Of a stretch of DNA of 64,000 nucleotides, positions 1-64,000 are shown one piece after another. The notes under the pieces were generated by a model. The model was given only the letters and a program-made list of their open reading frames with translations. It had not been told where the DNA came from and ran no database searches. Numbering within the stretch: position 1 is the first letter of the stretch; the number at the start of each line of letters is the position of its first letter. Made by a program: the position numbers and the translations under genes. The DNA lies in sequence record PQ464590.1. One strand, written 5' to 3'.

Positions 1-152
1 AGCATTACCCGCCTTTACTAAGCAAAAAAATTTTGCATAGGGATCAAATAAAAATTTTAGAAAAGTCAAGGTATCCCTTACTCAACTAATAATTGAATGG
101 GATATAATTTGACTCGTCTAAAATTTCAGTACTGAACAATTTCAATCATTCA

Positions 153-365
153 TTATTCATCACGCAGATGAATGGTCACGCCGCTGCCGCCATAGTCCAG
201 GTGTACAGTGCCGCCTACCCGTGCCGCTGCCAGCTTGTTGCGTAGTGTACGCTGTGCCTTGTCGCTTAGGGCTAGCTGTCCTAACACGATACGCTGTACC
301 TCTTCAGTACTGTCAGTACGTCCTACAACGCTCCCTAACACGCCCTCGATAATGTATACTGTCAT
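153..365 (-). CDS. hypothetical protein
   Basis: ORF track 153..392; start moved to the ATG at 365, which follows a GAGG RBS. Confidence 0.6.
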   Translation of the reverse strand: MTVYIIEGVLGSVVGRTDSTEEVQRIVLGQLALSDKAQRTLRNKLAAARVGGTVHLDYGGSGVTIHLRDE

Positions 366-431
366 AGTACTATCCTCATATGATAAAGCCACCAGCAGTG
401 TGCTAGTGGCCTTGTAGTTAATGCTTACAGC

Positions 432-830
432 TTAGAACCCAAAGGCTTTAGCTGCTGCGTTACGCAGAGCAATCTCGTTGAGTACTTTACCCAACTGTTC
501 AGGGTTGATAATGTATTGTTCCATAGCCTCACGTACTGTACCACTAAAGGAACCAAAACCAGTACGGATGATGGTGATCTGGTCCAGACCAGTGATGTGC
601 ATACCTGCAACCTTCTCGGTCACGAACACAGCATCAATGCTGTATTCATTGTTGCCGTCATTGAAGTTCTCAATGCTGACAGTCTGGTTAGCTGCCCATG
701 CCATACACTCGCAGATAGTGCGGGTCGCTCCGGTTGATACGGTGCGGTTGTCCATCGCGTATCGAAGAGCATCAACACCAAAGGTGTTAGCAACGGCAAC
801 AACATCAGAGAAATGATTTAATGTGAACAT
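432..830 (-). CDS. hypothetical early protein
   Basis: AGGAG RBS before ATG 830; promoter TTGCAA-N16-TATAAT at 885-912. Confidence 0.75.
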   Translation of the reverse strand: MFTLNHFSDVVAVANTFGVDALRYAMDNRTVSTGATRTICECMAWAANQTVSIENFNDGNNEYSIDAVFVTEKVAGMHITGLDQITIIRTGFGSFSGTVREAMEQYIINPEQLGKVLNEIALRNAAAKAFGF

Positions 831-924
831 GGTGTATCTCCTGGTAATCTGAGGGAGAACCATTTCCCCCTCTCGATGTAAACAATTATACAGTACTAAA
901 CATTCATTGCAAGTGTTTTTTCAA

Positions 925-1008
925 AGTATTTTTTACTGTTCATTTGTACAGTACTAATCCACCAGCTACACTTCCGCACCCTGTGGGCTTGAGCATTGTT
1001 CTTGCTAT
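925..1008 (-). ncRNA. CCCACAGGGTGC element copy 1
   Basis: Core 976-987; H1 AGC/GCT; promoter TTGACA-17-TATTAT at 1015-1043; ends approximate. Confidence 0.55.
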
Positions 1009-2449
1009 GTACTAATAATAGCAAAGGGGCTGAACGATGTCAACCCCTTATTAATTAAACTAAACAATTGATATTGTTTACAGTACTGCTACTCTCTTCC
1101 TCTTCCCACTCTTTGAAGTACTTCACCGCATCATAGTATGTGTGGTTAACTTCTTTCTTGTGCTCGTCTGATAGTGCTTTATAATCATCGCGAGCGTGCA
1201 GGGAGTGAATAGGGAGCTTACTTGCTGCCAGGTCCGCTGCGTCACGGATGAGGTTCTGTACAACGGTTGGCATGTCTTCAAAATTCATTTCATAATCTCC
1301 GCTTGCAAATCGTCTGCACCTGCTTTATGGTGCTCCAGTACTTCACTACGTTGCCAGTAGTCAAGCGACTTCAGGAGTATACTATCATCCGGTGTCAGTA
1401 CTGTCAAGCCTTTACCGATATTATAAAAGCGTGCTTTGAGTGCATCGAGATCAATCTGAATCATTATGCTATCCTATCGTATTGAATCATTATCTGTTGA
1501 ATGTACAGGGCTAGTGAGCCGTCCTGTATCGATGAGGCCACCAGCAAGGCGGCCAGGATAAAGATCATTCCAGCGGGGATTCTCATTCGATAGTCTCACG
1601 CTGCCACAACCGGCGGACTGAGTCATGGTTAGCCAGTGCAGTGAGAGAGTTTTCGTGAACCATTGCCAGTGCTTCACTGCTGAAGGTTGTCCCTGGCTGA
1701 TAGTATACGTGATTGTTATCGTCAATGAAAACAACATCGAACGGGCGAGCGGCAGAGTCAGACCATTTGCGGGTTTCGAATCGAGCCATTATACTATCTC
1801 CAGGTGAGTGGGAAGAGGTGATTCTCTTCCCTATGCAAATGATTATACAGTACTGTTACGCCTTGTCAAGCTCTGCGTCAGTAAAAACAAAACTTTTAAT
1901 ACGTTCTGTTACTTTGCCAGTACTGTCAAGATCTTCCACCGCTACGAAGTAATCCAGTAGATGATCATGTAACAGGTCGATGTAATCCAGTGCGTCAAGA
2001 TCGTCTTGACATGGTTTGAAGAAGGGCATAATGTGTGCAAACTCTTCCGCGAGATCTTCCATCTGGAATACGTGGGCTACAGTTACGCCGCTATTAGTTA
2101 CTCGATGGGCATGGACACGTGCTGCTAAAGTAATCATGGTATATCCTCGTTAAGCGGGGATAGTTGTTACCCCCTATGCAAATGATTATACAGTACTATC
2201 GATTGTTGTCAATACTTTTGATCACCATCTTGCAATATAACTCTAGGGCTACCAGGATGCTTCCTGTGGTTGTTTTGGTTCTACCCTGGCGAACGACATA
2301 GGCATCACCATCACGTTTTAGAGTGACATCATTATACTGCTTCAATGGTGGATTGTACTGTTTGGACTTACTGGACATTCTAAACCTCTCTATTTTACGA
2401 GATCAATTATTGATCAATCTTTGATGGAAGTCAAGTTATATTTGATCAT

Positions 2450-2508
2450 TTCTTGATCAATATATTTTAGATACATTTGTGCACCCTGTGGGTTAGCTTG
2501 TTTCTATG
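2450..2508 (-). ncRNA. CCCACAGGGTGC element copy 2
   Basis: Core 2481-2492; H1 TAG/CTA; promoter 2515-2543; ends approximate. Confidence 0.5.
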
Positions 2509-2554
2509 GGATCTATAATAGCAAAGGGGCTAACCGAAGTCAACCCCTTGTATA

Positions 2555-2983
2555 TTAAATGTATGAGAAATTTGGCTGTACTTTTTTCATTTCTTCTTTA
2601 GGATCTAGTCCTGATTCTATGATAGCACTGTACCATTGTTTAAACTCGTTAAACTCTGCAAACTTGTTACCTCGTAGGTTGTTACATCTACGGCAAACTG
2701 CTTTGACGTTTACTGCGTCACGTGTACCTCCTAAGCTCCTTAACAAGTCATGCTCTACTGTTAGTTTTTGGGAGAAGTCGAAAGTATATACACTAATCCG
2801 TTTCTTAACTGTACCAGATGCTACAACCGCTTTATAACCGCAGCAGTGGCATCGATTACCATCACGAGCCATTGCATTGATGATAGCTAGACTACCTGAA
2901 CTAATAATAATATCATGCTTAGTCGCGTATAAACGTTCTGACGCTTCATTAAAATCATCACCATCTTTGTACAGTACTTTCAT
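2555..2983 (-). CDS. HNH endonuclease-like protein
   Basis: CHCCG ... TVEHD ... GG ... N ... VCRRCNNLRGNK fits the His-Me finger/HNH pattern. Confidence 0.8.
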   Translation of the reverse strand: MKVLYKDGDDFNEASERLYATKHDIIISSGSLAIINAMARDGNRCHCCGYKAVVASGTVKKRISVYTFDFSQKLTVEHDLLRSLGGTRDAVNVKAVCRRCNNLRGNKFAEFNEFKQWYSAIIESGLDPKEEMKKVQPNFSYI

Positions 2984-3068
2984 CTTTTGAACCTCTTAAT
3001 CATCGTTTAATAGATAATAGCAAAGGGGCTAACCGAAGTCAACCCCTTGTATAAACTTTTCAGTACTG

Positions 3069-3659
3069 TTATCTTAGTAGCTCACGCTTCACGCGGCGGC
3101 GATCTGACAGTCCGTAATGCTGGAAGATGGTACGCTTTGATAATCCAAAGTCTAGCATCTTCACACAACCATTTGCAGACATCCCCAGGTTACGAATATG
3201 CATATCAGTAGCATTGACGTAGTTCAAGTGATAGTCCAGTACTTCAACTGCTTTATAATGCAGGTAAGCCTTACGCTGTGCTTTTGTGAGGTTGTTCCTG
3301 AACCGTACAGCAAAGAGATCATTTGCATACTTGCGGCGACCTGTGAACTGTGTTTCAAGACGTTCCATTACGATAAAGTAATCTTTGTAATGGCAAAGGT
3401 TAACATAGATCTTTGCAAAGTATTTCTTCCACCCTGCGAAATCATAGTCCAGCATATGCCATACGCGGATTTCGTTTTCATTCTGTTCTACGCCAGCATG
3501 ACCCAGGGCGATCTTAATTACTAACTTATCGTTAATCGCGAACACTACTCGACAGGAGCCATTACCAATCTTCTGTAGACCAGCAGCCTCGCAAGCCTTG
3601 ATCATTTCTCGATTGCTCATATCTTCCAGTGATTCTAAGAATTTACGATAGTGTTTCAT
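3069..3659 (-). CDS. protein kinase-like (ePK/APH fold)
   Basis: Gly loop IGNGSCRVVF, VIKIA lysine, MERL hinge, DMHIRN catalytic loop, DFG. Confidence 0.8.
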   Translation of the reverse strand: MKHYRKFLESLEDMSNREMIKACEAAGLQKIGNGSCRVVFAINDKLVIKIALGHAGVEQNENEIRVWHMLDYDFAGWKKYFAKIYVNLCHYKDYFIVMERLETQFTGRRKYANDLFAVRFRNNLTKAQRKAYLHYKAVEVLDYHLNYVNATDMHIRNLGMSANGCVKMLDFGLSKRTIFQHYGLSDRRRVKRELLR

Positions 3660-4029
3660 TTGTTTAGTTCCTTTGCTTAAGTGATGAAAAGAGTATACAG
3701 TACTAATCAGTTTAATGCAATAGCCGAGAGTGCAGAAACTTCATTATAATGTACTTTATTGTTAACAGTACTGTAAACGCGTGCTTTACCATTCTCAATG
3801 ATAACCTTTGCAGTATGATCCTTTGAAACCATGATGATAGTTTCTTCAGTACTGAATCGAGATACAACAAAACCCAATGAAACAATTTCATTTAGAGTTT
3901 TAGCAGAGGACGCCTGGATCAGTGTGTTAGTAGTAGATGGCATTTCGTTATTCCTTAATATTGTGTACTTCGTTTCGATGGGTACATAATACTAAAAGGG
4001 TTGAACCACGTCAACCCTTTATTTTCTCT

Positions 4030-4398
4030 TTATTTGCGTTTACAATCCACCAGCCCCGAAACGATTACTTTTGATTCATCGCGAATAGTAACCGAGCCTT
4101 TGTTTGTGATTTCGTTCACACGAATAGTAGTACTGCCCGTGGCGTCCTCTTCGTGCCAGATCAGATCTTTACCCTGGCGTTGATAATCGTCGTATAATGC
4201 AATCTGCTCCTGTACTGCTGCCCCTGTACTCTCTACAGTCATATTGAGCGTGCAAACCTTCTTTGGCTTGGGTGTGCCAGTACTGAAAGTACTACCATAA
4301 CGATCCGCCATCTGCTGTTCAAAGGATAGTGACGCGTTCGCGTTGAAGGTGATAGCTGCCAGCAGGGACGCGATAGACACAAGTTTATATTTTTGCAT
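4030..4398 (-). CDS. exported hypothetical protein
   Basis: Signal peptide-like N-terminus ending ANA-S. Confidence 0.65.
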   Translation of the reverse strand: MQKYKLVSIASLLAAITFNANASLSFEQQMADRYGSTFSTGTPKPKKVCTLNMTVESTGAAVQEQIALYDDYQRQGKDLIWHEEDATGSTTIRVNEITNKGSVTIRDESKVIVSGLVDCKRK

Positions 4399-5061
4399 GT
4401 TAATCTTCCTGTGAGTTTATACAGTACTGAGCCAGTTGCTCAATTGTTTGGCCTTGCTCGTGTAGTGTTACCAGTTCAAAGGCTATCTGTGAACAATGGT
4501 ACACTACTGCTTTGCTTGCGTCAAGTCGTTTTAATTCCTTGACTACTTCTTGATACACGTTCAAAGTTTCTTACTTGCTCCAACGATGATTAGATTTAAC
4601 AGCATCGATAGTACTGGATGTTTCGCATAACCTGGGCGTAACTTCTTAGCCTCAATGATTGTGCGTGCTGCCTCTTCACGGTTTAGCTTATCCAGTACTA
4701 ATTGTACATTTGTCATCTGTGCTGAACCTTCAGCCATTTTATAACGTTTACCCTGAACAATAACAGAATGATAAGTAACGGTTGACATCTTCGATCCCTT
4801 TAGTTTAAGTTATCGCATTAAAGGATCTCCTTACAATTCGTGTACTTGATTTTATAGTACTGGTGAATATTACGAAATTCATAAATGAATGACGTGATGT
4901 TAGCTTGCAGGTCATCAAAGTCCTGACCTTCTACGATGTGTTGTGACTCTTCGTAATTGTCCTCTCCTGGCTTTAAGCCTTTGAGGGTGATTTGTACTTT
5001 CATTGTTTACCCTCCTTTGCTTCAGTACTGACATCTTAACATATCCACGGCCCATGTCAAC

Positions 5062-5131
5062 TGGTTATTTGTACAGTACTTTTAATTTGTTTATTTCTGT
5101 GCACCCTGTGGGCTGCGGCTTATCTGCCAAT
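5062..5131 (-). ncRNA. CCCACAGGGTGC element copy 3
   Basis: Core 5101-5112; H1 GGC/GCC; promoter 5138-5166; ends approximate. Confidence 0.55.
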
Positions 5132-5190
5132 GACTATATAATAGCAAAAGGGTTAACCGAAGTCAACCCTGTTTATTTGTACAGTACTAA

Positions 5191-5544
5191 TTAATTTACT
5201 TGATTAGTTTCGCCGGTTTTGCGATTGTAGATACACTTTGCTTCACCGAGTTTTTTGGCATCAAAGGCTAACAGTGCTTCTTGTTCGGAGCTTGCCTTGA
5301 TGATTACAGAATCTTCAGCATAACGGGCATCATCGGCTGGTTTATAAGTGATGGCGTATTCTACTACGTCAAAGAAAACATCTACAGCAGCTTGCAAGCG
5401 GTCCAGTTCTTCCGCCAGTTTGCGGAGTTGTTCAGGTGAGATCTTCTCACTGTACAGCGTAGCGTAAACACCTTCAGGTGAACCCACCAGCGTAACATCA
5501 TGACCAGCTAACAGAGCTTCGCGAGTTAAAGGAGATTTAGACAT
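5191..5544 (-). CDS. hypothetical protein
   Basis: Start reassigned to MSKSPL; promoter at ~5588-5616. Confidence 0.65.
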   Translation of the reverse strand: MSKSPLTREALLAGHDVTLVGSPEGVYATLYSEKISPEQLRKLAEELDRLQAAVDVFFDVVEYAITYKPADDARYAEDSVIIKASSEQEALLAFDAKKLGEAKCIYNRKTGETNQVN

Positions 5545-5633
5545 TTTGCAATTCCTTATTAAGTTGGGCTGTCGCACTATTGCCGCCCTATGAAACTAAT
5601 TATACAGTACTGTACTGTAAACGCAAGTACTTT

Positions 5634-5876
5634 TTAACGCTGATTCACAAAAAGATTATACTTCTCATGAGTCATTAGATGTAGATCTTCCCCGTCTATT
5701 ACGATACGATCTGTGCGGGATACTTCCAGTACTGAAAACAGCCCATTAGACAGCTTACGCGGCGTTGTGCGGCCTTCAACGTAATCAGTAGCCATCTGTA
5801 CAGCCTTTTGCAAAAGCTTTGCCTGTGGCTTGCCGTGCACCTTCATACATCGGTTGCCGATCTGGATCTTCTTCAT
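5634..5876 (-). CDS. small basic protein, possible RelE/ParE-like fold
   Basis: 80 aa; RKL..G..SVL.V....RIV.....LMTHEKYN pattern recalled from ParE-like phage proteins. Confidence 0.35.
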   Translation of the reverse strand: MKKIQIGNRCMKVHGKPQAKLLQKAVQMATDYVEGRTTPRKLSNGLFSVLEVSRTDRIVIDGEDLHLMTHEKYNLFVNQR

Positions 5877-5925
5877 GTTTTATGTTCTCTTAAAGGTTTG
5901 GGAGGGTTTCCCCTCCCTGGTTAGA

Positions 5926-6426
5926 TTAGATTGCTACGCGACGTTTGACCAGTACTGGAATCACCGCACCTTTGCGATCTTTGTACTCTTCGTGCACATT
6001 ACGCACGATTGACGCTGGGCGAGGGAGTTCAGCTTGTTTGATGTCCAGTGCTGCGAATGCTTCACGCAGGGCATCAGTGGTGCTTTGTGCTGGAATGATT
6101 ACAGCATCTTCATCCAGTTCTGCAAGTACAGCGTTCAATTCATCAGCATTGTCCAGTTCTGCTACAGTTGCCGTTTCTTTCACAGGCCATGATTTAGGCA
6201 TGTTCAATGCTTCGGTCAAGCCGTCGATCAGCTTCTTATCTTCAGCAGTTGGGACATTCATTTCTACCGCTTTGCACGCCGCGATAACGTCTGACAGTTC
6301 TTTAAACTCAACCGCCCAACGTTCACCTTTAGGAGCATCTTTGCCCATGTCTTTGAAGGTTTCACCTTCTTCACGTGCAACGATTCGGGCAGCTTCACGG
6401 GTAGCAAAGAATTTGATAGTAGACAT
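5926..6426 (-). CDS. hypothetical early protein
   Basis: 166-aa ORF with GAGG RBS and own promoter cassette at ~6470-6522. Confidence 0.8.
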   Translation of the reverse strand: MSTIKFFATREAARIVAREEGETFKDMGKDAPKGERWAVEFKELSDVIAACKAVEMNVPTAEDKKLIDGLTEALNMPKSWPVKETATVAELDNADELNAVLAELDEDAVIIPAQSTTDALREAFAALDIKQAELPRPASIVRNVHEEYKDRKGAVIPVLVKRRVAI

Positions 6427-6519
6427 TTGGTAGTTCCTCTGTTTAGTTAATGTGTCGTCTTGATGAAAGTAATTATGCCAGTACTATCAAACGTTGTCAA
6501 TAGTACTGAGTAATTATTT

Positions 6520-6627
6520 TTAACCGATGTTCAAACACATTACAATTGCCAGTACTGCCACTGCTGCTACCTGGATTCGATTGATCTTGATAGCTTTGAT
6601 TTCGCTGTTTCGAATTGCTTGTTTCAT
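6520..6627 (-). CDS. 35-aa membrane peptide (below ORF-track cutoff)
   Basis: MKQAIRNSEIKAIKINRIQVAAVAVLAIVMCLNIG; GGAG RBS; its stop codon is the start of the next promoter cassette. Confidence 0.55.
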   Translation of the reverse strand: MKQAIRNSEIKAIKINRIQVAAVAVLAIVMCLNIG

Positions 6628-6714
6628 TTTTGTTTACTCCGTTGTGTTGTCTTGATGTAATACAGTATACAGTACTGAATGATGAATGCAAGTACTTTCT
6701 GAAAATAATTTCTC

Positions 6715-6790
6715 TTTTCTTCTGTACTTCTATCCCTTAAACTCAGGACGGATTTGTGCACCCTTGAGGGTTAGACCATTTCACTGGATT
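6715..6790 (-). ncRNA. CCCACAGGGTGC element copy 4 (loop variant CCC-TCAA-GGG)
   Basis: Core 6758-6770; H1 CCA/TGG; promoter TTGACA..CATAAT at ~6797-6828; ends approximate. Confidence 0.5.
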
Positions 6791-6845
6791 GAATACATTA
6801 TGCCAAAAAAGAGGGAGACTGTCAAGCCTCCCATTTGTAAAGATT

Positions 6846-7220
6846 TTACTGGTTTTCGATTTGTTCTTTCTGATAGTCTGTCAGTACTAACATGATTTCG
6901 GCAAACTCCAGTACTTTACCGCTAGACACTTCCACTTCCCCAGGGTAGCATTCAAAGTTTTCGTAGTGATCTTTACAGAAGGAATAAACTTCATCGTTTT
7001 CGATGTCCAGTTCGATCTCTTCATCCAGTTCGAACATCGCCCATTCAGTATGGTAATGACCATCGTTCAGGCGTTCAAGTAAAACGTTGACCATTTCAAC
7101 TTGTACCAGGTTATCACCAACCCACTTACTTACCAGTTGTGGTTCGTCCATTTCCAGTACTGCACAGGATTTACCGTTGTGGATGATTACGTCAGTGATT
7201 TTGAGTTCTGAACCTAACAT
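6846..7220 (-). CDS. acidic hypothetical protein
   Basis: GAGAG RBS before ATG 7220; promoter at 7273-7300. Confidence 0.7.
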   Translation of the reverse strand: MLGSELKITDVIIHNGKSCAVLEMDEPQLVSKWVGDNLVQVEMVNVLLERLNDGHYHTEWAMFELDEEIELDIENDEVYSFCKDHYENFECYPGEVEVSSGKVLEFAEIMLVLTDYQKEQIENQ

Positions 7221-7303
7221 GATATATTCTCTCTTAATAGTGGGGAGAGTCATTCTCTCCCCTATGCCAGCCATTATACAGTACTGGCGTATGGTGTCAA
7301 CAA

Positions 7304-8158
7304 TTATTTGATGTTCAGACCAGTGATGGAACTGTTAGGCACAACCGTAGTAGGAGTGATGCCGTTCCACTTTTCCGCGAATGTTAGCTCAACCAGTGCA
7401 GGGTTATCACGTAGTGCTTTACCTTTAGCATTGATTGCTTCAGCTTCTGCTAGACCTTTAGCACGGATTGCCGCTGCTTCAGCATTTGCCATTTTCTCAC
7501 GCTCATATGCTGCCGCATCTGCACGAGTTTTGGTAATGTCAGCGTCGATCTTTTCCTTTTCCCAGGACTGTTGACGTTTAGTTACTTCAATTTCTTCAGC
7601 CATACGAGATTCAATTTTTTCATCGTAAGCTTTAGAGAAAGAAATATCTTCCACTTCAACGCCGTCAATAATTACAATACCGTCTGGAATAGAATCGCTA
7701 ATAGCCTTGCGTAGTGCTGCAACTAAATCCGCACGTTTCTGAATAGCTGATTCAGCGTTGAATTGACCGAATACAGTTTCCAGGCGTCCCAGTGCTAAAC
7801 GGTCAACTACAGCCGCGTTTAGTCCTGCTACGTCATGATACTTGCGATATACGTCCAGTACTTTACCCGCAGGGATATGATAGGTTACACTAAAGCCCAT
7901 CGTTGCCGCTTGCTGGTCACGGGAATAAGCTGAACGCTCACCATAGGTACGGGTCTGTGACTGTACGCTAATTTCATTCACAGAGTCCACAAAAGGAGCC
8001 TTGAACGCAAAACCAGGTTCAGCAGTGCCAATAACCGCACCGTTACGAGTGATCACGCCACGAGAACCTTCTTCAACTGTATACGCTGAAGAGATACCGA
8101 CCGCAACCAGAATTAGTACTAGGAAGATCCCCAGGATGCCTTTGATAGAAATTTCCAT
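7304..8158 (-). CDS. SPFH/band-7 (prohibitin/HflC-like) membrane protein
   Basis: N-terminal TM helix; YTVEEG.RGVITRNG, GFAFKAPFVDSV, AIEAKM-like segment, Ala/Glu coiled coil, KWNG tail. Confidence 0.9.
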   Translation of the reverse strand: MEISIKGILGIFLVLILVAVGISSAYTVEEGSRGVITRNGAVIGTAEPGFAFKAPFVDSVNEISVQSQTRTYGERSAYSRDQQAATMGFSVTYHIPAGKVLDVYRKYHDVAGLNAAVVDRLALGRLETVFGQFNAESAIQKRADLVAALRKAISDSIPDGIVIIDGVEVEDISFSKAYDEKIESRMAEEIEVTKRQQSWEKEKIDADITKTRADAAAYEREKMANAEAAAIRAKGLAEAEAINAKGKALRDNPALVELTFAEKWNGITPTTVVPNSSITGLNIK

Positions 8159-8324
8159 TCTTTCCCCTTATTAGAGTATAATTGCAATTGCTCATTATGA
8201 GCACGGACAGATTGAATCGCCTCAATAAATTCTATTTGAGACTTTTCTTTCTTAAAATTATTAGTACTGTTATTCAGTACTGAATTAATAGGAGTAATCA
8301 TTTCTTTTATTCCTAAATTAAAAA

Positions 8325-8346
8325 GCTGGTGGGTTAAACCACCAGC
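8325..8346. terminator. intrinsic terminator whose stem is an inverted Chi pair
   Basis: GCTGGTGG-GTTAAA-CCACCAGC, followed by TTTTT on the minus strand, directly after the stop of ORF 8353..8712. Confidence 0.75.
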
Positions 8347-8352
8347 ATTATA

Positions 8353-8712
8353 TTATTTCTTTACCTGAACACAGGAGCCAGTATATTTTCCAATTACTTG
8401 TTTATCTTTATAGATATAAGCAATTGCACCAAGCTTACCTGATTCATTCTTCATAACACCCAATTTATCAATAACCAGGGTTACATCTGAACTATCACCG
8501 ATAGGATAGATAAACATTTCTTGTCCCATCCCGATCAACTGATATTTCGTGTATTGCGTTTCATCAGTGACGGTTTCTACGTCTTGCCCGTTCACGTCGA
8601 TGTTACACTTGTACATCGGCCAGGCTTGATCTTTGATAGCTTCAGTGATAGGATTGTTAGCCAGTACTGAAGTACTAAAGAGCAATGCCCCTAACAAGAA
8701 TGCTCGTTTCAT
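8353..8712 (-). CDS. exported hypothetical protein
   Basis: Signal peptide MKRAFLLGALLFSTSVLA-N. Confidence 0.7.
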   Translation of the reverse strand: MKRAFLLGALLFSTSVLANNPITEAIKDQAWPMYKCNIDVNGQDVETVTDETQYTKYQLIGMGQEMFIYPIGDSSDVTLVIDKLGVMKNESGKLGAIAYIYKDKQVIGKYTGSCVQVKK

Positions 8713-8872
8713 AATGCCTTTACCGCCTTTACGATGTCTTTGACTGAACGGTTAGCATACACCATTACTTCGATCATTGCAATGGCTTTTGGTGAAACAT
8801 TGCCAACTTTATTCAGTACTGCTTCAAATACCTGGTCTTGCTTGCTCATGATAGTACTCTCGTTTAGATTAA

Positions 8873-8948
8873 GGGTCGGGGCTGAGTGGATTCGAACCAC
8901 ACTTATTCAGTACTCGAACTGTTCTACCTGTTGAACTATCTAGCCCCG
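8873..8948 (-). tRNA. non-canonical tRNA-like element (76 nt; possible mimic or pseudogene)
   Basis: D-arm GTTC-AACAGGTA-GAAC; T-arm GTGG-TTCGAAT-CCAC; acceptor CGGGGCT/AGCCCCG; degenerate anticodon arm GTTC-GAGTACT-GAAT; ends ACCC. Confidence 0.7.
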
Positions 8949-10216
8949 ATGTAATACATCTTACTCTTCGTCGTCGCCGTTGTCAAGCGAAACATCAAAC
9001 AAATTTAAAATTTCGTGTCTGTGCTGGAGTAGAAATTCTGTGATCGCGATGTTATCATAAGGCGATAAGCCAGTGTTAGGACGTTCAGCACGGACAGTAC
9101 TGATCATTTTACCAACGAGATTATTAATCTCTTCCTCGTTCGCTTCAATGGCTTTCTTTGCTGAATCGTACAGCTTGCCTTTGTATTCGAATTTGGTAAC
9201 AGGTCGAATCTTTGCCATTTCTTTTTCCTCTTAAGGGTTAGGGTACTTCAGTACTGGAATACTGTTTCCCCTGGGGTGTGGCTGGTTACTTGACTTGATT
9301 GATTATACAGTACTGGCTAATGATGTCAATACCTTTTACATGAAATCGATCAGACCCATGTTAGATGCAATTTCGACGGCCTGGACTTTATCAGCGTCAA
9401 CTGGTACAAGATGTTTAAACGTCAACGCCAGATCACCGCAGAAGTAATAGAACGTGTTTTCGTTATAGGTGCAACGTTCGCCAGCGTCCTCAACCTCATC
9501 GCTATGGAAGAAAGGCATCCCTTCGTTGAAAACATATGCAACCGCGAGATCGATGTTATCCGCACGTACCAGGCGTTTAACAGTTTCGGTGTACTCACCC
9601 TGGCGAGCTTCCATAGTACAAACAAACAGGTTCAGGCCAGTAGCTTCGGTCATGGTTACGTTAGACATAATTTAATTCCTTAATGGTTGGTTAGTGTCGT
9701 TTCAATAAAGTTATTATGCCAGTACTATCAATCTATGTCAATAGTACTGGAGTAAAACTTTATGCGGTTTTCTTCTCTATAGTTACGTAAGTACTAAGAC
9801 CCGCGTACCAGTCTTTAAAGCCACGGCATTTACGCCCCGCTTCCTGGATGCTAACATAGAATGTGCCTGGCTCGCGTTCTCCGTTGTCAACTTCGGCGGT
9901 GAGTTTGGTAATGGCTTCAGTCAGTGCTACCTGGCAAGCCGCAACGTTTTTGACATCGTTAAAGATAGTACCGCAGAAGTTAGGAGTACCGTTGTAACGC
10001 ACACGAACGAAACCATCGGATACTTCACAGTTACGGAAAGAGATTTTGAGATCCATGTTAATTCACCTTAATGTTTGAGAGTAGAACCATTTCCCCTCTC
10101 GATGTAAACAATTATACAGTAATGAAGATCTATTGCAAGCATTATTTTAAAATATTCAGTACTTTTATTTGAATCTTTTCGCTTGACATACAACGCCAGT
10201 ACTGTATAATTAGTAC

Positions 10217-10312
10217 ATAAGCCGGACACAAGGCACTAACCCACAGGGTGCGGAAATGTATCTATAGGTTATAGTACTGTACAAATAAACAGGGGGAATT
10301 GCAGTTCCCCCT
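10217..10312 (+). ncRNA. CCCACAGGGTGC element copy 5 (stand-alone small RNA candidate)
   Basis: Promoter 10183-10210; core 10240-10251; terminator-like hairpin 10291-10312; no ORF; opposite to flanking genes. Confidence 0.7.
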
Positions 10313-10822
10313 AACCAGGATAGTCAGCGTTTATTGATTGCGTGCAAATGTGTTATCGGTTAAGATGTCCCAGGTCGCTTTCACGATACGATACATTTCA
10401 CCAGTACTCACACCGCGTACAGTACTCTCAATGCAACCGCCGTTTGCAGAATGCTTTTCTAGTACCATGTAACCATTTTCAGAATGAGACTGATAACGAT
10501 ACGGGGCATCACGGAAGAGTAAAGCACCGTTCAACTTGTCAACCATATCTGCTACATCTTTGCGAGTTTTACGTGACATCTTTTGTTTCCTTAATGTTGT
10601 TTGCTTCAGTAAGTTAATTATGCCAGTACTATCACCTATTGTCAATAGTACTGTGATAATTATTTTAACCGTTAAACCAGAAGTCGAATAATTCTTTTGG
10701 TGTAGCGTCGTAGTACTTTGCAGCCTCTTCAGCAGCAGCCTCTTCAGTGAAACCGTCACGTGTAATTAAGATATGCATAAAGTCACATCCTAACTCCAGG
10801 GCCGCAGTGTCGTTACCGTGGA

Positions 10823-11083
10823 TCATCTCATGCTCCTATGCCAGCAATTACGTTTGCCGCGTGTAAAGATACTATCATGTTCCGCCTGGCAGGTCAAACA
10901 ATATTTTACACCTTTCACAGCTTCACGCCTACGCTCAGGAATCGCCTCTAAGCACTCAAGGCAGTGAGTACGGCTTACAGTAGTACTATCCCCTAGCTGT
11001 TTACGTGCGTGCGATACAGCGGCCTGTATGACCGCCTGTATCTCTTCTTGCTCCGCACCATCTTTAGCGAATCCAACCGCCAC
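10823..11083 (-). CDS. TraR/DksA-family C4 zinc-finger protein (YbiI-like)
   Basis: GTG start after GAGG; (M)AVGFAKDGA N-terminus; CLECLEAIPERRREAVKGVKYCLTCQ. Confidence 0.9.
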   Translation of the reverse strand: MAVGFAKDGAEQEEIQAVIQAAVSHARKQLGDSTTVSRTHCLECLEAIPERRREAVKGVKYCLTCQAEHDSIFTRGKRNCWHRSMR

Positions 11084-11383
11084 AATTATTCCTCTACTAC
11101 AGACCAATACCCGCGATATTCAGTCTCATCATCATCGCAGATGTTTTCCATCACTTCATTAAATTCCCCTTCACGGAAATCATCACCAACCATTTCCAGG
11201 ATGTACGCAATTGCATTTTCACGCAAGCCGTCTACATGGTGCGGGAGAACTTCTTCACCGCTAACCTGTTTTACAGTGAGATTGATTTTGATATTCAGAT
11301 CCATTTGGTTTACCTTAATGTTGTTTCAATAAAGCCATTATGCCAGTACTATCAAACATTGTCAATAGTACTGGAGTAAAACT

Positions 11384-11767
11384 TTATTCGCCCATATAAA
11401 TCAAGTTATCATCGCCCACGTATGGCGAACATTCCCCGATACCTTCACAGTACTTTGTAAGTACATCTCCCAGGTGTCCGAGTTCACGATCCCAGAATCC
11501 AGCACCGTGACGCTCACGGGTTAAAAACAGATCATGCCCTACAGAACTATACGTGTAATGCGGGTGAGTGTCAACTAAAAGATGAATATCATCACCATGA
11601 GCTTTGAGCAAACGAGAACAAGCGATTACTGCGGCCTCATGACCTTCCTGCGATAACTCATAATCTTCCAGTGAGTTATCATCCGCGTCAGTACTAGCCC
11701 AATGCATAGCTCGAATGTAACCGCCCAGGATCTTCGCGTGTACAGTGTCAAGTTCGATACCAGTCAT
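11384..11767 (-). CDS. hypothetical protein
   Basis: 127-aa ORF flanked by promoter cassettes. Confidence 0.75.
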   Translation of the reverse strand: MTGIELDTVHAKILGGYIRAMHWASTDADDNSLEDYELSQEGHEAAVIACSRLLKAHGDDIHLLVDTHPHYTYSSVGHDLFLTRERHGAGFWDRELGHLGDVLTKYCEGIGECSPYVGDDNLIYMGE

Positions 11768-13124
11768 GATTCTTTCCTTAATAGTGTATGTCGTTTCAAT
11801 AAAGTAATTATGCCAGTACTATCAAACTATGTCAATAGTACTGAGTAATTATTTTAACGGTTGTAAATGTCATGAATCAAAATGTATGATTCACGTTTAA
11901 TGTGTGGATGGTAAGGCAAATAATGCTTATCCAGTACTGACATCAAATCCTGTTCGAGATCATTGATATCATCATAGAATGTTGGGGATACCAGGATATG
12001 CAATATATCAGTATCCACCAGCGTTGCATTGAGTTCCTGCACGTTCTCAATATCCGCATTACGCTTCCAATCTTGCATATTGGAAGTCAGCACGGTACGA
12101 ATGTCATTAGCGTTTAATAAAATATCCATTATTGATTCTCCTGTTTAAGTAAAGTAATTATGCCAGTACTATCAAACTATGTCAATAGTACTGTGATAAT
12201 TATTTTACCTTTTTATCCGTAGTAAAGTACATCGCGATCTGGCGGGTAGTCAGGCACGCCGCACGTAAAGCACGCTCAGTATAGGAGGCATGTTGGTTAA
12301 AGCGATGCATCCCCAGGCCGTTACCGATAGTAATGTTTTCAGTTGCTTTGTATTGTTTCTGATTCATTGCCGTACCCTCTTAAGTGTCGTTAAAGTAATT
12401 ATGCCAGTACTATCAAACTATGTCAATAGTACTGTGATAATTATTTTAATCCAGGATTAACAATTCAAACGTGTAAGTACTGTTTTGAACGCGGTACTCA
12501 TGACGGTTTCCCACTTCGCGGATCTTAATCAAACGCGTATGCGATACCAGGTTTAACGCCTCGCGTACATCCACCAGCGTTTTACAGTCACTGATATCTT
12601 TGTTGAAGTTATCAGAATCACAGACCAGTACTCGACGGGCATTTTTCAGAATCTTGTTAATCATTTTCTACTTCCTCTTAAGAGGGGAGGTTGTCTCCCC
12701 TATGCAAAACATTATACAGTACTGAGATTACTTTGCAAGTACTTTCTATTACTTTTCTGCGGAGTACTTGTAAAAGATATCAGTATTCAAAGCATCCAGT
12801 ACAAAGTTTTTAAAATCCATTTCCGCAAGGCTGTAACGCTCTGTGCAGAACTGTACTGGCGTATGCTTCCCGATTTGCTTCAGTACTTCCCAGGTGATAC
12901 CAGTCTCAGTCTCAGGCGTTTCACGGCGAATGATACAAGCGTAGTAAGAGATCAGTTTACCTTCCTGACCATAAGAGAACTCTTTAACTGTAGTAGATGT
13001 TTCTGTGTTTTCGAATAATTCCATTTTGTTACCCTCTTTAAGTTAGGCTTTGTTTGCCTGATGTAATACAGTATACAGTACTGAATAATTAATGCAAGTA
13101 CTTTCTCAAAATATTTTCTCTTTC

Positions 13125-13204
13125 TTTTTCCTGTACATATGTACAGTACTTTTATTTTACTTACTTCTCCGCACCCTGTGGGCTTGAGCATTGTTCTTGC
13201 TATG
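13125..13204 (-). ncRNA. CCCACAGGGTGC element copy 6
   Basis: Core 13171-13182; 5' part identical to copy 1; promoter ~13210-13240; ends approximate. Confidence 0.55.
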
Positions 13205-13555
13205 TGAGTATTATGCCAAAAAAGAGGGAGACTGTCAAGCCTCCCTTTTGTAAAGATTTATGCTTTTGGAATGCGTTTCGGCATCGGTGGAGTAGACCAG
13301 TTATTGTACTGGCGTTCTGTGATTTCGCCACCTTTGCAAAGAGAGTCGATATAGTTCGACCAGGATTCATGGAAAGCTGGCTGGTCATTCTTCCAGCGTG
13401 GATCTTGCTGTACCATCGCAATCCACATTTCTTTGTGAGCTTGTACTACAGTTGCCTTATTCATAATCTTCTCTCTTAAGTTCGGAGGGAGAACCGTTTC
13501 CCCCTCTCGATTTAAAACATTATACAGTACTGAATACTATTTGCAAGCTTTTCTT

Positions 13556-14044
13556 TTACTCTTCTTCTTGTACCTCTTCAACCTGGATAGGATGTAAACG
13601 TCCATCTTCTTTCAATAACTTCCAGTACTGTTTACCCTCGTTAGGATTACCCGCAGCCAACGGTGATCCATACATCTTGTGATAGTGGAATTGATCTGTT
13701 AGTTCGTAGTCGTCGTGATACTCGCGACCGTCAAACACATACACCGGGCAAGGATAATAATTATCAATGTTCGCCGCGATGATATCAGCCATACCAAACA
13801 ACACTTCAACTGTGGTAACAGTCTCGCGTTTTTCACGTCCCCAGTTCAAAGCATGAAACATGCAATCCTGTAACTGTGGGCGTAGAATACTGATCACGCC
13901 GCCACTTGTAACAGCCTGTGCCGCCGAATAGTTATTGTAATGATCCACCAGGATTTTACCAGCCAGATCCCCATCATTCACCAGGTCAACGTAACGGACA
14001 GAACCATCTAAGTTAATGAAAGCGATAAGGGCTTGAGTGCTCAT
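13556..14044 (-). CDS. hypothetical protein
   Basis: AGGA RBS before MSTQAL; cassette promoter TTGACT..TAGAAT upstream. Confidence 0.75.
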   Translation of the reverse strand: MSTQALIAFINLDGSVRYVDLVNDGDLAGKILVDHYNNYSAAQAVTSGGVISILRPQLQDCMFHALNWGREKRETVTTVEVLFGMADIIAANIDNYYPCPVYVFDGREYHDDYELTDQFHYHKMYGSPLAAGNPNEGKQYWKLLKEDGRLHPIQVEEVQEEE

Positions 14045-14764
14045 GATTGTTTCCTTAATGTTGTTTCGTTTCGATAAAGTACATTCTACAGTACTATCAC
14101 ACAAAGTCAATAGTACTGGATGAATATATTTTACCAGCCCGCATTACAACGACGTGACGCGTACACTTCGCCCTGACGAATTACCATGCGGTGAGATCCT
14201 ACCACCTGTGCCACACGGGTTTTAAAATCGTGCTCAGTACTAAAATCTTTTGAATCCACTTCGTCGATGGTTTCAACTTTACCCGCGAATTTCACATTGA
14301 TATAACGTTTCATATTTTGTTTCCTTAAGTGTTGTTTCAATAAAGTACATTCTACAGTACTATCACAGAAAGTCAATAGTACTGGATGAATATATTTTAT
14401 TTGTGTTCTAACATGTAATGATAAGTAATGTATTTTGATTCATCACCAATCAAATCAATATACGCCTGGAGCGTCAAACGATCTGGAAGCGGGGGAAGTT
14501 CTAAACATTCCTGTACTGTAACCATTTCGTCAAACGTGTACTTAACACGCCCCGCACGATTCCATTGATTCAGTAATTCCGCAGGGTGTAAACCAGGGAT
14601 CATGATGCATACAGAATCAATTCGAACGTTATCACCGTTCACAGATACAAACTCAGAGTGATACTTAAAAGCTTTAGTGAATGCATGTTTCATTTTTATT
14701 TCCTCGCTTTGTTTCGATATAGAGAAGTATACAGTACTGAATAATATTTGCAAGCATTATTTTA

Positions 14765-14848
14765 CCTGTTCTTTTATACAGTACTATTTCAGTACTAATA
14801 CTACAGATACACTTCCGCACCCTGTGGGCTTGGCCTTTGTTCCGGCTT
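14765..14848 (-). ncRNA. CCCACAGGGTGC element copy 7
   Basis: Core 14817-14828; H1 GCC/GGC; promoter 14855-14884; ends approximate. Confidence 0.55.
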
Positions 14849-15835
14849 GATAGTACTATAGCAAAAAAACTGGGAGGCTGTCAACCCCCCATTTGTAAAT
14901 TATTTGCTTTCCAGGTAAACGCCGTATTCGTTCGTTTCACCTTCCCACACGCGGTTGATCGTGTACGCGTCCGAATAGATGTTAATCTCATTCGTGGTAT
15001 AGTCTACCGCTATTTCGTTAATGTCGAAAGATCCGTGGGAAGTGGTTACAGTACTGGCATTAGGGAAGATTGTAACGTTCTCCACCTTACTAAGTGCACG
15101 CCCAAATTCATCACGGATAACGATAGTCATGCTCATTGTTCTTTCCTCTTAAGTGGGGGAAGATGTTTCCCCCTTGAGTACTAATATACAGTACTGGAAA
15201 ACTATTGCAAGTACTTTGTGCAATTATTTTTTAGTACTATCGCCACGCCGCCCCTGTGCCATAGCCTGTGCCTGTTCTACACTAAAACGCTCATACAGGC
15301 TTTTCTCTTCAGGGGTTAGTGTGGCGGCTTCCCGCATCATACGCCCCGCACGATCCCAGCTACGCGGCGTAGGGATACCCTGGATATCTTCGGGGGCAAT
15401 GTCGGGCACGCCTGGAACGTCTACAAACTCGATCCCCAGCTTTTCGGCTTGTTCACGGAATACACTAGATAATAGTTTCATCTTTAAAGCTCCTGTATCG
15501 CTCTGTGAGCGGTTTTAATGGTTAATCAGTACCGTACAACGCTTTAACGTCAAAAGCCCCGCTAATCGGCTTACAGGGCTTATCAATGCGATAGTGCACG
15601 CCACGATCCGATACGAAATAACCCTCAATATCTAAGTACATGAAAAACTCTTTCAGCACTCCACCGATTACACAAACCATCCACCCACTAGCACGCTTTT
15701 TGTGTAGACCATCGTTAACGAGAATCTTTCTCATTACGGTGCCAGGTGTTGTGATTTCGCTTAAGTTTCGCATTTCGATCTCCTGAATGATATTAGGATA
15801 GTACTGTACACGTATACAGTACTATCATTAACCAC

Positions 15836-16279
15836 TTAGGCAGTGTAAGCCGGATTAGGCACACGGCGGGTAATGAGGCGTACATCGTGCGGAACGTTCT
15901 CACGGTAGCACTTCAATTGTGCTTTTGCCTCTTTCATGGTTTCCTCGCTGGTGGCATCATCCCAACCATAGCCGCAATTCTCCTGGATCACATACTCATT
16001 GATCCATTTGGTTACACGCTTAGGCTTCATACAAGCCGCCACAATCGCATCCAGGCTGTTCTGTAACATTTCACCGTAGTACTCCCAAAACGCCGGATAG
16101 TTTGCTTTGATAAGCTTGAACTGGATTTTAATCTCATCCAGGTTCGCCTGTGTCAGTACTAAACCGCTTTCCTTCACTTCTTTCACTGACATTGCTTTCT
16201 TGCTTACACGCCAGTTGTAGCCAGAAGCATAACCAGGACGATTCATGATCAGGTGAGTATCTAAGAATAATTTAGCCAT
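15836..16279 (-). CDS. hypothetical protein
   Basis: 147-aa ORF with AGGA RBS. Confidence 0.7.
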   Translation of the reverse strand: MAKLFLDTHLIMNRPGYASGYNWRVSKKAMSVKEVKESGLVLTQANLDEIKIQFKLIKANYPAFWEYYGEMLQNSLDAIVAACMKPKRVTKWINEYVIQENCGYGWDDATSEETMKEAKAQLKCYRENVPHDVRLITRRVPNPAYTA

Positions 16280-16390
16280 TTTGTAATTCCTTAATTAAGT
16301 ACTGTCTCGATTTGATAAAGCTCATTATACAGTACTGGATAACTATTTCAACTGTTAATTTATCCAGTACTGTCGTAATGTACTCTATGC

Positions 16391-17017
16391 TTATGCGTTC
16401 ACGCCGTTTTTAGCTTCCAGGGTAGCGGCTGCCGCCTCTTTGTCTACCGCGTACTTGGTAATGAATGCCGCACGGTCATCGCCAAACTCAGCAGATACAC
16501 GCTCTTTCCAAATGTTCGGCATGTTGCCAGTAGTAGGCATGTCGTATGCTTCGCCGTTGAAATCAATCGCTACGCGGTTGAACGTGAACGACTTTTCAGA
16601 TTTAGCAGGGTACTTTTTAGCCATCGCCGTGTCTACCATACCCTGTGCCACTTCCAGATCCAGGCCCATCTTTTCAACGATGTCTTTCAACATGTTTTCC
16701 GCTTCCTGTTTACGGGCTGCCAGTTCTGCCGCGTTCTCAGCTTCACGCTGTGCTTTACGGGTCGCCAGGGTGTCATTCAGTTTTGCCAGGCGTGCGATTT
16801 TGTTCGCTTCTTTCTGCTCTGCGGCTTCTTTCTGGCGGGTCTTAACCTGCTCTTTCGCGGACTTCACAGCCAGGGAGAAATTCAGCCCCATCTTCTGTAC
16901 CAGTGCAACCGCATCATCACCACCAGCAGCGATAGCCAGGTCAGTCAGTTTAGTTGCCAGTACTTCCACATTACCAGATTCGATAGCAGCTTTCAGAGTT
17001 ACGATTGATTTAGACAT
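16391..17017 (-). CDS. divergent H-NS/StpA-like protein
   Basis: Manual alignment: LAKL..coiled coil..GLD..PAK, then IDFNGEAYDMPTTGNMP..K..G..F versus H-NS [19 protein letters not shown]..F. Confidence 0.6.
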   Translation of the reverse strand: MSKSIVTLKAAIESGNVEVLATKLTDLAIAAGGDDAVALVQKMGLNFSLAVKSAKEQVKTRQKEAAEQKEANKIARLAKLNDTLATRKAQREAENAAELAARKQEAENMLKDIVEKMGLDLEVAQGMVDTAMAKKYPAKSEKSFTFNRVAIDFNGEAYDMPTTGNMPNIWKERVSAEFGDDRAAFITKYAVDKEAAAATLEAKNGVNA

Positions 17018-17430
17018 TTTTAAATCCTCAGTTAGTAAGTTAGGTTATTTGTTTGCTTCGGGGTTAGTATTACATTTTGCTAACCATCCGTCAAGTACTA
17101 TTTTAAATCTTTTTTTCATCTTTCGGTCGCCTGGTTTTCGTTTGACTTACAGGCTGTCTACTTAGTGTTGCCCCGTTCGATGTAATACATATTACCAGAG
17201 TAGAAACTATTTGCAAGTACTTTCTACAAAATAAATGAATCTTTTTACTTTCCTTATACTTTACCAGTACTTAAGATGCAACGCCACCAGCAGCCTTGTA
17301 ACGTGTTTAAATCAGTACAGAACCCTATGACATACCCCAGGGAGTAAAAGCCCGTACAACGCGTTACAGGCCATTTAAATTGATTGAAAATAGTTGTTGA
17401 CTTCATATGCCAGTACTGTATAATGACCCC

Positions 17431-17524
17431 ATAGCTTAGACAAATAGCTCAGCCCACGGGGTGCGGAATTGTGTCTAATGAATATAGTACTGTACAAATA
17501 AACAGGGGAAGCCGTAGCCTCCCC
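17431..17524 (+). ncRNA. CCCACAGGGTGC element copy 8 (stand-alone small RNA candidate)
   Basis: Promoter 17397-17424; H1 AGCT/AGCT; core variant 17453-17464; terminator hairpin 17505-17524 followed by a T-run. Confidence 0.7.
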
Positions 17525-18315
17525 ATTGTTTTTATACTCGTTTTAATGCCAGGGCAAAATCCCCTACTTCGGCCACCGATCCCGTAAAGCGTTGCATATA
17601 ATCCACTACCGTGCTGTTTTCCATCGGGGCAATGATTAGATTATCCTGATCACGTGCGGCGATGTCAAAGAAAACAACCTGCGGATCATAGTTACCGACT
17701 TTCGCTGCGGCTTCAGCCATATCCGCACAAATACGCTGTAAGTCACTTAAACGCATAACAGTACTCATGATACTTCTCCTTAATAATGGGGGAAGTTGTT
17801 TCCCCCTATGCAAAACATTATACAGTACTGAATGAGTTATGCAAGTACTTTTTTTACAAGCAAGGGGCGTAAACTTTACCAGTGTTTACCCAGACGTTGA
17901 ATTTCGGCATCTTATCCCATTCATCCATCGTTAACCCCAGGGCGTGCAGGTAGTCAGTACTGAATACGCCGCCACGTGGTTCAATGCGATAATCTTTATG
18001 TACTGCGTAAAGCTTCCCTTTGTACTCATACGCCAGGGTTAAATCACTGGTATTCATCGCATGAATCAAAGTGTCTAACATCGCGTGCATTGCGAATTGT
18101 TCACGCTTAAGAGGCTGTGAACGTGCGACGGCACGCCAGGCTGCAATAGTACTGTTAACAGTTTCACGGGACTGATTATTCATATCAGCACGGAAGTTAA
18201 TCAGGTCATTCATTGCGTTAATCATAGACATAATATTTTCTCTCTTAAGTTAGTAGGGGAAGTTGTTTCCCCTATGCAAAACATTATACAGTACTGAATG
18301 AGTTATGCAAGTACT

Positions 18316-18732
18316 TTATGCATTTTCTTTTTTATGTTCTGCGGCTTTAATCCAGGCCATTTCCGCATTGTCGGAATGACTAACCCAATGACCCTCAAAG
18401 CGTACTACCCAAGATGGCTCGCTTTCACCGTGAAACTCGCGTTGTACAGTGTAACGCTTATCGGCTTTTGCAGTACTGATATATTCACCGAACAATTGTT
18501 TAACCAGGCGTTTCCATTGCGTGCGAGCGTCTGTGAGATTCTCTTCTGATACCCACTCAATACGGCCTACAGAATCATAGTTGTGTGCTCTTACATGCCA
18601 GCAACCATGCTCAAGCCACAAATCAATGCGGATCTCTTCCCCTGATACTTTTGATTCTACGCGTTGAATATAACCACACAGGAAAGAATAAGCAGTTAAA
18701 CCCTGGCCATTTCGAAATTTAGTATTGAACAT
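18316..18732 (-). CDS. hypothetical early protein
   Basis: 138-aa ORF with AGGA RBS, leader hairpin and promoter. Confidence 0.75.
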   Translation of the reverse strand: MFNTKFRNGQGLTAYSFLCGYIQRVESKVSGEEIRIDLWLEHGCWHVRAHNYDSVGRIEWVSEENLTDARTQWKRLVKQLFGEYISTAKADKRYTVQREFHGESEPSWVVRFEGHWVSHSDNAEMAWIKAAEHKKENA

Positions 18733-18803
18733 TGTTTTGTTTCCTTAAGTAGTGGGGCGAACCATTCCGCCCCGTTGAGATACACTATACAGTACTGAAT
18801 ATT

Positions 18804-19187
18804 TTATGCAAGCTCTTTCGACAAAATATTTTCAAAGTACTTGATAAGATCTTCCAGGAGTTTAACACGGATCACACCCGTTTCCCCTTTGTACAGGTTA
18901 GGAGAACGCCCGTATAATTCACCTGCTAACGCGTTACTGTCTACTAACTGCCGCTCTACTGGATAGTCTATATTAAGACCCATTTCAACAAATACAGGCT
19001 CAAGGGCATGATAATCTACTCCGTCCCGTGGTGGAGTGAACGCGTATACATGCCAGCAGATACCTGCTGCCTCTTCCAGGTTGAAAGCTATGCCGTGTGC
19101 ACGGGTATATGTATCATCTGTCTCTACACAGGTTTTAATGCTTTTCAGTACTGGTAAAATATGGTTAACCTGATTTAATGTAAACAT
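18804..19187 (-). CDS. hypothetical protein, GIC/YPxE paralog family
   Basis: Shares GIC..YPVE..G..R..LL..LI.Y with ORFs at 52014, 52387 and 59361. Confidence 0.7.
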   Translation of the reverse strand: MFTLNQVNHILPVLKSIKTCVETDDTYTRAHGIAFNLEEAAGICWHVYAFTPPRDGVDYHALEPVFVEMGLNIDYPVERQLVDSNALAGELYGRSPNLYKGETGVIRVKLLEDLIKYFENILSKELA

Positions 19188-19324
19188 GTTGTTTCCTTAA
19201 TAGTGTTGTTTTGCTTCAGTCCCTATATAGTACAGTACTGACAAAAGAATGCAAGTACTATTTTCATAAAAAAGATTTTGCATTTAGGTATTGACTCCAC
19301 CCACAGAACCTGTATAATTAGTAC

Positions 19325-19400
19325 ATAAGCCGGACACAAGGCACTAACCCACAGGGTGCGGAAAACCGTCCAGTACTGTAAATGATTATCATTCTCATTC
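19325..19400 (+). ncRNA. CCCACAGGGTGC element copy 9
   Basis: Promoter 19291-19318; core 19348-19359; first ~47 nt identical to copy 5. Confidence 0.6.
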
Positions 19401-19447
19401 GCCGGGTGTACCTCCGCACCCTGTGGGCTACGTCATTTCGCTGACTT
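19380..19447 (-). ncRNA. CCCACAGGGTGC element copy 10 (convergent with copy 9)
   Basis: Core 19416-19427; H1 GTCA/TGAC; promoter TTGCAA..TACAAT at ~19454-19482. Confidence 0.6.
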
Positions 19448-19864
19448 GTACTAATTGTACAGTACTGAAAAATTATTGCAAGCTTTATTTTCAGGGAGGG
19501 CGAACCCTCCCAGAGTCCCTACGCCGCGTTGTGAGGCGTTATTACAATCAGTGGTATATAGTCCCGTAATTCTAGCGTATCGCCGTCTGTGAGGGCTTCC
19601 AGGGCTTCCACGGTGCAAGCCTCGCACGGGTAGTACATGAGAACATCACCCATAGTCATGATAGTTCCATTAACTTTAAAGTACTGTTTAGAATATTTCT
19701 GTCGCATGATAATCATTCTCATTAACCAGGTTCGACTATCTCCCCTGTTCTGAAATTCATTATACAGTACTGAATTGTTATTACCAGCATATTTTTCACA
19801 TTCTTTTTGAATCTTTTTGCGTTTAGGGTATTGACATAAAATCGCAGTACTGTATAATTACTAC

Positions 19865-19940
19865 ATAGACGCGAGATGCGGGAACCCCAGGGGGTGCGGG
19901 AATATAACCATAAAGCGAAATGATTCTCATTCTCATTTAG
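19865..19940 (+). ncRNA. CCCACAGGGTGC element copy 11
   Basis: Promoter 19831-19858; H1 CGC/GCG; core variant 19885-19897. Confidence 0.55.
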
Positions 19941-19996
19941 CTTTTAACGGACGGACTCCCGCACCCTGTGGGCTTGTCCTGTTACGCCAGGATTGA
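19920..19996 (-). ncRNA. CCCACAGGGTGC element copy 12 (convergent with copy 11)
   Basis: Core 19961-19972; H1 TCCTG/CAGGA; promoter TTGCAA-17-TATAAT at 20002-20030. Confidence 0.6.
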
Positions 19997-21198
19997 AACT
20001 AATTATACAGTACTGAATTATTTTTTGCAAGTACTAAAAATAGTAGTAGACAATTCATTTCTATGTGATAAGATGATTCCAGATTTAAAACAATTCGATT
20101 CCAGATACTGCCAGGGAAAAAACAACCCTGACGCGGTAGGCTAGCCGCACCCCGCGATCTAGCAAAGGTAAATGCGAATCATTCCTATTTGCAAATGAGA
20201 ATCAATCTCATATGCGAACGAGTATCATTTGCAAATGCAGATGATAACCATTCTCATCTGGCTCAAAATTCGAGTCGGCTTTAGCTCGCCCTAAAGAAAG
20301 CCACCAGCAACCCTTCGTGTATCCATAGTACTGCCATAGTACTGCCATAATTCTTCAATTAATCTCAGTACTGAATGCTTAGCCAAACAGTACTGTTTAT
20401 GTTTTCCGATGGAGGTCAGAAATCTTATTAAGTGGTGAATCCAATTCACTATTCACAGTACTATAGGGATAGGTGGTCCCATGTTAATAGTACTACTATA
20501 GTGAACTGCACTTACTTAAACAACATTCGGGCAGTCATGAAGTTCACCGTGTTCATGAAAGTAGACAGTCCCTAGGCTTAGCAGTACTGGAATGATGGAA
20601 GGCACACACTTCAGTACTGAAAGCTTTCTTTTACTCTTTGACGATGTACACCAGGATATAACGTAGGAGCTTAGCTGGTGTGCCTATCTCCCTCGTAGGA
20701 CGCTATTATCACATATACGCGTGTCCACGTCAAGCTTTATTTTCAATAATGCAGTACTGAATTTTTGGGCCAGGCATGATCGAGATTTAGGATGGAGCAC
20801 CTTCCAGATTTTTGCTGGAGGGTCATTGACTTTTTTAAATTTTCAACTTTTTGCTGGAGGGTCATCGGGAATTTCCCTGAAGCCTGGTTCCCTCCTTTCT
20901 CCCCACCTCATTGTACACCCCTCTTGTAGTACTGTCAAGAAATACTTCTTGTACTCTGACGTTACAAGAAGATATAGTTGCAGGGGTGGTACAGTACTGA
21001 ATAGTACTTAAGAATGCTTTGCCGTGTTTACCTGTACTTCTGTACATATGTAATTATACCCATACATATAAAAATGTACAGTACTGTACGTATATACAAA
21101 TGTGCCTTTTACGGGGTGTTGAATCCTTTCGATAACGTTTTGTCCAGGGGGAATTTACCCCCTGTGTAAGATTACGTTCTCTTTCAGGAACTAACACC

Positions 21199-21903
21199 CT
21201 ATAGACCTGCTGCGTATCTAAGGATATGTAGTACTGTAAGTTTATCTCCCTGTGCTATTAGGGAATCTATTTTATGTTGTATCTGTATAGCTCTTTGATA
21301 CACGGGTATATAGTACTGTGTATGTGGAACTATAGTATCTAATTGGAATTGTAGTTCCTCTGGTATTTCTTTGTCGGTGATATTATACGTTTGTACTATA
21401 TCATTGAGTTCTTTATCTAGTTCTCCTTCACTGAATTGGGGATGAGATATTAGTCTGAATTTGAATTGCTGGGATTGTTGGGAATGTCTCATCCTTCTTA
21501 CTGATGAAGCTGGGATTGTGATACCTTCGTTATACAGTACTACATAGTCATTGAATGTATCTTCTACTGGATCGTATCCCATATGGATTGCGTGTACTTT
21601 ATTGTTCGAGAATACTATGAGGCACGGGACATTATTGATAGTACAGATAACATCTATTACATATGGAGCTTTTGTTCTTAGGGAGTATTTTGTTTTTCCT
21701 TGTTCTGCATATGATGTTGCTAGAAGGATTTGGACGCCGAGATATTTGGCGTACTGTTTAGTTCTTTTATCTGCGTTATAGATAATATTAGTATCTACTG
21801 ACTTTACGTTCTTTACGTACATAGGAGCTTTACCTGGAGTTGTATGTCTCCGGTTCGCATTGAAAGTACGTTGGTAATGTTTTTGTAGGTTAGATAGTTT
21901 CAT
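21199..21903 (-). CDS. hypothetical protein
   Basis: 234-aa AT-rich ORF; probable paralog of 21904..22557. Confidence 0.75.
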   Translation of the reverse strand: MKLSNLQKHYQRTFNANRRHTTPGKAPMYVKNVKSVDTNIIYNADKRTKQYAKYLGVQILLATSYAEQGKTKYSLRTKAPYVIDVICTINNVPCLIVFSNNKVHAIHMGYDPVEDTFNDYVVLYNEGITIPASSVRRMRHSQQSQQFKFRLISHPQFSEGELDKELNDIVQTYNITDKEIPEELQFQLDTIVPHTQYYIPVYQRAIQIQHKIDSLIAQGDKLTVLHILRYAAGL

Positions 21904-22557
21904 TTATTGTTCCGTGTTAGTATAGTTCAGTACTGTGCAGATGTTTAGGAGTTCTAGTACTGTGATATCTTTGTGAATGTTCCTGGCGATATGTAGGCGT
22001 AATTCGTTCGCTGAGATAAAGATGTGAGGATCGGGAAGAACGAATTCGAGTTGTGCGATTTCTTCTTCTGAGTACGGTTTATCGTCTTGAATATGTTCTT
22101 GTAGTACTGGTATTAGTTGTGTTGATTGTTCGGAGTTCCTGATGAATTTGCCGTGGCTTTGGTCATGCATAATATTAGTACTGTACGGATGTAGTTCTAT
22201 ATCGTCATCCCCGAACATATATGGGAAGTATTGTTCTTTGGTACAATGTGTGACGATGCCATACAGATCTGACTCATCGAACATAAGTACTGTTGGGGTG
22301 TTATGGATATAGATTTCCATATCGAAAGTTTCGGGCATAGTACTGGAAGTATTGAGGGCATGTTCTGATTGTTTTACGTCCACGCGGAAGATGTTTGCGT
22401 GTTTAGTTTTCTGGTACTGTTGTAGTACTTTAGTGAGTTTATCGTTCCCGAATTTCTTATGCGGCATGTAGTGGAAGTTCGAGGATGTGGTATTGAATTC
22501 TTTGCGTAATTTTTTGAAGTGCAGGTGGTAGTGCAGTGAGTGTTTAGAGAGTTTCAT
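21904..22557 (-). CDS. hypothetical protein
   Basis: 217 aa; promoter TAGACA-17-TATAAT at ~22588-22616 with a 14-bp palindrome TCACAGTACTGTGA in the spacer. Confidence 0.75.
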   Translation of the reverse strand: MKLSKHSLHYHLHFKKLRKEFNTTSSNFHYMPHKKFGNDKLTKVLQQYQKTKHANIFRVDVKQSEHALNTSSTMPETFDMEIYIHNTPTVLMFDESDLYGIVTHCTKEQYFPYMFGDDDIELHPYSTNIMHDQSHGKFIRNSEQSTQLIPVLQEHIQDDKPYSEEEIAQLEFVLPDPHIFISANELRLHIARNIHKDITVLELLNICTVLNYTNTEQ

Positions 22558-22629
22558 ATAGGATTCCTTTGGGGTTAATTTTGCATGATTATATCACAGT
22601 ACTGTGATGATGTCTAGTGGTGTTTTGGG

Positions 22630-22635
22630 TAAATA
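22630..22635 (+). promoter_or_regulatory. T4-type late-promoter-like TAAATA (also 27080-27085 and 31818-31823)
   Basis: TAAATAC(G/T)(T/G)TATATT recurs ~30 nt before the first gene of each plus-strand unit; no -35 box. Confidence 0.65.
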
Positions 22636-22667
22636 CGTTATATTCATTTTTATATGGAGATTTTTAG

Positions 22668-23531
22668 ATGATACCTTTTGCAAGAATGTTACAGTACGGA
22701 AATGTAGTTTCTGTGATTAATAACATGGGTACACGTACCTTGATAACTCCTTCACCGTCGCCTACTGCGAGATTTTCTTTTGGGTATACAACATTAGGGG
22801 ATTCTGCGTATTTGTATGGTGGTGCGGTAGTTGGTTCAGATTATAACAATGAATTTTGGAGATTTGACAGTACTACAGAGACTTGGACACAATTACAGAG
22901 TGGTTTGCTTTCTATGCATGGTTCAGGGTTAGCTGCTTACAATGGTAAGGTATATATGTTCGGTGGGAACACTGGGACAACGGTTAATAGGTTTTTCATT
23001 TATGATATTGCGAGTAATACATGGACTGAGAACACGACGAGTATAAATCCCCCGACTGCAAGGCATCATTGTCGATTTGTCAGTACAGGTAATGGGAAGT
23101 TATATTTGTGGGGAAGTTTGAATGGTTCTGAGTTATATTCGTATGACATTGCGAGTAATACGTGGGTGAAATTAGCTTCCAGTACTATTCAGAATTCATT
23201 AGCTGGGGATATGGCGACTGATGGAACTAATTTGTACTGTTCTGGGACATCTAATCAGAAATACAATATAAGTACTGGCACCTGGAGTACAATGGGTGCA
23301 TTAGAGGGTAGAATGACTTACAGTACAATAGAATCGCGTTTGTACTGTGTGAACAGTGAGCGTTTATATCAATATAGTACTGGATTAAATTCATGGGTAC
23401 AGGTTGGTGATAACAGTGCTATTGGTATTTCACGTGGGGCATTATATTCATTTGTTAGTTCATCTAAAGTACTGAGTGCATTTGGTTCAGTAGGCAGTAC
23501 TGCTAACAGTAGTCAATATAAATTTATATAA
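22668..23531 (+). CDS. Kelch-repeat beta-propeller with MIPF tag
   Basis: Repeats of YLYGG/YMFGG...YD..S.TW. Confidence 0.85.
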   Translation: MIPFARMLQYGNVVSVINNMGTRTLITPSPSPTARFSFGYTTLGDSAYLYGGAVVGSDYNNEFWRFDSTTETWTQLQSGLLSMHGSGLAAYNGKVYMFGGNTGTTVNRFFIYDIASNTWTENTTSINPPTARHHCRFVSTGNGKLYLWGSLNGSELYSYDIASNTWVKLASSTIQNSLAGDMATDGTNLYCSGTSNQKYNISTGTWSTMGALEGRMTYSTIESRLYCVNSERLYQYSTGLNSWVQVGDNSAIGISRGALYSFVSSSKVLSAFGSVGSTANSSQYKFI

Positions 23532-23541
23532 GGAAACGGAG

Positions 23542-24750
23542 ATGATACCTTTTGCAAGAATGATACAGTACGGGAATGTTGTACAAGAAAATAAGATAGT
23601 TAAGATTGATAATAATGTTGCTGCTGGGGTGTTGTTATTATCTAGTACTGGTGATTTATATGGTTTCGGTCCTAATGGTGCATATCAATTAGGGTTAGGA
23701 CATAACAATGCGGTGACTACACCGACATTATTATTCAGTGGTGTTAAGAATTTTTGGAGTGCTGGAGGTGATTCGGTACTACAGACTACGGATGATAAAT
23801 TTTATGCTGCTGGGGTTGGTAATATAATTGACGCGGCGAACACTTCCAGGCAGGTATGGACTGATATAACTTCTGTCTTTTCTGCTGTTGACATATCAGA
23901 TATTAAGAAAGTAGATATAAAGGCGAACTGTTTAGCAGTACTGACAAATTCGGGGAATTTATATTGTGCAGGATACAATGGTTATATGGCATATAATGGT
24001 ACTGCTACAGTTCGGTACGCGAACTTAACATTAGTTCGTTCTGATGTAATTGATATTAAGGGCAATTACAATTTAGGTTTATTTACATTAAGGACTAATG
24101 GTAAAATATATGGTGGGGGATATAATACATCTGCCCAGATGGGTTCAAACGGTGGTGATTCACAGAATCCTAATACAGTAGTATATTATTCTGGGATTAC
24201 AGGGTCAAGTGATTGGTCTTATGCAAATTTAGATTGTTTATACACATGTAGGACTGGTACATTTTTGAACAACGCAAAATTAGTAACTGGTTCTGATACC
24301 TCTCTAAAAATGCGTGTAAGTGGTACTGGTACTGATGGTTCCTTATCTGGGGTAACTGGTAAATGGTCGGGATTCCAGACTGCATGGGGTTCTGAAAACA
24401 TACTACAAGCTGAAAACATTTTAAAGGGATTTGATAGTAGTGCTAATACTACATCTCCATTTTTACTTACTAGTGATGGTATATGGACATGTGGTAATAA
24501 TGCATATGGTCAGCAGGGAACAGGTGACGTATCGAACAAATTAATTTATACTAGAAATAGTAAAATAGATAGTATTGTTAAAGATTATAGTAAATTAACT
24601 ATTTTTAATGCAGCATTTTATACTTCGTACTTCGTATATGATAATAAATTATACGGGACTGGTGCGTTAGGTTTTGCCAATGCTGGATCGTTAATACCTG
24701 GTCACAGTACTGGGTCTAGTGTATATGTAGAAATACCACTACCATTTTAA
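23542..24750 (+). CDS. RCC1/BLIP-II-like beta-propeller with MIPF tag
   Basis: G.LY..G.N..GQLG.G repeats. Confidence 0.8.
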   Translation: MIPFARMIQYGNVVQENKIVKIDNNVAAGVLLLSSTGDLYGFGPNGAYQLGLGHNNAVTTPTLLFSGVKNFWSAGGDSVLQTTDDKFYAAGVGNIIDAANTSRQVWTDITSVFSAVDISDIKKVDIKANCLAVLTNSGNLYCAGYNGYMAYNGTATVRYANLTLVRSDVIDIKGNYNLGLFTLRTNGKIYGGGYNTSAQMGSNGGDSQNPNTVVYYSGITGSSDWSYANLDCLYTCRTGTFLNNAKLVTGSDTSLKMRVSGTGTDGSLSGVTGKWSGFQTAWGSENILQAENILKGFDSSANTTSPFLLTSDGIWTCGNNAYGQQGTGDVSNKLIYTRNSKIDSIVKDYSKLTIFNAAFYTSYFVYDNKLYGTGALGFANAGSLIPGHSTGSSVYVEIPLPF

Positions 24751-24762
24751 GGAGAGAGAGAA

Positions 24763-25890
24763 ATGATACCGTTTGCAAGGATGATACAATACGGGAATGT
24801 TGTTACCCCAATAGAAGAATATGACAGAAGTATGCAATCTCAATATAATGCGGTATATTATTTGCATCGTAATGGGGATTTATATTCGTACGGGAATAAT
24901 AACTTAGGTCAATTGGGCGTTGGTGATGCTGCGAACCGAACTGTATGGACAAAAGTACTGCAAGATGTTAAAAAGTACTGGTTAGGTGTTCATGGATGTT
25001 TAGCAGTAAAGACCGATGGTTCATTGTGGTACACTGGTAGTGCTACTGCGTTTCCACAGTTAGGTTCAACAACATATGTGTTTATTAATGTGGACTCATA
25101 TTTTTCTGGTGTTGGAATTGATAGTGCCATGATTCGAGATGTTATGATAACAGATAGTATTAAGGTTATAACAACTGATGGAAGATTTTTATATTGTGGT
25201 TCAAACGGGTCTAGACAACTAGGTACTGGTTTAACAGCTAACGTTCCAACATTAACATTTGATCCTAATTTTACAAATATAGTATCTATGGGTGGAGCAT
25301 TTGATAACACAGTACTGATATTATCTAATGGTGAAGCATGGCAAGCGGGTGCTTATCGTAATAATACAGGCGGGAGCACGAACCGAAATCCATTTGCTAA
25401 AGTTCTTGATGGTGTAAAATATTGCGGTTCTGCATTTCAAAGTACATATTATTTCATGTTAGATGGGACAATCAAAGTTACTGGATATAATAGTTATGGT
25501 CAATTGAGTACTGGTAATACTACAAATACACCAGAGGGTTCAATGGTACAAATATCACATACGTACGATCCAAATTCGGATATTAAAATTTATACATCTT
25601 TATCTAACAATGCTGGAACATCACCAGTACTGTATCATAATGGATTATTATGGAGATGTGGGAGTAACTCAACAGGACAGGTAGGTATTGGTTCAGTTGT
25701 ATCACCACAAACACTGTTAGTTAATCCTTTAATGACAAACGTTCCTAGTGTTAAATATTTCAGTGCTGATAATATAAGATTCTTTGTTATTGATAATGAA
25801 TATAAATTATATACATGTGGGTCGGTGTCATTAAATGGTGTTCCTAATTTGGATACATTAACATACGCTGGCGTACAGCCGTGGAATTAA
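24763..25890 (+). CDS. RCC1/BLIP-II-like beta-propeller with MIPF tag
   Basis: GDLYSYGNNNLGQLGVG and related repeats. Confidence 0.8.
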   Translation: MIPFARMIQYGNVVTPIEEYDRSMQSQYNAVYYLHRNGDLYSYGNNNLGQLGVGDAANRTVWTKVLQDVKKYWLGVHGCLAVKTDGSLWYTGSATAFPQLGSTTYVFINVDSYFSGVGIDSAMIRDVMITDSIKVITTDGRFLYCGSNGSRQLGTGLTANVPTLTFDPNFTNIVSMGGAFDNTVLILSNGEAWQAGAYRNNTGGSTNRNPFAKVLDGVKYCGSAFQSTYYFMLDGTIKVTGYNSYGQLSTGNTTNTPEGSMVQISHTYDPNSDIKIYTSLSNNAGTSPVLYHNGLLWRCGSNSTGQVGIGSVVSPQTLLVNPLMTNVPSVKYFSADNIRFFVIDNEYKLYTCGSVSLNGVPNLDTLTYAGVQPWN

Positions 25891-25900
25891 GGAGAGAGAT

Positions 25901-27040
25901 ATGTTACCATTCGCAAGAATGATACAGTACGGAAATGTTGTACAGGTAAAGGATATAGTTGATATACAAGTATCCAGAACTCACGCATTAGTACTGGATA
26001 GTGATGGAAACTTATGGGGTCGTGGAACTAACACGAACAACATATTAAACCACACTGGAATGAGTAATACTAGTACTTTTGTATTAGTTGATACTGGAGT
26101 GACTGCAATGTTTTGTGGTTATATCCTTACCCTGTATGTAAAGAACGGGGTATTATATAGAATTGGTTCATCAATGACATGGGACACCGGAGCGGTTCTA
26201 GTACCGACTGCGGTTTCTATTCCATTTTCTGCTGCATCCATTAAGAAGATTCAATGCGTTACCAGTACTAGTATAATGATACTATTGAATGATGGTACTA
26301 TGTGGTACAAAGGTGCAGGTACTAACGGTAGATTTGGTAATGGCAGTACTGCATCTGTTAGTACATGGACATTAAGTACTGTTACTGATATAAAAGACAT
26401 ATATCATTGTGTATGCTTTTTAGAAGGTAGTACAGCGTTTAGTATCTTATTGAAGAATGATGGTACTGTATGGGGAGCAGGTAGTGTAGCACTGAATACT
26501 ACGTCTAATACATTTAGATTCAATTCATACTTAAGCACTGCAACGTGGTTCCAGCGTACAATACAGAGTGATATAGTTCAGATTGCGGCTGGATCAGGTA
26601 GTAGTGTTTTATTCCTGGACAGTACTGGTGTATTGCGTGGAGATGGAAATACCAATGGTGAATTAAGTGGGAATACCACGTCTGGTACGTACAATAATAC
26701 ATTAATGGCTAACGGTGTGAAGTTATTTGGTCTGAACTGGGAAAGTTCATATTATGTACAGACTGCTACGCCTACGGTATTAAATGCTGGTGGACGAAAT
26801 TATAATTTATCGTCCTCATTCACTTCACCTGGTTCGTATGTAGGTAGAGTCAGTACTGATTTATCAGAGGAGATTAAGGCAATATATACAACCAGGGGTG
26901 TTGATATTGGTTTTGGTATTACTTATATTTCATTACAGGGTAATAACGTAGTAATGGGTGGTAACAGTACTGCTTATCAGTTAGGTGTGAATACTGGGAA
27001 TATCAATTTAGTTCAAAGTAACTTACCTGGTGTAAGTTAA
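25901..27040 (+). CDS. RCC1/BLIP-II-like beta-propeller with MLPF tag
   Basis: HALVLDSDGNLWGRGTN repeats. Confidence 0.8.
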   Translation: MLPFARMIQYGNVVQVKDIVDIQVSRTHALVLDSDGNLWGRGTNTNNILNHTGMSNTSTFVLVDTGVTAMFCGYILTLYVKNGVLYRIGSSMTWDTGAVLVPTAVSIPFSAASIKKIQCVTSTSIMILLNDGTMWYKGAGTNGRFGNGSTASVSTWTLSTVTDIKDIYHCVCFLEGSTAFSILLKNDGTVWGAGSVALNTTSNTFRFNSYLSTATWFQRTIQSDIVQIAAGSGSSVLFLDSTGVLRGDGNTNGELSGNTTSGTYNNTLMANGVKLFGLNWESSYYVQTATPTVLNAGGRNYNLSSSFTSPGSYVGRVSTDLSEEIKAIYTTRGVDIGFGITYISLQGNNVVMGGNSTAYQLGVNTGNINLVQSNLPGVS

Positions 27041-27044
27041 CAGG

Positions 27045-27077
27045 ATGCCTGGTACTTTTGGGTACTGGGCATTTTTA
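27045..27077 (+). terminator. intrinsic terminator
   Basis: ATGCCTGGTAC/GTACTGGGCAT 11-bp stem plus TTTTT; near copy at 31782-31814. Confidence 0.75.
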
Positions 27078-27110
27078 ATTAAATACTGTATATTAAATGA
27101 GGGGATTTAT

Positions 27111-28304
27111 ATGATACCTTTTTCAAGGATGATAAAATACGGGAATGTTGTTGACCCTATTAGTACTGATAATATTAAACGGGTGGATGCGAATTCATCA
27201 GGAGGTATGGGAATATTGTACAACAATGGTGATTTGTGGGTTCGTGGAACTAATAACTTTGGATGTTTAGGCACTGGTAATAATTCTCCAGTTACTTCAT
27301 GGACGTTAGTTCGTTCAGGCGTAGATGACTTTTGTTTAGGTGTTACTGGAATGTTGGTAAAGAGTTCCGATGGTAAATTATTATATAATGGGCGTGACTC
27401 AATTTTGAATAATAATACAACATTTTTACAATTTGCTGATTACACCGCACAATTTACGCCATCTGGTTTTTCGGTTCATAATATTAAGCAGATGCAGGTA
27501 GGACAATATAGTGTATTAATACTAATGAATAATGGGGTATTATTGGCATTTGGAAGAAATAACTCAGGAGAATTCGGTGACGGGTCATCTAGTAGTACTT
27601 CAGGGTTGGCAATCCGACAGGTAGCGGCTAATGTTGATAAAATCCAATTATACAATTTAAATTCTGGATATTTAAGTGATGGAAAATTCTATCGTGCTGG
27701 ATATAATGCTAACTATGCGTTAGGTAATGGAACTACTAGTGATATACGGACTTTTCAGGTATATAATCCACCAAGTGGTGAAAGTGCAATTATAGATTTC
27801 AACATAACAAATTACGGTACACGATTATTAACCTTATCAAGTACTTCAGGATATAACATGTATCAGTGTGGTATTAACACGAGTTATCATTTAGGGGTAA
27901 ACAGTACTACTGCTACTTTTGTTATTCCAACATTTAGTACTATGCAATCTATATTGCCATCATCAAATATAGAGTCGCACGCACTTAATATAAAGGGTCA
28001 AGTTAGTTTAGGGGATTTAATATTGCCTAAACAGAATCCTAATTCTTATTTCTGGGTTAGTGGTGATAATAGAAATGGTGCATTTGGTACGGGTGATACG
28101 GCTAACATTTCTGCGTTGTCAATGATTGGTGGTAAAGGTTTACCTAATAATATTGATTATAGTTCTGAATATGTACATGTAGTTTCTTGTTCATTTAATT
28201 CTAATTTTATACTCATGAACAATACCATTTATGGGTGCGGGGTGAACTCTGGATTCGGTTTAAATAGTACAACGTTTGTTAGTTTAGGAACATATCCAAC
28301 TTAG
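27111..28304 (+). CDS. RCC1/BLIP-II-like beta-propeller with MIPF tag
   Basis: Start reassigned to MIPFSRM after GAGGGG RBS; RCC1-like repeats. Confidence 0.8.
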   Translation: MIPFSRMIKYGNVVDPISTDNIKRVDANSSGGMGILYNNGDLWVRGTNNFGCLGTGNNSPVTSWTLVRSGVDDFCLGVTGMLVKSSDGKLLYNGRDSILNNNTTFLQFADYTAQFTPSGFSVHNIKQMQVGQYSVLILMNNGVLLAFGRNNSGEFGDGSSSSTSGLAIRQVAANVDKIQLYNLNSGYLSDGKFYRAGYNANYALGNGTTSDIRTFQVYNPPSGESAIIDFNITNYGTRLLTLSSTSGYNMYQCGINTSYHLGVNSTTATFVIPTFSTMQSILPSSNIESHALNIKGQVSLGDLILPKQNPNSYFWVSGDNRNGAFGTGDTANISALSMIGGKGLPNNIDYSSEYVHVVSCSFNSNFILMNNTIYGCGVNSGFGLNSTTFVSLGTYPT

Positions 28305-28316
28305 GAGAATAAAAAA

Positions 28317-29468
28317 ATGATACCTTTTGCGAGGATGATAAAGTACGGGCAAGTTATCCAACCATTGCCTGGAGTAAAGAAGATATTAGCTGCGTCTTCA
28401 TGGTGTATGGTGCTATATGAGAATGGTGATTTATATGCACGTGGGCGGAATGCTGGAAGTACATTTGGTGATGGTTCAGCATCTAACACAGACGTTATTG
28501 GTGATTGGAAATTAATACAGTCCAGTGTCAAGGATGTATGGAGTTCATTAGGAACAACGTTCTGTATTACAATGGACAATAGAGTGTTAAGTTCAGGAGC
28601 AATACGTGGATTAACTGGTGGAACTGCTAATAGTACTCAAATATTCACTGACAGAACTAGTATTTTTACGGATGCTGGTTTAGCAGTACAAGATATAGTT
28701 GATATGTCAGTTGGCCCGTACGATGTATATGCATTGACAGTTTCAGGTACAGTATATAGTGGTGGCACTAACTTTTCAGGCCAGCACGGTACTGGAAATA
28801 CCACAGCTAGGGCATTTGCATTGAATACGAATTTTGTGAATGTTAAGAAGATCAGTTCATATGGTGCACAGGGCGGAACCTTCTGGTACTTAGACACATC
28901 TAACACATTATATGGCACCGGAAATGGTTCTGTTGGTCAGTTATTATCGGTATCCGGCACTGTCAGTACTAAGAGAGTTTTGAGTACTGATGTAATTGAT
29001 TACAGTGCGAATATTAACTGTTTCTTTATTATAAAGAGTGATGGTTTATATTGTGCTGGTTCTCAATTCAACGGACAATTAGGTGATGGAGTTAACAGTT
29101 CTAACATAGGTAATGTCGGTAGGACTACATTATTTAAGCATGAACAATTTACATCAGCCCCGTCATATGTTTATAACGATACATATATGACTGTTGTTCG
29201 TTATAATGATACTTGGTACGTATGTGGTAACGTAGCTAAGAGTGGTTATGGTCAAAATAATAGCTCCGCGTCTTTTGTAGTTAACAGTACTACAGTACCG
29301 AAAGTGTCTGATCCTAAATGGGCAATTGGCAATAATAACTCTTATGTAATATCGGAGTTCGGGGTATTACATGGTACTGGTACATATTCAGCAGCTACTG
29401 ATTTGTTACCTGGCTATACTGTTGCCCAATATACGTTTGTACCATTAAGCACGGCAGGGATACAATAA
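28317..29468 (+). CDS. RCC1/BLIP-II-like beta-propeller with MIPF tag
   Basis: GDLYARGRN and GQLGDG repeats. Confidence 0.8.
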   Translation: MIPFARMIKYGQVIQPLPGVKKILAASSWCMVLYENGDLYARGRNAGSTFGDGSASNTDVIGDWKLIQSSVKDVWSSLGTTFCITMDNRVLSSGAIRGLTGGTANSTQIFTDRTSIFTDAGLAVQDIVDMSVGPYDVYALTVSGTVYSGGTNFSGQHGTGNTTARAFALNTNFVNVKKISSYGAQGGTFWYLDTSNTLYGTGNGSVGQLLSVSGTVSTKRVLSTDVIDYSANINCFFIIKSDGLYCAGSQFNGQLGDGVNSSNIGNVGRTTLFKHEQFTSAPSYVYNDTYMTVVRYNDTWYVCGNVAKSGYGQNNSSASFVVNSTTVPKVSDPKWAIGNNNSYVISEFGVLHGTGTYSAATDLLPGYTVAQYTFVPLSTAGIQ

Positions 29469-29483
29469 GGAGATTAAAAAAAA

Positions 29484-30620
29484 ATGATACCGTTTTCTAG
29501 ATTAATAAAGTATGGTAACATACGAGAGGTTAAAATACAAAAAATTGATACGACGAACACAAGTACGGTCGTACTATTTGATAATGGTGAACTTTATGGC
29601 TTCGGTCAAAATTCCTTTGGTGTTCTTGGGTTGGGACATACTGATATAGTATTTGATATGACACTATTGAATACGGGCGTTAGTGACGTATGGTGTGCAC
29701 AGTCTGATATATTAATTAGAAAAGGTGACAACTTTTATTATGCAGGTGCTGGTCAAATTATTGGTAGTACTAGTGTATCAAGTAGCGTTTTTGTTGATTG
29801 TACATCGATGTTTGGAACTCTCAATAAGGGAAATATCAAAAAAATACAGTTAAGTTTAGGTACATTAGTACTAATGAATGATAATAAGCTTTATGCTTGT
29901 GGTTTCAATAATGGTTTTTATGGTAATGGCTCATTCAACCGAGTTTCAGCACTAACACAGGTTCAAACTGATGTTCTTGACGTGAAGACTAACAGAAATG
30001 GTACAGCCTGGATAAAGAAAACTGATAATAGACTTTATGCTTGTGGTCAGAACAGTTCATATCAAACAGGTGCAGGTACTAGTTCAACGGTAGCTTCCTA
30101 TACTTTAATATCTAAATTTACTACAGTTGATTTAGATAATTTATCAGTAGCTGATAGTACTGCATTTTATTACACTGGGGCTGCTTTATATGGTTCAGGA
30201 ACCAAAATGGGAAATGGAAATAACACCAGTACTTCACAGAACTTTAATGGTTCCGTTGTTTTTAATTTAGCTAACTATGTTAGGATGTATAGTACGAATT
30301 GGGGAACGACCGCTCCATTTATTATGGGTTCTAGTACTGGTAATGGTATTCCTGATTCATTAAATTTCTGTGGTTCAAATACATACGGTGCATATGGTAC
30401 GGGTACTACTGGGACAGTAACTGCATTTACACCTATGAGTACCTTGAATTCGGTACTGTCTGATTTTACAAAGATTACGCATATTCAATCCAACGCATAT
30501 GGTACATATGTGGTGGCTGATAATAAATTGTACTGTGCAGGGAATGCTGCTGGTGGTGCGGTTCCAGGAGTTAACACTGGTAATCAATTATCATTTATAG
30601 AAGTTGAGTTACCCATATAA
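29484..30620 (+). CDS. RCC1/BLIP-II-like beta-propeller with MIPF tag
   Basis: GELYGFGQNSFGVLGLG; closest in pattern to 23542..24750. Confidence 0.8.
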   Translation: MIPFSRLIKYGNIREVKIQKIDTTNTSTVVLFDNGELYGFGQNSFGVLGLGHTDIVFDMTLLNTGVSDVWCAQSDILIRKGDNFYYAGAGQIIGSTSVSSSVFVDCTSMFGTLNKGNIKKIQLSLGTLVLMNDNKLYACGFNNGFYGNGSFNRVSALTQVQTDVLDVKTNRNGTAWIKKTDNRLYACGQNSSYQTGAGTSSTVASYTLISKFTTVDLDNLSVADSTAFYYTGAALYGSGTKMGNGNNTSTSQNFNGSVVFNLANYVRMYSTNWGTTAPFIMGSSTGNGIPDSLNFCGSNTYGAYGTGTTGTVTAFTPMSTLNSVLSDFTKITHIQSNAYGTYVVADNKLYCAGNAAGGAVPGVNTGNQLSFIEVELPI

Positions 30621-30629
30621 GGAGGGATT

Positions 30630-31775
30630 ATGATACCATTCGCAAGAATGATACAGTACGGGAATAATATTCCCAGGGCTGCAAGAATACAAACAGTAAA
30701 AACATTACAGTACAACGTGTTTATTTTATTGGATGATGGTAGGTTATATGGTCGTGGACGAAATCAAAACTATCAATTAGGTACTGGTGTAAACACACCA
30801 ACTATAGTTGAAGAATGGACTTTATGTTTAGAGAACGTAAAGGAATTTTGGTGCACTGGCTCAGTTAGTGGTATATTGGCTGTAAAGTACGATGGCACTT
30901 GGTGGAGTACTGGACAGCAAACCTACAGAGGTATTACAACTATACACCAAACCTGGACCGATGTTACGTCTATTTTTAGTACTGTAACTAATACATATCA
31001 GAAAATAGTAATTGGTAGTGGTGTTACACTATTACTAACTAACACTGGTGAATTGTACAAAATGGGATATAATGTAAATGGTGAAGTTTTCACTGGAAAT
31101 GCAACTACACGGGTTACAACATTAACATTAACCCCTGAAGTTAATGTTGTTGATATTGGTGCATCAATGGATACATCATCATTTGTATTATACGCAGATG
31201 GTACATTGAAGGGTTCTGGTAATAATGGCTCTTGGACTAGTGGCTCTACACTAGTAACCACATTAACTACAATAACGACTGGTGTATTAAAGATTAACTC
31301 TGAGAATTCTTATAATGCTGTGTACGTACAAAAGAGTGATGGTATATATGTTGCAGGTTCACAATTCATGGGCCAATTGGGTGATGGTGTAAATGGTTCT
31401 GCCAGTACTTCACGCTCTATATACAAGATTCCAGTAGCTACGAATCCAGGGGAAGTAGATTACATTGGTTCTTCTAACTACGTAGTACATATGCGTAGTA
31501 CTAGTGGTGTGTGGTATTTTGCTGGTCGTGATGGTAGACAGGCTGGTAATGGAATAACATCTAGTTCAGCAATAACAACATATACTGCGTTGCCAAACAT
31601 CGGAATGAACAGTACTGAAATGTCACACACGTATTTGATTACATTCGTTGTAATTGATGGCGTTTTATATGGCTCAGGAAATGGAAGCACGACTTCTGGA
31701 TTAGGAGTTATACCATATGTAGAAGCTGGTGCTGGTAGTACTGGTTTATTCAAGATGATAAACACGCCTAGTTAA
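30630..31775 (+). CDS. RCC1/BLIP-II-like beta-propeller with MIPF tag
   Basis: GRLYGRGRNQNYQLGTG repeats. Confidence 0.8.
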   Translation: MIPFARMIQYGNNIPRAARIQTVKTLQYNVFILLDDGRLYGRGRNQNYQLGTGVNTPTIVEEWTLCLENVKEFWCTGSVSGILAVKYDGTWWSTGQQTYRGITTIHQTWTDVTSIFSTVTNTYQKIVIGSGVTLLLTNTGELYKMGYNVNGEVFTGNATTRVTTLTLTPEVNVVDIGASMDTSSFVLYADGTLKGSGNNGSWTSGSTLVTTLTTITTGVLKINSENSYNAVYVQKSDGIYVAGSQFMGQLGDGVNGSASTSRSIYKIPVATNPGEVDYIGSSNYVVHMRSTSGVWYFAGRDGRQAGNGITSSSAITTYTALPNIGMNSTEMSHTYLITFVVIDGVLYGSGNGSTTSGLGVIPYVEAGAGSTGLFKMINTPS

Positions 31776-31848
31776 GTATATATGCCTAGTACTTCAACAG
31801 TACTGGGCATTTTTAATTAAATACGTTATATTATAAATGGAGGTACAG

Positions 31849-33003
31849 ATGATACCATTTACAAGAATGATAAAATACGGAAGAAATATAGTTACAAATG
31901 ATATTAAGAAGATGGTAGCCAGTACGAACAGTATTGCCCTTCTATATAATAATGGTAATTTATATATGAGGGGTGAGAACTCATTGTCATTATGGGGGAC
32001 TACTGATGCAAATAATAAGTTAGATTGGACATTAGTTCTTACTGATGTACAAGATGTATGGATTGGAGCATATCATACAATAGCACTAATGAATGATGGT
32101 ACGTATTATTGTTGTGGTTATGCTAGGTCGTTAGGTGTAGCTGGAAGTAATAGATTGTGGGAACCATATGCGTTGCTTAATAATCTTATTAGTTCAACTG
32201 GTGATACTGTGAAGAAAATAGAGTGCGGTGTACAGGGTTCTCAAATTCTAATGAGTAATGGGGATTTATATTTTACTGGATTTAATAATGCTTCATGTAT
32301 GGCTCCCTCTTCATTTGGGACCACAGTAACTTCGTTTATTAAATCACTTACGGGTGTAAAAGATGTTAGTTATAATATGAACGCAACGATGGTAATAACA
32401 AATGATAATTTACTTAGAGTTGTGGGTACATCAGATAACCAAAAACTAGCAACACCCTCTAATGGAACAGTATTGTCTGTATGGACAACTAAAAGCTTAC
32501 CTACTGGTTACACATATCCGGTTAGCCTATATGAAGCTTATAGGTCCACATATATATATTGTGCATCGGATAGTTCAGTGACCGACACGGCATTAGTTGG
32601 TGCAGGTTACAACGGATATAATCAGTTAGGGCAACCAGGAACCTTCAACACACCACTAGCAACTTACACTGCTGGTGCAACTAATATTAAAATTACATCA
32701 TTTGGTACTGGCTGGTGGCCTACTGCGTATAGTACTATGTGTACTGATGGTTTACAACTATATTCTGCTGGTCAATTGGGTGCAGCTATGGGCAGTGCGA
32801 CGAACAAGACCACTGGGTTTACAGCGATCCCATTTGAAGCAGGTGCAAGTGCTAGTACAGTTGATGAGTTTTGTATGGCTGGTTCAGCAACAACAACTGG
32901 AGTTACTATGATGAGGTCTGGTAATACTGTATTCGCATGTGGTGTAGCAGCTTGGTTGGGGACTGATCATTTTAATTTAGTTCCAGTATCATTACCAGAA
33001 TAA
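31849..33003 (+). CDS. RCC1/BLIP-II-like beta-propeller with MIPF tag
   Basis: Start reassigned to MIPFTRM after GGAGG RBS. Confidence 0.8.
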   Translation: MIPFTRMIKYGRNIVTNDIKKMVASTNSIALLYNNGNLYMRGENSLSLWGTTDANNKLDWTLVLTDVQDVWIGAYHTIALMNDGTYYCCGYARSLGVAGSNRLWEPYALLNNLISSTGDTVKKIECGVQGSQILMSNGDLYFTGFNNASCMAPSSFGTTVTSFIKSLTGVKDVSYNMNATMVITNDNLLRVVGTSDNQKLATPSNGTVLSVWTTKSLPTGYTYPVSLYEAYRSTYIYCASDSSVTDTALVGAGYNGYNQLGQPGTFNTPLATYTAGATNIKITSFGTGWWPTAYSTMCTDGLQLYSAGQLGAAMGSATNKTTGFTAIPFEAGASASTVDEFCMAGSATTTGVTMMRSGNTVFACGVAAWLGTDHFNLVPVSLPE

Positions 33004-33016
33004 CAAGGAGAATTAA

Positions 33017-33688
33017 ATGATACCTTTTACAAGAATGATTAATTTTGGTAATGTAGTTCGTAACACCAATATTATTGATTTGGATTTTAGAAATGCAATG
33101 TTAGGAACATCAGATGTTCTGGATGTTTCCGATCATCATTATCCATTTACTAAAATTAATAGTACTGGTACTAACGTCATTCAATTTGATAGTACTTTAA
33201 ATACGAATGTTATGTATTTTAATGGAGCACTATATAGTACTCCTATGGTTTCGGACTTATATTTGAGTTCAAAGAACTTCGAAATAGAATTCGTTTACAA
33301 AAGTTTAGCTGGTGGTGTTTCAGTACTATTCGGTACTGGATATTATCCTGATACTGCGAATAGAATATCTGGAATATGCTACCAGATGCATCAGAATACT
33401 GATGCACCACAAACATTTGTTACCGGAACAATTGAAACAAGCTACTGGCGAAATCAAATGTCCGGTGTAGGTGATAATACATGGTACAGAGTTGTTATAA
33501 CACGAACAGGCACTACTGTTTCAGTTTCATGTTACAACATGGCTGGTGCGTTAATTGCTTCACGTTCAGACGGTTCTGGGCAAACATTTGGCAATGGTAC
33601 GTCTTTTGGCATTGGTGGTTACTATAAAACACTAACATCGAACCTGTTTTATGGTTACGTACAGTACTTAAAAATTAAAGAATTATAA
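33017..33688 (+). CDS. ConA/LamG-like lectin-fold protein with MIPF tag
   Basis: YFNG...FEIEF..., WYRVVITRTGT.VS.Y, IGG...F.GYVQYLKI pattern. Confidence 0.7.
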   Translation: MIPFTRMINFGNVVRNTNIIDLDFRNAMLGTSDVLDVSDHHYPFTKINSTGTNVIQFDSTLNTNVMYFNGALYSTPMVSDLYLSSKNFEIEFVYKSLAGGVSVLFGTGYYPDTANRISGICYQMHQNTDAPQTFVTGTIETSYWRNQMSGVGDNTWYRVVITRTGTTVSVSCYNMAGALIASRSDGSGQTFGNGTSFGIGGYYKTLTSNLFYGYVQYLKIKEL

Positions 33689-33690
33689 TT

Positions 33691-33720
33691 AAAAAAAGCC
33701 CCTCAATTGAGGGGCTTTTT
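33691..33720. terminator. bidirectional intrinsic terminator
   Basis: AAAAAAAGCCCCTC-AATT-GAGGGGCTTTTT between convergent gene blocks. Confidence 0.9.
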
Positions 33721-33722
33721 GT

Positions 33723-36700
33723 TTACCATTCCATATCCAGAAGTTTATGAATAGCATAAACTACTATACTGAATATTACAGTACCTATTAGGACAAGTGT
33801 AATCATCCACAAAGTACTCATGATTGGGACGCTATTCATGAAGTAACCAACACCTCCCATTATTGCCATACAAATTTCCACAAAGATGAGGAATGAACAA
33901 TAAGGAGTATCCATTGCTTCACGAACGCCAGAGAATATATCTGTTTCAAAGACATAATCTAACCCAATTACCACCGCTGAACTAATAAAGAACACGTGGT
34001 AATATACTACGAAAAATGTAAGTATTTCCATTGCCATATTATTTTACCGGTTTTGAGGTATTGCGTTATTGAGGACAACGAATGCATTGAATGCTTCGTT
34101 GAGTTCTACTGAATCATAGCGGTCCTGTTTACGAGCACGATGTACTTCATGTTTGCTGTACGTCGTATTCTTATCCATGAACTCTTCGAACTTATCACGG
34201 ATCAGGTTGTTGACACGGTCTGCATACTGTTTAGGAGTGCATTTTGAATCGAAGTTTATGTACTCTTTCGTGACGGTTTCAGTGAATTGTTGCACAGCAA
34301 GGATACGATCCAGTAAGCGACCTTTCGCGTACAGGGCATCGATTTCTTCTTGTGCTTCTTCCTGTGTGCCGAAAGAAAGACGGTGCTGCCATTCACCATT
34401 CTTCTCATTATGATCATAGAACTTATCCCCACCCATAGTACTGAACAGGGTTTTGGATGGATCTTTAGCGTCGATAATAAAGAAACGAGTTACTGAATGG
34501 GTGTTGTTAATGTTCATAGTAGTTCCTCTTGGTATAGATAAAAAGTTTGCTATCTAAAGAAGTATTTAATCAGATGCGACTAAATCCAGTACAGTTATAT
34601 TAGCAGTACTGGATTCAGAAGTCAAGCTTTTTTAGTAACGATTTCTGCGGCGACGTAAAACAACTTCTTCACGGAGGTCAGAGAGCCAGCACCAGCCATA
34701 TATAGCGATGAAGACTACACCAATAAGACTGAAGCAGACAGTACTAATGATGTGTGGATATAGTCTGTATTCCCACCCGAAGATTGCACAACAAATGTAC
34801 CACGCTCCGAATACTACACCTAAAGAAATGAGGATTACCTGAACCTCTTCAACCAAGTCCTCGAACCAATTCCAGATACGAGTATCGAAGAACCAGGACA
34901 CTAACAGGATTCCGTACATTGTCATGATTGCATAAAGTACACAATCAAATACTGCCATGTGATTCAGAACAAATTGCTCCATCAGTATTACCTCAAGTTA
35001 TTAGCACGTTTCAGATCATGACGTTTCATTTTGACCCAGAAGTGAATCTTATCCCACAATGCTTTAGCACCAAGTACTGTGTACATCAGAACAATGAATA
35101 CAGTACTAAACATGATAGATAGTCCTGCGATTGCTAGGATTGGTCTAGACTCCATGAAGTACCCTAACCACAAGAACACACTGAACAGTGAAATGCAGAT
35201 CCAGTACTTGTACAAGTAACGATGTTCATGTTCAGTTACTGTATCATTCAGGCGGTACAGAGTTGGAATACAGAACAGTACTCCAAGTTTCAGTACTACG
35301 AACAGTGTACACATGATACTTGATACAATGATGATGGTCATCATCAGTGGTGTAATAATCATTCTTTTCTCCCGTGCTTACGTTCGTGAATTTTGTGATG
35401 CAGATTCACAAAGAATTTTATAATCGGATTACCTTCACTGAACACTAGTAACCAGATGATTATCGTATTGAACAGCATGATAATCGCACCGAATATGGTG
35501 AATAGGAATGTACCGAAATCAGCTTCAATGAACCACATCGTCCACCATAATAATGTAAGAATGATGTTCGATGCGAACAAGCCGTGGATCGAATCACCTT
35601 CGCTGTCAATATCTTTGTAAGCTTTTTCTGCAATAGTTACACAGAAGAACTTTCCAACGTACAGAAGGATGAACAAAGTACTGTACACTGTCATTGGATA
35701 GATTACACATTTCAATGCTAAGTGCATTGTTTCGAAGTTGATCATTCTTTAGTCCTCTTCTCAATAATCTTTTGGTGCAGCCGCTGCATGAACGGGACAA
35801 TCCCTAAACAAATTAGAATGATTGAACCAGCAGTGAATGCGAACCATGCAAAGAATGCAATCAGAAGCCCAAGCATAACAAGACCTTCAACTTCTGTCAA
35901 CAATCCTAGCCACATCACTACAGTACTAACAATGCCGATAACACCTACAATGATAGGGATGTTGTCTTTCTTCATCTTATCGTACCAATTCCTGAACGGT
36001 GATACGTAGAAGAACTTACCTACAAGTACCCCAAAGAACAGTACTGAGTATACTGTTACAATTGATACCATCTTTACACCTGCTGGTGAGAGTATATCCA
36101 TTAGTAATCCTTTAGTCTACGTAAACGTTTATGGAAATCACGTAGTGCGAACACACTAAACGAAATGAGCCACGCGATTAGACAGCCTCCAGCAATCGCT
36201 GCTGCGGCGATTCCGATCCCGATATCAATATCAGGGAAGTACGCATAAACGAAGCCTAGAGCCGCTGCAATCGTTGCCAGTACAGTAGTGATGATGGCGA
36301 ACGGTAGCCCGTCGAAGTCCCATGACTCGTACTGGATTTGGTTATCGAACCATTTAGAACCAGGGAGGCAGAAGAACCACATCACCCAGCACAGGAGCCA
36401 CAATGTCAGTACTGCAAATGAGAAGATAGCCATTATTTTATCTTATTCCCCACAATGTTTTCACGGAACGCCATTAGTTTCTTATGAACCGTTGGAATCA
36501 CGGCCACAACAAAGAACCCGAAGAAGAATAGACCATTGATGTAAATTCCAATCTTAGGTCCAAGAGCCAGATCTATAAGATATACCAAACTCGTGAACAA
36601 TGCAAGTGTTGGTACGCAGCGTACAAAATCTGCATTAGGGAATAACCACAAGAAGCTATCCCGTTTGAAGAACCACAGTACTAAACCGAGTAGTGACCAC

Positions 36701-38246
36701 GTTCCGAACGTAATAGCAATCACTGCATTTATTGTATCAAAAGTAGCTGGAGTCATTTTTCTTAGTCCTTGAATCTGGAAGTTTCTCACGTAGCTCCATT
36801 AGATAGTGCATTACTGTAATTAGAATACCAACACTATACAGGCAGCCACACAAATACAATGCACGGTCAACCATTTCCCCATGCATGAGGTAGCTAGTCA
36901 TAGTACTGAATGCTGACACAAAGAACAAAATACAAGTTGCTGTAATTGAAGCTTCTTCCTGAAGGAATGGCGAGTCCTTCTTGAAATACCATAGTACTGC
37001 ACGTAAGAACAGAAGGAATCCTAGTGCAATTATGGCGATGTTGTTCAGAGTAATAAGGGTTTGCATATCTTAGTCCTGTTTAGGGAATTTCTCACGAAGT
37101 TCTACGAGGTACTTACCACCTAGTACCATGACGAATCCAAATACAAGTACTATCAGTACTGACACATTAGCAAAGAATGCGAACGGATAGTACTCCATGT
37201 TAGGATCTGCGTACTGACCTAACGCGAACAACAATGAACCTCCAAGCAATAAGATATAAATGATCTCACATGGAAAGTTCGGGAACATCTTATAGCGTTC
37301 ACCGCGACGGAAGTACCACAGAATTATATACAACGCACCGTAGAATGTCAATACAATTGTGTAGATATTTGATACAGTCATCAGCGTTGCAGTTCCAAAA
37401 TACTCGATGATGCTACCAGCTAACTCGTTCATACTATTCCTTACTGTTCAGTACTTTAACGTACCAGGTCAAAAGGTTCAGATATGATTCTTGTACTTCA
37501 GAGCGGTCTTTAATAGACCGCATAGCACGCATATCTTCAATAATCCATTGTTCAGGTTTCATGATATTCCTTAGCGTTCTGGCAGTCTGTCACGGATACT
37601 GGACAGTACTACAAAGATAAAGATGCATAGAATCACTGCACCAGCAACACTTCCGTAGATGAAGTTCACCCAGAATGCAAATGGCGGTGCATGACCATCT
37701 GATAAGAAATTAGCTAAGTACTGGAACAAGCTAATCACTGCACAGATACCGAATGATACCCAGAACGTTGCCTGTACTCCTTCAGTTGGTGGAAAGATTT
37801 TGTGCCGTACACTCAACTTGAAGAACCACAGTACTGAATAGAATACTAGGAACATGAGGTACGAAAGGAAGTACACGTTGTTGATAGTTTTTAGTAAATC
37901 AGCATCTTGGAACATGTTATTCCTCCCAACGATTAGGAATTTTATTACGTAAACTGGTAATCAGTTCTGGTAAGAACCATAGTAACATCAACCCGAACAA
38001 AATACAAGACCCAATGAACGTGAACGGTGGTGATTCTTTCCCGTCATAGTATATGATACCCATTTCTATACCCATTGCACTTGATGCAATCATAAAGTAC
38101 GCCATACAAAAGATCTGGGCTGGTTCACAGTCATTGATTAGCATCTTTTTGTAGTACGGGACTTTGAAGAACCACATAATCCAGTACATAAGGATGTACA
38201 TAACCACTGTACCGTAAATCAGAACTCCTACACTGTTAAGGCTCAT
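33723..38246 (-). other. tandem array of ~11 paralogous 105-130 aa three-TM membrane proteins
   Basis: ORFs 33723, 34632, 34988, 35359, 35742, 36101, 36433(-36756), 36737, 37070, 37571, 37917; shared W/K-(F/Y)-F-K-like motif after TM1 and a basic tail. Confidence 0.75.
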
Positions 38247-38247
38247 A

Positions 38248-39018
38248 TTATTTCTCCAGGAACATGTTTTCAGCCATATCTTCCCAATCGAACGGGAACT
38301 TATTGTACAAGCCAGCCATCAGTACTGGCATACGCAGAGAAGGTGAACGGAGAGATTCTTCGTTCTTCAGCATCCAGTTCAGGATCTGCTGTGAACCTTC
38401 TTTACTAACGAACTGGTTTTCCAGGATGTTAGTTTTCTTCATGATGTTCTCAATGTGAATCATCACTTCTTCATTGGTGAACAGTTGCAGGTCAATGAAG
38501 ATACTACGTGTAATCAGAGCATCGATATGTGGAGACAATGCTGTTTTACCTTTCGCAATCTGTGACAGATTCTTGTTCGTCAGGAAGATAACCTTCCCAC
38601 GGAATTCGAACTGCTTAGGAATGCCCTGCTGGTCCAGGTACTTGCTTGATGTACTGTATGATACTACACGTTTAGCGGACGTGTCCAGTACTGCTTTCAG
38701 CAAATCGATATTAGTTTCATCACTGAAGATATCAACATCATCCAGTAACAGTACTGAAGCAGCGTGACGGGACTTGTACAGAGCTTCGTACAGACCCATA
38801 GTAGTAACTTTACCAGAGATCTTCTTGTAGTCAATCTCGTACGCTTGGTCAGCTTCGGTTAGACGTTTGTCCACATTGTAAGTCTTGCCAACGCCGCCTT
38901 TACCAGAAACGATCAGGCTGTTAACGGAGTTAGCTTGAGTATCCAGAAGACATTCAAGAGCAGCGGACATGGACTTAAAGTTCTTTTCAATCTGTAATGC
39001 TTTTTCTTCGCGAGTCAT
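38248..39018 (-). CDS. AAA+ family P-loop ATPase
   Basis: Walker A GKGGVGKT, Walker B LLLDDVD, sensor-like FLTN; start reassigned to MTREEK. Confidence 0.85.
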   Translation of the reverse strand: MTREEKALQIEKNFKSMSAALECLLDTQANSVNSLIVSGKGGVGKTYNVDKRLTEADQAYEIDYKKISGKVTTMGLYEALYKSRHAASVLLLDDVDIFSDETNIDLLKAVLDTSAKRVVSYSTSSKYLDQQGIPKQFEFRGKVIFLTNKNLSQIAKGKTALSPHIDALITRSIFIDLQLFTNEEVMIHIENIMKKTNILENQFVSKEGSQQILNWMLKNEESLRSPSLRMPVLMAGLYNKFPFDWEDMAENMFLEK

Positions 39019-39023
39019 GATTC

Positions 39024-40139
39024 TCTCCTTCGTTTCGATGCATGTATAATAGCAAAAGGGCTGCCGATTGGCAACCCTTTTTGTCACTTCTTATCTAAAA
39101 TTTGTACTTCACCGTAGATCTGTACAATTTGTTTATCTTGGTGTTTAAGTACTAGAGCCAAGAAGGACTCTAACGCTTGAACATGGTCTTCAGAGTATTT
39201 TATACGAATAAAGTTATATCCGTTATTGATTGCGTACTCTGTTTTTATTTTATCACGACGAACCAAATCACTGAATGAATCATCTGGATTCCAGACTTTG
39301 TTAATTCTAAAATGTTGCTCGCCATCATACTCTAGAAGTATGTTTTTACTTTTCACATACCGGTCAAAGCGTAGCTTCTTTTTATCCTTACAACCATCAA
39401 ATGTAGCTTCTCTTTTAGATCTACCTAAAATAGTGTCTATGTCCTCAAATTTATAAGACTCCCCAGTTGCACACATAGGACAACCTGCACCCATCTTACC
39501 ATAATGAATTGATGCTTGCTGTAGGAATGAACCGTGAACTGGGCAAATGATTTCTACTTTATTAAATGCACCAGTATATACCGATTTCGAGTAATCATAG
39601 AAGTAATCATGTCTTTTATTTGACATTTCTATGAATTTGTTAGTGTCATACATCTGTGATTGACCACGTTTAATGGTTCCACACTTATTACAACCACGAC
39701 CACGTTGATGGTCATGTGCTATTTGTGTAAATTCACCATGAACCTTACATATTACTGTAATTTGGTTGAACACTCCAGTGTATTTGGTATTACTGTAGTC
39801 GTATGCATCACCATGCATAACACGACATTCCATGATGAATTCATCTTGTGTCTTGGTTTTTTTAAGTGATTTTACTTTATCACCACATTGAGGGCAGCGT
39901 TGACCGAAGCAATGATTAGCTGGAGTCTGTGTAAAATCACCATGTTCAGGGCAAGTTATAATAACTTTTTTGTGCGTGGTTGTATAAACTGATTTAGAAT
40001 AATCATAAAAGTCACCATGTGTAGCTCTTGCATTCTTAATGAACTGCTCCTGAGTAATACGAACACCCATTTTTTGTATATCTCCTTCGTTTCGATGCAT
40101 GTATAATAGCAAAAGGGCTGCCGATTGGCAACCCTTTTT
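39024..40139. mobile_element. endonuclease module flanked by 59-bp identical direct repeats
   Basis: 39024-39082 is identical to 40081-40139 (terminator, promoter and RBS). Confidence 0.7.
39084..40070 (-). CDS. homing-type endonuclease with four Zn-binding (DUF723-like) repeats and a C-terminal PD-(D/E)xK/Vsr-like domain
   Basis: YDYS...Y......V.I.CP.HG.F.Q....H..G..CP.C repeated four times; LRFD...NILLEYDGEQHF...D..K. Confidence 0.8.
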   Translation of the reverse strand: MGVRITQEQFIKNARATHGDFYDYSKSVYTTTHKKVIITCPEHGDFTQTPANHCFGQRCPQCGDKVKSLKKTKTQDEFIMECRVMHGDAYDYSNTKYTGVFNQITVICKVHGEFTQIAHDHQRGRGCNKCGTIKRGQSQMYDTNKFIEMSNKRHDYFYDYSKSVYTGAFNKVEIICPVHGSFLQQASIHYGKMGAGCPMCATGESYKFEDIDTILGRSKREATFDGCKDKKKLRFDRYVKSKNILLEYDGEQHFRINKVWNPDDSFSDLVRRDKIKTEYAINNGYNFIRIKYSEDHVQALESFLALVLKHQDKQIVQIYGEVQILDKK

Positions 40140-42919
40140 ATTCAATAAACATCCTCATACATCCAGTACTGCATTGCTTCAGATAGAAGCTTGTCTGTTT
40201 CTTTACGTGCAAGACGTGCAGGATAGCGATACTTAATCATAAGTTCACGCTTAACCTGGTTCTCAGTTTTACGTTCAAAGTACAGTGCATCTTCTAATTC
40301 ACGGCGAATATAATAACTGATCTTTTTCATCTTATTTCACTCCAATGGCTTGAAGATATTCACGTTCACGTTTGAGGAACTCATGTTGTTCATCAAGTAC
40401 TGCAATGTGTTCAGAGAACATATTTTGTAACTCTTCACAACCTTTCAGTACTTCATTGAGTTCTTCATCTTTCGGTCCAATAAAGTATGCCAGTACTGTA
40501 ACAATTACCAATGCGATGATTGTAGATATTAACATAAGACTTTCCTCTATTGAATCAAATACATTATTGAATCAACTAACCAAGATACAACTGCAATAGC
40601 ACCGAATACAAGGAACAGTACTAATGCGAATGGAAGTAATGTGTTAATAAACAAACCAAGTGCTCCTAGTATAATCGCCCCACATACTCCACCAAGACCA
40701 AATATAAAAATCTTATCAAATAATTCTGAATACATGATGTTCACCTTACATACCCAACGTGATTCTTGCAACTGCATCGAACTGCGTATTCCACAGTTTA
40801 TCGTACGCTTTACCACGAGGGAAAAGATTACGTGCATGTTTATCAGAACCCCATGACGAACGATGCGTCTTGCGTGCACAGTGCTCATCGAAGTTCAGCG
40901 ATACTGTTGAACCAACACCCAGTGGATCTTTCTTGCTGAAATAGATAGACATTATTTCTTCTCCTTTAACTCTTTGATTTGATCCAAGATCTCATCCACT
41001 TTACCTTCTAGACGAGTAATCTTTTCGTCAGTACTTTCAGATTGTGTTTTAACACATTTTTCCAACTCACATGCGAGCATTAACCCAAGCCCCATTGTTC
41101 CCAAAAGTAGCATTACTTCAAACATGTTAACTCCTTAGAATGGATCACAGTGACAGTAGCAAAGGTAATTAGGCATCAAACAACCTTTGCATGTCTCGTA
41201 CTCGTTGGACTTCACAGAGAATACTATCATAGGAGCTTATTCATGTCAAGTACTGTTTGTGGGTGCTTCAGTACTGATACCGCGTCTTCCCATGTTTCAT
41301 GGAATGAAACGTAATCGTCGTTCTCATCCACTACAGCGAACTTAGCATAGGAACCATCAGCCTGGACAGTTGCAGTCCCTTCAGAGTGCTTACGGAGCTT
41401 ATCAAAGCGATCATAACGAGCGATATTCTCAATGATGTTCTGAAGTTCTTTGACCAGAGTCAGTTTAGTTTCAGCAGTGACTTCGATAGTTACTTTCATT
41501 ATTTCCACCATTTAGGACAGATGCATTGATAGTCAAGGAACTTACATTCTTCACATACGTGATTGTAAACCTTCAGTACTTTCATAACATGTCTCTCGCT
41601 CTACGTACGATTGGTGTTAAATCTGACACTACTTTCAGAAAGTATGGATAGTAATCGGACTTCGGAATTGTGCGTTTTTGTGTCAGTTCGCGAATGAAGT
41701 TCACCTTCTCTTTTAAGGTGTACTTCTCATTACTCATCACGGATTGTAGCATAACATCTACTTCTTGTACATACTCACCGTGAATGAATTTTTCGATAAT
41801 CGTTGCAAGTGCAGCACGAAAGTCAGGGTCGATAACACTGAACGAATGTTCCAAGCTATATGCGATCTCTGCAATCTCTTCATCACTTACAGTACTGGGA
41901 ATATTCATTATAGTTCCTCAATAAAATACGCGAGACAAACTGCCAGTAACATAATCAATGCTGTGCATACAGAACAGAACAGCATCATATCTGCGAAATC
42001 ATTCGGATTAGGAGTCATTATACACCTACCGTCACTAGAGTCAAGTTTTCATTTCTACATGTAGACATCAGGAAGCAGATACATGCACGAATAGCATCAG
42101 AATTATCTTTTGCATTGATGGCATCATGTACTACATCAGTTTCCAGATAGAACTCAAAGTAACGATCACGAGAACGAATGATTTTAACATCAGGGAAACA
42201 GCTAATCTTTTCAGACATTTCTTTCATGATACGTTCTTCAGCCAGGCGTACTTCTTCTGACTCTCCACGCTTCCAACCTTCGATTGGACGGAAGTAAAAA
42301 GTCTTAGTACGTTGTGTAGTACGGATACTCATTGGGTTCAGGTCCGCCACATCATCAAGAGATACGAATTTAGTCATGTCTTAATCCTCGTTTGTTTGTG
42401 TCCGTACATAATAACAAGAGGGCTGACCGAAGTCAACCCTTAATATTATTTTTTACTAAATGAACCATTCTTGCCCTGGTCATTTTGAGTTTATTCACCA
42501 GCCGTTCTGTATCAAAACCTCGTGCTGAATGAAGTTCATCTATTGTCTTTTCATATTCTTCTAAACGTTTGATGAACTCATCATAGTTGTTCATATTACA
42601 TCCCAATCAGTAAAGGGCTGACTGAAGTCAGCCCTTGTCTTTTAGTTTTCCAGTACTGTAAATTCTTCGTCCTGGAGTGTTTCAATGAACTGCTGTACGG
42701 CTTCCCCAAACGTATCATCCATCACTCCATCCTCATTTACTTCTAAGTTAGAAATGTAAATGATTGTCAGTTCAGGGTTTGCTGATGGTGGTAGATTGAT
42801 ACAGTATCCAGTTTCTGCACGGAAACCATCAATTACATCATACAAGTCAACCAGCGTTTCACGCTCCGCATTGTGAGTGACCATGATGTTAGTACTTTGT
42901 GTTGTTGTAATACGCATTG

Positions 42920-43234
42920 TTATTCCTCAAGTAGTACGACTTCAGAGTTGTGTGGGAGTTTGTCCAGATCGTCAATGTAACCGTCTGTGAGAACGTACGT
43001 GTAATCGTACTTGTTCACCTCTTCGAGTACTGGACGAAGTGAAGTACCAGCACCGCCAACAAAGTTACCAGAACGAAGCTGTTCGATTGAAATGAAATCA
43101 ATCCATGCCAGGTCGAACGTGCGAATGAATACCACTGCACCAGCAGGAATCTTAGCGTGCAATTCTTCAACTTTACGTGCAACTTCTTGCAGATTGATAG
43201 AACCACTTACGTCTAATGCGATTAGTACTTTCAT
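42920..43234 (-). CDS. small stand-alone vWA (MIDAS) domain protein
   Basis: LDVSGS, TFD, GGAGT, LTDG. Confidence 0.75.
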   Translation of the reverse strand: MKVLIALDVSGSINLQEVARKVEELHAKIPAGAVVFIRTFDLAWIDFISIEQLRSGNFVGGAGTSLRPVLEEVNKYDYTYVLTDGYIDDLDKLPHNSEVVLLEE

Positions 43235-43249
43235 TTTGTATTCCCCGAA

Positions 43250-43672
43250 TTACTTACCGTTATACAACGCGTTCAGTAGCCAGTTTTTGGTTTGTTTAGT
43301 ACTTGGTTTATCTAGTGATTCCAGTACATCTTGCACCACCCATGCAGCAGTCAGTGGGTTACTAATAGAACGGATAATATCCAAAGCGTCGGTGTTTTTG
43401 TTATCAATGAACTTATCCAGTACTGCAAATGCTAGTTCTTCATTCACTTCAGCTTGTGATTTGCGTTTTACTGGTTTAATTTCAGCACCCCAATCATCTT
43501 CAGTACGTTCACCAGAGTACGGATGAATACCGAAGTGGATTTTACGAGTTACCACTACACCATGACCGCAACATTCAGTACTGGCAAGTGATGAACCACC
43601 ATATGTTTCTACGTTAGCGAATACACAATCGGCAATTTTAAATTCTTCATTACAATGTGGGCATTTAGACAT
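43250..43672 (-). CDS. Zn-finger-containing hypothetical protein
   Basis: CPHC ... CCGH at the N-terminus. Confidence 0.55.
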   Translation of the reverse strand: MSKCPHCNEEFKIADCVFANVETYGGSSLASTECCGHGVVVTRKIHFGIHPYSGERTEDDWGAEIKPVKRKSQAEVNEELAFAVLDKFIDNKNTDALDIIRSISNPLTAAWVVQDVLESLDKPSTKQTKNWLLNALYNGK

Positions 43673-44847
43673 GATTTAATCCTCGTTTGTTTGTGTTCGT
43701 ACATAATACAAAAAGGGCTGACCGAAGTCAACCCTTTTCTTTTATTTTTTCACTTCAATTAGTTCTTTGATTCTTTCGGACCAACGTTTCATGAATCCTT
43801 TACTGTAGCATTCGTACACCCAAACCCATGAACAGAACATAGTGTAGTACATGATACCTTGACCTACCTGAATCCATAATGAATTCGGATCGATATCATC
43901 AGGGGTATCATGAGTTAGTGCAACACACAGAATCAGAATCACAATAGCAATGATCCCAGTAATCACATTGGCTATCCACTTCGATTCAAACGGATTCAAA
44001 TTCAAGAAATCAGTAATCTTATTGTCGTGGATTGACTCTAAGATAGTTCCAATTGTGAACAGAATACCGATGAAAAACATTGGTAGAGCTAAAAAATCCA
44101 TCATGTTCATTATTCTTCATCCTTACGTTTTGCTGGTGGTACGGAACGTTCAAACTTCCAGGCCACATCTTTATTCAATGACCAAATGAGAGCAAGTACC
44201 CATAATACGACCATCTGACTAAGTGCCAGATGTACACTAACATCCGATAACATACTCATAGTGAATCCACCAATCATGATAAGACAGTTGATGAACGCTA
44301 ATTTGTTGTGCTTACGAATCACAGCAATGATTACTGGAATAAAACACACAACAAGACTAAAAATAAGAATCCAAATCTCTAACATCAAAACTCTCCTATA
44401 GAAGTAATTTCACAATCACCAGGGAACAGTACTCCATTCAGTTCTACAGACATTGAACAGTACTTACGACCATCAGCATACAGGCCAGTACGAACAGAGT
44501 GCAGATCAGGCATCTCAATTGGCTTAGGTTCAGGGGCAGCCGTGCTCATCACCAACATCAGTAACATACTATTCATTACTTCTCCACTACTGTAAAGTTA
44601 GCTTTCATAGCCATTTCAATCATATCTTCAGTACAGCACATGATTGCATGTGTTAGTGTATTACAATCCCAGTTCTCATGGAGAACGATGAACTTCATAT
44701 TGAAGTTCGGATCAACACGAATAGTTAGTTCAGGATACTTGTCACGTAGAGTATGAAGGATGACACGCTCTAACTGGAATGTATCATCACCATCCCAACC
44801 AGTGTTTGGTTGAAAGCGAACGATACATTCTTGTGTTGTTTTTATAT

Positions 44848-45558
44848 TCATACCATTACCTCAAAATCTGGATCAGCTTCAGTTATTGGGATCTCACGGC
44901 GGAGGTCGTTAGCCAGTGGATCAGTGATAATTACCTTCTGGTCAACCGTGAGCATGATGTTGCCACGATGCACATCTAAGCGATGCGTATCTTTGAAGGT
45001 ATCATAGATTGCCTTGGCTAGCATAACATACTCTCTCATTTCATTCAAGTACTTATCACGCTTAGGCTTTCTCATACCACGTGTATTCATATTGTTCTTT
45101 AGCTGATAGTCAATCATATCAATACTGTACGATGCGTGCTGGATGATATTTACAATGTCACCAATTTTTGGTGTTGGGAACTCACAATAACCAAAGCCAT
45201 GTTGTGCCCATTTTGCACATGGATAATACTTCTCAAGTTCGTACCATGCGAAGTTACCTTGTTCCATCGCACTATACACGTTAGGGATTAAAGGCTCTCC
45301 AGCGTGCTCTATGCAATACTTAGCGTACGCCCTGTACCCATCCCAGCGTGAAGTACTGACCTTGAATACGCGGCCTGGATGCTCTTCATGCTCTACTACC
45401 ACGGAGTACATACCGATACCCAGGACGGTTAAGCCAGTATTCTTTAAACCAGAGTTTATTGCTTCCTGTGCGTTCTTCGTTGAGAACTCCATATCAGTAC
45501 GGATAGTTTCTGATTTCAGGACGTTGATTAATGTTTTGAAGATTTCATAACTGGTCAT
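44848..45558 (-). CDS. T7 gp0.7-like Ser/Thr protein kinase domain
   Basis: LGIGMYSVV..H..HPGRVFKV, IPNVY, DVHRGNIM, IITDP match the T7-kinase pattern as recalled. Confidence 0.8.
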   Translation of the reverse strand: MTSYEIFKTLINVLKSETIRTDMEFSTKNAQEAINSGLKNTGLTVLGIGMYSVVVEHEEHPGRVFKVSTSRWDGYRAYAKYCIEHAGEPLIPNVYSAMEQGNFAWYELEKYYPCAKWAQHGFGYCEFPTPKIGDIVNIIQHASYSIDMIDYQLKNNMNTRGMRKPKRDKYLNEMREYVMLAKAIYDTFKDTHRLDVHRGNIMLTVDQKVIITDPLANDLRREIPITEADPDFEVMV

Positions 45559-47402
45559 AACAGTTCTCCTTAATGTGTCTGTATATAATACAAAAAGGGC
45601 TGACCGAAGTCAACCCTTTTCTTTAACCGAGCATCCCTTTATATTTCAGGATGTAGTAATCAATCACAAATACCCAGTACAATAAACACATGACATTAGT
45701 TATACAGTACCACAGTACTACGGCTGGATGGTTTACCGGTACACCAGCCAGCAAACCCGCAGTGGTACAGAAGAAGCTTATTAGCATTGCTACAGTTACA
45801 CTACAGTTATAGGCTTGTGACCATTCACTGAACTTGTTCATGTATTTGTTTGTTTTATACATGTAATACAGTGAATGAAAATATGAAATAACTAAGGTAC
45901 TAACTAATGCTACAATAGTTAATACAGGTACAACCCAGAATGCCAGTACTAACCAGTTAGGGATTGAAAACATTTAAATCTCCTTAGTCACAAATACCAA
46001 TAGACATTTCAGAACCTTCGATAACATGCAGTTTAGTACTAGCAGTGTTACTATTCTTGTTTGTTACTACAGATATCAATACTATCGCACCGTTTGAATC
46101 CTGTAGCCACGTTGAATGGATGTTCGTATCAGGATCATTAAACTCTTCAACACGAATTTCATGAAATGGCATTTCATTCAGAAGTATAGCACTATCACCG
46201 TAAGGTTCAATGAAGTACTTGTTCTGTCCTTCATCGACACACGTCATAGCCGATGCGAATGGTGAACAGAGTGCCAGTACTATGGCAAATATAATGTGTT
46301 TCATATATTCTCCTGTCGTTTAATTACGTACATAATAAAGAAAAGGTTGACCGAAGTCAACCTTTATTTTCTTATTCTTTATTCTTGCTCTTCTTATGAT
46401 TTTTCTGTCTTGTGAACTTGAAGTGACCTTGTTTATTCAACCACATGCAGAGCCAGATTGTGGCGATGAACTTCAGTGTCCAGAATGCTTCGGCGTTATG
46501 CCATGCATCAACTTCGTAGTTATGCAGATAAACAAGTGAAGCAAGGAACCACAAACACACCACACCGTCCACGATACCGAGTAGTCCATCCAAGCAGTGC
46601 TCTTTGTTCAGCTTCGTATTCACTTCCTGACGCTCATCTTTCGAAGCCTGGAAGGTAGGGATTGCTACCTTTGTTACCTGAACGAAACACATGAAGGCCA
46701 GTGGTAGGATCGATAGTGCTGAAATAATATTCGACATTAGAAGTTCCTTAGATTTTTTAGAGATTTTAGTTTATCAAATACCAGTACTGCTAGCCATGAA
46801 TAGCCTAGTACTGCAAGTACATGTCCAGAAATCAGTTTTAGGTGCATCTTGATAATGGTAGGATCTTGTACTAAGTCCTCTCCAATCATCGCCAAAATAA
46901 ACGCTGCACTAAGATAAACGTACACTTGGTTTATCTTACCATCTAGACACCAGAACTTCAATCTGGTATCAAGAATGTATTGACGGTCTTTCGGTTCGTA
47001 CAGTACCAGATGAAATATCAGGATAATGTACATCATACACATGCTTAGGTACGGAATCGTGAACCAGATGTTAGAGGACATTAGCAGCCTCTTCTTCAGT
47101 CATGGTAGCAGTGATGCACAGTACTGAGGAACATGCAAAGAATACTGTGAGGGTAGCAATACCCCAGATGGTATTCATGTCCATGCCACCCAGTGGAGTA
47201 CCTGGAGTATTGTACGCCACGATACCCAGTACTGCGTTCAGTACGATGGTAGGCAGTGCAGTGCGTGGTTCGACCATAGTGCGAACGATTGCAGGAGTCA
47301 TCAGAATCATGAACACAGCCAGAACTTCAGAAACGTACAGTGCGTATTGCATATTAGTATCCTTGTATTGAATTAGGTTATTTTGCTAAATGGTGTTTCT
47401 TG

Positions 47403-48053
47403 TCACTGAACACAGTATACATGGAACGTTACGATCTTGTCAATATGTTTATCATCATAAAAATATTCGTGCTGCGGATTCTTTGTACCGATGTATTTGC
47501 CGTTCTTATGCCAACGGAAACCACCACTTGAACTTTGCTTTTCACGATTCAACTCACGTAACGCAATCACTACTTTGTTCTTCGGATTACCAATGACTGC
47601 ATGGTAGTACCCTACAATCTGCTCAATGCTATCAGCAATACCATATGCACCCGTTTGAAAGTGATGCCACTGCTGTTCATCAGGAACTTCTTCATCAAGC
47701 TTTTCCCAACCTAAGTTGAACTGGCGTTGCATCTCATCACGAGTCATGTACTCACCTGTACCTAAGTTAAAGGTCAAGTACGGATCGATGCATGGTGTAG
47801 TACTCATCTCATCGAGTACATGTTCCATATCATTAGCGTAGTACAGCCCAGTACTGTAACGTAATGTATGGGATAGATCGAAGTCCAGATTGATGTTGTG
47901 CTCTTTAATGAAAGGATGGTCTGGATTCACAGTTGTACGTAGAATCTGATACTCTTTACCTTCGTACGTGTGTGGTCTGTAACCACTAATGAAACCACGC
48001 TCTTCAGCTTGTTCTTTTAACTTCTGCTCATCAAGTACGAAATCGTATAACAT
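47403..48053 (-). CDS. conserved phage hypothetical protein (GGFRWHKNGKYIG motif)
   Basis: Start reassigned to MLYDFV; promoter ~48084-48112. Confidence 0.7.
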   Translation of the reverse strand: MLYDFVLDEQKLKEQAEERGFISGYRPHTYEGKEYQILRTTVNPDHPFIKEHNINLDFDLSHTLRYSTGLYYANDMEHVLDEMSTTPCIDPYLTFNLGTGEYMTRDEMQRQFNLGWEKLDEEVPDEQQWHHFQTGAYGIADSIEQIVGYYHAVIGNPKNKVVIALRELNREKQSSSGGFRWHKNGKYIGTKNPQHEYFYDDKHIDKIVTFHVYCVQ

Positions 48054-51000
48054 TTCAGAACCCTCTCGTTTAATGTATGCCAGTATTATAACAGTACTGG
48101 CATTATTGTCAATCACCGTTCACGATATTTTTGATCTCTTCCAGACGAGGATAAGCTTCAATCACAACGGCCTCAATCGCTTGCATGATGTCGCCATTAT
48201 GTTTGCGGTACACGAGCGGCTCGCCGTACAGTACACCATCGTACTGACGATCTATCTCTACTGATACGGACACACACCATGAATCAACCAAGATGGTTGC
48301 TCCAGCTTGCACAATCTCTTCTGCCATTTTACTAATAGTCATGTTATCTCCAAATAGAAACGGGTACTCATTGAGTACCCATTATTGTTACTGGCAAATA
48401 CCTTCTTCAAGGATATTCATCTGACTGTTACGGATCTGATAAACAACACCGTCAGTACTTTGAGCCATAGCTAGCATTTTACCGGCTTTGTTACCCTGGA
48501 ACACGTACACTTCAGTACCGTCATCGAGTGATCCAGTTTTGACGAAGGTGAAGATTACGCTACCAAATTGCAACTTAGACCCAGAAGAGTACACGCGATG
48601 TTGTGTACCATCTGCACGCTGACACTGTAGAACATCAGCGGCTGCTGTACCAGATACCAGTGCAGAAACTGCCAGTACTGCACCGATCACTAAACGTTTC
48701 ATTTTGAACCCCTTATTCTTTGATGATACCCATAATTTCGTCGAACTTTTCACCAATACTTTTGGTGGCAGAATCAACACAAGTTCCTGCGGTTACTGGA
48801 GTTTCGTACACTACTTTACCAGCGTAGAAACCTGCACCTAAACCAATTACTAATGCTAAAACATACGGCATATTTTAAATCTCCTAAAGGATTACGTAAA
48901 TTGCAGAGAAGTATACCATCACGAATGTCAGAAAGCAAGCTGATGGTGCTAGTATTTCTAAAATATCCAGTACTGAATATTTCATTACGCGTACACACCA
49001 GCCATGATGTCATTGATGACCTGCTCTACACTCGCGGGTACGTAGAACTCTTTGTTCGTTTCGAGGTTATGAATGTAGATCTCTTGCAGACAACCACCAC
49101 TTTCAACCGATCCACCAGTACTAACTGATACACGATAACCGTTCAGATTGAAGATGAACGCAGCATCAACTGGTTTCATGAAGGTATCTGGACGTTTAGT
49201 GCTCAGAGAGATGATGGTGAAGCCTTGGATATTCAGTTCATGTGACATAGTTTAATCCTCTTTGTTAGTTAAGGGTGACGGGAGAGGGATTGTAACCCCC
49301 AAAGACATCCAGCATTACCTGTTTAGATGCTGCTTTTTAACTTTTAAGCTACCCCGTCTTGTTGAAGCTAGTATCTCAGAAACCGTCAAACTCGTCAAGC
49401 ATTATTTTACTCTTTTTTAGTAGCAGAACCACGCACGACACGCAGGGCATTTTACACCACCACCTGGAGCACAAGCAGTGTCTGGATGTAAACAGTACTT
49501 CTCGCCACTGTACAGTTCGTTGTTCGCTTCGTATACTTTATTGATTTTCTCGAAACCAATAACCTGATGACCGTATCCGTCAGTAAGACTAACGTACTCG
49601 CAGTTGTCTTTGCGAATACGATTCACAAAGTTCACGCCATCACGAACATTGTCGTACTGTTGGAGTGAGGATTTCGGATAGTCTTTCATCTTGTAGTTGA
49701 TTGATACAACACTCATTTTACTTCTCCTTCACTGCACAAACAAATGCCCACTCTGAATTGGTTAGTAATGCGATCTTACCTTTGGAAGTTATAAGGTAAA
49801 TGTCTTCCCCGCTATAATCCAATTTGTCATAGCTAACATCGTATTTTTTATACTTAGTGAACGCCGCCTTAAATCCAGCGTCCAGTACTTTGTTTAGGAA
49901 ATCACGTACCTTTGTATTTTTATAAAATACAGTACGTTCAATAGTAACTTCACTAAGATCACGCCACTTCTCATCACCTAGTAGGTCATGCACATTCACA
50001 GGTTGTTCTCCTTCATGAATTTTTCAGCTTTATAGTTGAAACAGTAGTTCACATTAGCAGGGAACCCCATGTTACTCAGGATGGTATTCAGACGCTGTGC
50101 AGCATCATCTTCACCACATGCCCAGAAACCAGGAAGACCCAAGAACTCACACCAGTACGCACGACCATAATCGTCAATGTCAGCAGGGCAAGTCTCATCG
50201 GACTCTACCCAACGAGCCATACCATAACCGCTCATGTTGTCTTTGTACAGTACTAAATCATCCATGCAATCGCAGTTCGCTTCCAGGTCGCATTCACATG
50301 CAGATACATCAGTGCGGATAACGTAGTGAGGGATGATAGATTTGATATTTTTGATGTTCATTTGTATTTCCTCTTAAACGGTGGGGAGACATTCCCCACT
50401 TGATGTAATCAGTATAACAGACTATTCAGTACTGTCAACTATTTTAGAACGCGTGACAACGACAGTCTACTAATTCTTCGCGACAATCGAAGCAGGTGCT
50501 TTCAACCTCATGATGTTCTGCGTTGTCAACATCACCGACGCGACATTCATCAGTCGGACCAAAGGTGATAGTGAGTAGTTCATGGTTCTTAGTACACCAC
50601 AACCCAATAGTTTTGAATGGTCCATCTTCACTGAACTGCACTACAAAACCTTCAACACGTTTCTTGATAGATTCGAGTTGGCGTTTGAACTCAACGAATA
50701 CTTCTCCCTTACTGAAGCGTAGGGAATCAGTGAAATCTTCCAGGTGCTTACCGATATGGGCATCGCGTGGTAGCTGGATGTAGTTACGATTCAGTACTTT
50801 AGCGTTATGTTCTGCTTCTACCAGGGCTGCATCTAATTCAATACGAGTCATCTTTTATCCTCTGTGTTGTTGTTGGTGCTGATTATACATTACTGTTCAG
50901 CAGTGTCAAGCTCTTCTGGAACTTTTCTTAGAGCCACGTCCATACTCAATAATATGAACACCATGTACAGAAGAACATTCAGTACAGTAGGCGAGTCCAT

Positions 51001-51152
51001 CAATGTAAAGAACGATGTCAGTATTGCATTCGTCCCACACAATGCCGCACACAGTACACGTAATCCCGATGAGCTACGGCTATTAGCGAATGCAACACCG
51101 AGTGGGACAAACATTACTAACAAGCCAACGATGAATAACGATACGAAATGCA

Positions 51153-51995
51153 TTATTTGAATCCTCTTGTTCTTGACATGTCACGTCCAGGACGCATGAA
51201 GGTAGTACTGAATAGGCCAGCTTCTTCTGTCAGGTGTGGGTGTTCATCGAAAATATCACACCAGATGCAAGATACCGTGTCGTATTCTATCACTCCCTTG
51301 CGGTACAAGTCAAGTGCATCCTTCCAATAAATTTTATCCGAAAGGTGCACAAGGTCTTTCCCTAATGATGCAACGGGTGCATCAATCAGGTATTCACTCT
51401 TCGAGATCCAGCAATCACCAGGATATGGCAACCGCAATTCTTTTAGCATCTCATCAGGTAAACAAATAGGAGTGTAGTCGGGTATTTCTCCTATACTAAC
51501 TGCGAGATGGTTAGTATCTTTCAAGTACTGGAACAAACTATCTTGACCAATACGATTGTCGTTCAGTATGTGCCAGTCAACAATGTCATACGATACGTTG
51601 ATGGTATTCAGATTGATTATACCCTTCTGTGCTAAAGCAAGTTCAAAGTACTGGTAACATCCCTTATCACGTAGACGCTGGAAGAATCCGAAGTTCTTTT
51701 GGATGAACTCAACAGTACACCACTCGTCCACTATCTCGCGAAGGATTAGGTCTTTGAAGTGATTGGTAGTGCCATTACCTAAAGCACGTTTGATGACCTT
51801 CAGTGCTAAACTATTTTCAATATCAGTGCACGGAATGTTTTCAAAAACTTTATCCATATCACTAACATGTAATAGTAGATCATGTCTCAATTCACGGTAC
51901 TGAGAATTAGGAACGGACGCCCACTCTAATTCTTTCAGTTCGTTTTCGGTTAGTTCATTTACGTGCTTGTTTACAGTTTTAATCAAGCGTAGCAT
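51153..51995 (-). CDS. hypothetical protein
   Basis: 280-aa ORF with AAGG RBS. Confidence 0.7.
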   Translation of the reverse strand: MLRLIKTVNKHVNELTENELKELEWASVPNSQYRELRHDLLLHVSDMDKVFENIPCTDIENSLALKVIKRALGNGTTNHFKDLILREIVDEWCTVEFIQKNFGFFQRLRDKGCYQYFELALAQKGIINLNTINVSYDIVDWHILNDNRIGQDSLFQYLKDTNHLAVSIGEIPDYTPICLPDEMLKELRLPYPGDCWISKSEYLIDAPVASLGKDLVHLSDKIYWKDALDLYRKGVIEYDTVSCIWCDIFDEHPHLTEEAGLFSTTFMRPGRDMSRTRGFK

Positions 51996-52013
51996 AATTA
52001 TTACCTTATTTTG

Positions 52014-52328
52014 TTATATTAGGGTATTACAGTACTTAATTAATTTGTCCAAAAATATATATCTATCTCTTCCGTACTTAGTGTTTTTGTCCCATTTATC
52101 CATATTACCTAAGAACGCGTCACGAGTTCCCTCGATTGGATAAGGATTGTACTTACCAAACAAATGGTGCATAGCATCATTCATGAATGCACCAGTATTG
52201 CTAGATCTTGGTGTACTTAGTAACAGGTTAACACATATTCCGTAACCCACATGTTCTACTTCCCCGTTCTTTAATTTCATTAAAGAATCAAGAATGTGTT
52301 TGGGATTGTAATAACGTTTATCATCCAT
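52014..52328 (-). CDS. GIC/YPxEG paralog family protein
   Basis: See paralog finding. Confidence 0.7.
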   Translation of the reverse strand: MDDKRYYNPKHILDSLMKLKNGEVEHVGYGICVNLLLSTPRSSNTGAFMNDAMHHLFGKYNPYPIEGTRDAFLGNMDKWDKNTKYGRDRYIFLDKLIKYCNTLI

Positions 52329-52386
52329 ATAAACTCCTTTATTATGTTACAAAGTATTTACATACAGAATATGTTTTGCTCACATA

Positions 52387-52704
52387 TTACATATGAGATT
52401 CACAGTACTGAATTAGTGCATCCAGTAGTTCTAAACGCTTCTTACCGAAGTTATTATTCGGTGCGTATTTGTTCAGAAGAAGTTCATACTTGCGTTGTTC
52501 TCCTTCAATTGGGTACGGCTCCCACTTACCATTGATGTGAGTCAATGCATCGACCATGAATTTATCAGTGAGTCGTTTGTTACCTAATCTGAATGCAATA
52601 TTGTAGCAAAGACCTGCATTGGTACGTGTAAACACTGGTTCTTTTCTTTTTAGATCTTCTTTGATTAGGGTTAAGATTTGATGTATTTGGTGGATATAGA
52701 ACAT
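52387..52704 (-). CDS. GIC/YPxEG paralog family protein
   Basis: See paralog finding; promoter TTGACT-17-TATAAT at ~52733-52761. Confidence 0.7.
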   Translation of the reverse strand: MFYIHQIHQILTLIKEDLKRKEPVFTRTNAGLCYNIAFRLGNKRLTDKFMVDALTHINGKWEPYPIEGEQRKYELLLNKYAPNNNFGKKRLELLDALIQYCESHM

Positions 52705-52799
52705 ACTTAGATCCTCTTATTGATTTACAAGGATTATAACTTTCCTCTCTGCGAGAGTCAAGAGAATTTTCACTTCGTTCAATTCTATTTTTTAATTAT

Positions 52800-53285
52800 T
52801 AATCCTGACGAGGTTTGATGAGGAGATTTCTATCCCCCACGAGGGAGGGATGAAGAGTCTGACGCTGGTAGCATCGGAGTACTGTATAGAGAATTGTCTT
52901 ACTAATGTATTGACACGGAAGCGGGTTGCCCTGTTTCTCCCTATCTCTGTTCTTGCAACGGTCGTGATCTTATCACACTTCAGTACTGAACTATACAGTC
53001 AATTCAGTACTGTGTTCGTCAAATTCAGGACGGATCTATAGCCAGCCTCTTTGACGAACTCCCTTGGATATTTGGTAGGAGTTGTCCTATATGTCTATCG
53101 AGGATTCCGTATCATCTTACCAGGAATCTTTATAGTGCCGCATTGCCGTGAGTGGTAGTTAGCCATCTTCTAACGGGTTTCATTTGCACTTCGTTGCGAT
53201 TGCCAACTCATCTACCCTCTACATTTTCGAGTGGATTAGGAACACGTAAACTCCAGCACATTTCTGTACTGGAGCCAATCGGACT
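52800..53285 (-). ncRNA. candidate ~490-nt structured non-coding RNA
   Basis: Promoter (TG-A-TATAAT at ~53293-53301); no minus-strand ORF; several stems of 6-10 bp; more GC-rich than its flanks. Confidence 0.6.
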
Positions 53286-55030
53286 TGTATCTATTATATC
53301 ACATTTTATGGAGTTATCCCAATTATTTTAGGACAACTTCCAATTCAACGATCTCATACTCTTCCAGTGGAACATACAGTACTGGCTCATCGAATGTACC
53401 CGCGAACTCATCATGTGTATGTTTTTGCTTCTCGAACGCAGTGAAAAGTTTTTCAAGTAAATCAGCATGAGGTTGAACATAAATGGTTGTACCTTCGTAC
53501 TGATAGTCTTTGAGATTCTTCTCTTCAACTAGTATGATTACTGCATTGTTACCCCAGTTATCAGTTTCGTACGTTTGGTACATGAAAGTACCTGTGAATT
53601 TATGGCGGAGTGCGAACATGTGTTCCCCTTAGTATTTGTTATCTTGTTTCATCATCTCTGTTAGCTCATCATCCAAGTACTGATTAACACCCAAATACCC
53701 GAATGCAACTGCTTCATCATCTTTGAGGATAGCAGAACTTACTAACTCACCTGAAGTGTACAGTTCATCATAGTTCTGCATAGCCAAGATGTACACATGT
53801 TTCAGTGTACCATCTAATGAAGCAACTAGCCCATTACGTGTTTCATACACTAACTTGTACAGAGGGAGTTTATTGTACTCCAGTACAGTCTTATGCATGT
53901 TTCAGTTCAACGATTTCAAAACCATCGAGGAAGCCCATGTCTACTTCAATGAACCGGATACTACCACCGTCGCCATAGTTGCCAGCTTGGTAAGATGTTA
54001 GAATCTTCTCCAGTACTGAACGATCTGCGTGCACAAATAGAAGTTCATCGCTATCACGATCAAGTGAATGAATAATTTCTTCATAGTAATGATACGGGTA
54101 GTAATGCATGTACTTCTTAGTTTCTGGATTATAGAATGCGAACATATTAGACCTCGAATTTTTTATTCATCAGGAACTTAGTGACATCGTACAGAGTATC
54201 ACGATGAATCATTCCATCCACTTCTAATTGAATACCTTTCAGGAGTCCGTTACGTGCTTCCACGCTAACCTCTTTATCCATGTACTCAATACACTGTTCA
54301 ACTGTACCGTCAAAGTCACGATACGTAATCTCGTATCCAGTACTGACTTCGGTCTTGATACGATACTTCGGTTCAATGTGACCAATCTCTACAATCTTGA
54401 ACCCCTTTAGGAGTTTGATATCACATGGCGTATCCAGATCACCGTAATTGATACTGTGATCAGTAATGGTCAAATCGCGGATACGTAGGATGTTCTCTAG
54501 CGTTGAACGATTTTGGTGCGTGTACAACGTACCACCGATAGTTACGAATGAGTACATTACTTCAGCCTGGTCATAACAATGTTCTTCGTAACCAATTTCT
54601 GCTTCAACGTGTGCGTATTCGTTTGTAGTCGGATTATAGAAAGCAAACATACTTATTCCTCTTTGTATTGCAATGCGGCTTGGGTAAGTGGTGATAATTT
54701 AGTTACAAAATCTTTGAAGTCAGGGTATTCGACAAAAGTCATACTAAATTTCCGCTGCACTACCATGCGTATAAACGCTACCATACCTACAAAACTCACT
54801 TCATCATGAGTACAAACATGACTGAACAGTTCTGCTAACTTAGGCTTGTATTCTTCTCCATCACAATCCCACGTTGCTAACAATTCTTCTGCATCGTTTA
54901 GTACTTTCAACTCCGGTGCATTCAGTGAAGAAAAGTCTTTATCCAGTATAGCATGAGCTTCACTAACTGTAATAGTGTTCAGGTGTACATCACATGGAAT
55001 ATCACGAAACTTCAGTTCATAAGGCACGTG

Positions 55031-55743
55031 TCAATCCTCATCGTATTGTTCTTCTGGAATGTATGAACGTATCTTACCAACAATCCAGATCAATGCCCAG
55101 ATCAATAATATCGGTATACCTACTGAACATAACAAGGACAGAATGAATCCAGTAGGTGATAGCTCTTTGCCAGGCTGAACACCTAAGCCCATCAGATCAC
55201 CAATGACTGCAATGACTGCAACGAACCCAACCATCAGCACGATATCAGCATCACCCGTGATAGCGTACTTATCGGCAGTTCTCCGGCGTTTGAAGAACTT
55301 CAACGTTAGCAGTACTAAAGCGTAAAATGAAATTGTTACGCCAATGTACCATCCAGCGGTGTTGAAGCATTTAGCTAAAAACGAGATTTCGTTCATCATG
55401 ACCCCTGTATTGATTTATACCAACTAGAAAGAGAAACATATAAAGCTGCTTCTGTAATCCAACCAACTAATGCATACAGTACAAGTACTGACGGGAACAG
55501 TTCGTTCGGTGTAGTATACTCTGTAGTGATATCAAAAATACCAACTACACCCAATAGTAAGCCTAAGAATACAAACATACCAAAGGCATCGTTCTCTGCA
55601 ATGAACTTAGGAAGAATACGACGAATGATAATCTTCCGTTTGAAGAACCCAAGAACCATCAGCACTAATGCGTACACTAAAGCTGAGAACATGAACACAT
55701 TACTGATAGTATGAGTAATAGGATTGAAGAAGAATTCAAACAT
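55031..55743 (-). other. two further members of the three-TM membrane paralog family (55031..55399, 55396..55743)
   Basis: LTLKFFKRR and MVLGFFKRK after TM1. Confidence 0.65.
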
Positions 55744-56703
55744 TACAGTACTCCATCAAAAAAGTCTTGAACTTCATCAAAACCAACACAAGTTGGCACA
55801 TAGTCAGATTCGTAGGATACTTCGATATCCTCAATCTCACCTTCGTTGTAGTGCTCGATTGCGGTAGTTTCATTGAAGAAGTCACGGACGTTCTCAAATG
55901 AACCAACACATTCGATATGTTCACCTTCGTAGATGTAACGTAGTACTACATTGTTTTTAATCTTCATCGTCTTCTCCCCATTCATCATCTTCATTCCAAG
56001 GGTTGGTTTCATCCAGTTCTTCATCACACCAGCCATCGCTGTAGTCTTTGCTATTTTTCTGTTTCACACACATTCTCCAGAAATAAAATTTGAGTTATTG
56101 ATATGTGAGTTCATTTTCACGTGCATTTTCGAAACCTTTTGTTTCGTAAGACTGAAACTGAAATGAACAGTACTGTCAGAGTTATAATACCACACTTTGT
56201 TCAGATCACCAACAGTTTTTTCATCCATGAATAAAAATTTATCCGAATTGATTTCAATACTGTCAGGATGTGAATTGTCGAACTTCACTTTGAGTGTTGT
56301 ATTGTGCTCTTTATCAGTGCATGTGTAATTACTTACAGAATTTGCAAATGCTACAGTACTGAACAAGAAACATAATACAACCGCAACGTATTTCATTAGA
56401 AATCCTCATCATCCGAAAAGAAACGTTTGTTCTGCTGAATATCAATCATAATATCAATCTCTTCATCAGAAGTCAACGGGAATAGCTTGTGTTGAATACG
56501 ACGAAGTTCCTGGTAAGAAACATCATCGAAGTAAGAGCGATTCATGATCATGCGAATCACATAATGTTTGTACTGGAATATTAACGATTTGCGATTATGA
56601 ACGAATAAATTCTTAGTCTTATGGATATGAGTAACCATTTTATATCTCCTGTTTTGAAGTCCCATAATACAAAAAGGGCTGACCGAAGTCAACCCTTTTC
56701 TCG

Positions 56704-57513
56704 TTATACTTTACTACCCTTGTTCCACTGGTACATGCCGTTCACCGAGTTCAACCAGAACGTGATCCACATCGCCAGTACTGCGAAGCCTTGTGTTTCA
56801 TGATGCAACACTGCACTAATCCACAACGCGATAGCTACCGTGTTCACCAGAACCCACACGAACCATTGTTCTGCGAAACGCATGACCATCAAGGTTGTAG
56901 CAAGGATACTTAGGATAGCTGTACCTGCATCCAGACCAGGGAATGAACCCTCCAGAAGACGTAGCAACAACGCGTACAGTACGATAGCAACAACTGTACC
57001 AATAGCCACCATCCAGCGAACCTTAGTACTCATGCGTTTCATGATAACGTCAGTACTGTTAGACTTCTTATTCTTGATCCAGTAGTAGTAACCGGAGACT
57101 TGCATTGGTAAGAACAGGATTGCGTAAGTGATTACTTCACCGTACAGTTTGTAATCCAGTGAGATGTACAAGTATAATGCAGTACCCACGAATCCCCAGA
57201 TGTACGAACTAATCTTACCTTTTGCTACCAGAATCGCACCTACAATACTGGTGAATGAACAGATGAACTCAATCCACCCACCTCCCATGATTAGGGATGT
57301 AGCACAGATGATTGCTGGTGCAGTGAACAACCACAAGTATTCACCCTTTGACCAACCTTGAAAGTCAGTCCAACAAGTACTGATAACCTCCTTGAAAGTG
57401 ATCTCTGTACCACTGATACGATAGATGTAGTACCCGCAGATGATACTAAGGAACAGGGCATAACTGTACAGTACTGTTGGTGATATATTCAAGTTACTTA
57501 CTAAGTAGTTCAT
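56704..57513 (-). CDS. pnuC: PnuC nicotinamide riboside transporter
   Basis: Multi-TM; GKISSYIWG, LYGE...Y...P.Q..G.Y.W, FPGLDA..AILSILAT.LM..RFAEQWFVW..VN. Confidence 0.9.
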   Translation of the reverse strand: MNYLVSNLNISPTVLYSYALFLSIICGYYIYRISGTEITFKEVISTCWTDFQGWSKGEYLWLFTAPAIICATSLIMGGGWIEFICSFTSIVGAILVAKGKISSYIWGFVGTALYLYISLDYKLYGEVITYAILFLPMQVSGYYYWIKNKKSNSTDVIMKRMSTKVRWMVAIGTVVAIVLYALLLRLLEGSFPGLDAGTAILSILATTLMVMRFAEQWFVWVLVNTVAIALWISAVLHHETQGFAVLAMWITFWLNSVNGMYQWNKGSKV

Positions 57514-57517
57514 GATG

Positions 57518-58555
57518 TTATCCTTGCAGTTCTTCACGTACTAATTGGATTGCCGATTTCAGGCGTTCGTTGTACGTACCACTGATGAGTTTATATTGTA
57601 CACCAAATTCATTGCATAGACGTTTCAGATGTTCAAACGTGCTTTGGCGTTTATCTGGTGTGTTGTTCAGACGTAGCGGATCATATACCCACGGAACATC
57701 GATGTCAAGCATAATAACCAAATCATAATCTTCAGCTTGAGCCATATCGTACAGAAGGTCCGACCCGAACTTACCAGAACATTCAGCACTGAACAAAGTG
57801 ATAAGGTTATTGGTATCACTGAACAGTACTTTGTTAGCTGTTTTCAGAAGCTTGTGTTCTTTTACTTTATGCTCCATCGCTACGTATTCGTAGTCCTCCA
57901 GAAGCATCATATCTTCTGTGAAGTGGTACTCATCTTCGCAGATAGTACGCCCAACTTCCTCAACGTATTGAGTACCGAAGTGATGGGCGAGATTGATAGT
58001 CATAGTACTCTTGCCAGTACTTTCAACGCCGATAATACAAACCTTCTTCACGAAGTGTTTCTTCGCAGCATTAGCCAGGTAATCCCAATGCTCGTAAGGA
58101 TTGGAACGTACACGAGTGGCACTGATGTTCACGAATGAACGTTTTGGATCAATCAGTACGTGCTGGGAGAAAGGCCAGTACGTTTTGAAATAATCGTTGT
58201 ATTCAGTTTCAGAACTAAACACGTAGTCCACCAAATCCAGGCCGCTTACATCACGTAATGCTTCACGTACAATCGTAGTGAATTGCTTCTGTCCAACTGG
58301 ATATGCAGGTACTGGCGTTTCATCCACGTGAGTAATCTTCACGTGCGGCATGTGCCTGAAAGTATCCTTGAGCCACATCAAGCGATTACGTAAAGTCATA
58401 CGCTTCTGTAGATCATCAGAGAGAGTTCTCTGGAACTTCTCATCCCAACACAGTACTACAATCAGTTCATCTACTGCACCCGCAGCAGAAGTGATTGCTG
58501 ATACATGCCCCGTGGTTAGTGGGGCGAACTTACCAAAGAATAGACCTGTTTTCAT
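57518..58555 (-). CDS. nadR: NadR-like bifunctional NMN adenylyltransferase / ribosylnicotinamide kinase (no HTH domain)
   Basis: GKFAPLTTGH (T/HxxH motif), ISATRVR, P-loop GVESTGKST, EEVGR, DTN, YDL..MLD.DVPWV.DPLR. Confidence 0.92.
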   Translation of the reverse strand: MKTGLFFGKFAPLTTGHVSAITSAAGAVDELIVVLCWDEKFQRTLSDDLQKRMTLRNRLMWLKDTFRHMPHVKITHVDETPVPAYPVGQKQFTTIVREALRDVSGLDLVDYVFSSETEYNDYFKTYWPFSQHVLIDPKRSFVNISATRVRSNPYEHWDYLANAAKKHFVKKVCIIGVESTGKSTMTINLAHHFGTQYVEEVGRTICEDEYHFTEDMMLLEDYEYVAMEHKVKEHKLLKTANKVLFSDTNNLITLFSAECSGKFGSDLLYDMAQAEDYDLVIMLDIDVPWVYDPLRLNNTPDKRQSTFEHLKRLCNEFGVQYKLISGTYNERLKSAIQLVREELQG

Positions 58556-59360
58556 TTCTGTACATTATCCACTAATTTACGAATGAGGTTCATTGCCAGT
58601 TCGGTATCGTGCTGTTGAATAAGGTTCTCGATACGTTCTAGTTCAGCATTCACGTACAGACCTTTCCAATCTGTTTGTGCTTTCTGCTTTTCACCAACTT
58701 CTGGCTTTTCAATATCGAACCAATCTGTCAGTACTTTGAAAGTATCTACAGTGTTATCACACAGTACTGTGGCAGATACAGTTTTGTCCCATTTAGGGTA
58801 CGCTACTAATTCAAAATTACTCTCAGCAAAATCAGAGTACTGACCTTGTAGTGCATTCACTACACGCTTCACTGGACCAGTAATCAGTACTACCTTCGTG
58901 TCTGGATGACGCACTTCAATAACGTAATGATGAGCACGGGAGAGCAGGAATTGCCATGAGTTTGCCCATGAACTTACCAGTACTTTAGCATCGCTATCAA
59001 GTACCTGGAAGAAGTTACTGTTACGTCCCAGATTGTAATGGAACATGTCAATCAGTAACGAATCTGGTGTACCAGAACGGTAGCACTTCTCACCATTTTC
59101 TTTGAATACAATTTTGAAATCGCTCATCTCTTTAAATCCTCGTTTGTTTCTGTTCGTACATAATACAAAAAGGGCTGACCGAAGTCAACCCTTTTCTTTA
59201 AATCTTCACCCATTCATTTTGAAATTCTTCTAGGCTAATATACACTCGTTCATTTGGGATACAGTAGTAATACAGTACATTGCCAGTACTGACCTCGATA
59301 CAGGAACGGATTTTAGCATATCTATTGCCGTTCACGAATGTACCCAGTGATATAGAGTTT

Positions 59361-59894
59361 TTAGTTTTCATTACTATATTCCTCAATCAAACGATCCAGA
59401 AGTTCAATACGCTTCAGGCCGAACTTAGTATTAGCCGCCCACTTCTTAGGATTATTCATGTACCCGACTTTCTTCAGGTCAGTACTTTGACTTTCCTGTT
59501 TACCTTCTACTGGGTACGCTGCCTTGTTACCGAACCATTCATCAAACTTGGTCATCACTGCATCGGATGCATCGATAGTACCCCCGACTGCGATATCAAT
59601 GTTCAGGCAGATACCATGATTCGGTGCTGGAACATAAGGTACTGCATCTTGCAGTTCCTTGAGTTTAGTCAGAAGTACATTCCCTTCGAGTGGGAATTGA
59701 TACTTATAAATCATGCCTAGTACTTGACGAATACTACTACCCACTGAAGGTTCTTCACCTTCTGTTTTACGGATAAGTTGGCTATATTCCAGTACTGTCA
59801 TGTGGTACTTCACAATTTTCAGTTCATGGACAGTACGAATTTCACCATCAAGAACCCATTGAAGGAAGCCACGTTTTAGTGTGTAGTTCAGCAT
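59361..59894 (-). CDS. GIC/YPxEG paralog family protein with N-terminal extension
   Basis: See paralog finding. Confidence 0.7.
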   Translation of the reverse strand: MLNYTLKRGFLQWVLDGEIRTVHELKIVKYHMTVLEYSQLIRKTEGEEPSVGSSIRQVLGMIYKYQFPLEGNVLLTKLKELQDAVPYVPAPNHGICLNIDIAVGGTIDASDAVMTKFDEWFGNKAAYPVEGKQESQSTDLKKVGYMNNPKKWAANTKFGLKRIELLDRLIEEYSNEN

Positions 59895-61077
59895 TATTTG
59901 TCCTCGTAGAACTTTTGAAGTTCATACATAGCCGCATTGTCTTTGTTGATGCGGTCATTGATTTTGGCTTGCTCAATGTAACCGATAGCCCAGTTATACA
60001 ATGCTTCTAGTACTACGTCACTTACGTACATGATACCTTTACCAGAAGTTGGATAAGCTACGCTTAGTACACCACCATGAGTATCGATATTGATAGATAT
60101 TGCACGATACACATTTGAAATAGTGTACACTGAATGATCACGACCACAATCTAATGATGCGTGAAAATCTTCAGGACGAGCCTTTAGTAATTCCAGAAAT
60201 GCTTCAGCAGCTTCGAATTGTCCCATGTTACTCTCCAGTGTTGAATGCAATAATTTCGTTGATAGCGTGCAGTACAGTAATGATGTCATATGACAGTACT
60301 GAACCGGATTGTTTGTGTTGTTCGAGATTGTAAGTACTCAACTTGAATGGTTTTTCCACTACTGCGTCATCTTTGGCATTATAGATAATAACAACACGGT
60401 CATTGTCACGATCCATTTTTATAACCCCACGTGAACTCGCGTATAAACTATAGCTAGGGATCTGGTCGTCATCAACAGTTTGTGCTGGTAAAAATAACAT
60501 AGTATCAGAATCAACACCGATGTGCAATGTGAATGGATTACTGATATGTTTTACCGTTTTACCTTCGAAGAAAGGAAGATTCAAGATGTCCTGTACTAAT
60601 TGCTCGTTCATTGTTTAACCCTCGTTTGTTTATGTTCGTACATAATACAAAAAGGGCTGACCGAAGTCAACCCTTATTTTTTATAGACCACCATTACCTA
60701 CGATAGTGTTCGAATAGAACCCATGACCGTAATAACCATTGTGTGCGTTATACAGGTGCAGGAACGATTCGTAACCATCATCAGTCACCATTCTGAAAAT
60801 CGCGATGCCGCCATCATCCAGTACGTCAACAACCACTTCAGCTACTGACGGATCGAATGTGTACTGCGTGAAATCCACCTCTAATTGGAACATAGGGGAT
60901 TCTTCAATTGCATTGAACTCTGCATCAGTCTTGACCATAACATCAGCCACGAACCATCCAGCAGACTCACAGCATGAAACACTTGTATCATAACCTACAA
61001 ATACATCGTTCTTGTCAATCCAGTTTACTTTATCACCAACTTGTTTGAATAGCATAGTACTCCTATATTCTTATATT

Positions 61078-62778
61078 TTATTTTCCATGAAGTTGATTGT
61101 ATAAATCAATAAATGCCTCTTCATGGTTAGTTAGATTACCACGATCATAGTCTTCTAGACCACTTTCGAAGGACAGCATATTGTGCTCAAGCTCTGAACC
61201 TTCATCTGGATCATATGCTTCAGCGTTATGAATCATTGAGTTTTGTGCTTTAAGGAACTTATAGTAGTTGTCCTTAAGCTGACTCATGTAATGGTTCAGT
61301 GTCTTGTTTATGGAAGCAGGTTTAACACCTTCTTTCTTCATTTCATCAGCAAAGTACTCAAGAAGTTCTTTTAGTTCTTTACCATGACCCTTGGACTTAC
61401 GAAGGATGTCAAGACCAGTTTCGAGATCAGGAGCATCGTATGCTTCTTTGTCACGCTCATAAGCATGTTTAGCACCAGGACTCATTTTGGATACATCAAA
61501 GCCAGTAGACTCTTCTGTACTTTCTGAACCAGAAGATTGTTGTACATCTTCACCATCTTTCAGAATACTAAAGAATGCATCAGCGATGTTAATGAAACGA
61601 GAGTCTTCACCTTCTTCTGAATTGAAATCATTTAGCTTATGCATCGCTAGATCGTACAATGGTTTTGTTTTTTCATTACGTGCAGTCATGTCCATATAAC
61701 TTTGTAACAACCGCAAATCCTTATTATTTTTTGCTAAGTCTGCATATGAATCATAACTGTCTATTGGTGCAGTACCATTAGTTGCAAATGCATTGTTTGT
61801 GATTTTACGAATCCAATCAATAGAACCTTCTTCTGGTTCAGCCTGTGCAGATTGAACTTCTTCTTCATCACTGAAATCTAGTTCATCAGGTACTTCTTCC
61901 TCTTCTTCACGGCCTTTAAGTTCAAAGCCATTCGCTGCTAAGTCATCAGCCGCACTTGCCATCGAACTACGAACTGCACGAACATCGTTAACATCGTCCA
62001 CGTTCTCAATAGCCATATCAATCATGAAGAGTGCCTTATCAGCTTCTTCAAACTGGTTCGCTTGGTCAATCATGGATTGGACAAACTTATCACCTAAGTA
62101 CTCATTAGTCTTACGGAACTCTTCTTCTGTCATGCTTGCAGTACGATCACGTGGCTCCGGTCTAGCTTCTGGTGCAGGTTCATCAACCACATCAAGTTCT
62201 AGATCGTCTTCTTTTCCTGGACCTTCGATAGCACCCATTACAGTACTGAAGACTTCAGTAGGTTCAGTACTACTATTACCTTCCATACTATCAAGTACAC
62301 GCTGTGCAGTATCTTTCATTTGTTCTTTAGGAACAGCTTGAAGTGCCTGAACGATACCCTGAATGAGATTAGGCTTCTGTGCGAAAATCTTCATTAAGCG
62401 GTCTGAAAGCTCCTTCACGGGGTTTTGTGCTTTAGGAGCAGCAGCAGGTTCAGCTTTAGGAGCAGGGGCTTCAGGAGCCTTTGGTGCAGCTTGAGCGGTA
62501 CGTGCAGCATCCATATCTGCTAGCTGTTGTTTCTGGGCTGGATTCAGTAAACCCAAAGAGTTGAAGTACTTCAACTTTTCATGTGGATTCATCTTAGATG
62601 TATCAGTGCCAGCAGATGCAACGGTGTTTGCTTTACCAGCAGCACCAGTACCCTGATTACGGGAACCACGGGAACCTTGACCAGCATCATGTGAGTTTTT
62701 GCGACGGTTTTCATCACTCCACTTAGCTGAGTGACCGGACAGCGTAGCACCGTTCTTGGACTTAAAATTTTCAGGCAT
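61078..62778 (-). CDS. large acidic protein, probably late/virion-associated
   Basis: 566 aa, Glu/Asp-rich with a PAA/PKA linker; TATAAATA at 62816-62823 upstream; GGAGG RBS. Confidence 0.65.
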   Translation of the reverse strand: MPENFKSKNGATLSGHSAKWSDENRRKNSHDAGQGSRGSRNQGTGAAGKANTVASAGTDTSKMNPHEKLKYFNSLGLLNPAQKQQLADMDAARTAQAAPKAPEAPAPKAEPAAAPKAQNPVKELSDRLMKIFAQKPNLIQGIVQALQAVPKEQMKDTAQRVLDSMEGNSSTEPTEVFSTVMGAIEGPGKEDDLELDVVDEPAPEARPEPRDRTASMTEEEFRKTNEYLGDKFVQSMIDQANQFEEADKALFMIDMAIENVDDVNDVRAVRSSMASAADDLAANGFELKGREEEEEVPDELDFSDEEEVQSAQAEPEEGSIDWIRKITNNAFATNGTAPIDSYDSYADLAKNNKDLRLLQSYMDMTARNEKTKPLYDLAMHKLNDFNSEEGEDSRFINIADAFFSILKDGEDVQQSSGSESTEESTGFDVSKMSPGAKHAYERDKEAYDAPDLETGLDILRKSKGHGKELKELLEYFADEMKKEGVKPASINKTLNHYMSQLKDNYYKFLKAQNSMIHNAEAYDPDEGSELEHNMLSFESGLEDYDRGNLTNHEEAFIDLYNQLHGK

Positions 62779-62862
62779 AACGCCTCCTATAATTAATTAC
62801 ATTAAACTATGTGATTATTTATAGCATATCAAAAAGGGCTGACCGAAGTCAACCCCTTGTAC

Positions 62863-63669
62863 TTATTTTCTTTTCGCAATAGCCACGATATCAGTATATG
62901 GTAAATTGAATTCACGGAAAATTTCCAGTGCTTCATCTTTATCACATGCCAGTACATCAACGTCGTGGTAATATGGACCATTCTCGAACTTCACATTGTA
63001 CAGTACCGCATCACGTTTCGGTTCTTTCTTTTCAGGAACAACTTCAGGTTCCATTACGTACTTCAGTACTGAACTTAGTTCGTGAATACGCTTCTCATTA
63101 CCAGGTTTAGTGGCAAGAGATTGAATCTCTGTTACTAAACGCAGAATGTCAACTTCACGGATGAAGTCAGTTTTTACTGGCTCTTGCAGTACTGGATTCA
63201 GAATATGATCTTCCATCTTTGGAAGTTCAGTACTTTGTTTATAGAACCGCAGGATTGCATCATAACCAACCAATACATAACCATGTGGAAGATGAAGCTT
63301 GTGTTTCTCTTTGAAATCACTATATTTCAGGTTTTCAAGAATTTTACCGACTTGTTGCATCGTAAGGTTCGGGTGAATATACGATCCAGACCGTGTACCT
63401 TCTTCAAATGTAAACACGTTGTTATTCATCTTAGTGCCTTTATTCTCGTAATACCCGTTGTTCCCGTAACTGAAGTTTTGGATTGCTGAATATCCCACCA
63501 AATATAAATTATCTGGACCGTGAAGTTCGTGTAAATGGTTATACGCACTTTTCTTCAAGGTTTTGAGAAGTTCACGTACATCAGCAAGTGTCAACTCGTA
63601 GTGATAAAAATTACCATAATCTTTATCATTTTTCATTTCAACGAATGTATAAGTTCCAGATGTTGCCAT
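62863..63669 (-). CDS. hypothetical protein with an internal tandem domain duplication
   Basis: Two ~60-aa units, each ending LVGY(S/D)AI; start reassigned to MATSG. Confidence 0.65.
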   Translation of the reverse strand: MATSGTYTFVEMKNDKDYGNFYHYELTLADVRELLKTLKKSAYNHLHELHGPDNLYLVGYSAIQNFSYGNNGYYENKGTKMNNNVFTFEEGTRSGSYIHPNLTMQQVGKILENLKYSDFKEKHKLHLPHGYVLVGYDAILRFYKQSTELPKMEDHILNPVLQEPVKTDFIREVDILRLVTEIQSLATKPGNEKRIHELSSVLKYVMEPEVVPEKKEPKRDAVLYNVKFENGPYYHDVDVLACDKDEALEIFREFNLPYTDIVAIAKRK

Positions 63670-64000
63670 ATTATTATCCGATTTTTGTTGTGGGCGGCGT
63701 GGTGGAATTGGCATTAGTGAACCTCCACACGATAAGACCAGTCATACATAATTCCATCATCGTCATCATCTTTTTCATGAAGACGTAGTGTACCCTTTTC
63801 TGCAAGAATGTCAAGCATTTCGTACGGTACTAACGAATTTCCGTCAGCGTCAAAGAACTTACCCAGCTTCAACAAACGATCTTGAAGTTCACGCGGGGTA
63901 CGATACACCATCACGTTGTATCCTTCATCTACTGAAGTAAACACTTTACCTTCAAACGGTTTCATAGGATCTTTCATTAGATAGTCTCCATGCTGTCAAT

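Follow-up and report, generated by a model that had tools for sequence, protein, structure and literature searches.

Fur, MetJ, and DnaA all polymerize cooperatively on repeated short units of DNA. Natural MetJ operators, such as those of metJ-metB and metF, are runs of two to five boxes. Classical Fur operators of Enterobacterales (ryhB, fepA-fes, and fepB-entC) are built on a 7-1-7 or 19-bp motif and sit on −35/−10 elements. The region of Erwinia phage Hallingskeid described here has this motif in common with them but keeps its boxes off the −35/−10 elements, and it differs further in holding seven sites within 880 bp of noncoding DNA, with no iron-related gene downstream. Overlapping and clustered sites, as in Hallingskeid, are known from natural Fur clusters (PMC2189734). 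The host Fur motif likewise occurs on cargo genes of temperate phages, for example in the sit operon of lambdoid coliphages (PMC6969025). One box controls the cargo operon of the lysogen in that case (PMC6969025), whereas Hallingskeid, a virulent jumbo phage, carries a whole array in its terminal control region and no cargo gene there.

The injection-stop region of phage T5 (Repeat Region 3, with the DRC/palE-I repeats) offers a second comparison, with the qualification that two-step DNA transfer is a property of T5 and that Rak2-like phages are compared with it here by sequence alone. Both regions are large, untranslated, rich in repeats and palindromes, and located at the boundary of a long direct terminal repeat, and both are more conserved than the adjoining ORFs. 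The shear point of first-step transfer in T5 has been estimated at position 9618, and boxes for a host protein, namely, eight paired DnaA boxes, have already been proposed as functional in the stop (Davison, bioRxiv 10.1101/866236). The word "Fur" appears nowhere in that paper.

RESULTS

The window analyzed here, a stretch of 64,000 nucleotides, corresponds to bases 1-64000 of Hallingskeid (PQ464590.1), a jumbo phage with a genome of 366,158 bp. A first-pass annotation, made by a model from the sequence alone, had singled out an ORF-poor region, and only tiny hypothetical ORFs are indeed annotated between 19.2 and 21.2 kb. One small ORF is relevant to the sites described below:

19519 to 19722, minus strand: small ORF of 67 aa, or of 62 aa from an internal ATG at 19707

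The first-pass coordinates of this ORF (19519..19707) captured the internal ATG and missed the full extension to 19722. The ORF gives a weak PHROG match (E = 5e-4), a family search with it and the neighboring genes returned nothing informative, and it is missing between the modules of RaK2. An Rfam scan of 17-23 kb yielded a single match, a chance CrcZ fragment (E = 0.8), and a tRNA search of the whole window found none.

Seven strong Fur-box-like 21-mers, hereafter Fur boxes, lie within 19,380-20,259, with starts at 19380, 19704, 19918, 20170, 20193, 20210, and 20239:

19380 to 19400, no strand assigned: Fur box 1, 28.1 bits, in the loop of module M1, about +55 from promoter P1
19704 to 19724, no strand assigned: Fur box 2, 23.5 bits, overlapping the small-ORF start codon(s)
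19918 to 19938, no strand assigned: Fur box 3, 24.5 bits, in the loop of module M2, about +55 from promoter P2
20170 to 20259, no strand assigned: Fur-box array, with boxes at 20170, 20193, 20210, and 20239

The cluster of about six Fur-box-like sequences that had been reported is therefore real, but it contains seven strong boxes rather than six. All the site sequences listed at first pass were found in place, including the reverse strand of 19381-19402; the others are 20171-20189, 20193-20211, 20241-20258, and 19706-19723 (ATGATAATCATTCTCATT). Fur box 2 has one mismatch to the 7-1-7 motif. The array boxes score 23.1, 25.4, 19.1, and 26.1 bits in order of position, the one at 20210 being the weakest, and their spacing of 23, 17, and 29 bp is identical in the aligned RaK2 sequence.

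The scoring matrix was built from RaK2 and Munch boxes only, with no Hallingskeid box used. Under this matrix the seven sites score 19.1 to 28.1 bits; in Markov simulations of 64 kb, the maximum score averaged 13.9 bits and never exceeded 20.3 bits. Across all 366,158 bp of the genome, the strongest site beyond 19,380-20,259 reaches 17.2 bits, so that the seven boxes are unique at their level of score; at first pass, no similar sites had been seen elsewhere in the window. With up to three mismatches allowed, the 19-mer Fur consensus GATAATGATAATCATTATC has 2 matches versus 0.08 expected, the internal consensus has 15 versus 0.53 expected (11 of the 15 within 19,376-20,257), and the 7-1-7 motif TGATAATnATTATCA has six sites in 19,377-20,256.

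Matrices derived from phage boxes alone recover genuine Fur operators of Escherichia coli, whose loci served as the positive controls for Fur specificity. The top eight matches in 22 kb of E. coli DNA all fell inside three Fur-regulated ent/fep intergenic regions (fepA-fes, fepD-entS, and fepB-entC), and the ryhB operator was picked by the phage-box matrix at 21.9 bits. Under the same matrix, the best natural ent/fep site scores 17.6 bits, versus 19 to 28 bits for the Hallingskeid boxes. Fur box 1 is identical to the E. coli ryhB operator at 20 of 22 bases, which agrees with the close resemblance noted at first pass for the site at 19381. Homology searches found neither a Fur nor a MetJ homologue in Hallingskeid-related phages. 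Collectively, these findings strongly support the identification as Fur boxes, and the cluster probably consists of genuine operators for the host Fur, whose binding we infer from the motif. We assume that Fur of the host, Erwinia aphidicola, has enterobacterial specificity, as Fur is conserved across Enterobacterales.

The region further contains three predicted outward sigma-70 promoters, and downstream of each come, in this order, a structured leader and one or more boxes:

19291 to 19318, plus strand: promoter P1, TTGACT-16-TATAAT, 11/12 in the promoter scan, directed at the repeat boundary
19326 to 19427, plus strand: leader of module M1, with a small 5′ hairpin (GCC/GGC, 19329-19342) and a 14-bp clamp
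19831 to 19858, plus strand: promoter P2, TTGACA-16-TATAAT, 12/12 in the promoter scan
19866 to 19972, plus strand: leader of module M2, with a 5′ hairpin (CGC/GCG) and a clamp (19885-19900/19958-19972), aligned in relatives
20047 to 20074, plus strand: promoter P3, TAGACA-16-TAAGAT with TG, 9/12 plus TG in the promoter scan
20104 to 20140, plus strand: P3 leader, with a hairpin at 20112-20130 between two flanks, GATACTGC and ACGCGGTAGG, that hardly vary

P1 has homologues in RaK2, Muenster, and CBB. The M1 clamp (19348-19361/19414-19427) encloses a 52-nt loop, and the predicted RNA folds at −45.5 kcal/mol (z = −4.1); the clamp core GGGTGCGG/CCGCACCC hardly varies from genus to genus, with inner pairs lost in BF and Yen9-04, and the stem of the 5′ hairpin covaries among relatives. 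The piece around P2 is the most widely conserved, matching 71 phage records. M2 folds similarly (−45.1 kcal/mol, z = −4.25), and the box in its loop has homologues in Munch, BF, and Yen9-04. At P3, a promoter-like −35/−10 pair is kept in 10/10 aligned phages despite sequence turnover, and the hairpin stem of the P3 leader has seven different sequences among ten phages while folding in all of them. This compensatory covariation indicates that selection acts on the unit in its transcribed form.

Boxes lie about +55 from P1 and P2 and +90 to +180 from P3, and the promoter scan of the region revealed no overlap of any box with −35/−10 elements. The iron-responsive operator region proposed at first pass is thus partly supported, in that one or more boxes follow every outward promoter, but at +55 to +180 rather than over −35/−10, and we rejected a classical operator reading on these grounds.

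The cluster is located close to the predicted end of the physical genome:

20784 to 20866, plus strand: sub-terminal repeats, GATTTAGGATGGAG in one copy and TTTTGCTGGAGGGTCAT in two
20967 to 20977, no strand assigned: predicted direct-terminal-repeat boundary, so physical genome end, ...AAGAAGATA / TAG..., placed by homology

The boundary was called by direct reading; the MAFFT alignment of the terminal AAGAAGATA words was imperfect. Both the Munch and the BF record have GAGAAGATA as their last letters, EJP2 contains the same junction sequence internally, and the GC skew of Hallingskeid flips at about 21,000. The gene-free 19.2-21.0 kb is homologous to DNA that begins 0.3 kb and ends 1.8 kb from where the mapped repeats of Muenster, vB_Ec-M-J, CBB, and fEgEco12 start, and the element itself is 0.3-1.4 kb away from the left end in phages whose termini have been mapped (PMC13070987). 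The sub-terminal repeats are common to EJP2 and Munch, at about 100-250 bp from the repeat boundary or record start. Comparison of the right with the left record end, in search of a terminal repeat duplication, showed that one is not a copy of the other; the Hallingskeid record is a permuted single-copy assembly. The cluster lies about 0.7-1.6 kb inside the predicted boundary of a direct terminal repeat of roughly 20 kb, and the array itself about 716 bp inside, at a distance that is 700-900 bp in Munch, BF, CBB, and vB_Ec-M-J. No initiator or iteron evidence for a replication origin was found; T5 origins lie near mid-genome (Davison, bioRxiv 10.1101/866236).

RaK2 carries three promoter-clamp-box modules plus an array, and Munch has the same design; in an IMG/VR scan for CAGTACTGTAAATGANNATCATT, only RaK2 itself matched. 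At the position homologous to the Fur array, Asterius-, Eneladus-, and Mimasviruses have 14 to 26 tandem MetJ met boxes. Their unit is 8 bp long (consensus AGACGTCT) and in strict register, with 5.4-5.8 of 8 matches in one phase versus about 1.5 in the other phases. A matrix made from these units recovers the E. coli metJ-metB and metF operators, which consist of tandem 8-bp units as well, although the phage arrays contain more boxes than natural MetJ operators. Hallingskeid has no met-box array, its maximum with the met matrix being 10.7 bits versus at least 30 bits in the relatives. Clamp loops of Asteriusviruses and CBB lack a Fur box, so that the box is not essential to those modules.

Both array types recur in unrelated phage families. 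Phapecoctavirus ECO340P2 presents a promoter-like stretch (judged by eye), a leader, and six boxes in succession. Met-box arrays occur 40-117 bp from the genome end of a T7-like podophage, and T5-like Vibrio phages also have arrays next to their genome ends.

The T5 injection-stop region itself contains a Fur-box array at 9472-9640. This array coincides with the DRC/palE-I repeats, which reach 12.5-33.3 bits under the phage Fur matrix and represent the same motif as the Hallingskeid boxes. The T5 boxes span the estimated shear point at 9618 and are set back about 500 bp into the repeat from its end at 10,139, and rightward pre-early transcription, from host-type promoters, runs toward them. 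T5 and Hallingskeid thus have the same Fur-box-like 21-mers about 0.5-0.7 kb inside the repeat end. Other T5 elements are missing from the jumbo phage. T5-type DnaA-box pairs are absent from the window (TTWTNCACA occurs 4 times versus 11.4 expected, and only one of these copies is in the region), and no A1, A2, or dmp homologues were found in the Hallingskeid genome, where the best tblastn E-values were 0.64 (A1) and 0.82 (A2). Conversely, nothing evident in T5 corresponds to the promoter-clamp-box modules or the P3 leader. The analogy to the T5 injection-stop signal drawn at first pass therefore gains support from the boxes and their geometry but does not extend to T5-type DnaA boxes or A1/A2.

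DISCUSSION

The identity of the motif, the uniqueness of the cluster, and its architecture, conserved among relatives, are what the sequence shows; function is inferred from it. Our preferred reading, to which we assign a probability of roughly one in three, is that iron-bound Fur acts as a block in cis that gates events at the repeat boundary. Fur operators would be built into a conserved, transcribed, and gene-free control region just inside that boundary, and P1, P2, and P3 would be strong host-type promoters firing toward it. In an iron-replete cell, Fe2+-Fur dimers would coat the sites, with a filament of roughly 90 bp on the array, and this block may hold back RNA polymerase at the border between repeated and unique DNA, and possibly also transcription-coupled or second-step DNA entry. 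The Hallingskeid array would be the counterpart of the Fur-box array in the T5 injection-stop region, and the relatives would reach the same effect via MetJ met boxes. Several points speak against such gating. The boxes miss the −35/−10 elements and Fur is not established as an elongation roadblock, and it is not obvious how a protein on DNA that is already internal could brake DNA that is still entering. Hallingskeid also lacks the T5-type DnaA-box pairs and A1/A2/dmp homologues, its repeat boundary is placed by homology, and the modules of Asteriusviruses and CBB do without a Fur box in their clamp loops.

It is clearly less probable that the boxes serve as a decoy, i.e., that they titrate Fe-Fur off host operators and derepress iron uptake to feed a 366-kb phage, with the met/SAM regulon derepressed likewise by the MetJ-type relatives. 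A single Fur box on a multicopy plasmid suffices for a positive Fur titration assay. The Hallingskeid boxes are near consensus, score higher than the best natural ent/fep site, and are not over promoters; relatives whose repeats have been mapped have the boxes within the terminal repeat, and the boxes would be present in two copies per virion genome and amplified by replication. The alternative array also targets the feedback repressor of a nutrient regulon, and Hallingskeid encodes iron-dependent NrdAB, NrdDG with a radical-SAM activase, and SAM-dependent DNA methyltransferases (PMC11780129). Known titrating clusters (E. coli datA for DnaA, synthetic decoy repeats [PMC3322331], and Fur titration plasmids) may resemble the region in having many high-affinity sites untied to a regulated promoter, with a copy number raised by replication. 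Decoys, however, need neither a fixed position nor an upstream transcription unit, and the Hallingskeid array has both: the sites are strong, yet each stands downstream of a promoter within a conserved unit, with a covarying leader that a pure decoy would not require. Seven to ten sites per copy are also few against thousands of Fur dimers until late replication. We know of no phage example of a titrating cluster of binding sites. The sponge proposed at first pass is weakened by the presence of the same arrays in T5 and of met-box arrays near the end of a T7-like podophage genome. T5 degrades host DNA early, and both T5 and T7-like phages destroy or silence host DNA within minutes, so that derepression of host genes would be pointless for these carriers.

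We consider it unlikely that the arrays are part of packaging or terminus architecture, in which a host-protein filament 0.5-0.8 kb inside the cutting site would help terminase to recognize the repeat boundary or to initiate or terminate there, much like IHF at lambda cos. Such a role would suit the constant distance to the boundary across lineages (about 716 bp in Hallingskeid, about 500 bp in T5, and 700-900 bp in relatives), the adjacency of arrays to genome ends in the podophage and the T5-like Vibrio phages, and the interchangeable host protein. It leaves the upstream promoters and the covarying leader unexplained, and dependence on the corepressors Fe2+ or SAM would be odd for an architectural factor.

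Slightly less credible still is that the boxes are not used by Fur at all, their likeness to Fur operators being incidental, and that they are bound by a phage protein or act as RNA or single-stranded-DNA hairpins, formed in the former case within the P1-P3 transcripts. They are 7-1-7 palindromes in predicted transcripts that fold well, Asteriusvirus clamp loops keep the module without a Fur box, and hundreds of hypothetical phage proteins are possible binders. However, each of the two array types finds real E. coli operators of a different host regulator family, both recur in unrelated phage families, and the searches for Fur or MetJ homologues in these phages were negative. Finally, chance clustering of AT-rich Fur-like words can be dismissed, although the region is noncoding and such regions are often AT-rich, because of the excess of internal-consensus matches (15 versus 0.53 expected), the occurrence of seven sites of at least 19 bits in 880 bp and none in the other 365 kb, and the one-for-one conservation of boxes with identical spacing in relatives.

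Returning to the gating reading, a broader and rather doubtful extension is that gammaproteobacterial phages with long terminal repeats (T5-like, Rak2-like jumbo, and others) share interchangeable host-operator arrays (Fur, MetJ, and perhaps DnaA) just inside the repeat boundary. Loaded arrays would set a pause that separates entry or expression of the repeat from that of the remaining genome, the T5 stop signal would be partly a Fur-box array, and entry would be coupled to iron or SAM status. If Fur does load, virulent phages of at least three unrelated lineages would read or exploit the host iron sensor via DNA sites rather than genes, and other lineages might exploit the host SAM sensor likewise. 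Host interaction via plain DNA sites is wholly missed by genome annotation. The literature searched, with most subscription journals outside its scope, contained no earlier description of Fur-box or MetJ arrays in jumbo phages, in T5, or as decoys. Why T5 DNA stops after 8% entry is a decades-old question; the repeats located there are textbook Fur boxes, which makes the idea directly testable. For jumbo phages, gating suggests how a 20-kb terminal repeat with early genes might be dealt with first, as an infection stage of its own, and in phage therapy and biocontrol, infection dynamics would depend on iron or methionine status.

A candidate inward promoter at 20938-20910 (11/12) was set aside because, by eye, it is not conserved in EJP2. 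A short conserved motif follows the array and has its own version in relatives:

20263 to 20272, plus strand: post-array motif CTCAAAATTC, which reads ACNCCCAAAATTC in relatives

Fur-type boxes cluster in an ORF-poor stretch

The window is 100% identical to bases 1-64,000 of PQ464590.1, the 366,158-bp genome of Erwinia phage Hallingskeid. The phage has Erwinia aphidicola as its host and belongs to the Rak2-like jumbo myoviruses of 'group 2.2' (PMC11780129). The annotation of 19.2-21.2 kb consists of tiny hypothetical ORFs only, and the genes to the left of this region lie on the minus strand. The relevant features are as follows:

19291..19318, plus strand, predicted promoter P1
19380, Fur-like box 1
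19704, Fur-like box 2, overlapping the start of a 67-aa ORF
19831..19858, plus strand, predicted promoter P2
19918, Fur-like box 3
20047..20074, plus strand, predicted promoter P3
20170, 20193, 20210, and 20239, Fur-like boxes 4 to 7 (the array)

The first-pass annotation had noticed about six such boxes, and every sequence it quoted was found where it had been placed. With ≤3 mismatches allowed, the 19-bp Fur consensus matched twice (0.08 expected) and the internal consensus AATGANAATCATTCTCAT 15 times (0.53 expected), 11 of the latter falling within 19,376-20,257. The box form is a perfect 7-1-7 palindrome, TGAGAAT-C-ATTCTCA. To avoid circularity, a 21-bp matrix was trained only on boxes of the phages RaK2 and Munch; it scored the seven Hallingskeid sites at 19.1-28.1 bits; on simulated 64-kb sequences the same matrix gave a mean maximum of 13.9 bits and a highest value of 20.3. 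A Fur-type matrix scan of the whole genome, as the first-pass annotation had advised, was run in pieces and made the 880-bp cluster stand out, the best match elsewhere being 17.2 bits. The clustering is real, and chance is excluded as its origin. Family comparison of the 67-aa ORF yielded nothing informative.

The boxes match Fur operators in sequence

Applied to 22 kb of Escherichia coli K-12 (entD to entH), a matrix of phage boxes only placed all eight of its best matches in fepB|entC, fepA|fes, and fepD|entS, bidirectional intergenic regions known as Fur controlled that served as positive controls. The matrix built from the seven Hallingskeid boxes alone had its top match in the ryhB locus, where it scored 21.9 bits at the operator that immediately precedes the ryhB start; in a 12-kb met region used as the negative control it peaked at 10.6 bits. 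The resemblance of the 19381 site to the ryhB Fur box, pointed out in the first-pass annotation, was borne out, with 20 of 22 bases on the reverse strand of 19381-19402 identical to the E. coli operator. Identification of the boxes as Fur type is sound by sequence, and host Fur probably binds them; tblastn detected no Fur homologue in Rak2-like phages.

The array lies inside a predicted terminal-repeat boundary

Pieces of the 19.2-21.2 kb region matched 71 jumbo-phage records. In those beginning at a mapped or PhageTerm-predicted repeat start (Muenster, vB_Ec-M-J, fENko-Kae01, CBB, and fEgEco12), the matched sequence is found on the opposite strand, 0.3-1.4 kb in from the left end; for fEgEco12, restriction digests confirmed the ends (PMC13070987). 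The last bases of the Munch and BF records are GAGAAGATA, and AAGAAGATA occurs at Hallingskeid 20,968-20,976 and internally in EJP2. GC skew flips at ~21,000, from about -0.04 to between +0.17 and +0.31 (21,001-33,000), which coincides with the predicted boundary. From the end positions of relatives, these end sequences, and the skew flip, we infer that the Hallingskeid direct terminal repeat ends at ~20,976. The deposited record appears to be a permuted single-copy assembly with one repeat copy. On this reading, the array is ~716 bp inside the boundary, and the virion would hold it twice, near one genome tip and at the internal repeat/unique junction.

Promoters aimed at the boundary and structured leaders precede the boxes

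Three predicted host-type promoters (P1, 11/12; P2, 12/12; P3, 9/12 plus TG) are aimed at the boundary. The P1 and P2 modules each comprise a small 5′ hairpin and a 14-16 bp inverted-repeat clamp (core, GGGTGCGG/CCGCACCC) with a 52-57 nt loop that contains one Fur box at ~+55. Their leaders are predicted to fold far more stably than shuffled sequences (z = -4.1 and -4.25). Ten modules compared across six genera show a nearly invariant clamp core and a 5′ hairpin stem that varies with compensation (GCC/GGC, CGC/GCG, CGA/TCG, GGAG/CTCC). In the P3 leader, the nearly invariant flanks GAT(A/T)C(T/G)GC and (A/T)CGC(G/T)G(A/T)AGG enclose a hairpin that folds in all of ten phages with seven different stem sequences. 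The four-box array follows directly, with a spacing of 23/17/29 bp that is identical in RaK2. RaK2 carries three promoter-clamp-box modules and a five-box array, and Munch a single module and an array.

Along the whole length of the window, the palindrome CAGTACTG has 110 copies (1.3 expected); the genome has 412. Many copies lie directly upstream of a TATAAT -10 or a Fur box (e.g., 19233, 19371, 19460, 19765, 19845, and 20008), and the palindrome is probably a phage-specific promoter or regulatory element. An AC(N)CCCAAAATTC motif (20263-20272; also in L011, L010, L018, and L008, numbered stretches of relatives' DNA) comes just after the array in all genera and takes the place of the Fur box in the clamp loops of Asteriusviruses and CBB. 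RaK2 has a repeated TTTGTAAAGAnnTGTAAAGA element upstream of its outward promoters (L002 2085-2105, 2935-2955, 3300-3320), and the unrelated phage ECO340P2 has it upstream of its Fur array (L026 1320-1345). Extra promoter-plus-clamp modules occur deeper in the terminal repeat of Muenster (~5 kb; L003 3000-3110), where the right arm is missing and a canonical terminator ends the module, and of CBB (3.8 kb; L015 2482-2600), oriented as the early genes.

MetJ-type arrays occupy the same slot in other genera

In Asteriusviruses (vB_Ec-M-J, EJP2, ph0011), Eneladusviruses (BF, Yen9-04), and the Mimasvirus CBB, the same P3 leader runs not into Fur boxes but into 14-26 8-bp units arranged in tandem and strictly in register (L011 765-916; L014 1769-1976; L010 673-808; L009 5-116; L018 685-812; L004 3489-3640), a number well above the 2-5 boxes found in natural MetJ operators. 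In one phase the units agree with AGACGTCT at 5.4-5.8 of 8 positions, against ~1.5 in the remaining seven phases, and their consensus is exactly the MetJ met box. A met-unit matrix over two to four tandem units placed its ten best matches in a 12-kb E. coli region all in metJ|metB and upstream of metF. CBB, outside the training set, reached 35 bits and Fur-type phages at most 10.7. No phage record searched encodes a MetJ homologue. Given the met-box consensus and the recovery of E. coli met operators, the slot is one that holds predicted operators for either of two host corepressor-dependent repressors.

Related arrays recur in T5 and other unrelated phages

Matches to the met-box array were also obtained in T5-like Vibrio phages (Pontus, L024, 468-603, 17 units), near the record start or genome end, and in the T7-like E. 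coli podophage PGT2 (L025), 38-117 bp from its left end. The Hallingskeid Fur array matches the Phapecoctavirus ECO340P2, which has six boxes of 21-33 bits (12,379-12,539; L026 1442-1602) in an 870-bp gene-free gap, preceded by what reads by eye as a promoter-like stretch and leader. With that array as the query, 469 records are matched, among them rV5-like phages and many T5-like ones, of E. coli, Salmonella, Klebsiella, Citrobacter, and Cronobacter. In T5 itself (AY587007.1, L027), the phage Fur matrix scored 25.9, 18.7, 12.5, 33.3, and 23.8 bits at 9472-9631; these sites (9472-9640) are annotated as 'direct repeat C copies 1-4 / palindromes E-I' of Repeat Region 3. Davison located the injection-stop signal there, with an estimated shear point at 9618, and discussed DnaA boxes without ever mentioning Fur (bioRxiv 10.1101/866236). 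Literature searches returned no earlier link of these phages to Fur or MetJ boxes. Relative to the T5 repeat end at 10,139, the array is set ~500 bp inward, and the rightward pre-early genes are transcribed towards it, the same geometry as in Hallingskeid. Of the functions first suggested, the analogy to T5 injection stop is the most productive: boxes and geometry are shared, whereas T5-type DnaA boxes and A1/A2 homologues were looked for in Hallingskeid and are absent.

A possible gate at the repeat boundary

Fur and MetJ both need a small corepressor and polymerise cooperatively on short repeated units, coating 100-200 bp. We tentatively propose (probability, about 0.35) that at the repeat boundary the arrays form a nucleoprotein block acting in cis; abundant iron or SAM would load it, and it would then gate read-through and perhaps also transcription-coupled or second-step genome entry. 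Such a block is suggested by the constant placement of the arrays just inside the boundary, by promoters directed at them, by the covarying leader, and by recurrence in T5- and T7-like phages, which abolish host gene expression early. Weaknesses of the gate reading are that no box lies over a promoter, that T5-type DnaA boxes and A1/A2 homologues are missing from Hallingskeid, and that it is not physically obvious how a block in the cytoplasm would brake DNA entry. A decoy that derepresses host iron uptake, the sponge of the first-pass annotation, keeps its appeal for Hallingskeid, which carries NrdAB, NrdDG, and SAM-dependent methyltransferases. It accounts for neither the promoter/leader architecture nor the T5 case and is unlikely. 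A role of the arrays in packaging, and a binder other than Fur or a role at the RNA level, are both less probable still. More broadly, such arrays of host-factor sites in the terminal control regions of phages might be a general device of terminal-repeat phages, a possibility that can be tested.

Other features near the boundary

The sub-terminal repeats at 20784-20866 (GATTTAGGATGGAG and TTTTGCTGGAGG), candidate terminase or end-recognition sites, are conserved 100-250 bp from the boundary in EJP2 and Munch. Chi (GCTGGTGG) has 11 minus-strand copies in the first 20.3 kb (389-20301; ~0.3 expected) and four plus-strand copies at 26786-33308, and an inverted Chi pair occurs in the terminal region of Munch and vB_Ec-M-J; this placement may protect the genome ends from RecBCD. 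Just past the predicted boundary, in the strongly positive GC-skew block, three consecutive plus-strand genes (23542-27040) are annotated 'regulator of chromosome condensation' (RCC1-like repeats).

Follow-up and report, generated by a model that had tools for sequence, protein, structure and literature searches.

Ten consecutive genes in the genome of Erwinia phage Hallingskeid encode proteins of three unrelated folds that all open with one common 12-residue N-terminal peptide, and this peptide (the tag) is probably a retained docking peptide through which interchangeable adhesin heads are incorporated into the virion. The genes lie on the plus strand at positions 22668-33688 of the analysed window (bases 1-64000 of PQ464590.1, a jumbo phage with a 366-kb genome) and consist of one Kelch propeller, eight RCC1-like propellers and one ConA/LamG-like jelly roll (table 1). 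The ten tagged ORFs that had been predicted are all present at these coordinates on the plus strand, in agreement with the GenBank annotation (CDS0073-0082). The mechanical ORF list places the starts of genes 5 and 9 at upstream ATGs (27045 and 31837); the ATGs that start the tag are the annotated starts and are accompanied by ribosome-binding sites. Gene 1 is 65% identical to CBB_550 and gene 10 is 39% identical to CBB_553, a protein detected by MS in virions. The tagged array of Hallingskeid is located far from the tail module.

Table 1. Tagged genes and associated transcription signals in the analysed window of phage Hallingskeid.
Feature	Position	Strand	Length	Description
Late-promoter-like motif	22630..22644	+		NTAAATAC..TATATT; 38 nt upstream of gene 1
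Gene 1 (CDS0073)	22668..23531	+	287 aa	Tag (22668-22703) and Kelch beta-propeller; Pfam Kelch
Gene 2 (CDS0074)	23542..24750	+	402 aa	Tag and RCC1-like propeller
Gene 3 (CDS0075)	24763..25890	+	375 aa	Tag, short linker and RCC1-like seven-blade propeller; AF2 and Foldseek
Gene 4 (CDS0076)	25901..27040	+	379 aa	Tag and RCC1-like propeller
Late-promoter-like motif	27080..27094	+		Before gene 5; follows a GTAC-palindrome hairpin and a T-run
Gene 5 (CDS0077)	27111..28304	+	397 aa	Tag and RCC1-like propeller; opens the second transcription unit
Gene 6 (CDS0078)	28317..29468	+	383 aa	Tag and RCC1-like propeller
Gene 7 (CDS0079)	29484..30620	+	378 aa	Tag and RCC1-like propeller
Gene 8 (CDS0080)	30630..31775	+	381 aa	Tag and RCC1-like propeller
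Terminator-like hairpin	31782..31810	+		12 pairs, T-run; upstream of gene 9
Late-promoter-like motif	31818..31832	+		Follows the hairpin, upstream of gene 9
Gene 9 (CDS0081)	31849..33003	+	384 aa	Tag and RCC1-like propeller; opens the third transcription unit
Gene 10 (CDS0082)	33017..33688	+	223 aa	Tag and ConA/LamG-like jelly roll; annotated "virion structural protein"
Palindromic terminator-like hairpin	33693..33720			A-run and T-run flanks; array end, converging on minus-strand genes

Five residues of the tag (M1, P3, F4, R6, and G11) are identical in all ten genes, and the remaining positions are occupied by I in nine genes and L in one (positions 2 and 8), A in six, S in two and T in two (position 5), M in nine and L in one (position 7), Q in five, K in four and N in one (position 9), Y in nine and F in one (position 10), and N in eight, Q in one and R in one (position 12). 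A six-frame regex search and a PSSM scan, both across the complete 366-kb genome, recovered exactly these ten sites (42-53 bits) and no further copy, with no other site scoring >12 bits. The mean pairwise identity among the ten genes is 0.80 for the tag versus 0.23 for the bodies, which bears out the proposal that conservation of the tag does not depend on the cargo.

The assignment of the cargo to Kelch, RCC1-like, and LamG-like folds holds, based on Pfam for genes 1-9 and on AF2 models compared by Foldseek for genes 3 and 10. Gene 1 matches Kelch (E = 6.5e-30) and genes 2-9 are RCC1-like (E = 1e-14 to 1e-26), with RCC1 repeat models above the cut-off in most of them. The model of gene 3 (pLDDT 88.7) retrieved UVR8/RCC1 (TM 0.75-0.78) and the model of gene 10 (pLDDT 84) retrieved lectin-type or ConA-like jelly rolls (TM 0.5-0.66); the Pfam match of gene 10 is weak (E = 0.0012) and its ConA/LamG-like assignment applies at the fold level only. 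The array proteins (25-43 kDa) are near-neutral with few charged residues (pI 5.4-8.3) and contain 38-43% S/T/N/G, a composition like that of fibres or adhesins. When the jelly-roll and RCC1-like proteins were searched by sequence against solved structures, no phage virion structure containing a homologue was found, and the only return was a weak, nonsignificant match to SPP1 gp19.1 and eukaryotic RCC1/UVR8. Only four close relatives of the jelly-roll protein were recovered by a word-indexed homologue search, and the array proteins carry generic labels only in PHROGs. The annotations "regulator of chromosome condensation" and "DNA condensation protein", which imply the functions of eukaryotic RCC1 (chromatin binding, nucleotide exchange), derive from the domain name alone, and a DNA- or chromatin-associated role of the RCC1-like proteins found no support, the proteins being neutral, charge-poor and, in relatives, virion-borne.

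The array is accompanied by late-type transcription signals. The late motif NTAAATA is present upstream of 22 out of 28 Hallingskeid structural genes, compared with 1.2% of random windows, and also upstream of all three transcription units of the array. The published late-promoter list of CBB (Table S7) includes tagged CBB genes with the same motif class. The number of sigma-70-type promoters in the array (57) was close to the expected 56.7, showing no enrichment.

A search of the related genomes showed that the tag extends well beyond Hallingskeid: a total of 94 tagged ORFs were collected from 14 Rak2-like jumbo genomes, with the tag N-terminal in every case. An HMM built from the tag only and run against 1.84 billion representative proteins gave 21 significant matches, all N-terminal and all preceding RCC1-like, Kelch, or jelly-roll cargo. 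The order and content of the tagged cargo differ among related phages at the same locus, which fits the modular toolkit that had been postulated, and in CBB individual tagged genes have been inserted at dispersed positions. Tag variants track the genome and not the cargo, as tag identity is 0.75 between cargo classes within one genome versus 0.62 within the same cargo class across genomes, a difference that was reached by none of 2,000 label permutations; intragenomic recombination between tags could be an alternative origin of this pattern. In the Vequintavirinae the cargo folds recur (RCC1-like and jelly-roll) with another short tag, as seen in six proteins from three genomes, which shows that cargo and connector can be separated in evolution. 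When viral contigs were scanned for the DNA pattern of this second tag, three chance matches and nothing more were returned.

Published MS data from relatives place the tagged proteins in the virion, as anticipated. Nine out of eleven tagged proteins were detected in CBB (CBB_144, 247, 536, 537, 548, 549, 551, 552, and 553) and eight in phAPEC6 (gp003, 005, 006, 007, 009, 010, 549, and 551), both data sets covering whole particles in which inside and outside are indistinguishable. Coverage of the phAPEC6 proteins was low (3-17%), indicating that they are minor components. The six CBB structural proteins without a counterpart in GAP32 all carry the tag. Whether the tag survives in the particle had been proposed as a check, and the CBB peptides show that at least residues 7-13 are kept in mature particles: these residues are covered in CBB_536 and CBB_553, residues 10-12 are covered in CBB_548, and a peptide beginning directly after K13 is present for CBB_144. 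The CBB peptide report contains no peptide covering tag residues 1-6, none that starts at residue 1 and no full-tag peptide of CBB_144, and limited N-terminal trimming within residues 1-6 may occur. The retention data weaken the alternative that the tag is a processing signal.

From these observations we infer physical docking of the heads on a phage-encoded acceptor. Each protein would consist of the tag, a short linker that often contains proline (to approximately residue 16-24) and a globular ligand-binding head of one of the three folds (Kelch or RCC1-like propeller, ConA/LamG-like jelly roll). Transcription of the tagged genes would be late and would coincide with that of the structural genes, and the heads would be incorporated into the particle while still carrying residues 7-13 of the tag or more. 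The same peptide on every head would allow all of them to bind the same kind of acceptor site and, since that site would be common to all heads, the phage could gain, lose, duplicate, and swap heads while the attachment chemistry remains unchanged. The heads most likely reside outside the particle (on the tail, fibres, baseplate, or capsid surface) and most likely serve as accessory adhesins that bind surface proteins or glycans. Among nine large tail, fibre, and baseplate proteins searched with Pfam, none yielded a T4 gp10-like or otherwise informative domain, and the fibres and decorations in the phAPEC6 cryo-EM maps are not assignable to genes. A more tentative and rather doubtful extension is that the virion is a combinatorial mosaic in which one many-copy acceptor type is filled randomly from 10-15 tagged heads. 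Virions of a single clone would then display different adhesin sets, a built-in form of bet hedging for the first contact with variable cell surfaces; tag and acceptor would co-evolve as a private, lineage-specific connector, with Rak2-like and Vequintavirinae versions; and the unexplained hairs or knob-like appendages would be these heads or their carriers.

The main rival to a docking peptide is a T4-like capsid-targeting signal that directs diverse cargo into the prohead core, which would place the proteins inside the head, possibly in the inner body of 121Q/phAPEC6, from where they might be ejected into the host. This is unlikely, even though these phages are distant relatives of the T4-type phages, the authors of the phAPEC6 study speculated that the RCC1-like proteins build the inner body of that phage, and virion MS is blind to the difference between inside and outside. 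The layout of the locus is strikingly parallel to that of the T4 internal proteins, which are highly diverse and have only the N-terminal targeting sequence in common. However, the T4 signal is cut off by the prohead protease, whereas residues 7-13 of the tag are kept in mature CBB particles. The tag contains no conserved acidic or protease-site residue in the ten genes and the relatives, where position 9 is K, N, Q, E, or others, and the near-neutral, charge-poor lectin and propeller folds are unlike DNA-embedded internal proteins. The Vequintavirinae (~140 kb) carry the same cargo and, to our knowledge, are not reported to possess an inner body. Furthermore, the inner-body proposal for phAPEC6 was based solely on the name "chromosome condensation", and RCC1 propellers occur within a protein of the tail-fibre module in a large C. 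difficile phage.

A second possibility, raised in part by the original prediction, is that the tag is a folding or assembly helper signal that is bound in the cell by a hypothetical phage chaperone or processing factor and plays no holding role. A disordered N-terminal peptide with hydrophobic and aromatic residues is a plausible chaperone handle, and GroES-like and Hsp70-like proteins as well as parts of a Clp-type protease are encoded in the genome. This explanation is improbable as it does not account for why three unrelated, normally self-folding domain types share the handle while all other virion proteins lack it, nor for the tag on every one of the CBB structural proteins that are missing from GAP32.

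It is very improbable that the peptide is a by-product of a nucleic-acid element, the shared 36 bases acting as a recombination patch for the shuffling of cassettes or as a translation-start enhancer. Such an element would suit the variable cargo at the same locus in related phages, the scattered single tagged genes of CBB and the nucleotide identity over the tag (0.81 among the ten genes), but this identity falls to background immediately on either side. The codon-pair differences within the tag comprise 136 synonymous and 110 non-synonymous changes and the invariant P3, F4, R6, and G11 are each encoded by two or three different codons, so that third positions are free while the amino acids are fixed. 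The free wobble positions together with the background identity of the flanking DNA indicate that selection acts on the peptide, which is also conserved across genera despite diverged DNA. The tag DNA may have a secondary role in recombination.

The last rival, that the tag merely provides the propeller with its first or closing ("velcro") strand, can practically be dismissed: many propellers are closed by N-terminal strands and positions 13-14 are hydrophobic in the Kelch and jelly-roll proteins and in seven out of eight RCC1-like proteins (V or I), but the same tag is found on Kelch, RCC1, and jelly-roll folds and, in one case, before a two-propeller protein, and it is absent from cellular RCC1 homologues. 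The original prediction had named membership in the first blade as an argument against a docking peptide; in the AF2 models the tag is instead predicted to be an unstructured, detached appendage outside blade 1 on two folds, with a pLDDT <50 and no strand at residues 1-16 of gene 3 (first strand from residue 24) and residues 1-13 of gene 10. Three further candidates were rejected: a signal peptide or lipobox (the tag is too short and has no hydrophobic core), head-to-tail chains by strand donation as in chaperone-usher pili (one acceptor groove is impossible for three folds) and an N-degron for the ClpS-like protein of the phage (evidence of trimming is absent).

No published description of this tag was found in the literature. 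Short docking peptides are already known in principle, and a tag on propeller and lectin heads would carry this idea over from the one or two tailspikes of small podophages to large libraries of lectin-like heads on giant myophages. Rak2-like jumbo phages contain large gene arrays probably mislabelled as chromosome or DNA condensation proteins, a misleading annotation that the tag reading would correct, and hairs and decorations of unexplained nature are seen on their particles. One rule, an at least partly retained tag, unites three folds, approximately 94 genes in 14 genomes and the six CBB structural proteins without GAP32 counterparts, and the nature of these proteins and their entry into the particle become answerable by structure determination and proteomics.

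A close parallel to the proposed docking peptide is found in the secondary receptor-binding proteins (RBPs) of K1-5/SP6/KP34-type phages, which dock via N-terminal peptides of 7-11 residues or slightly more. The tailspikes of K1E, K1-5, and SP6 dock on the gp37 adapter and the RBP2 of KP32/KP34-type Klebsiella phages docks on a T4 gp10-like branching domain. Both cases share with the tagged proteins a very short, group-specific N-terminal peptide on otherwise unrelated proteins and presence in the virion (shown by MS for CBB and phAPEC6), and in the RBP systems exchangeable host-binding modules hang on one acceptor. The RBP systems differ in that usually one or two trimeric beta-helix depolymerases or tailspikes are carried per phage, compared with 8-15 propellers and jelly rolls; the tag does not resemble the one group-specific peptide quoted for these systems, and the tagged array is distant from the tail module, the docking role of the tag being the proposed element. 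The branched fibres of the related jumbo phages RaK2, phiK64-1, and CBA120 likewise present many host-binding proteins per particle with conserved N-terminal parts. These parts are folded domains of ~100 residues (D1, XD/gp10-like) on trimeric depolymerases, whereas the Hallingskeid proteins have a 12-residue peptide on monomer-like heads.

The hypervariable internal-protein (IP) loci of T-even phages also consist of a diverse cluster with only the N-terminal sequence in common, and they belong to a T4-related lineage with products in the particle. Unlike the T4 capsid targeting sequence, the tag stays on the mature proteins of CBB, at least from residue 7 to residue 13, and has no conserved protease-site residue, and the 25-43 kDa near-neutral binding domains are unlike the small, defence-countering T4 internal proteins. 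The Clostridioides phage protein LIBA2945_00038 contains the same RCC1 propeller family in a tail-fibre context, with the propellers covalently fused in one 1627-aa protein and without a separate tag. Outside the phages, the umbrella toxin particles of Streptomyces share a likeness in concept only, with other docking modules and no sequence relation; they carry diversified lectins on a common scaffold, an arrangement that their authors read as bet hedging.

All ten of the predicted plus-strand open reading frames with a common start were found to be real and intact, and each (10/10) opens with the same 12-residue N-terminal peptide (hereafter the tag). The array lies in the 366,158-bp genome of Erwinia phage Hallingskeid (PQ464590.1), a jumbo myophage of Erwinia aphidicola, of which the window forms the first 64 kb; bases 22000–34000 match that record with 100% identity and unchanged coordinates. 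Residues M1, P3, F4, R6, and G11 are invariant among the ten copies and positions 2, 7, 8, and 10 are conserved in 9/10. A position-specific scoring matrix built from the ten copies and run in six frames over the whole 366 kb scored the ten tag sites at 42–53 bits; in combination with a loose six-frame regular expression it revealed no further copy (all other sites ≤12 bits), such that only the ten array sites were found in the phage's own genome. Coordinates of all features are listed in the table. The labels "regulator of chromosome condensation" and "DNA condensation protein" attached to the RCC1-like genes here and in relatives derive from the RCC1 domain name alone, as does their PHROG category ("DNA, RNA and nucleotide metabolism").

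Location of the tagged genes, their putative expression signals and further loci (L numbers are handles of the compared sequences; hyphens denote ranges)
Feature	Sequence	Coordinates	Strand	Remarks
Tagged genes 1-10 (CDS0073-0082)	Hallingskeid, window	22668-33688	+	GenBank labels: "hypothetical protein" (1), "regulator of chromosome condensation" (8), "virion structural protein" (1)
RCC1-like genes	Hallingskeid, window	23542-33003	+	Genes 2-9
Late-type motif NTAAATAC..TATATT	Hallingskeid, window	22630, 27080, 31818	+	Precede genes 1, 5, and 9 by 31-38 nt
GTAC-palindrome hairpins with T-runs	Hallingskeid, window	27040-27075, 31782-31810		Precede the motifs at 27080 and 31818; appear to separate transcription units
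MKLS paralogues	Hallingskeid, window	21199-22557	-	Divergent from array
Genes at position of MKLS paralogues	L014	4158-6150
Small membrane-protein genes	Hallingskeid, window	33723-38246	-	Directly after array
Small membrane-protein genes	L014	16346-19960		After tagged genes
CDS0191	Hallingskeid, outside window	73923-75062		379 aa, "virion structural protein"
CDS0575	Hallingskeid, outside window	317082-317744		"structural protein with Ig domain"
CBB_144	CBB (L042)	2501-3265		Lone tagged gene between nrdD and nrdG
CBB_247	CBB (L043)	5001-5735		Lone tagged gene adjoining endonuclease VII
CDS0058	Kaldavass (L016)	9789-11813		674 aa, tandem cargo
LIBA2945_00038	Clostridioides phage (L044)	6652-11535		1627-aa RCC1-domain protein

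The surroundings of the array contain further paralogous families. Two paralogues of 217–234 aa upstream both start with MKLS, have similar N-terminal regions and are without Pfam or PHROG match; three similar-sized genes occupy their position in L014 (one of the contigs compared), two of which share the start. About a dozen tandem paralogous small multi-pass membrane proteins (roughly 100–130 aa) follow the array; the tagged genes of CBB, Kaldavass, and contig L014 are followed by such a run as well (CBB_539-546 and CDS0069-0076 in the first two). Elsewhere in the genome, CDS0191 and CDS0575 have a different N-terminal motif in common, as well as the same GTAAATAC promoter subtype, and may represent a second, smaller tag family.

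The anticipated division of the cargos (the protein bodies behind the tag) into one Kelch, eight RCC1-like, and one LamG-like protein is borne out by Pfam and, for genes 3 and 10, by AlphaFold2 and Foldseek, for gene 10 at the fold level only. Pfam assigns gene 1 to Kelch and genes 2–9 to RCC1-like repeats; for gene 10 its only match, SO2946-like, is weak. Gene 3 is modeled as a UVR8/RCC1-type propeller (pLDDT 88.7; Foldseek TM 0.75–0.78). The gene 10 model (pLDDT 84) is a lectin jelly roll of the concanavalin-A/LamG type; its Foldseek matches (TM 0.5–0.66) comprise lectin-like subdomains, SO2946, neurexin LNS domains, and legume lectins, with ~13% identity, and the resemblance is one of fold only. 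The tag is predicted to lie outside the fold rather than in the first blade: pLDDT is <50 for residues 1–16 of the propeller and 1–13 of the jelly roll, the first confident strands begin at residues 24 and 18, respectively, and the tag is absent from distantly related RCC1 proteins of cellular origin. The tag region has no secondary structure in the propeller model and a short low-confidence helix (residues 4–9) in the jelly-roll model.

The same tag thus precedes three unrelated folds and, as originally proposed, is conserved independently of its cargo, with a mean pairwise identity of 0.80 among the ten genes versus 0.23 for the bodies. At the nucleotide level identity is 0.81 across the 36 tag bases and 0.31–0.41 directly on both flanks. 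Each invariant residue is encoded by two or three synonymous codons, which speaks against a DNA/RNA element or a recent gene conversion as the main cause; the pattern points to a constraint acting on the peptide.

Putative expression signals subdivide the array. Of 28 structural genes of Hallingskeid, 22 have the motif NTAAATA within the preceding 70 nt, versus 1.2% of random 70-nt windows; this T4-late-like motif was likewise described ahead of structural genes by the authors of the CBB study (their table lists CBB_537, 551, 552, and 553). The GTAC-palindrome hairpin type is also among the listed CBB terminators, and a palindromic terminator closes the array. Judged by these motifs and hairpins, the array looks like three late transcription units.

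Related genomes carry the tag as well. A search of 1.84 billion representative proteins with a profile of the first 30 residues only returned 21 significant matches, all N-terminal, in proteins that were fragments or had RCC1-like, Kelch, or jelly-roll cargo. A degenerate DNA pattern gave 50 matches in IMG/VR, of which 47 lie at ORF starts with good ribosome-binding sites on contigs of 348–378 kb (CBB, GAP32, 121Q, Serratia BF, Yersinia fHe-Yen9-04, and uncultivated relatives) and three are chance matches in tiny ORFs. With phAPEC6, Kaldavass, and one metagenomic contig added to the IMG/VR genomes, 94 tagged ORFs were found in 14 genomes (52 RCC1-like, 18 jelly rolls, 10 Kelch, and 14 small unclassified); RaK2/phiK64-1 was not among the matches listed of two cargo searches. 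On a Hallingskeid-related contig the locus is flanked by the same genes and likewise holds ten tagged genes, with four RCC1, one Kelch, and five jelly-roll or other cargos in interleaved order. In Kaldavass CDS0058, a single tag precedes two tandem propellers, one RCC1-like and one Kelch, and in CBB two lone tagged genes (CBB_144 and CBB_247), both detected by MS in virions, are inserted far from the main cluster. The tagged gene therefore behaves as a portable cassette. Some tagged RCC1-like paralogues in 121Q (L034) and phAPEC6 (L003) are much shorter than the rest (68-aa and 269-aa ORFs) and several tagged phAPEC6 ORFs lack annotation; some array copies seem to be decaying or to have been missed.

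At its variable positions the tag follows the genome, each having its own flavor. For instance, the Hallingskeid group has I at position 2, where the other genomes have L. At position 5, Hallingskeid has A, S, or T and phAPEC6 has A or G; P prevails in the CBB/Kaldavass group. Most genomes have R at position 6, Kaldavass having Q or I. Tag identity is 0.75 between cargo classes within one genome versus 0.62 for the same cargo class across genomes, a difference reached in none of 2000 permutations of the genome labels. The non-homologous cargos cannot be recent duplicates of each other, and genome-specific tags are the pattern that a shared genome-encoded binding partner would produce, perhaps with a contribution from recombination between tags. 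The Vequintavirinae (~140 kb) independently support a design of connector plus cargo, since the same two cargo folds, RCC1-like (three in W70) and jelly roll (two in 4MG, one in CR3), bear a different lineage-specific connector there, the 8-residue motif M-x-E-M-L-x-L-G with small variations.

Contrary to the possibility that the proteins are absent from virions, published MS data place them in the particles of two relatives. The tag stands at the start of all 11 tagged CBB genes, and nine of the products are virion proteins, since they are on the published ESI-MS/MS list for purified particles (CBB_144, 247, 536, 537, 548, 549, 551, 552, and 553). Eight proteins of the phAPEC6 structural proteome named "DNA condensation protein" (gp003, 005, 006, 007, 009, 010, 549, and 551) all start with the tag. 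GAP32, a close relative for which hairs are not reported, lacks counterparts of six CBB structural proteins named in the CBB study, whose authors would seek the hair genes among such proteins; each of the six bears the tag. As to whether the tag is retained, its second half is present in mature CBB particles because fully tryptic peptides of the CBB peptide report (supplement 6) begin inside the tag, at residue 7 (CBB_536 and CBB_553) and residue 10 (CBB_548); a CBB_144 peptide starts directly after K13. The same report records no peptide over residues 1–6, and minor N-terminal trimming may occur.

On balance, we lean toward the tag being a retained peptide that docks exchangeable heads, which would sit at an outer position on the particle. 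The tagged folds are typical ligand-binding modules and the proteins are neutral, charge-poor, and S/T/N/G-rich. Hairs and fibers whose gene origin is unassigned decorate tail and capsid of phAPEC6 and CBB particles, and the short tail fibers of Hallingskeid are described as ending in rounded, foot-like appendages; both are counted in favor of an outer position. A T4-like capsid-targeting signal on internal proteins is an improbable alternative: the parallel to T-even internal-protein loci is striking and phAPEC6/121Q have an inner body, but the second half of the tag persists in mature particles, no acidic residue for cleavage is conserved in the tag, and the type of cargo also speaks against internal targeting.

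Known systems offer two comparisons that were counted for an outer position. N-terminal peptides of 7–11 residues dock exchangeable receptor-binding proteins on an adapter, and in a large C. difficile phage RCC1 propellers are fused into a protein of the tail-fiber module (LIBA2945_00038), encoded between tail-fiber genes upstream of the endolysin. Neither full-text searches of the literature nor the papers on CBB, phAPEC6, Hallingskeid, RaK2 fibers, and jumbo-phage comparative genomics yielded a mention of the common N-terminus. Short docking or targeting peptides on variable cargo are known in principle; what is new is their use with libraries of lectin and propeller heads in giant myophages, where each lineage has a private connector.

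Follow-up and report, generated by a model that had tools for sequence, protein, structure and literature searches.

The window analysed here, a stretch of 64,000 nucleotides, is identical in sequence to nt 1-64000 of Erwinia phage Hallingskeid (PQ464590.1), a jumbo phage of 366,158 bp whose relatives include RaK2, 121Q, PBECO4, GAP32 and CBB. An earlier note on this DNA had drawn attention to a gap without minus-strand ORFs between 52704 and 53323. The gap is real: it contains no minus-strand ORF as long as 30 aa, and the plus-strand ORFs within it are all short. In GenBank the gap is annotated with four plus-strand CDS of 32–63 aa, each described as a 'hypothetical protein'. The stretch from 52800 to 53285 has a GC content of 45.3%, which is, as the note had stated, above that of its flanks (33.9% and 39.1%), the value for the whole window being 40.3%. 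For the minus strand of the locus, the folding energy is better than in shuffled controls (z = -3.27), and 0 of 100 shuffles equalled it. The results support the presence, at 52762-53286 on the minus strand, of a gene for a non-coding RNA with a predicted transcript of around 480–525 nt. The features of the locus, and the positions of its copies, are collected in Table 1.

Table 1 Features of the RNA locus, and copies of the RNA gene in Hallingskeid and in three other phages. Hallingskeid positions are given in nucleotides and those in other phages in kb. Helices (P) and pseudoknots (PK) refer to copy c1.
Feature	Position	Strand	Remarks
RNA promoter	53293..53322	-	TTGGGA, 18-nt spacer, TG-extended TATAAT; predicted start ~53286
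Predicted ncRNA transcript, copy c1	52762..53286	-	Conserved core 52804-53249; nhmmer match 53329-52770; no ORF
5' hairpin CTCCAGTAC/GTGCTGGAG	53251..53274	-	Directly after predicted start; sequence varies among copies
P1 and P2	53212..53239	-	P1 53237-39/53212-14 encloses P2 53229-34/53215-19
P3 hairpin	53193..53208	-	After invariant GAUGAG; UA/CG/AU and AU/UA exchanges
P4 and P5	53134..53190	-	P4 AGUGC 53186-90/GCACU 53134-38 encloses P5 CCGU 53173-76/ACGG 53146-49
P6 hairpin, GATTCC/GGAATC	53103..53128	-	5 pairs; double changes in 6-15 sequences for each
P6b small hairpin, AGGA/UCCU	53077..53088	-	Between conserved CUCGAUAGACAUAUA and ACCA stretches
P7 hairpin, perfect 10-bp GTTCGTCAAA/TTTGACGAAC	53014..53059	-	Base covaries
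P8 hairpin, CAGTACTGAA/TTCAGTACTG	52981..53012	-	12-13 bp; 3-6 pair types per position
P9 hairpin, GUGAU/AUCAC	52963..52977	-	Before invariant ACGACCGUUGCA
P10 hairpin	52917..52959 with PK3	-	GGGAG 52937-41/CUUCC 52917-21; covaries
P11 small hairpin, GATGCT/AGCGTC	52861..52875	-	Probable only
P12 G/C-rich hairpin, TCCCTC/GGGGA	52828..52853	-	C5/G5 core 52834-47
3' tail, single-stranded	52804..52827	-	~8 variable nt, then CAAAYCUCGUCAR
P13 3' hairpin, AGAAUU/AAUUCU	52762..52785	-	Conserved loop GAACGAAGUGA; adjoins -35 hexamer of next promoter
PK1	52882..52998	-	P8 loop 52993-98 with 52882-87, CUGUAU/AUACAG; segments ~110 nt apart
PK2	52888..52948	-	AGAGA 52944-48 with UCUCU 52888-92
PK3	52925..52959	-	GUUGC 52955-59 with GCAAC 52925-29 inside P10 loop
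Promoter of downstream gene	52733..52761	-	Separate sigma-70 promoter, TTGACT-17-TATAAT, 11/12 consensus matches; serves gene 52704-52387
Copy c1	53329-52770	-	blastn, profile HMM
Copy c5	119997-119415	-	blastn, profile HMM
Copy c2	197066-196432	-	blastn, profile HMM
Copy c4	276325-275690	-	blastn, profile HMM
Copy c3	341661-341029	-	blastn, profile HMM
EJP2 copies	37, 91, 171, 251, 293 kb
7t3 copies	31, 104, 163, 244, 326 kb
GAP32 copies	99, 178, 262, 341 kb

The extended -10 promoter that had been proposed on the minus strand ahead of the gap is present. The same TTGGGA-18-TATAAT arrangement also precedes paralogs c2 and c5, and every copy checked has a promoter of its own. Motifs of this type occur about 15 times in the Hallingskeid genome, and the genes behind them are annotated as ssb, DHFR-RNase H-Dda, a late sigma factor, an ATPase and two tRNA-Ser. 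This class resembles the 'divergent RpoD-like' promoter of phage CBB, which has a TGAAACG -35 element and lies upstream of DNA-synthesis genes (PMC5259590). Since the class is common to replication-stage genes and has this likeness to the CBB promoter, we infer that the RNA is expressed at the replication stage. A literature search found no RNA-seq paper on any phage carrying this RNA family. In the distantly related jumbo phage PA5oct, RNA-seq identified lncRNAs of 236–619 nt, two of which account for about 5% of phage reads (PMC7318152); as candidate homologues these were rejected, as nhmmer finds no similarity in any of the four loci.

The locus is non-coding, with no conserved ORF. Stretches free of stop codons reach no greater length than those found after shuffling, and the copies differ by indels whose lengths are not multiples of three, so that frames are broken. 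The short 'hypothetical proteins' annotated in GenBank on the opposite strand at these loci are probably spurious.

Homologues were collected from related phages, one of the checks proposed in the earlier note. A blastn comparison of the locus with 50,697 phage records gave matches in 72 records at 270 places, usually 4–5 per genome. In these alignments the non-coding stretch has 67–86% DNA identity, and the flanking genes do not align. RaK2 has a divergent full-length copy, which is downstream of a sigma-factor gene. In Hallingskeid itself, positions 1-364,000 of 366,158 were searched by blastn and then with a profile HMM, and five full-length copies were found, each of them on the minus strand. 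A pattern scan of IMG/VR using the invariant core found 16 copies, mostly on contigs of ~350 kb, and a metagenome pattern scan found 45 loci. Of the 27 loci from the first viral-contig pattern scan, nhmmer did not match 11 to the family, and these appear to be chance occurrences of the pattern. Nine full-length copies are present on bacterial contigs (Serratia, Citrobacter, Silvania, Enterobacter, Buttiauxella, other Enterobacteriaceae and one 'Clostridium' bin). The contig binned as 'Clostridium' is probably mis-binned. Complete E. coli genomes have copies in 2 of 5,426 cases; a search of 72,556 plasmids found no relative of the RNA. One relative is annotated in the database as a repeat_region. 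Altogether 82 HMM matches were collected, 61 of them full length, leaving 41 after collapsing at 95% identity.

In a maximum-likelihood tree, the paralogs form orthologous sets across phage genera, and are not recent copies of each other. The bacterial copies fall into at least two clades nested among the phage copies, which implies that the gene has moved between jumbo phages and bacterial islands more than once, at least twice. Judged by these matches, the family is common to the RaK2/121Q/GAP32/CBB-like jumbo phages and to small integrated elements of Enterobacterales. The RNA gene would appear to work without a fixed neighbour, and to be autonomous in horizontal transfer.

A structure alignment was constructed from 28 diverse copies. 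It supports a model in which the RNA is predicted to contain around 13 helices, three pseudoknots that lock the fold, and around 130 nearly invariant unpaired nucleotides. RNAalifold predicts 63 pairs from the 28 copies, of which 37 have compensatory changes. A separate count that includes the pseudoknots gives 67 pairs, with 97.4% of cells canonical and double changes at 49 pairs. In control counts, shuffled columns gave 78% canonical cells (maximum 79.5%) and slid partners gave 37–46%. Over the same 67 pairs there are 146 G-U cells and only 9 A-C cells. This excess demonstrates that the structure belongs to the minus strand of the window, which is the strand read by the promoter.

The stems listed in the earlier note were all found at the positions it gave, and most of them are features of the family: P6, P7, P8 and P12, and probably P11. 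The exception is the 5' hairpin CTCCAGTAC/GTGCTGGAG with its outer GATTGG/CCTAATC extension, which lies in a region that is variable between copies and is missing from the bacterial copies. Among the remaining helices, P1 and P2 have compensatory changes at 7 of 8 pairs, and the P2 loop GAAAAUGUA is conserved. P4 encloses, in addition to P5, an insertion of variable length. The interior of P7 is an optional module, absent from several copies. The P10 loop AAACAGGGCAACCCG is invariant. At the site of P11 every copy folds a hairpin of 4–7 bp, with a register that shifts in the MAFFT alignment. The variation in P12 consists only of changes from C-G to U-G (25 U-G cells over five pairs, and no A-C), and this hairpin is therefore specific to the minus strand. 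Between the helices there are nearly invariant stretches, which include GAUGAG, GCAAAUGAAACCCG, ACGGCAAUGCGGC, CUCGAUAGACAUAUA, UAAGGGAG, ACGACCGUUGCA and GAAACAGGGCAACCCGC. For the 3' tail, no pairing partner was found by a covariation scan or by RNAalifold in the 28 copies. A closing helix between GAUGAG and the CUCGUCA of the 3' tail was considered; it has only three predicted pairs, which are invariant and show no covariation, and it is not claimed here.

The pseudoknots were located by a covariation scan over all pairs of columns, followed by targeted counts. All six pairs of PK1 are intact in 28 of 28 sequences, with compensatory changes at 6 of 6 positions. The five pairs of PK2 are each intact in 27–28 of the 28 sequences, with compensatory changes at 5 of 5, and the 3' strands of PK1 and PK2 are contiguous. 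PK3 is also intact in 28 of 28, and has one double change, to GUUGU/ACAAC, in paralog c4. A possible fourth pseudoknot, GAAUU/AAUUC, was rejected: it conflicts with PK2 and sits in the optional module. It is of interest that the paralogs residing in the same genome each have their own PK1 and PK2 sequences. This fits a selection that would act against mis-pairing between co-expressed RNAs.

These results bear on the simplest alternative, namely that the locus is a double-stranded DNA repeat with no function as RNA (a recombination site, or the relic of a mobile element), or that it encodes real small proteins as annotated in GenBank. Such a reading would agree with the four small plus-strand CDS that GenBank places across the locus and with the repeat_region annotation of one relative. 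However, the pairing is strand-specific, with G-U far in excess of A-C, and the compensatory changes preserve pairing and not sequence. The open frames do not exceed those of shuffled sequence in length and are broken by indels between copies, and the paralogs are orthologous groups across genera rather than recent copies of one another. Both the pure DNA repeat and the small proteins are hardly credible, and we consider them effectively excluded. By the same evidence (a non-coding locus, its own promoter, a conserved family, and strand-specific covariation that includes pseudoknots), the reading proposed in the earlier note, a large structured phage ncRNA, is well founded.

The 3' end of the unit is less simple. 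An intrinsic terminator follows the core in many copies, c2 included. In c1 no terminator marks the 3' end, and c3 is likewise without an intrinsic terminator after the core. In many copies the terminator hairpin, with its U-run, sits inside the conserved unit, and P12, the tail and P13 lie downstream and are equally conserved; beyond the terminator point, P12 and the tail are found in every copy and P13 in most. The stem of P13 covaries between copies and its loop GAACGNAGUGA is conserved, and within the Hallingskeid genome a hairpin with this loop is found only at the RNA loci. In c1, the promoter of the downstream gene marks the boundary of the RNA unit. An internal terminator with conserved sequence beyond it is not explained by a simple single RNA that acts in trans, and counts against the reading favoured below.

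This arrangement raises the possibility that the RNA is a cis-regulatory leader or insulator, controlling read-through into the downstream operon or the promoter that directly follows the RNA. The internal terminator of many copies would suit such a role, as would the early-type promoter directly after c1, whose -35 hexamer adjoins P13, and the early-promoter-like sequence that the alignments show behind other copies too. Against this, no two paralogs are followed by the same genes, some bacterial copies have convergent genes downstream, and the gene downstream of c1 has a strong promoter of its own. A length of around 500 nt with three pseudoknots also exceeds that of known leaders, and we regard this explanation as very unlikely.

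The earlier note could not assign the locus to tmRNA, RNase P or any class of intron, and this still holds. The Rfam scan that it proposed was carried out with Rfam 15, the families covered including RNase P, group I and II introns, tmRNA, 6S, GOLLD, ROOL, OLE and HEARO. At the gathering threshold, a scan of the window gave a weak tRNA match elsewhere and nothing at the locus. Scans by E-value of c1 (limit 10) and five other members of the family (limit 5) gave only chance-level matches, and ARAGORN found no tRNA or tmRNA at the locus. No description of the RNA was found in the literature, the search having covered published work outside subscription-only sources. On the basis that no tested family model matches, and that no description was found, the RNA appears to represent an undescribed class of large ornate RNA.

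The RNA can be compared with several known systems. RNase P RNA, group I and II introns and tmRNA resemble it in size, in their pseudoknotted core and in their conserved junctions, but none gave a covariance-model match in the six members at E-value limits of 5–10. Short motifs (GAUGA and ACGACC-GUGCA-like) are similar by eye to what we take to be RNase P motifs. The RNase P reading was nevertheless rejected: the likeness is by eye, there is no covariance-model match, and the motifs occur in a different order. Unlike an intron, the RNA has intergenic flanks, with no interrupted gene to serve as exons.

The closest analogues are GOLLD, ROOL and OLE, with which the RNA has only its general character in common. 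Like GOLLD and ROOL, it exceeds 400 nt, has a large number of helices and invariant nucleotides as well as pseudoknots, is carried by phages and prophages or other integrated elements, and is not tied to one neighbouring gene. GOLLD and ROOL form RNA-only homo-oligomers (PMC12286853). Neither model matches the jumbo-phage RNA in sequence or structure. The hosts also differ, being Enterobacterales (and also Xanthomonas) for the jumbo-phage RNA and Lactobacillales or rumen bacteria for GOLLD and ROOL. A further difference is that the jumbo-phage RNA has several paralogs per genome, and the Hallingskeid copies are not beside tRNA genes. OLE is likewise a large, highly conserved non-coding RNA with many helices, and its function depends on protein partners. 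However, there is no match to its model, and the jumbo-phage RNA has no conserved partner genes nearby; OLE is chromosomal in extremophilic Firmicutes, whereas the jumbo-phage RNA is borne by phages or islands.

The bacterial islands have a usual gene order, consisting of an integrase, the RNA, a CI-like LexA-type repressor on the opposite strand, a cro-like gene, and a conserved protein of 190–290 aa. The integrase is of either the large serine or the tyrosine type. In E. coli LR-29-1 the island that contains the RNA is ~10 kb long, lies between ffs and ybaA, and has candidate defence genes of type PDC-M45 as well. No protein was found in common between the islands and the neighbourhoods of the phage copies; the matches that were obtained are spurious ORFs inside the RNA, together with two unrelated ones (DUF4326 and ADP-ribosylglycohydrolase-like).

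At four bacterial loci a gene for a large serine recombinase precedes the RNA on the same strand, which would fit a role of the RNA as guide or adaptor for a protein whose gene lies in another place (a nuclease, a recombinase or a modification enzyme, for instance), with the paralog-specific segments setting the specificity. HEARO RNAs, for example, turned out to be omega-RNA guides. In keeping with such a function, each paralog has pseudoknot sequences of its own and a variable 3' tail of ~8 nt. However, other islands have tyrosine integrases, no recombinase or nuclease gene adjoins the jumbo-phage copies, and there is no protein common to islands and phage. Apart from the tail, whose ~8 nt are short for a guide, the variable segments are paired internally. 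The RNA thus differs from omega RNAs and bridge RNAs, which are constantly adjacent to their effector gene and have an unpaired variable guide segment: its neighbours are a serine integrase, a tyrosine integrase or, in the phages, small hypothetical genes, and it has so few unpaired variable nucleotides. We consider a guide function decidedly unlikely.

The distribution of the copies within the phage genome is striking. The midpoints of the five Hallingskeid copies are at 53.0, 119.7, 196.7, 276.0 and 341.3 kb, and the gaps between them are 66.7, 77.0, 79.3, 65.3 and 77.9 kb. On a circle, gaps as even as these occur in about 1 in 10,000 random placements. The orientation common to the five copies is that of most Hallingskeid genes. 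In other genera the order and dispersal of the copies are kept and their spacing is less even (Table 1), with one gap of 112–130 kb in the phages that have four copies. These genomes are syntenic and the spacing is inherited, and therefore the other phages do not provide independent tests of even spacing. The near-even spacing and common orientation point towards a position-dependent, cis-acting role, and count against the reading that we favour.

One such role would be as an origin or primer RNA, in which each copy marks a replication origin and the transcript forms a persistent hybrid or primes the leading strand; an island would then carry one copy so that the island gets replicated. This would explain the spacing in Hallingskeid (65–79 kb gaps on 366 kb, ~1e-4 at random) and the single orientation of all copies, whose order and dispersal are kept in other genera. 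The promoter class is common to replication genes, and the T4 origins oriF and oriG use middle-mode promoters. The 3' side has a U-run, followed by a C-run/G-run hairpin and an AT-rich spacer, and the phage encodes RNase H. There is a general resemblance to ColE1 RNA II and the T4 origin transcripts, which are also structured, promoter-driven RNAs of ~500 nt followed by G/C runs and AT-rich DNA, and the copies of the jumbo-phage RNA are dispersed round the genome. On the other hand, the jumbo-phage RNA is far more conserved than these and is pseudoknotted: some 130 invariant unpaired nucleotides and three covarying pseudoknots go far beyond what known primer RNAs need. Relatives are absent from the 72,556 plasmids, and neither the 8-kb island windows nor the E. 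coli island showed a gene for a replication initiator. GC skew at the RNA loci follows the gene strand, with no shift, although unidirectional forks would leave none. The wide gap of the four-copy phages and the inherited spacing also weaken the argument from position. On balance an origin or primer RNA seems unlikely, and it is the alternative to which we give most weight.

We hypothesise instead that the RNA has a trans-acting function that depends on its fold, and we hold this to be rather probable. The features that lead us to a trans-acting RNA are the extent of its invariant unpaired core, its double pseudoknot, the autonomy in transfer, and the paralog-specific PK1 and PK2. On this proposal, the RNA would be transcribed from its phage promoter class and made alongside the replication-stage genes and tRNAs. 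Its three-dimensional fold would then let it work in trans, whether it formed the RNA core of a ribonucleoprotein, a scaffold that assembles itself as ROOL and GOLLD do, or a ribozyme. Its partners would be host factors or widely conserved ones, because no partner gene travels with the RNA.

To our knowledge, large and highly conserved RNAs of bacteria and phages are rare, and every one that has been resolved so far (RNase P, introns, the HEARO guide, and the ROOL and GOLLD cages) has revealed new biochemistry. The ~50 covarying pairs and three pseudoknots described here constitute a well-supported secondary-structure model. Because the carriers include the laboratory-grown E. coli phages 121Q, PBECO4 and phAPEC6, the RNA is directly testable. 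It is possible, though we put this forward only tentatively, that the family is a new class of large functional RNA of one of two kinds: a ribozyme or self-assembling particle present in four to five orthogonal versions and captured by defence-type islands, or a set of evenly spaced, RNA-defined origins on a 366 kb chromosome. Either version, if true, would be without described precedent in bacteriophages. The presence of the RNA in lytic jumbo phages and in islands that bear an integrase, one of which also has candidate defence genes, links it to the conflict between phage and host, and its dispersed and nearly evenly spaced copies raise the question of how phage genomes of 350 kb are organised and replicated.

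The jumbo phage Hallingskeid carries five paralogous copies of the predicted structured RNA, c1 to c5, the first of which lies in the window. All five genes share one orientation and are almost evenly spaced around the 366 kb genome, with gaps of 65–79 kb, a regularity expected about once in 10,000 random placements. The order of the copies is kept in related genera, with less even spacing there.

Location of the RNA copies, the island and related promoters. L003, L004, L006 and L007 are further segments of the Hallingskeid genome; L056 is the E. coli LR-29-1 sequence.
Feature	Location	Orientation	Pseudoknot sequences
RNA copy c1	window 52770-53329	minus	CUGUAU + AGAGA
RNA copy c2	L004 32432-33066	same as c1	UUGUAU + CGUGA
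RNA copy c3	L007 27029-27661	same as c1	UUAUGU + CGCGA
RNA copy c4	L006 11690-12325	same as c1	UGAAUU + UGUAG
RNA copy c5	L003 5415-5997	same as c1	UUCGAA + UGUGA
RNA-bearing island (~10 kb), E. coli LR-29-1, between ffs and ybaA	L056 7997-18341		
Other sites of the promoter class, examples	record 102739, 114671, 146101, 170934, 201695, 245665		

The promoter of the RNA (window 53292-53320) belongs to a recurring class with about 15 other sites in the genome, consisting of a TGGGAYA-like -35 element and a TG-extended TATAAT. It is also found upstream of the genes for ssb, DHFR-RNase H-Dda, the late sigma factor and an ATPase, and of two tRNA-Ser. The class is similar to the 'divergent RpoD-like' promoter described for the related phage CBB (PMC5259590).

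Within its conserved unit, RNA copy c2 has an intrinsic terminator (L004 32574-32591, record 196574-196591), and many other copies have one at the equivalent point; c1 and c3 have none. On the 3' side of this terminator are a G/C hairpin, a tail and a second hairpin, which are as well conserved as the rest of the unit.

In the GenBank record, each of the five loci is overlaid with short 'hypothetical protein' CDS, four of them at c1 (window 52720-53331) on the strand opposite to the RNA, and several related phage records likewise have such features under the RNA match. These are probably gene-calling artefacts on a non-coding RNA gene. The same pattern of annotation recurs at window 48853-49420, where three small CDS on the plus strand sit between genes of the minus strand, so that this stretch too may be non-coding.

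Directly downstream of the RNA is a pair of paralogous minus-strand genes (window 52014-52328 and 52387-52704; 104 and 105 aa), which have the motif NPYPIEG in common. Elsewhere in the window, positions 8878-8945 (minus) give a weak Rfam tRNA match (score 33.1 bits, threshold 29), with no ARAGORN call and no annotation in the GenBank record. The block at 20000-30000 has a GC skew of +0.21 and 37% GC, compared with about -0.09 and 40–42% in its neighbours, and is possibly a strand switch or a foreign segment.

The island in E. coli LR-29-1 contains, together with the RNA, an IS3-interrupted integrase, a small serine recombinase and the candidate defence gene set PDC-M45 (DuOB, DUF488, DUF4326).

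The pseudoknot sequences differ among all five co-resident paralogs (columns 371-376/525-530 and 432-436/520-524 in an alignment of 28 diverse copies; window 52882-52998 in c1). Their mutual orthogonality looks to be maintained.
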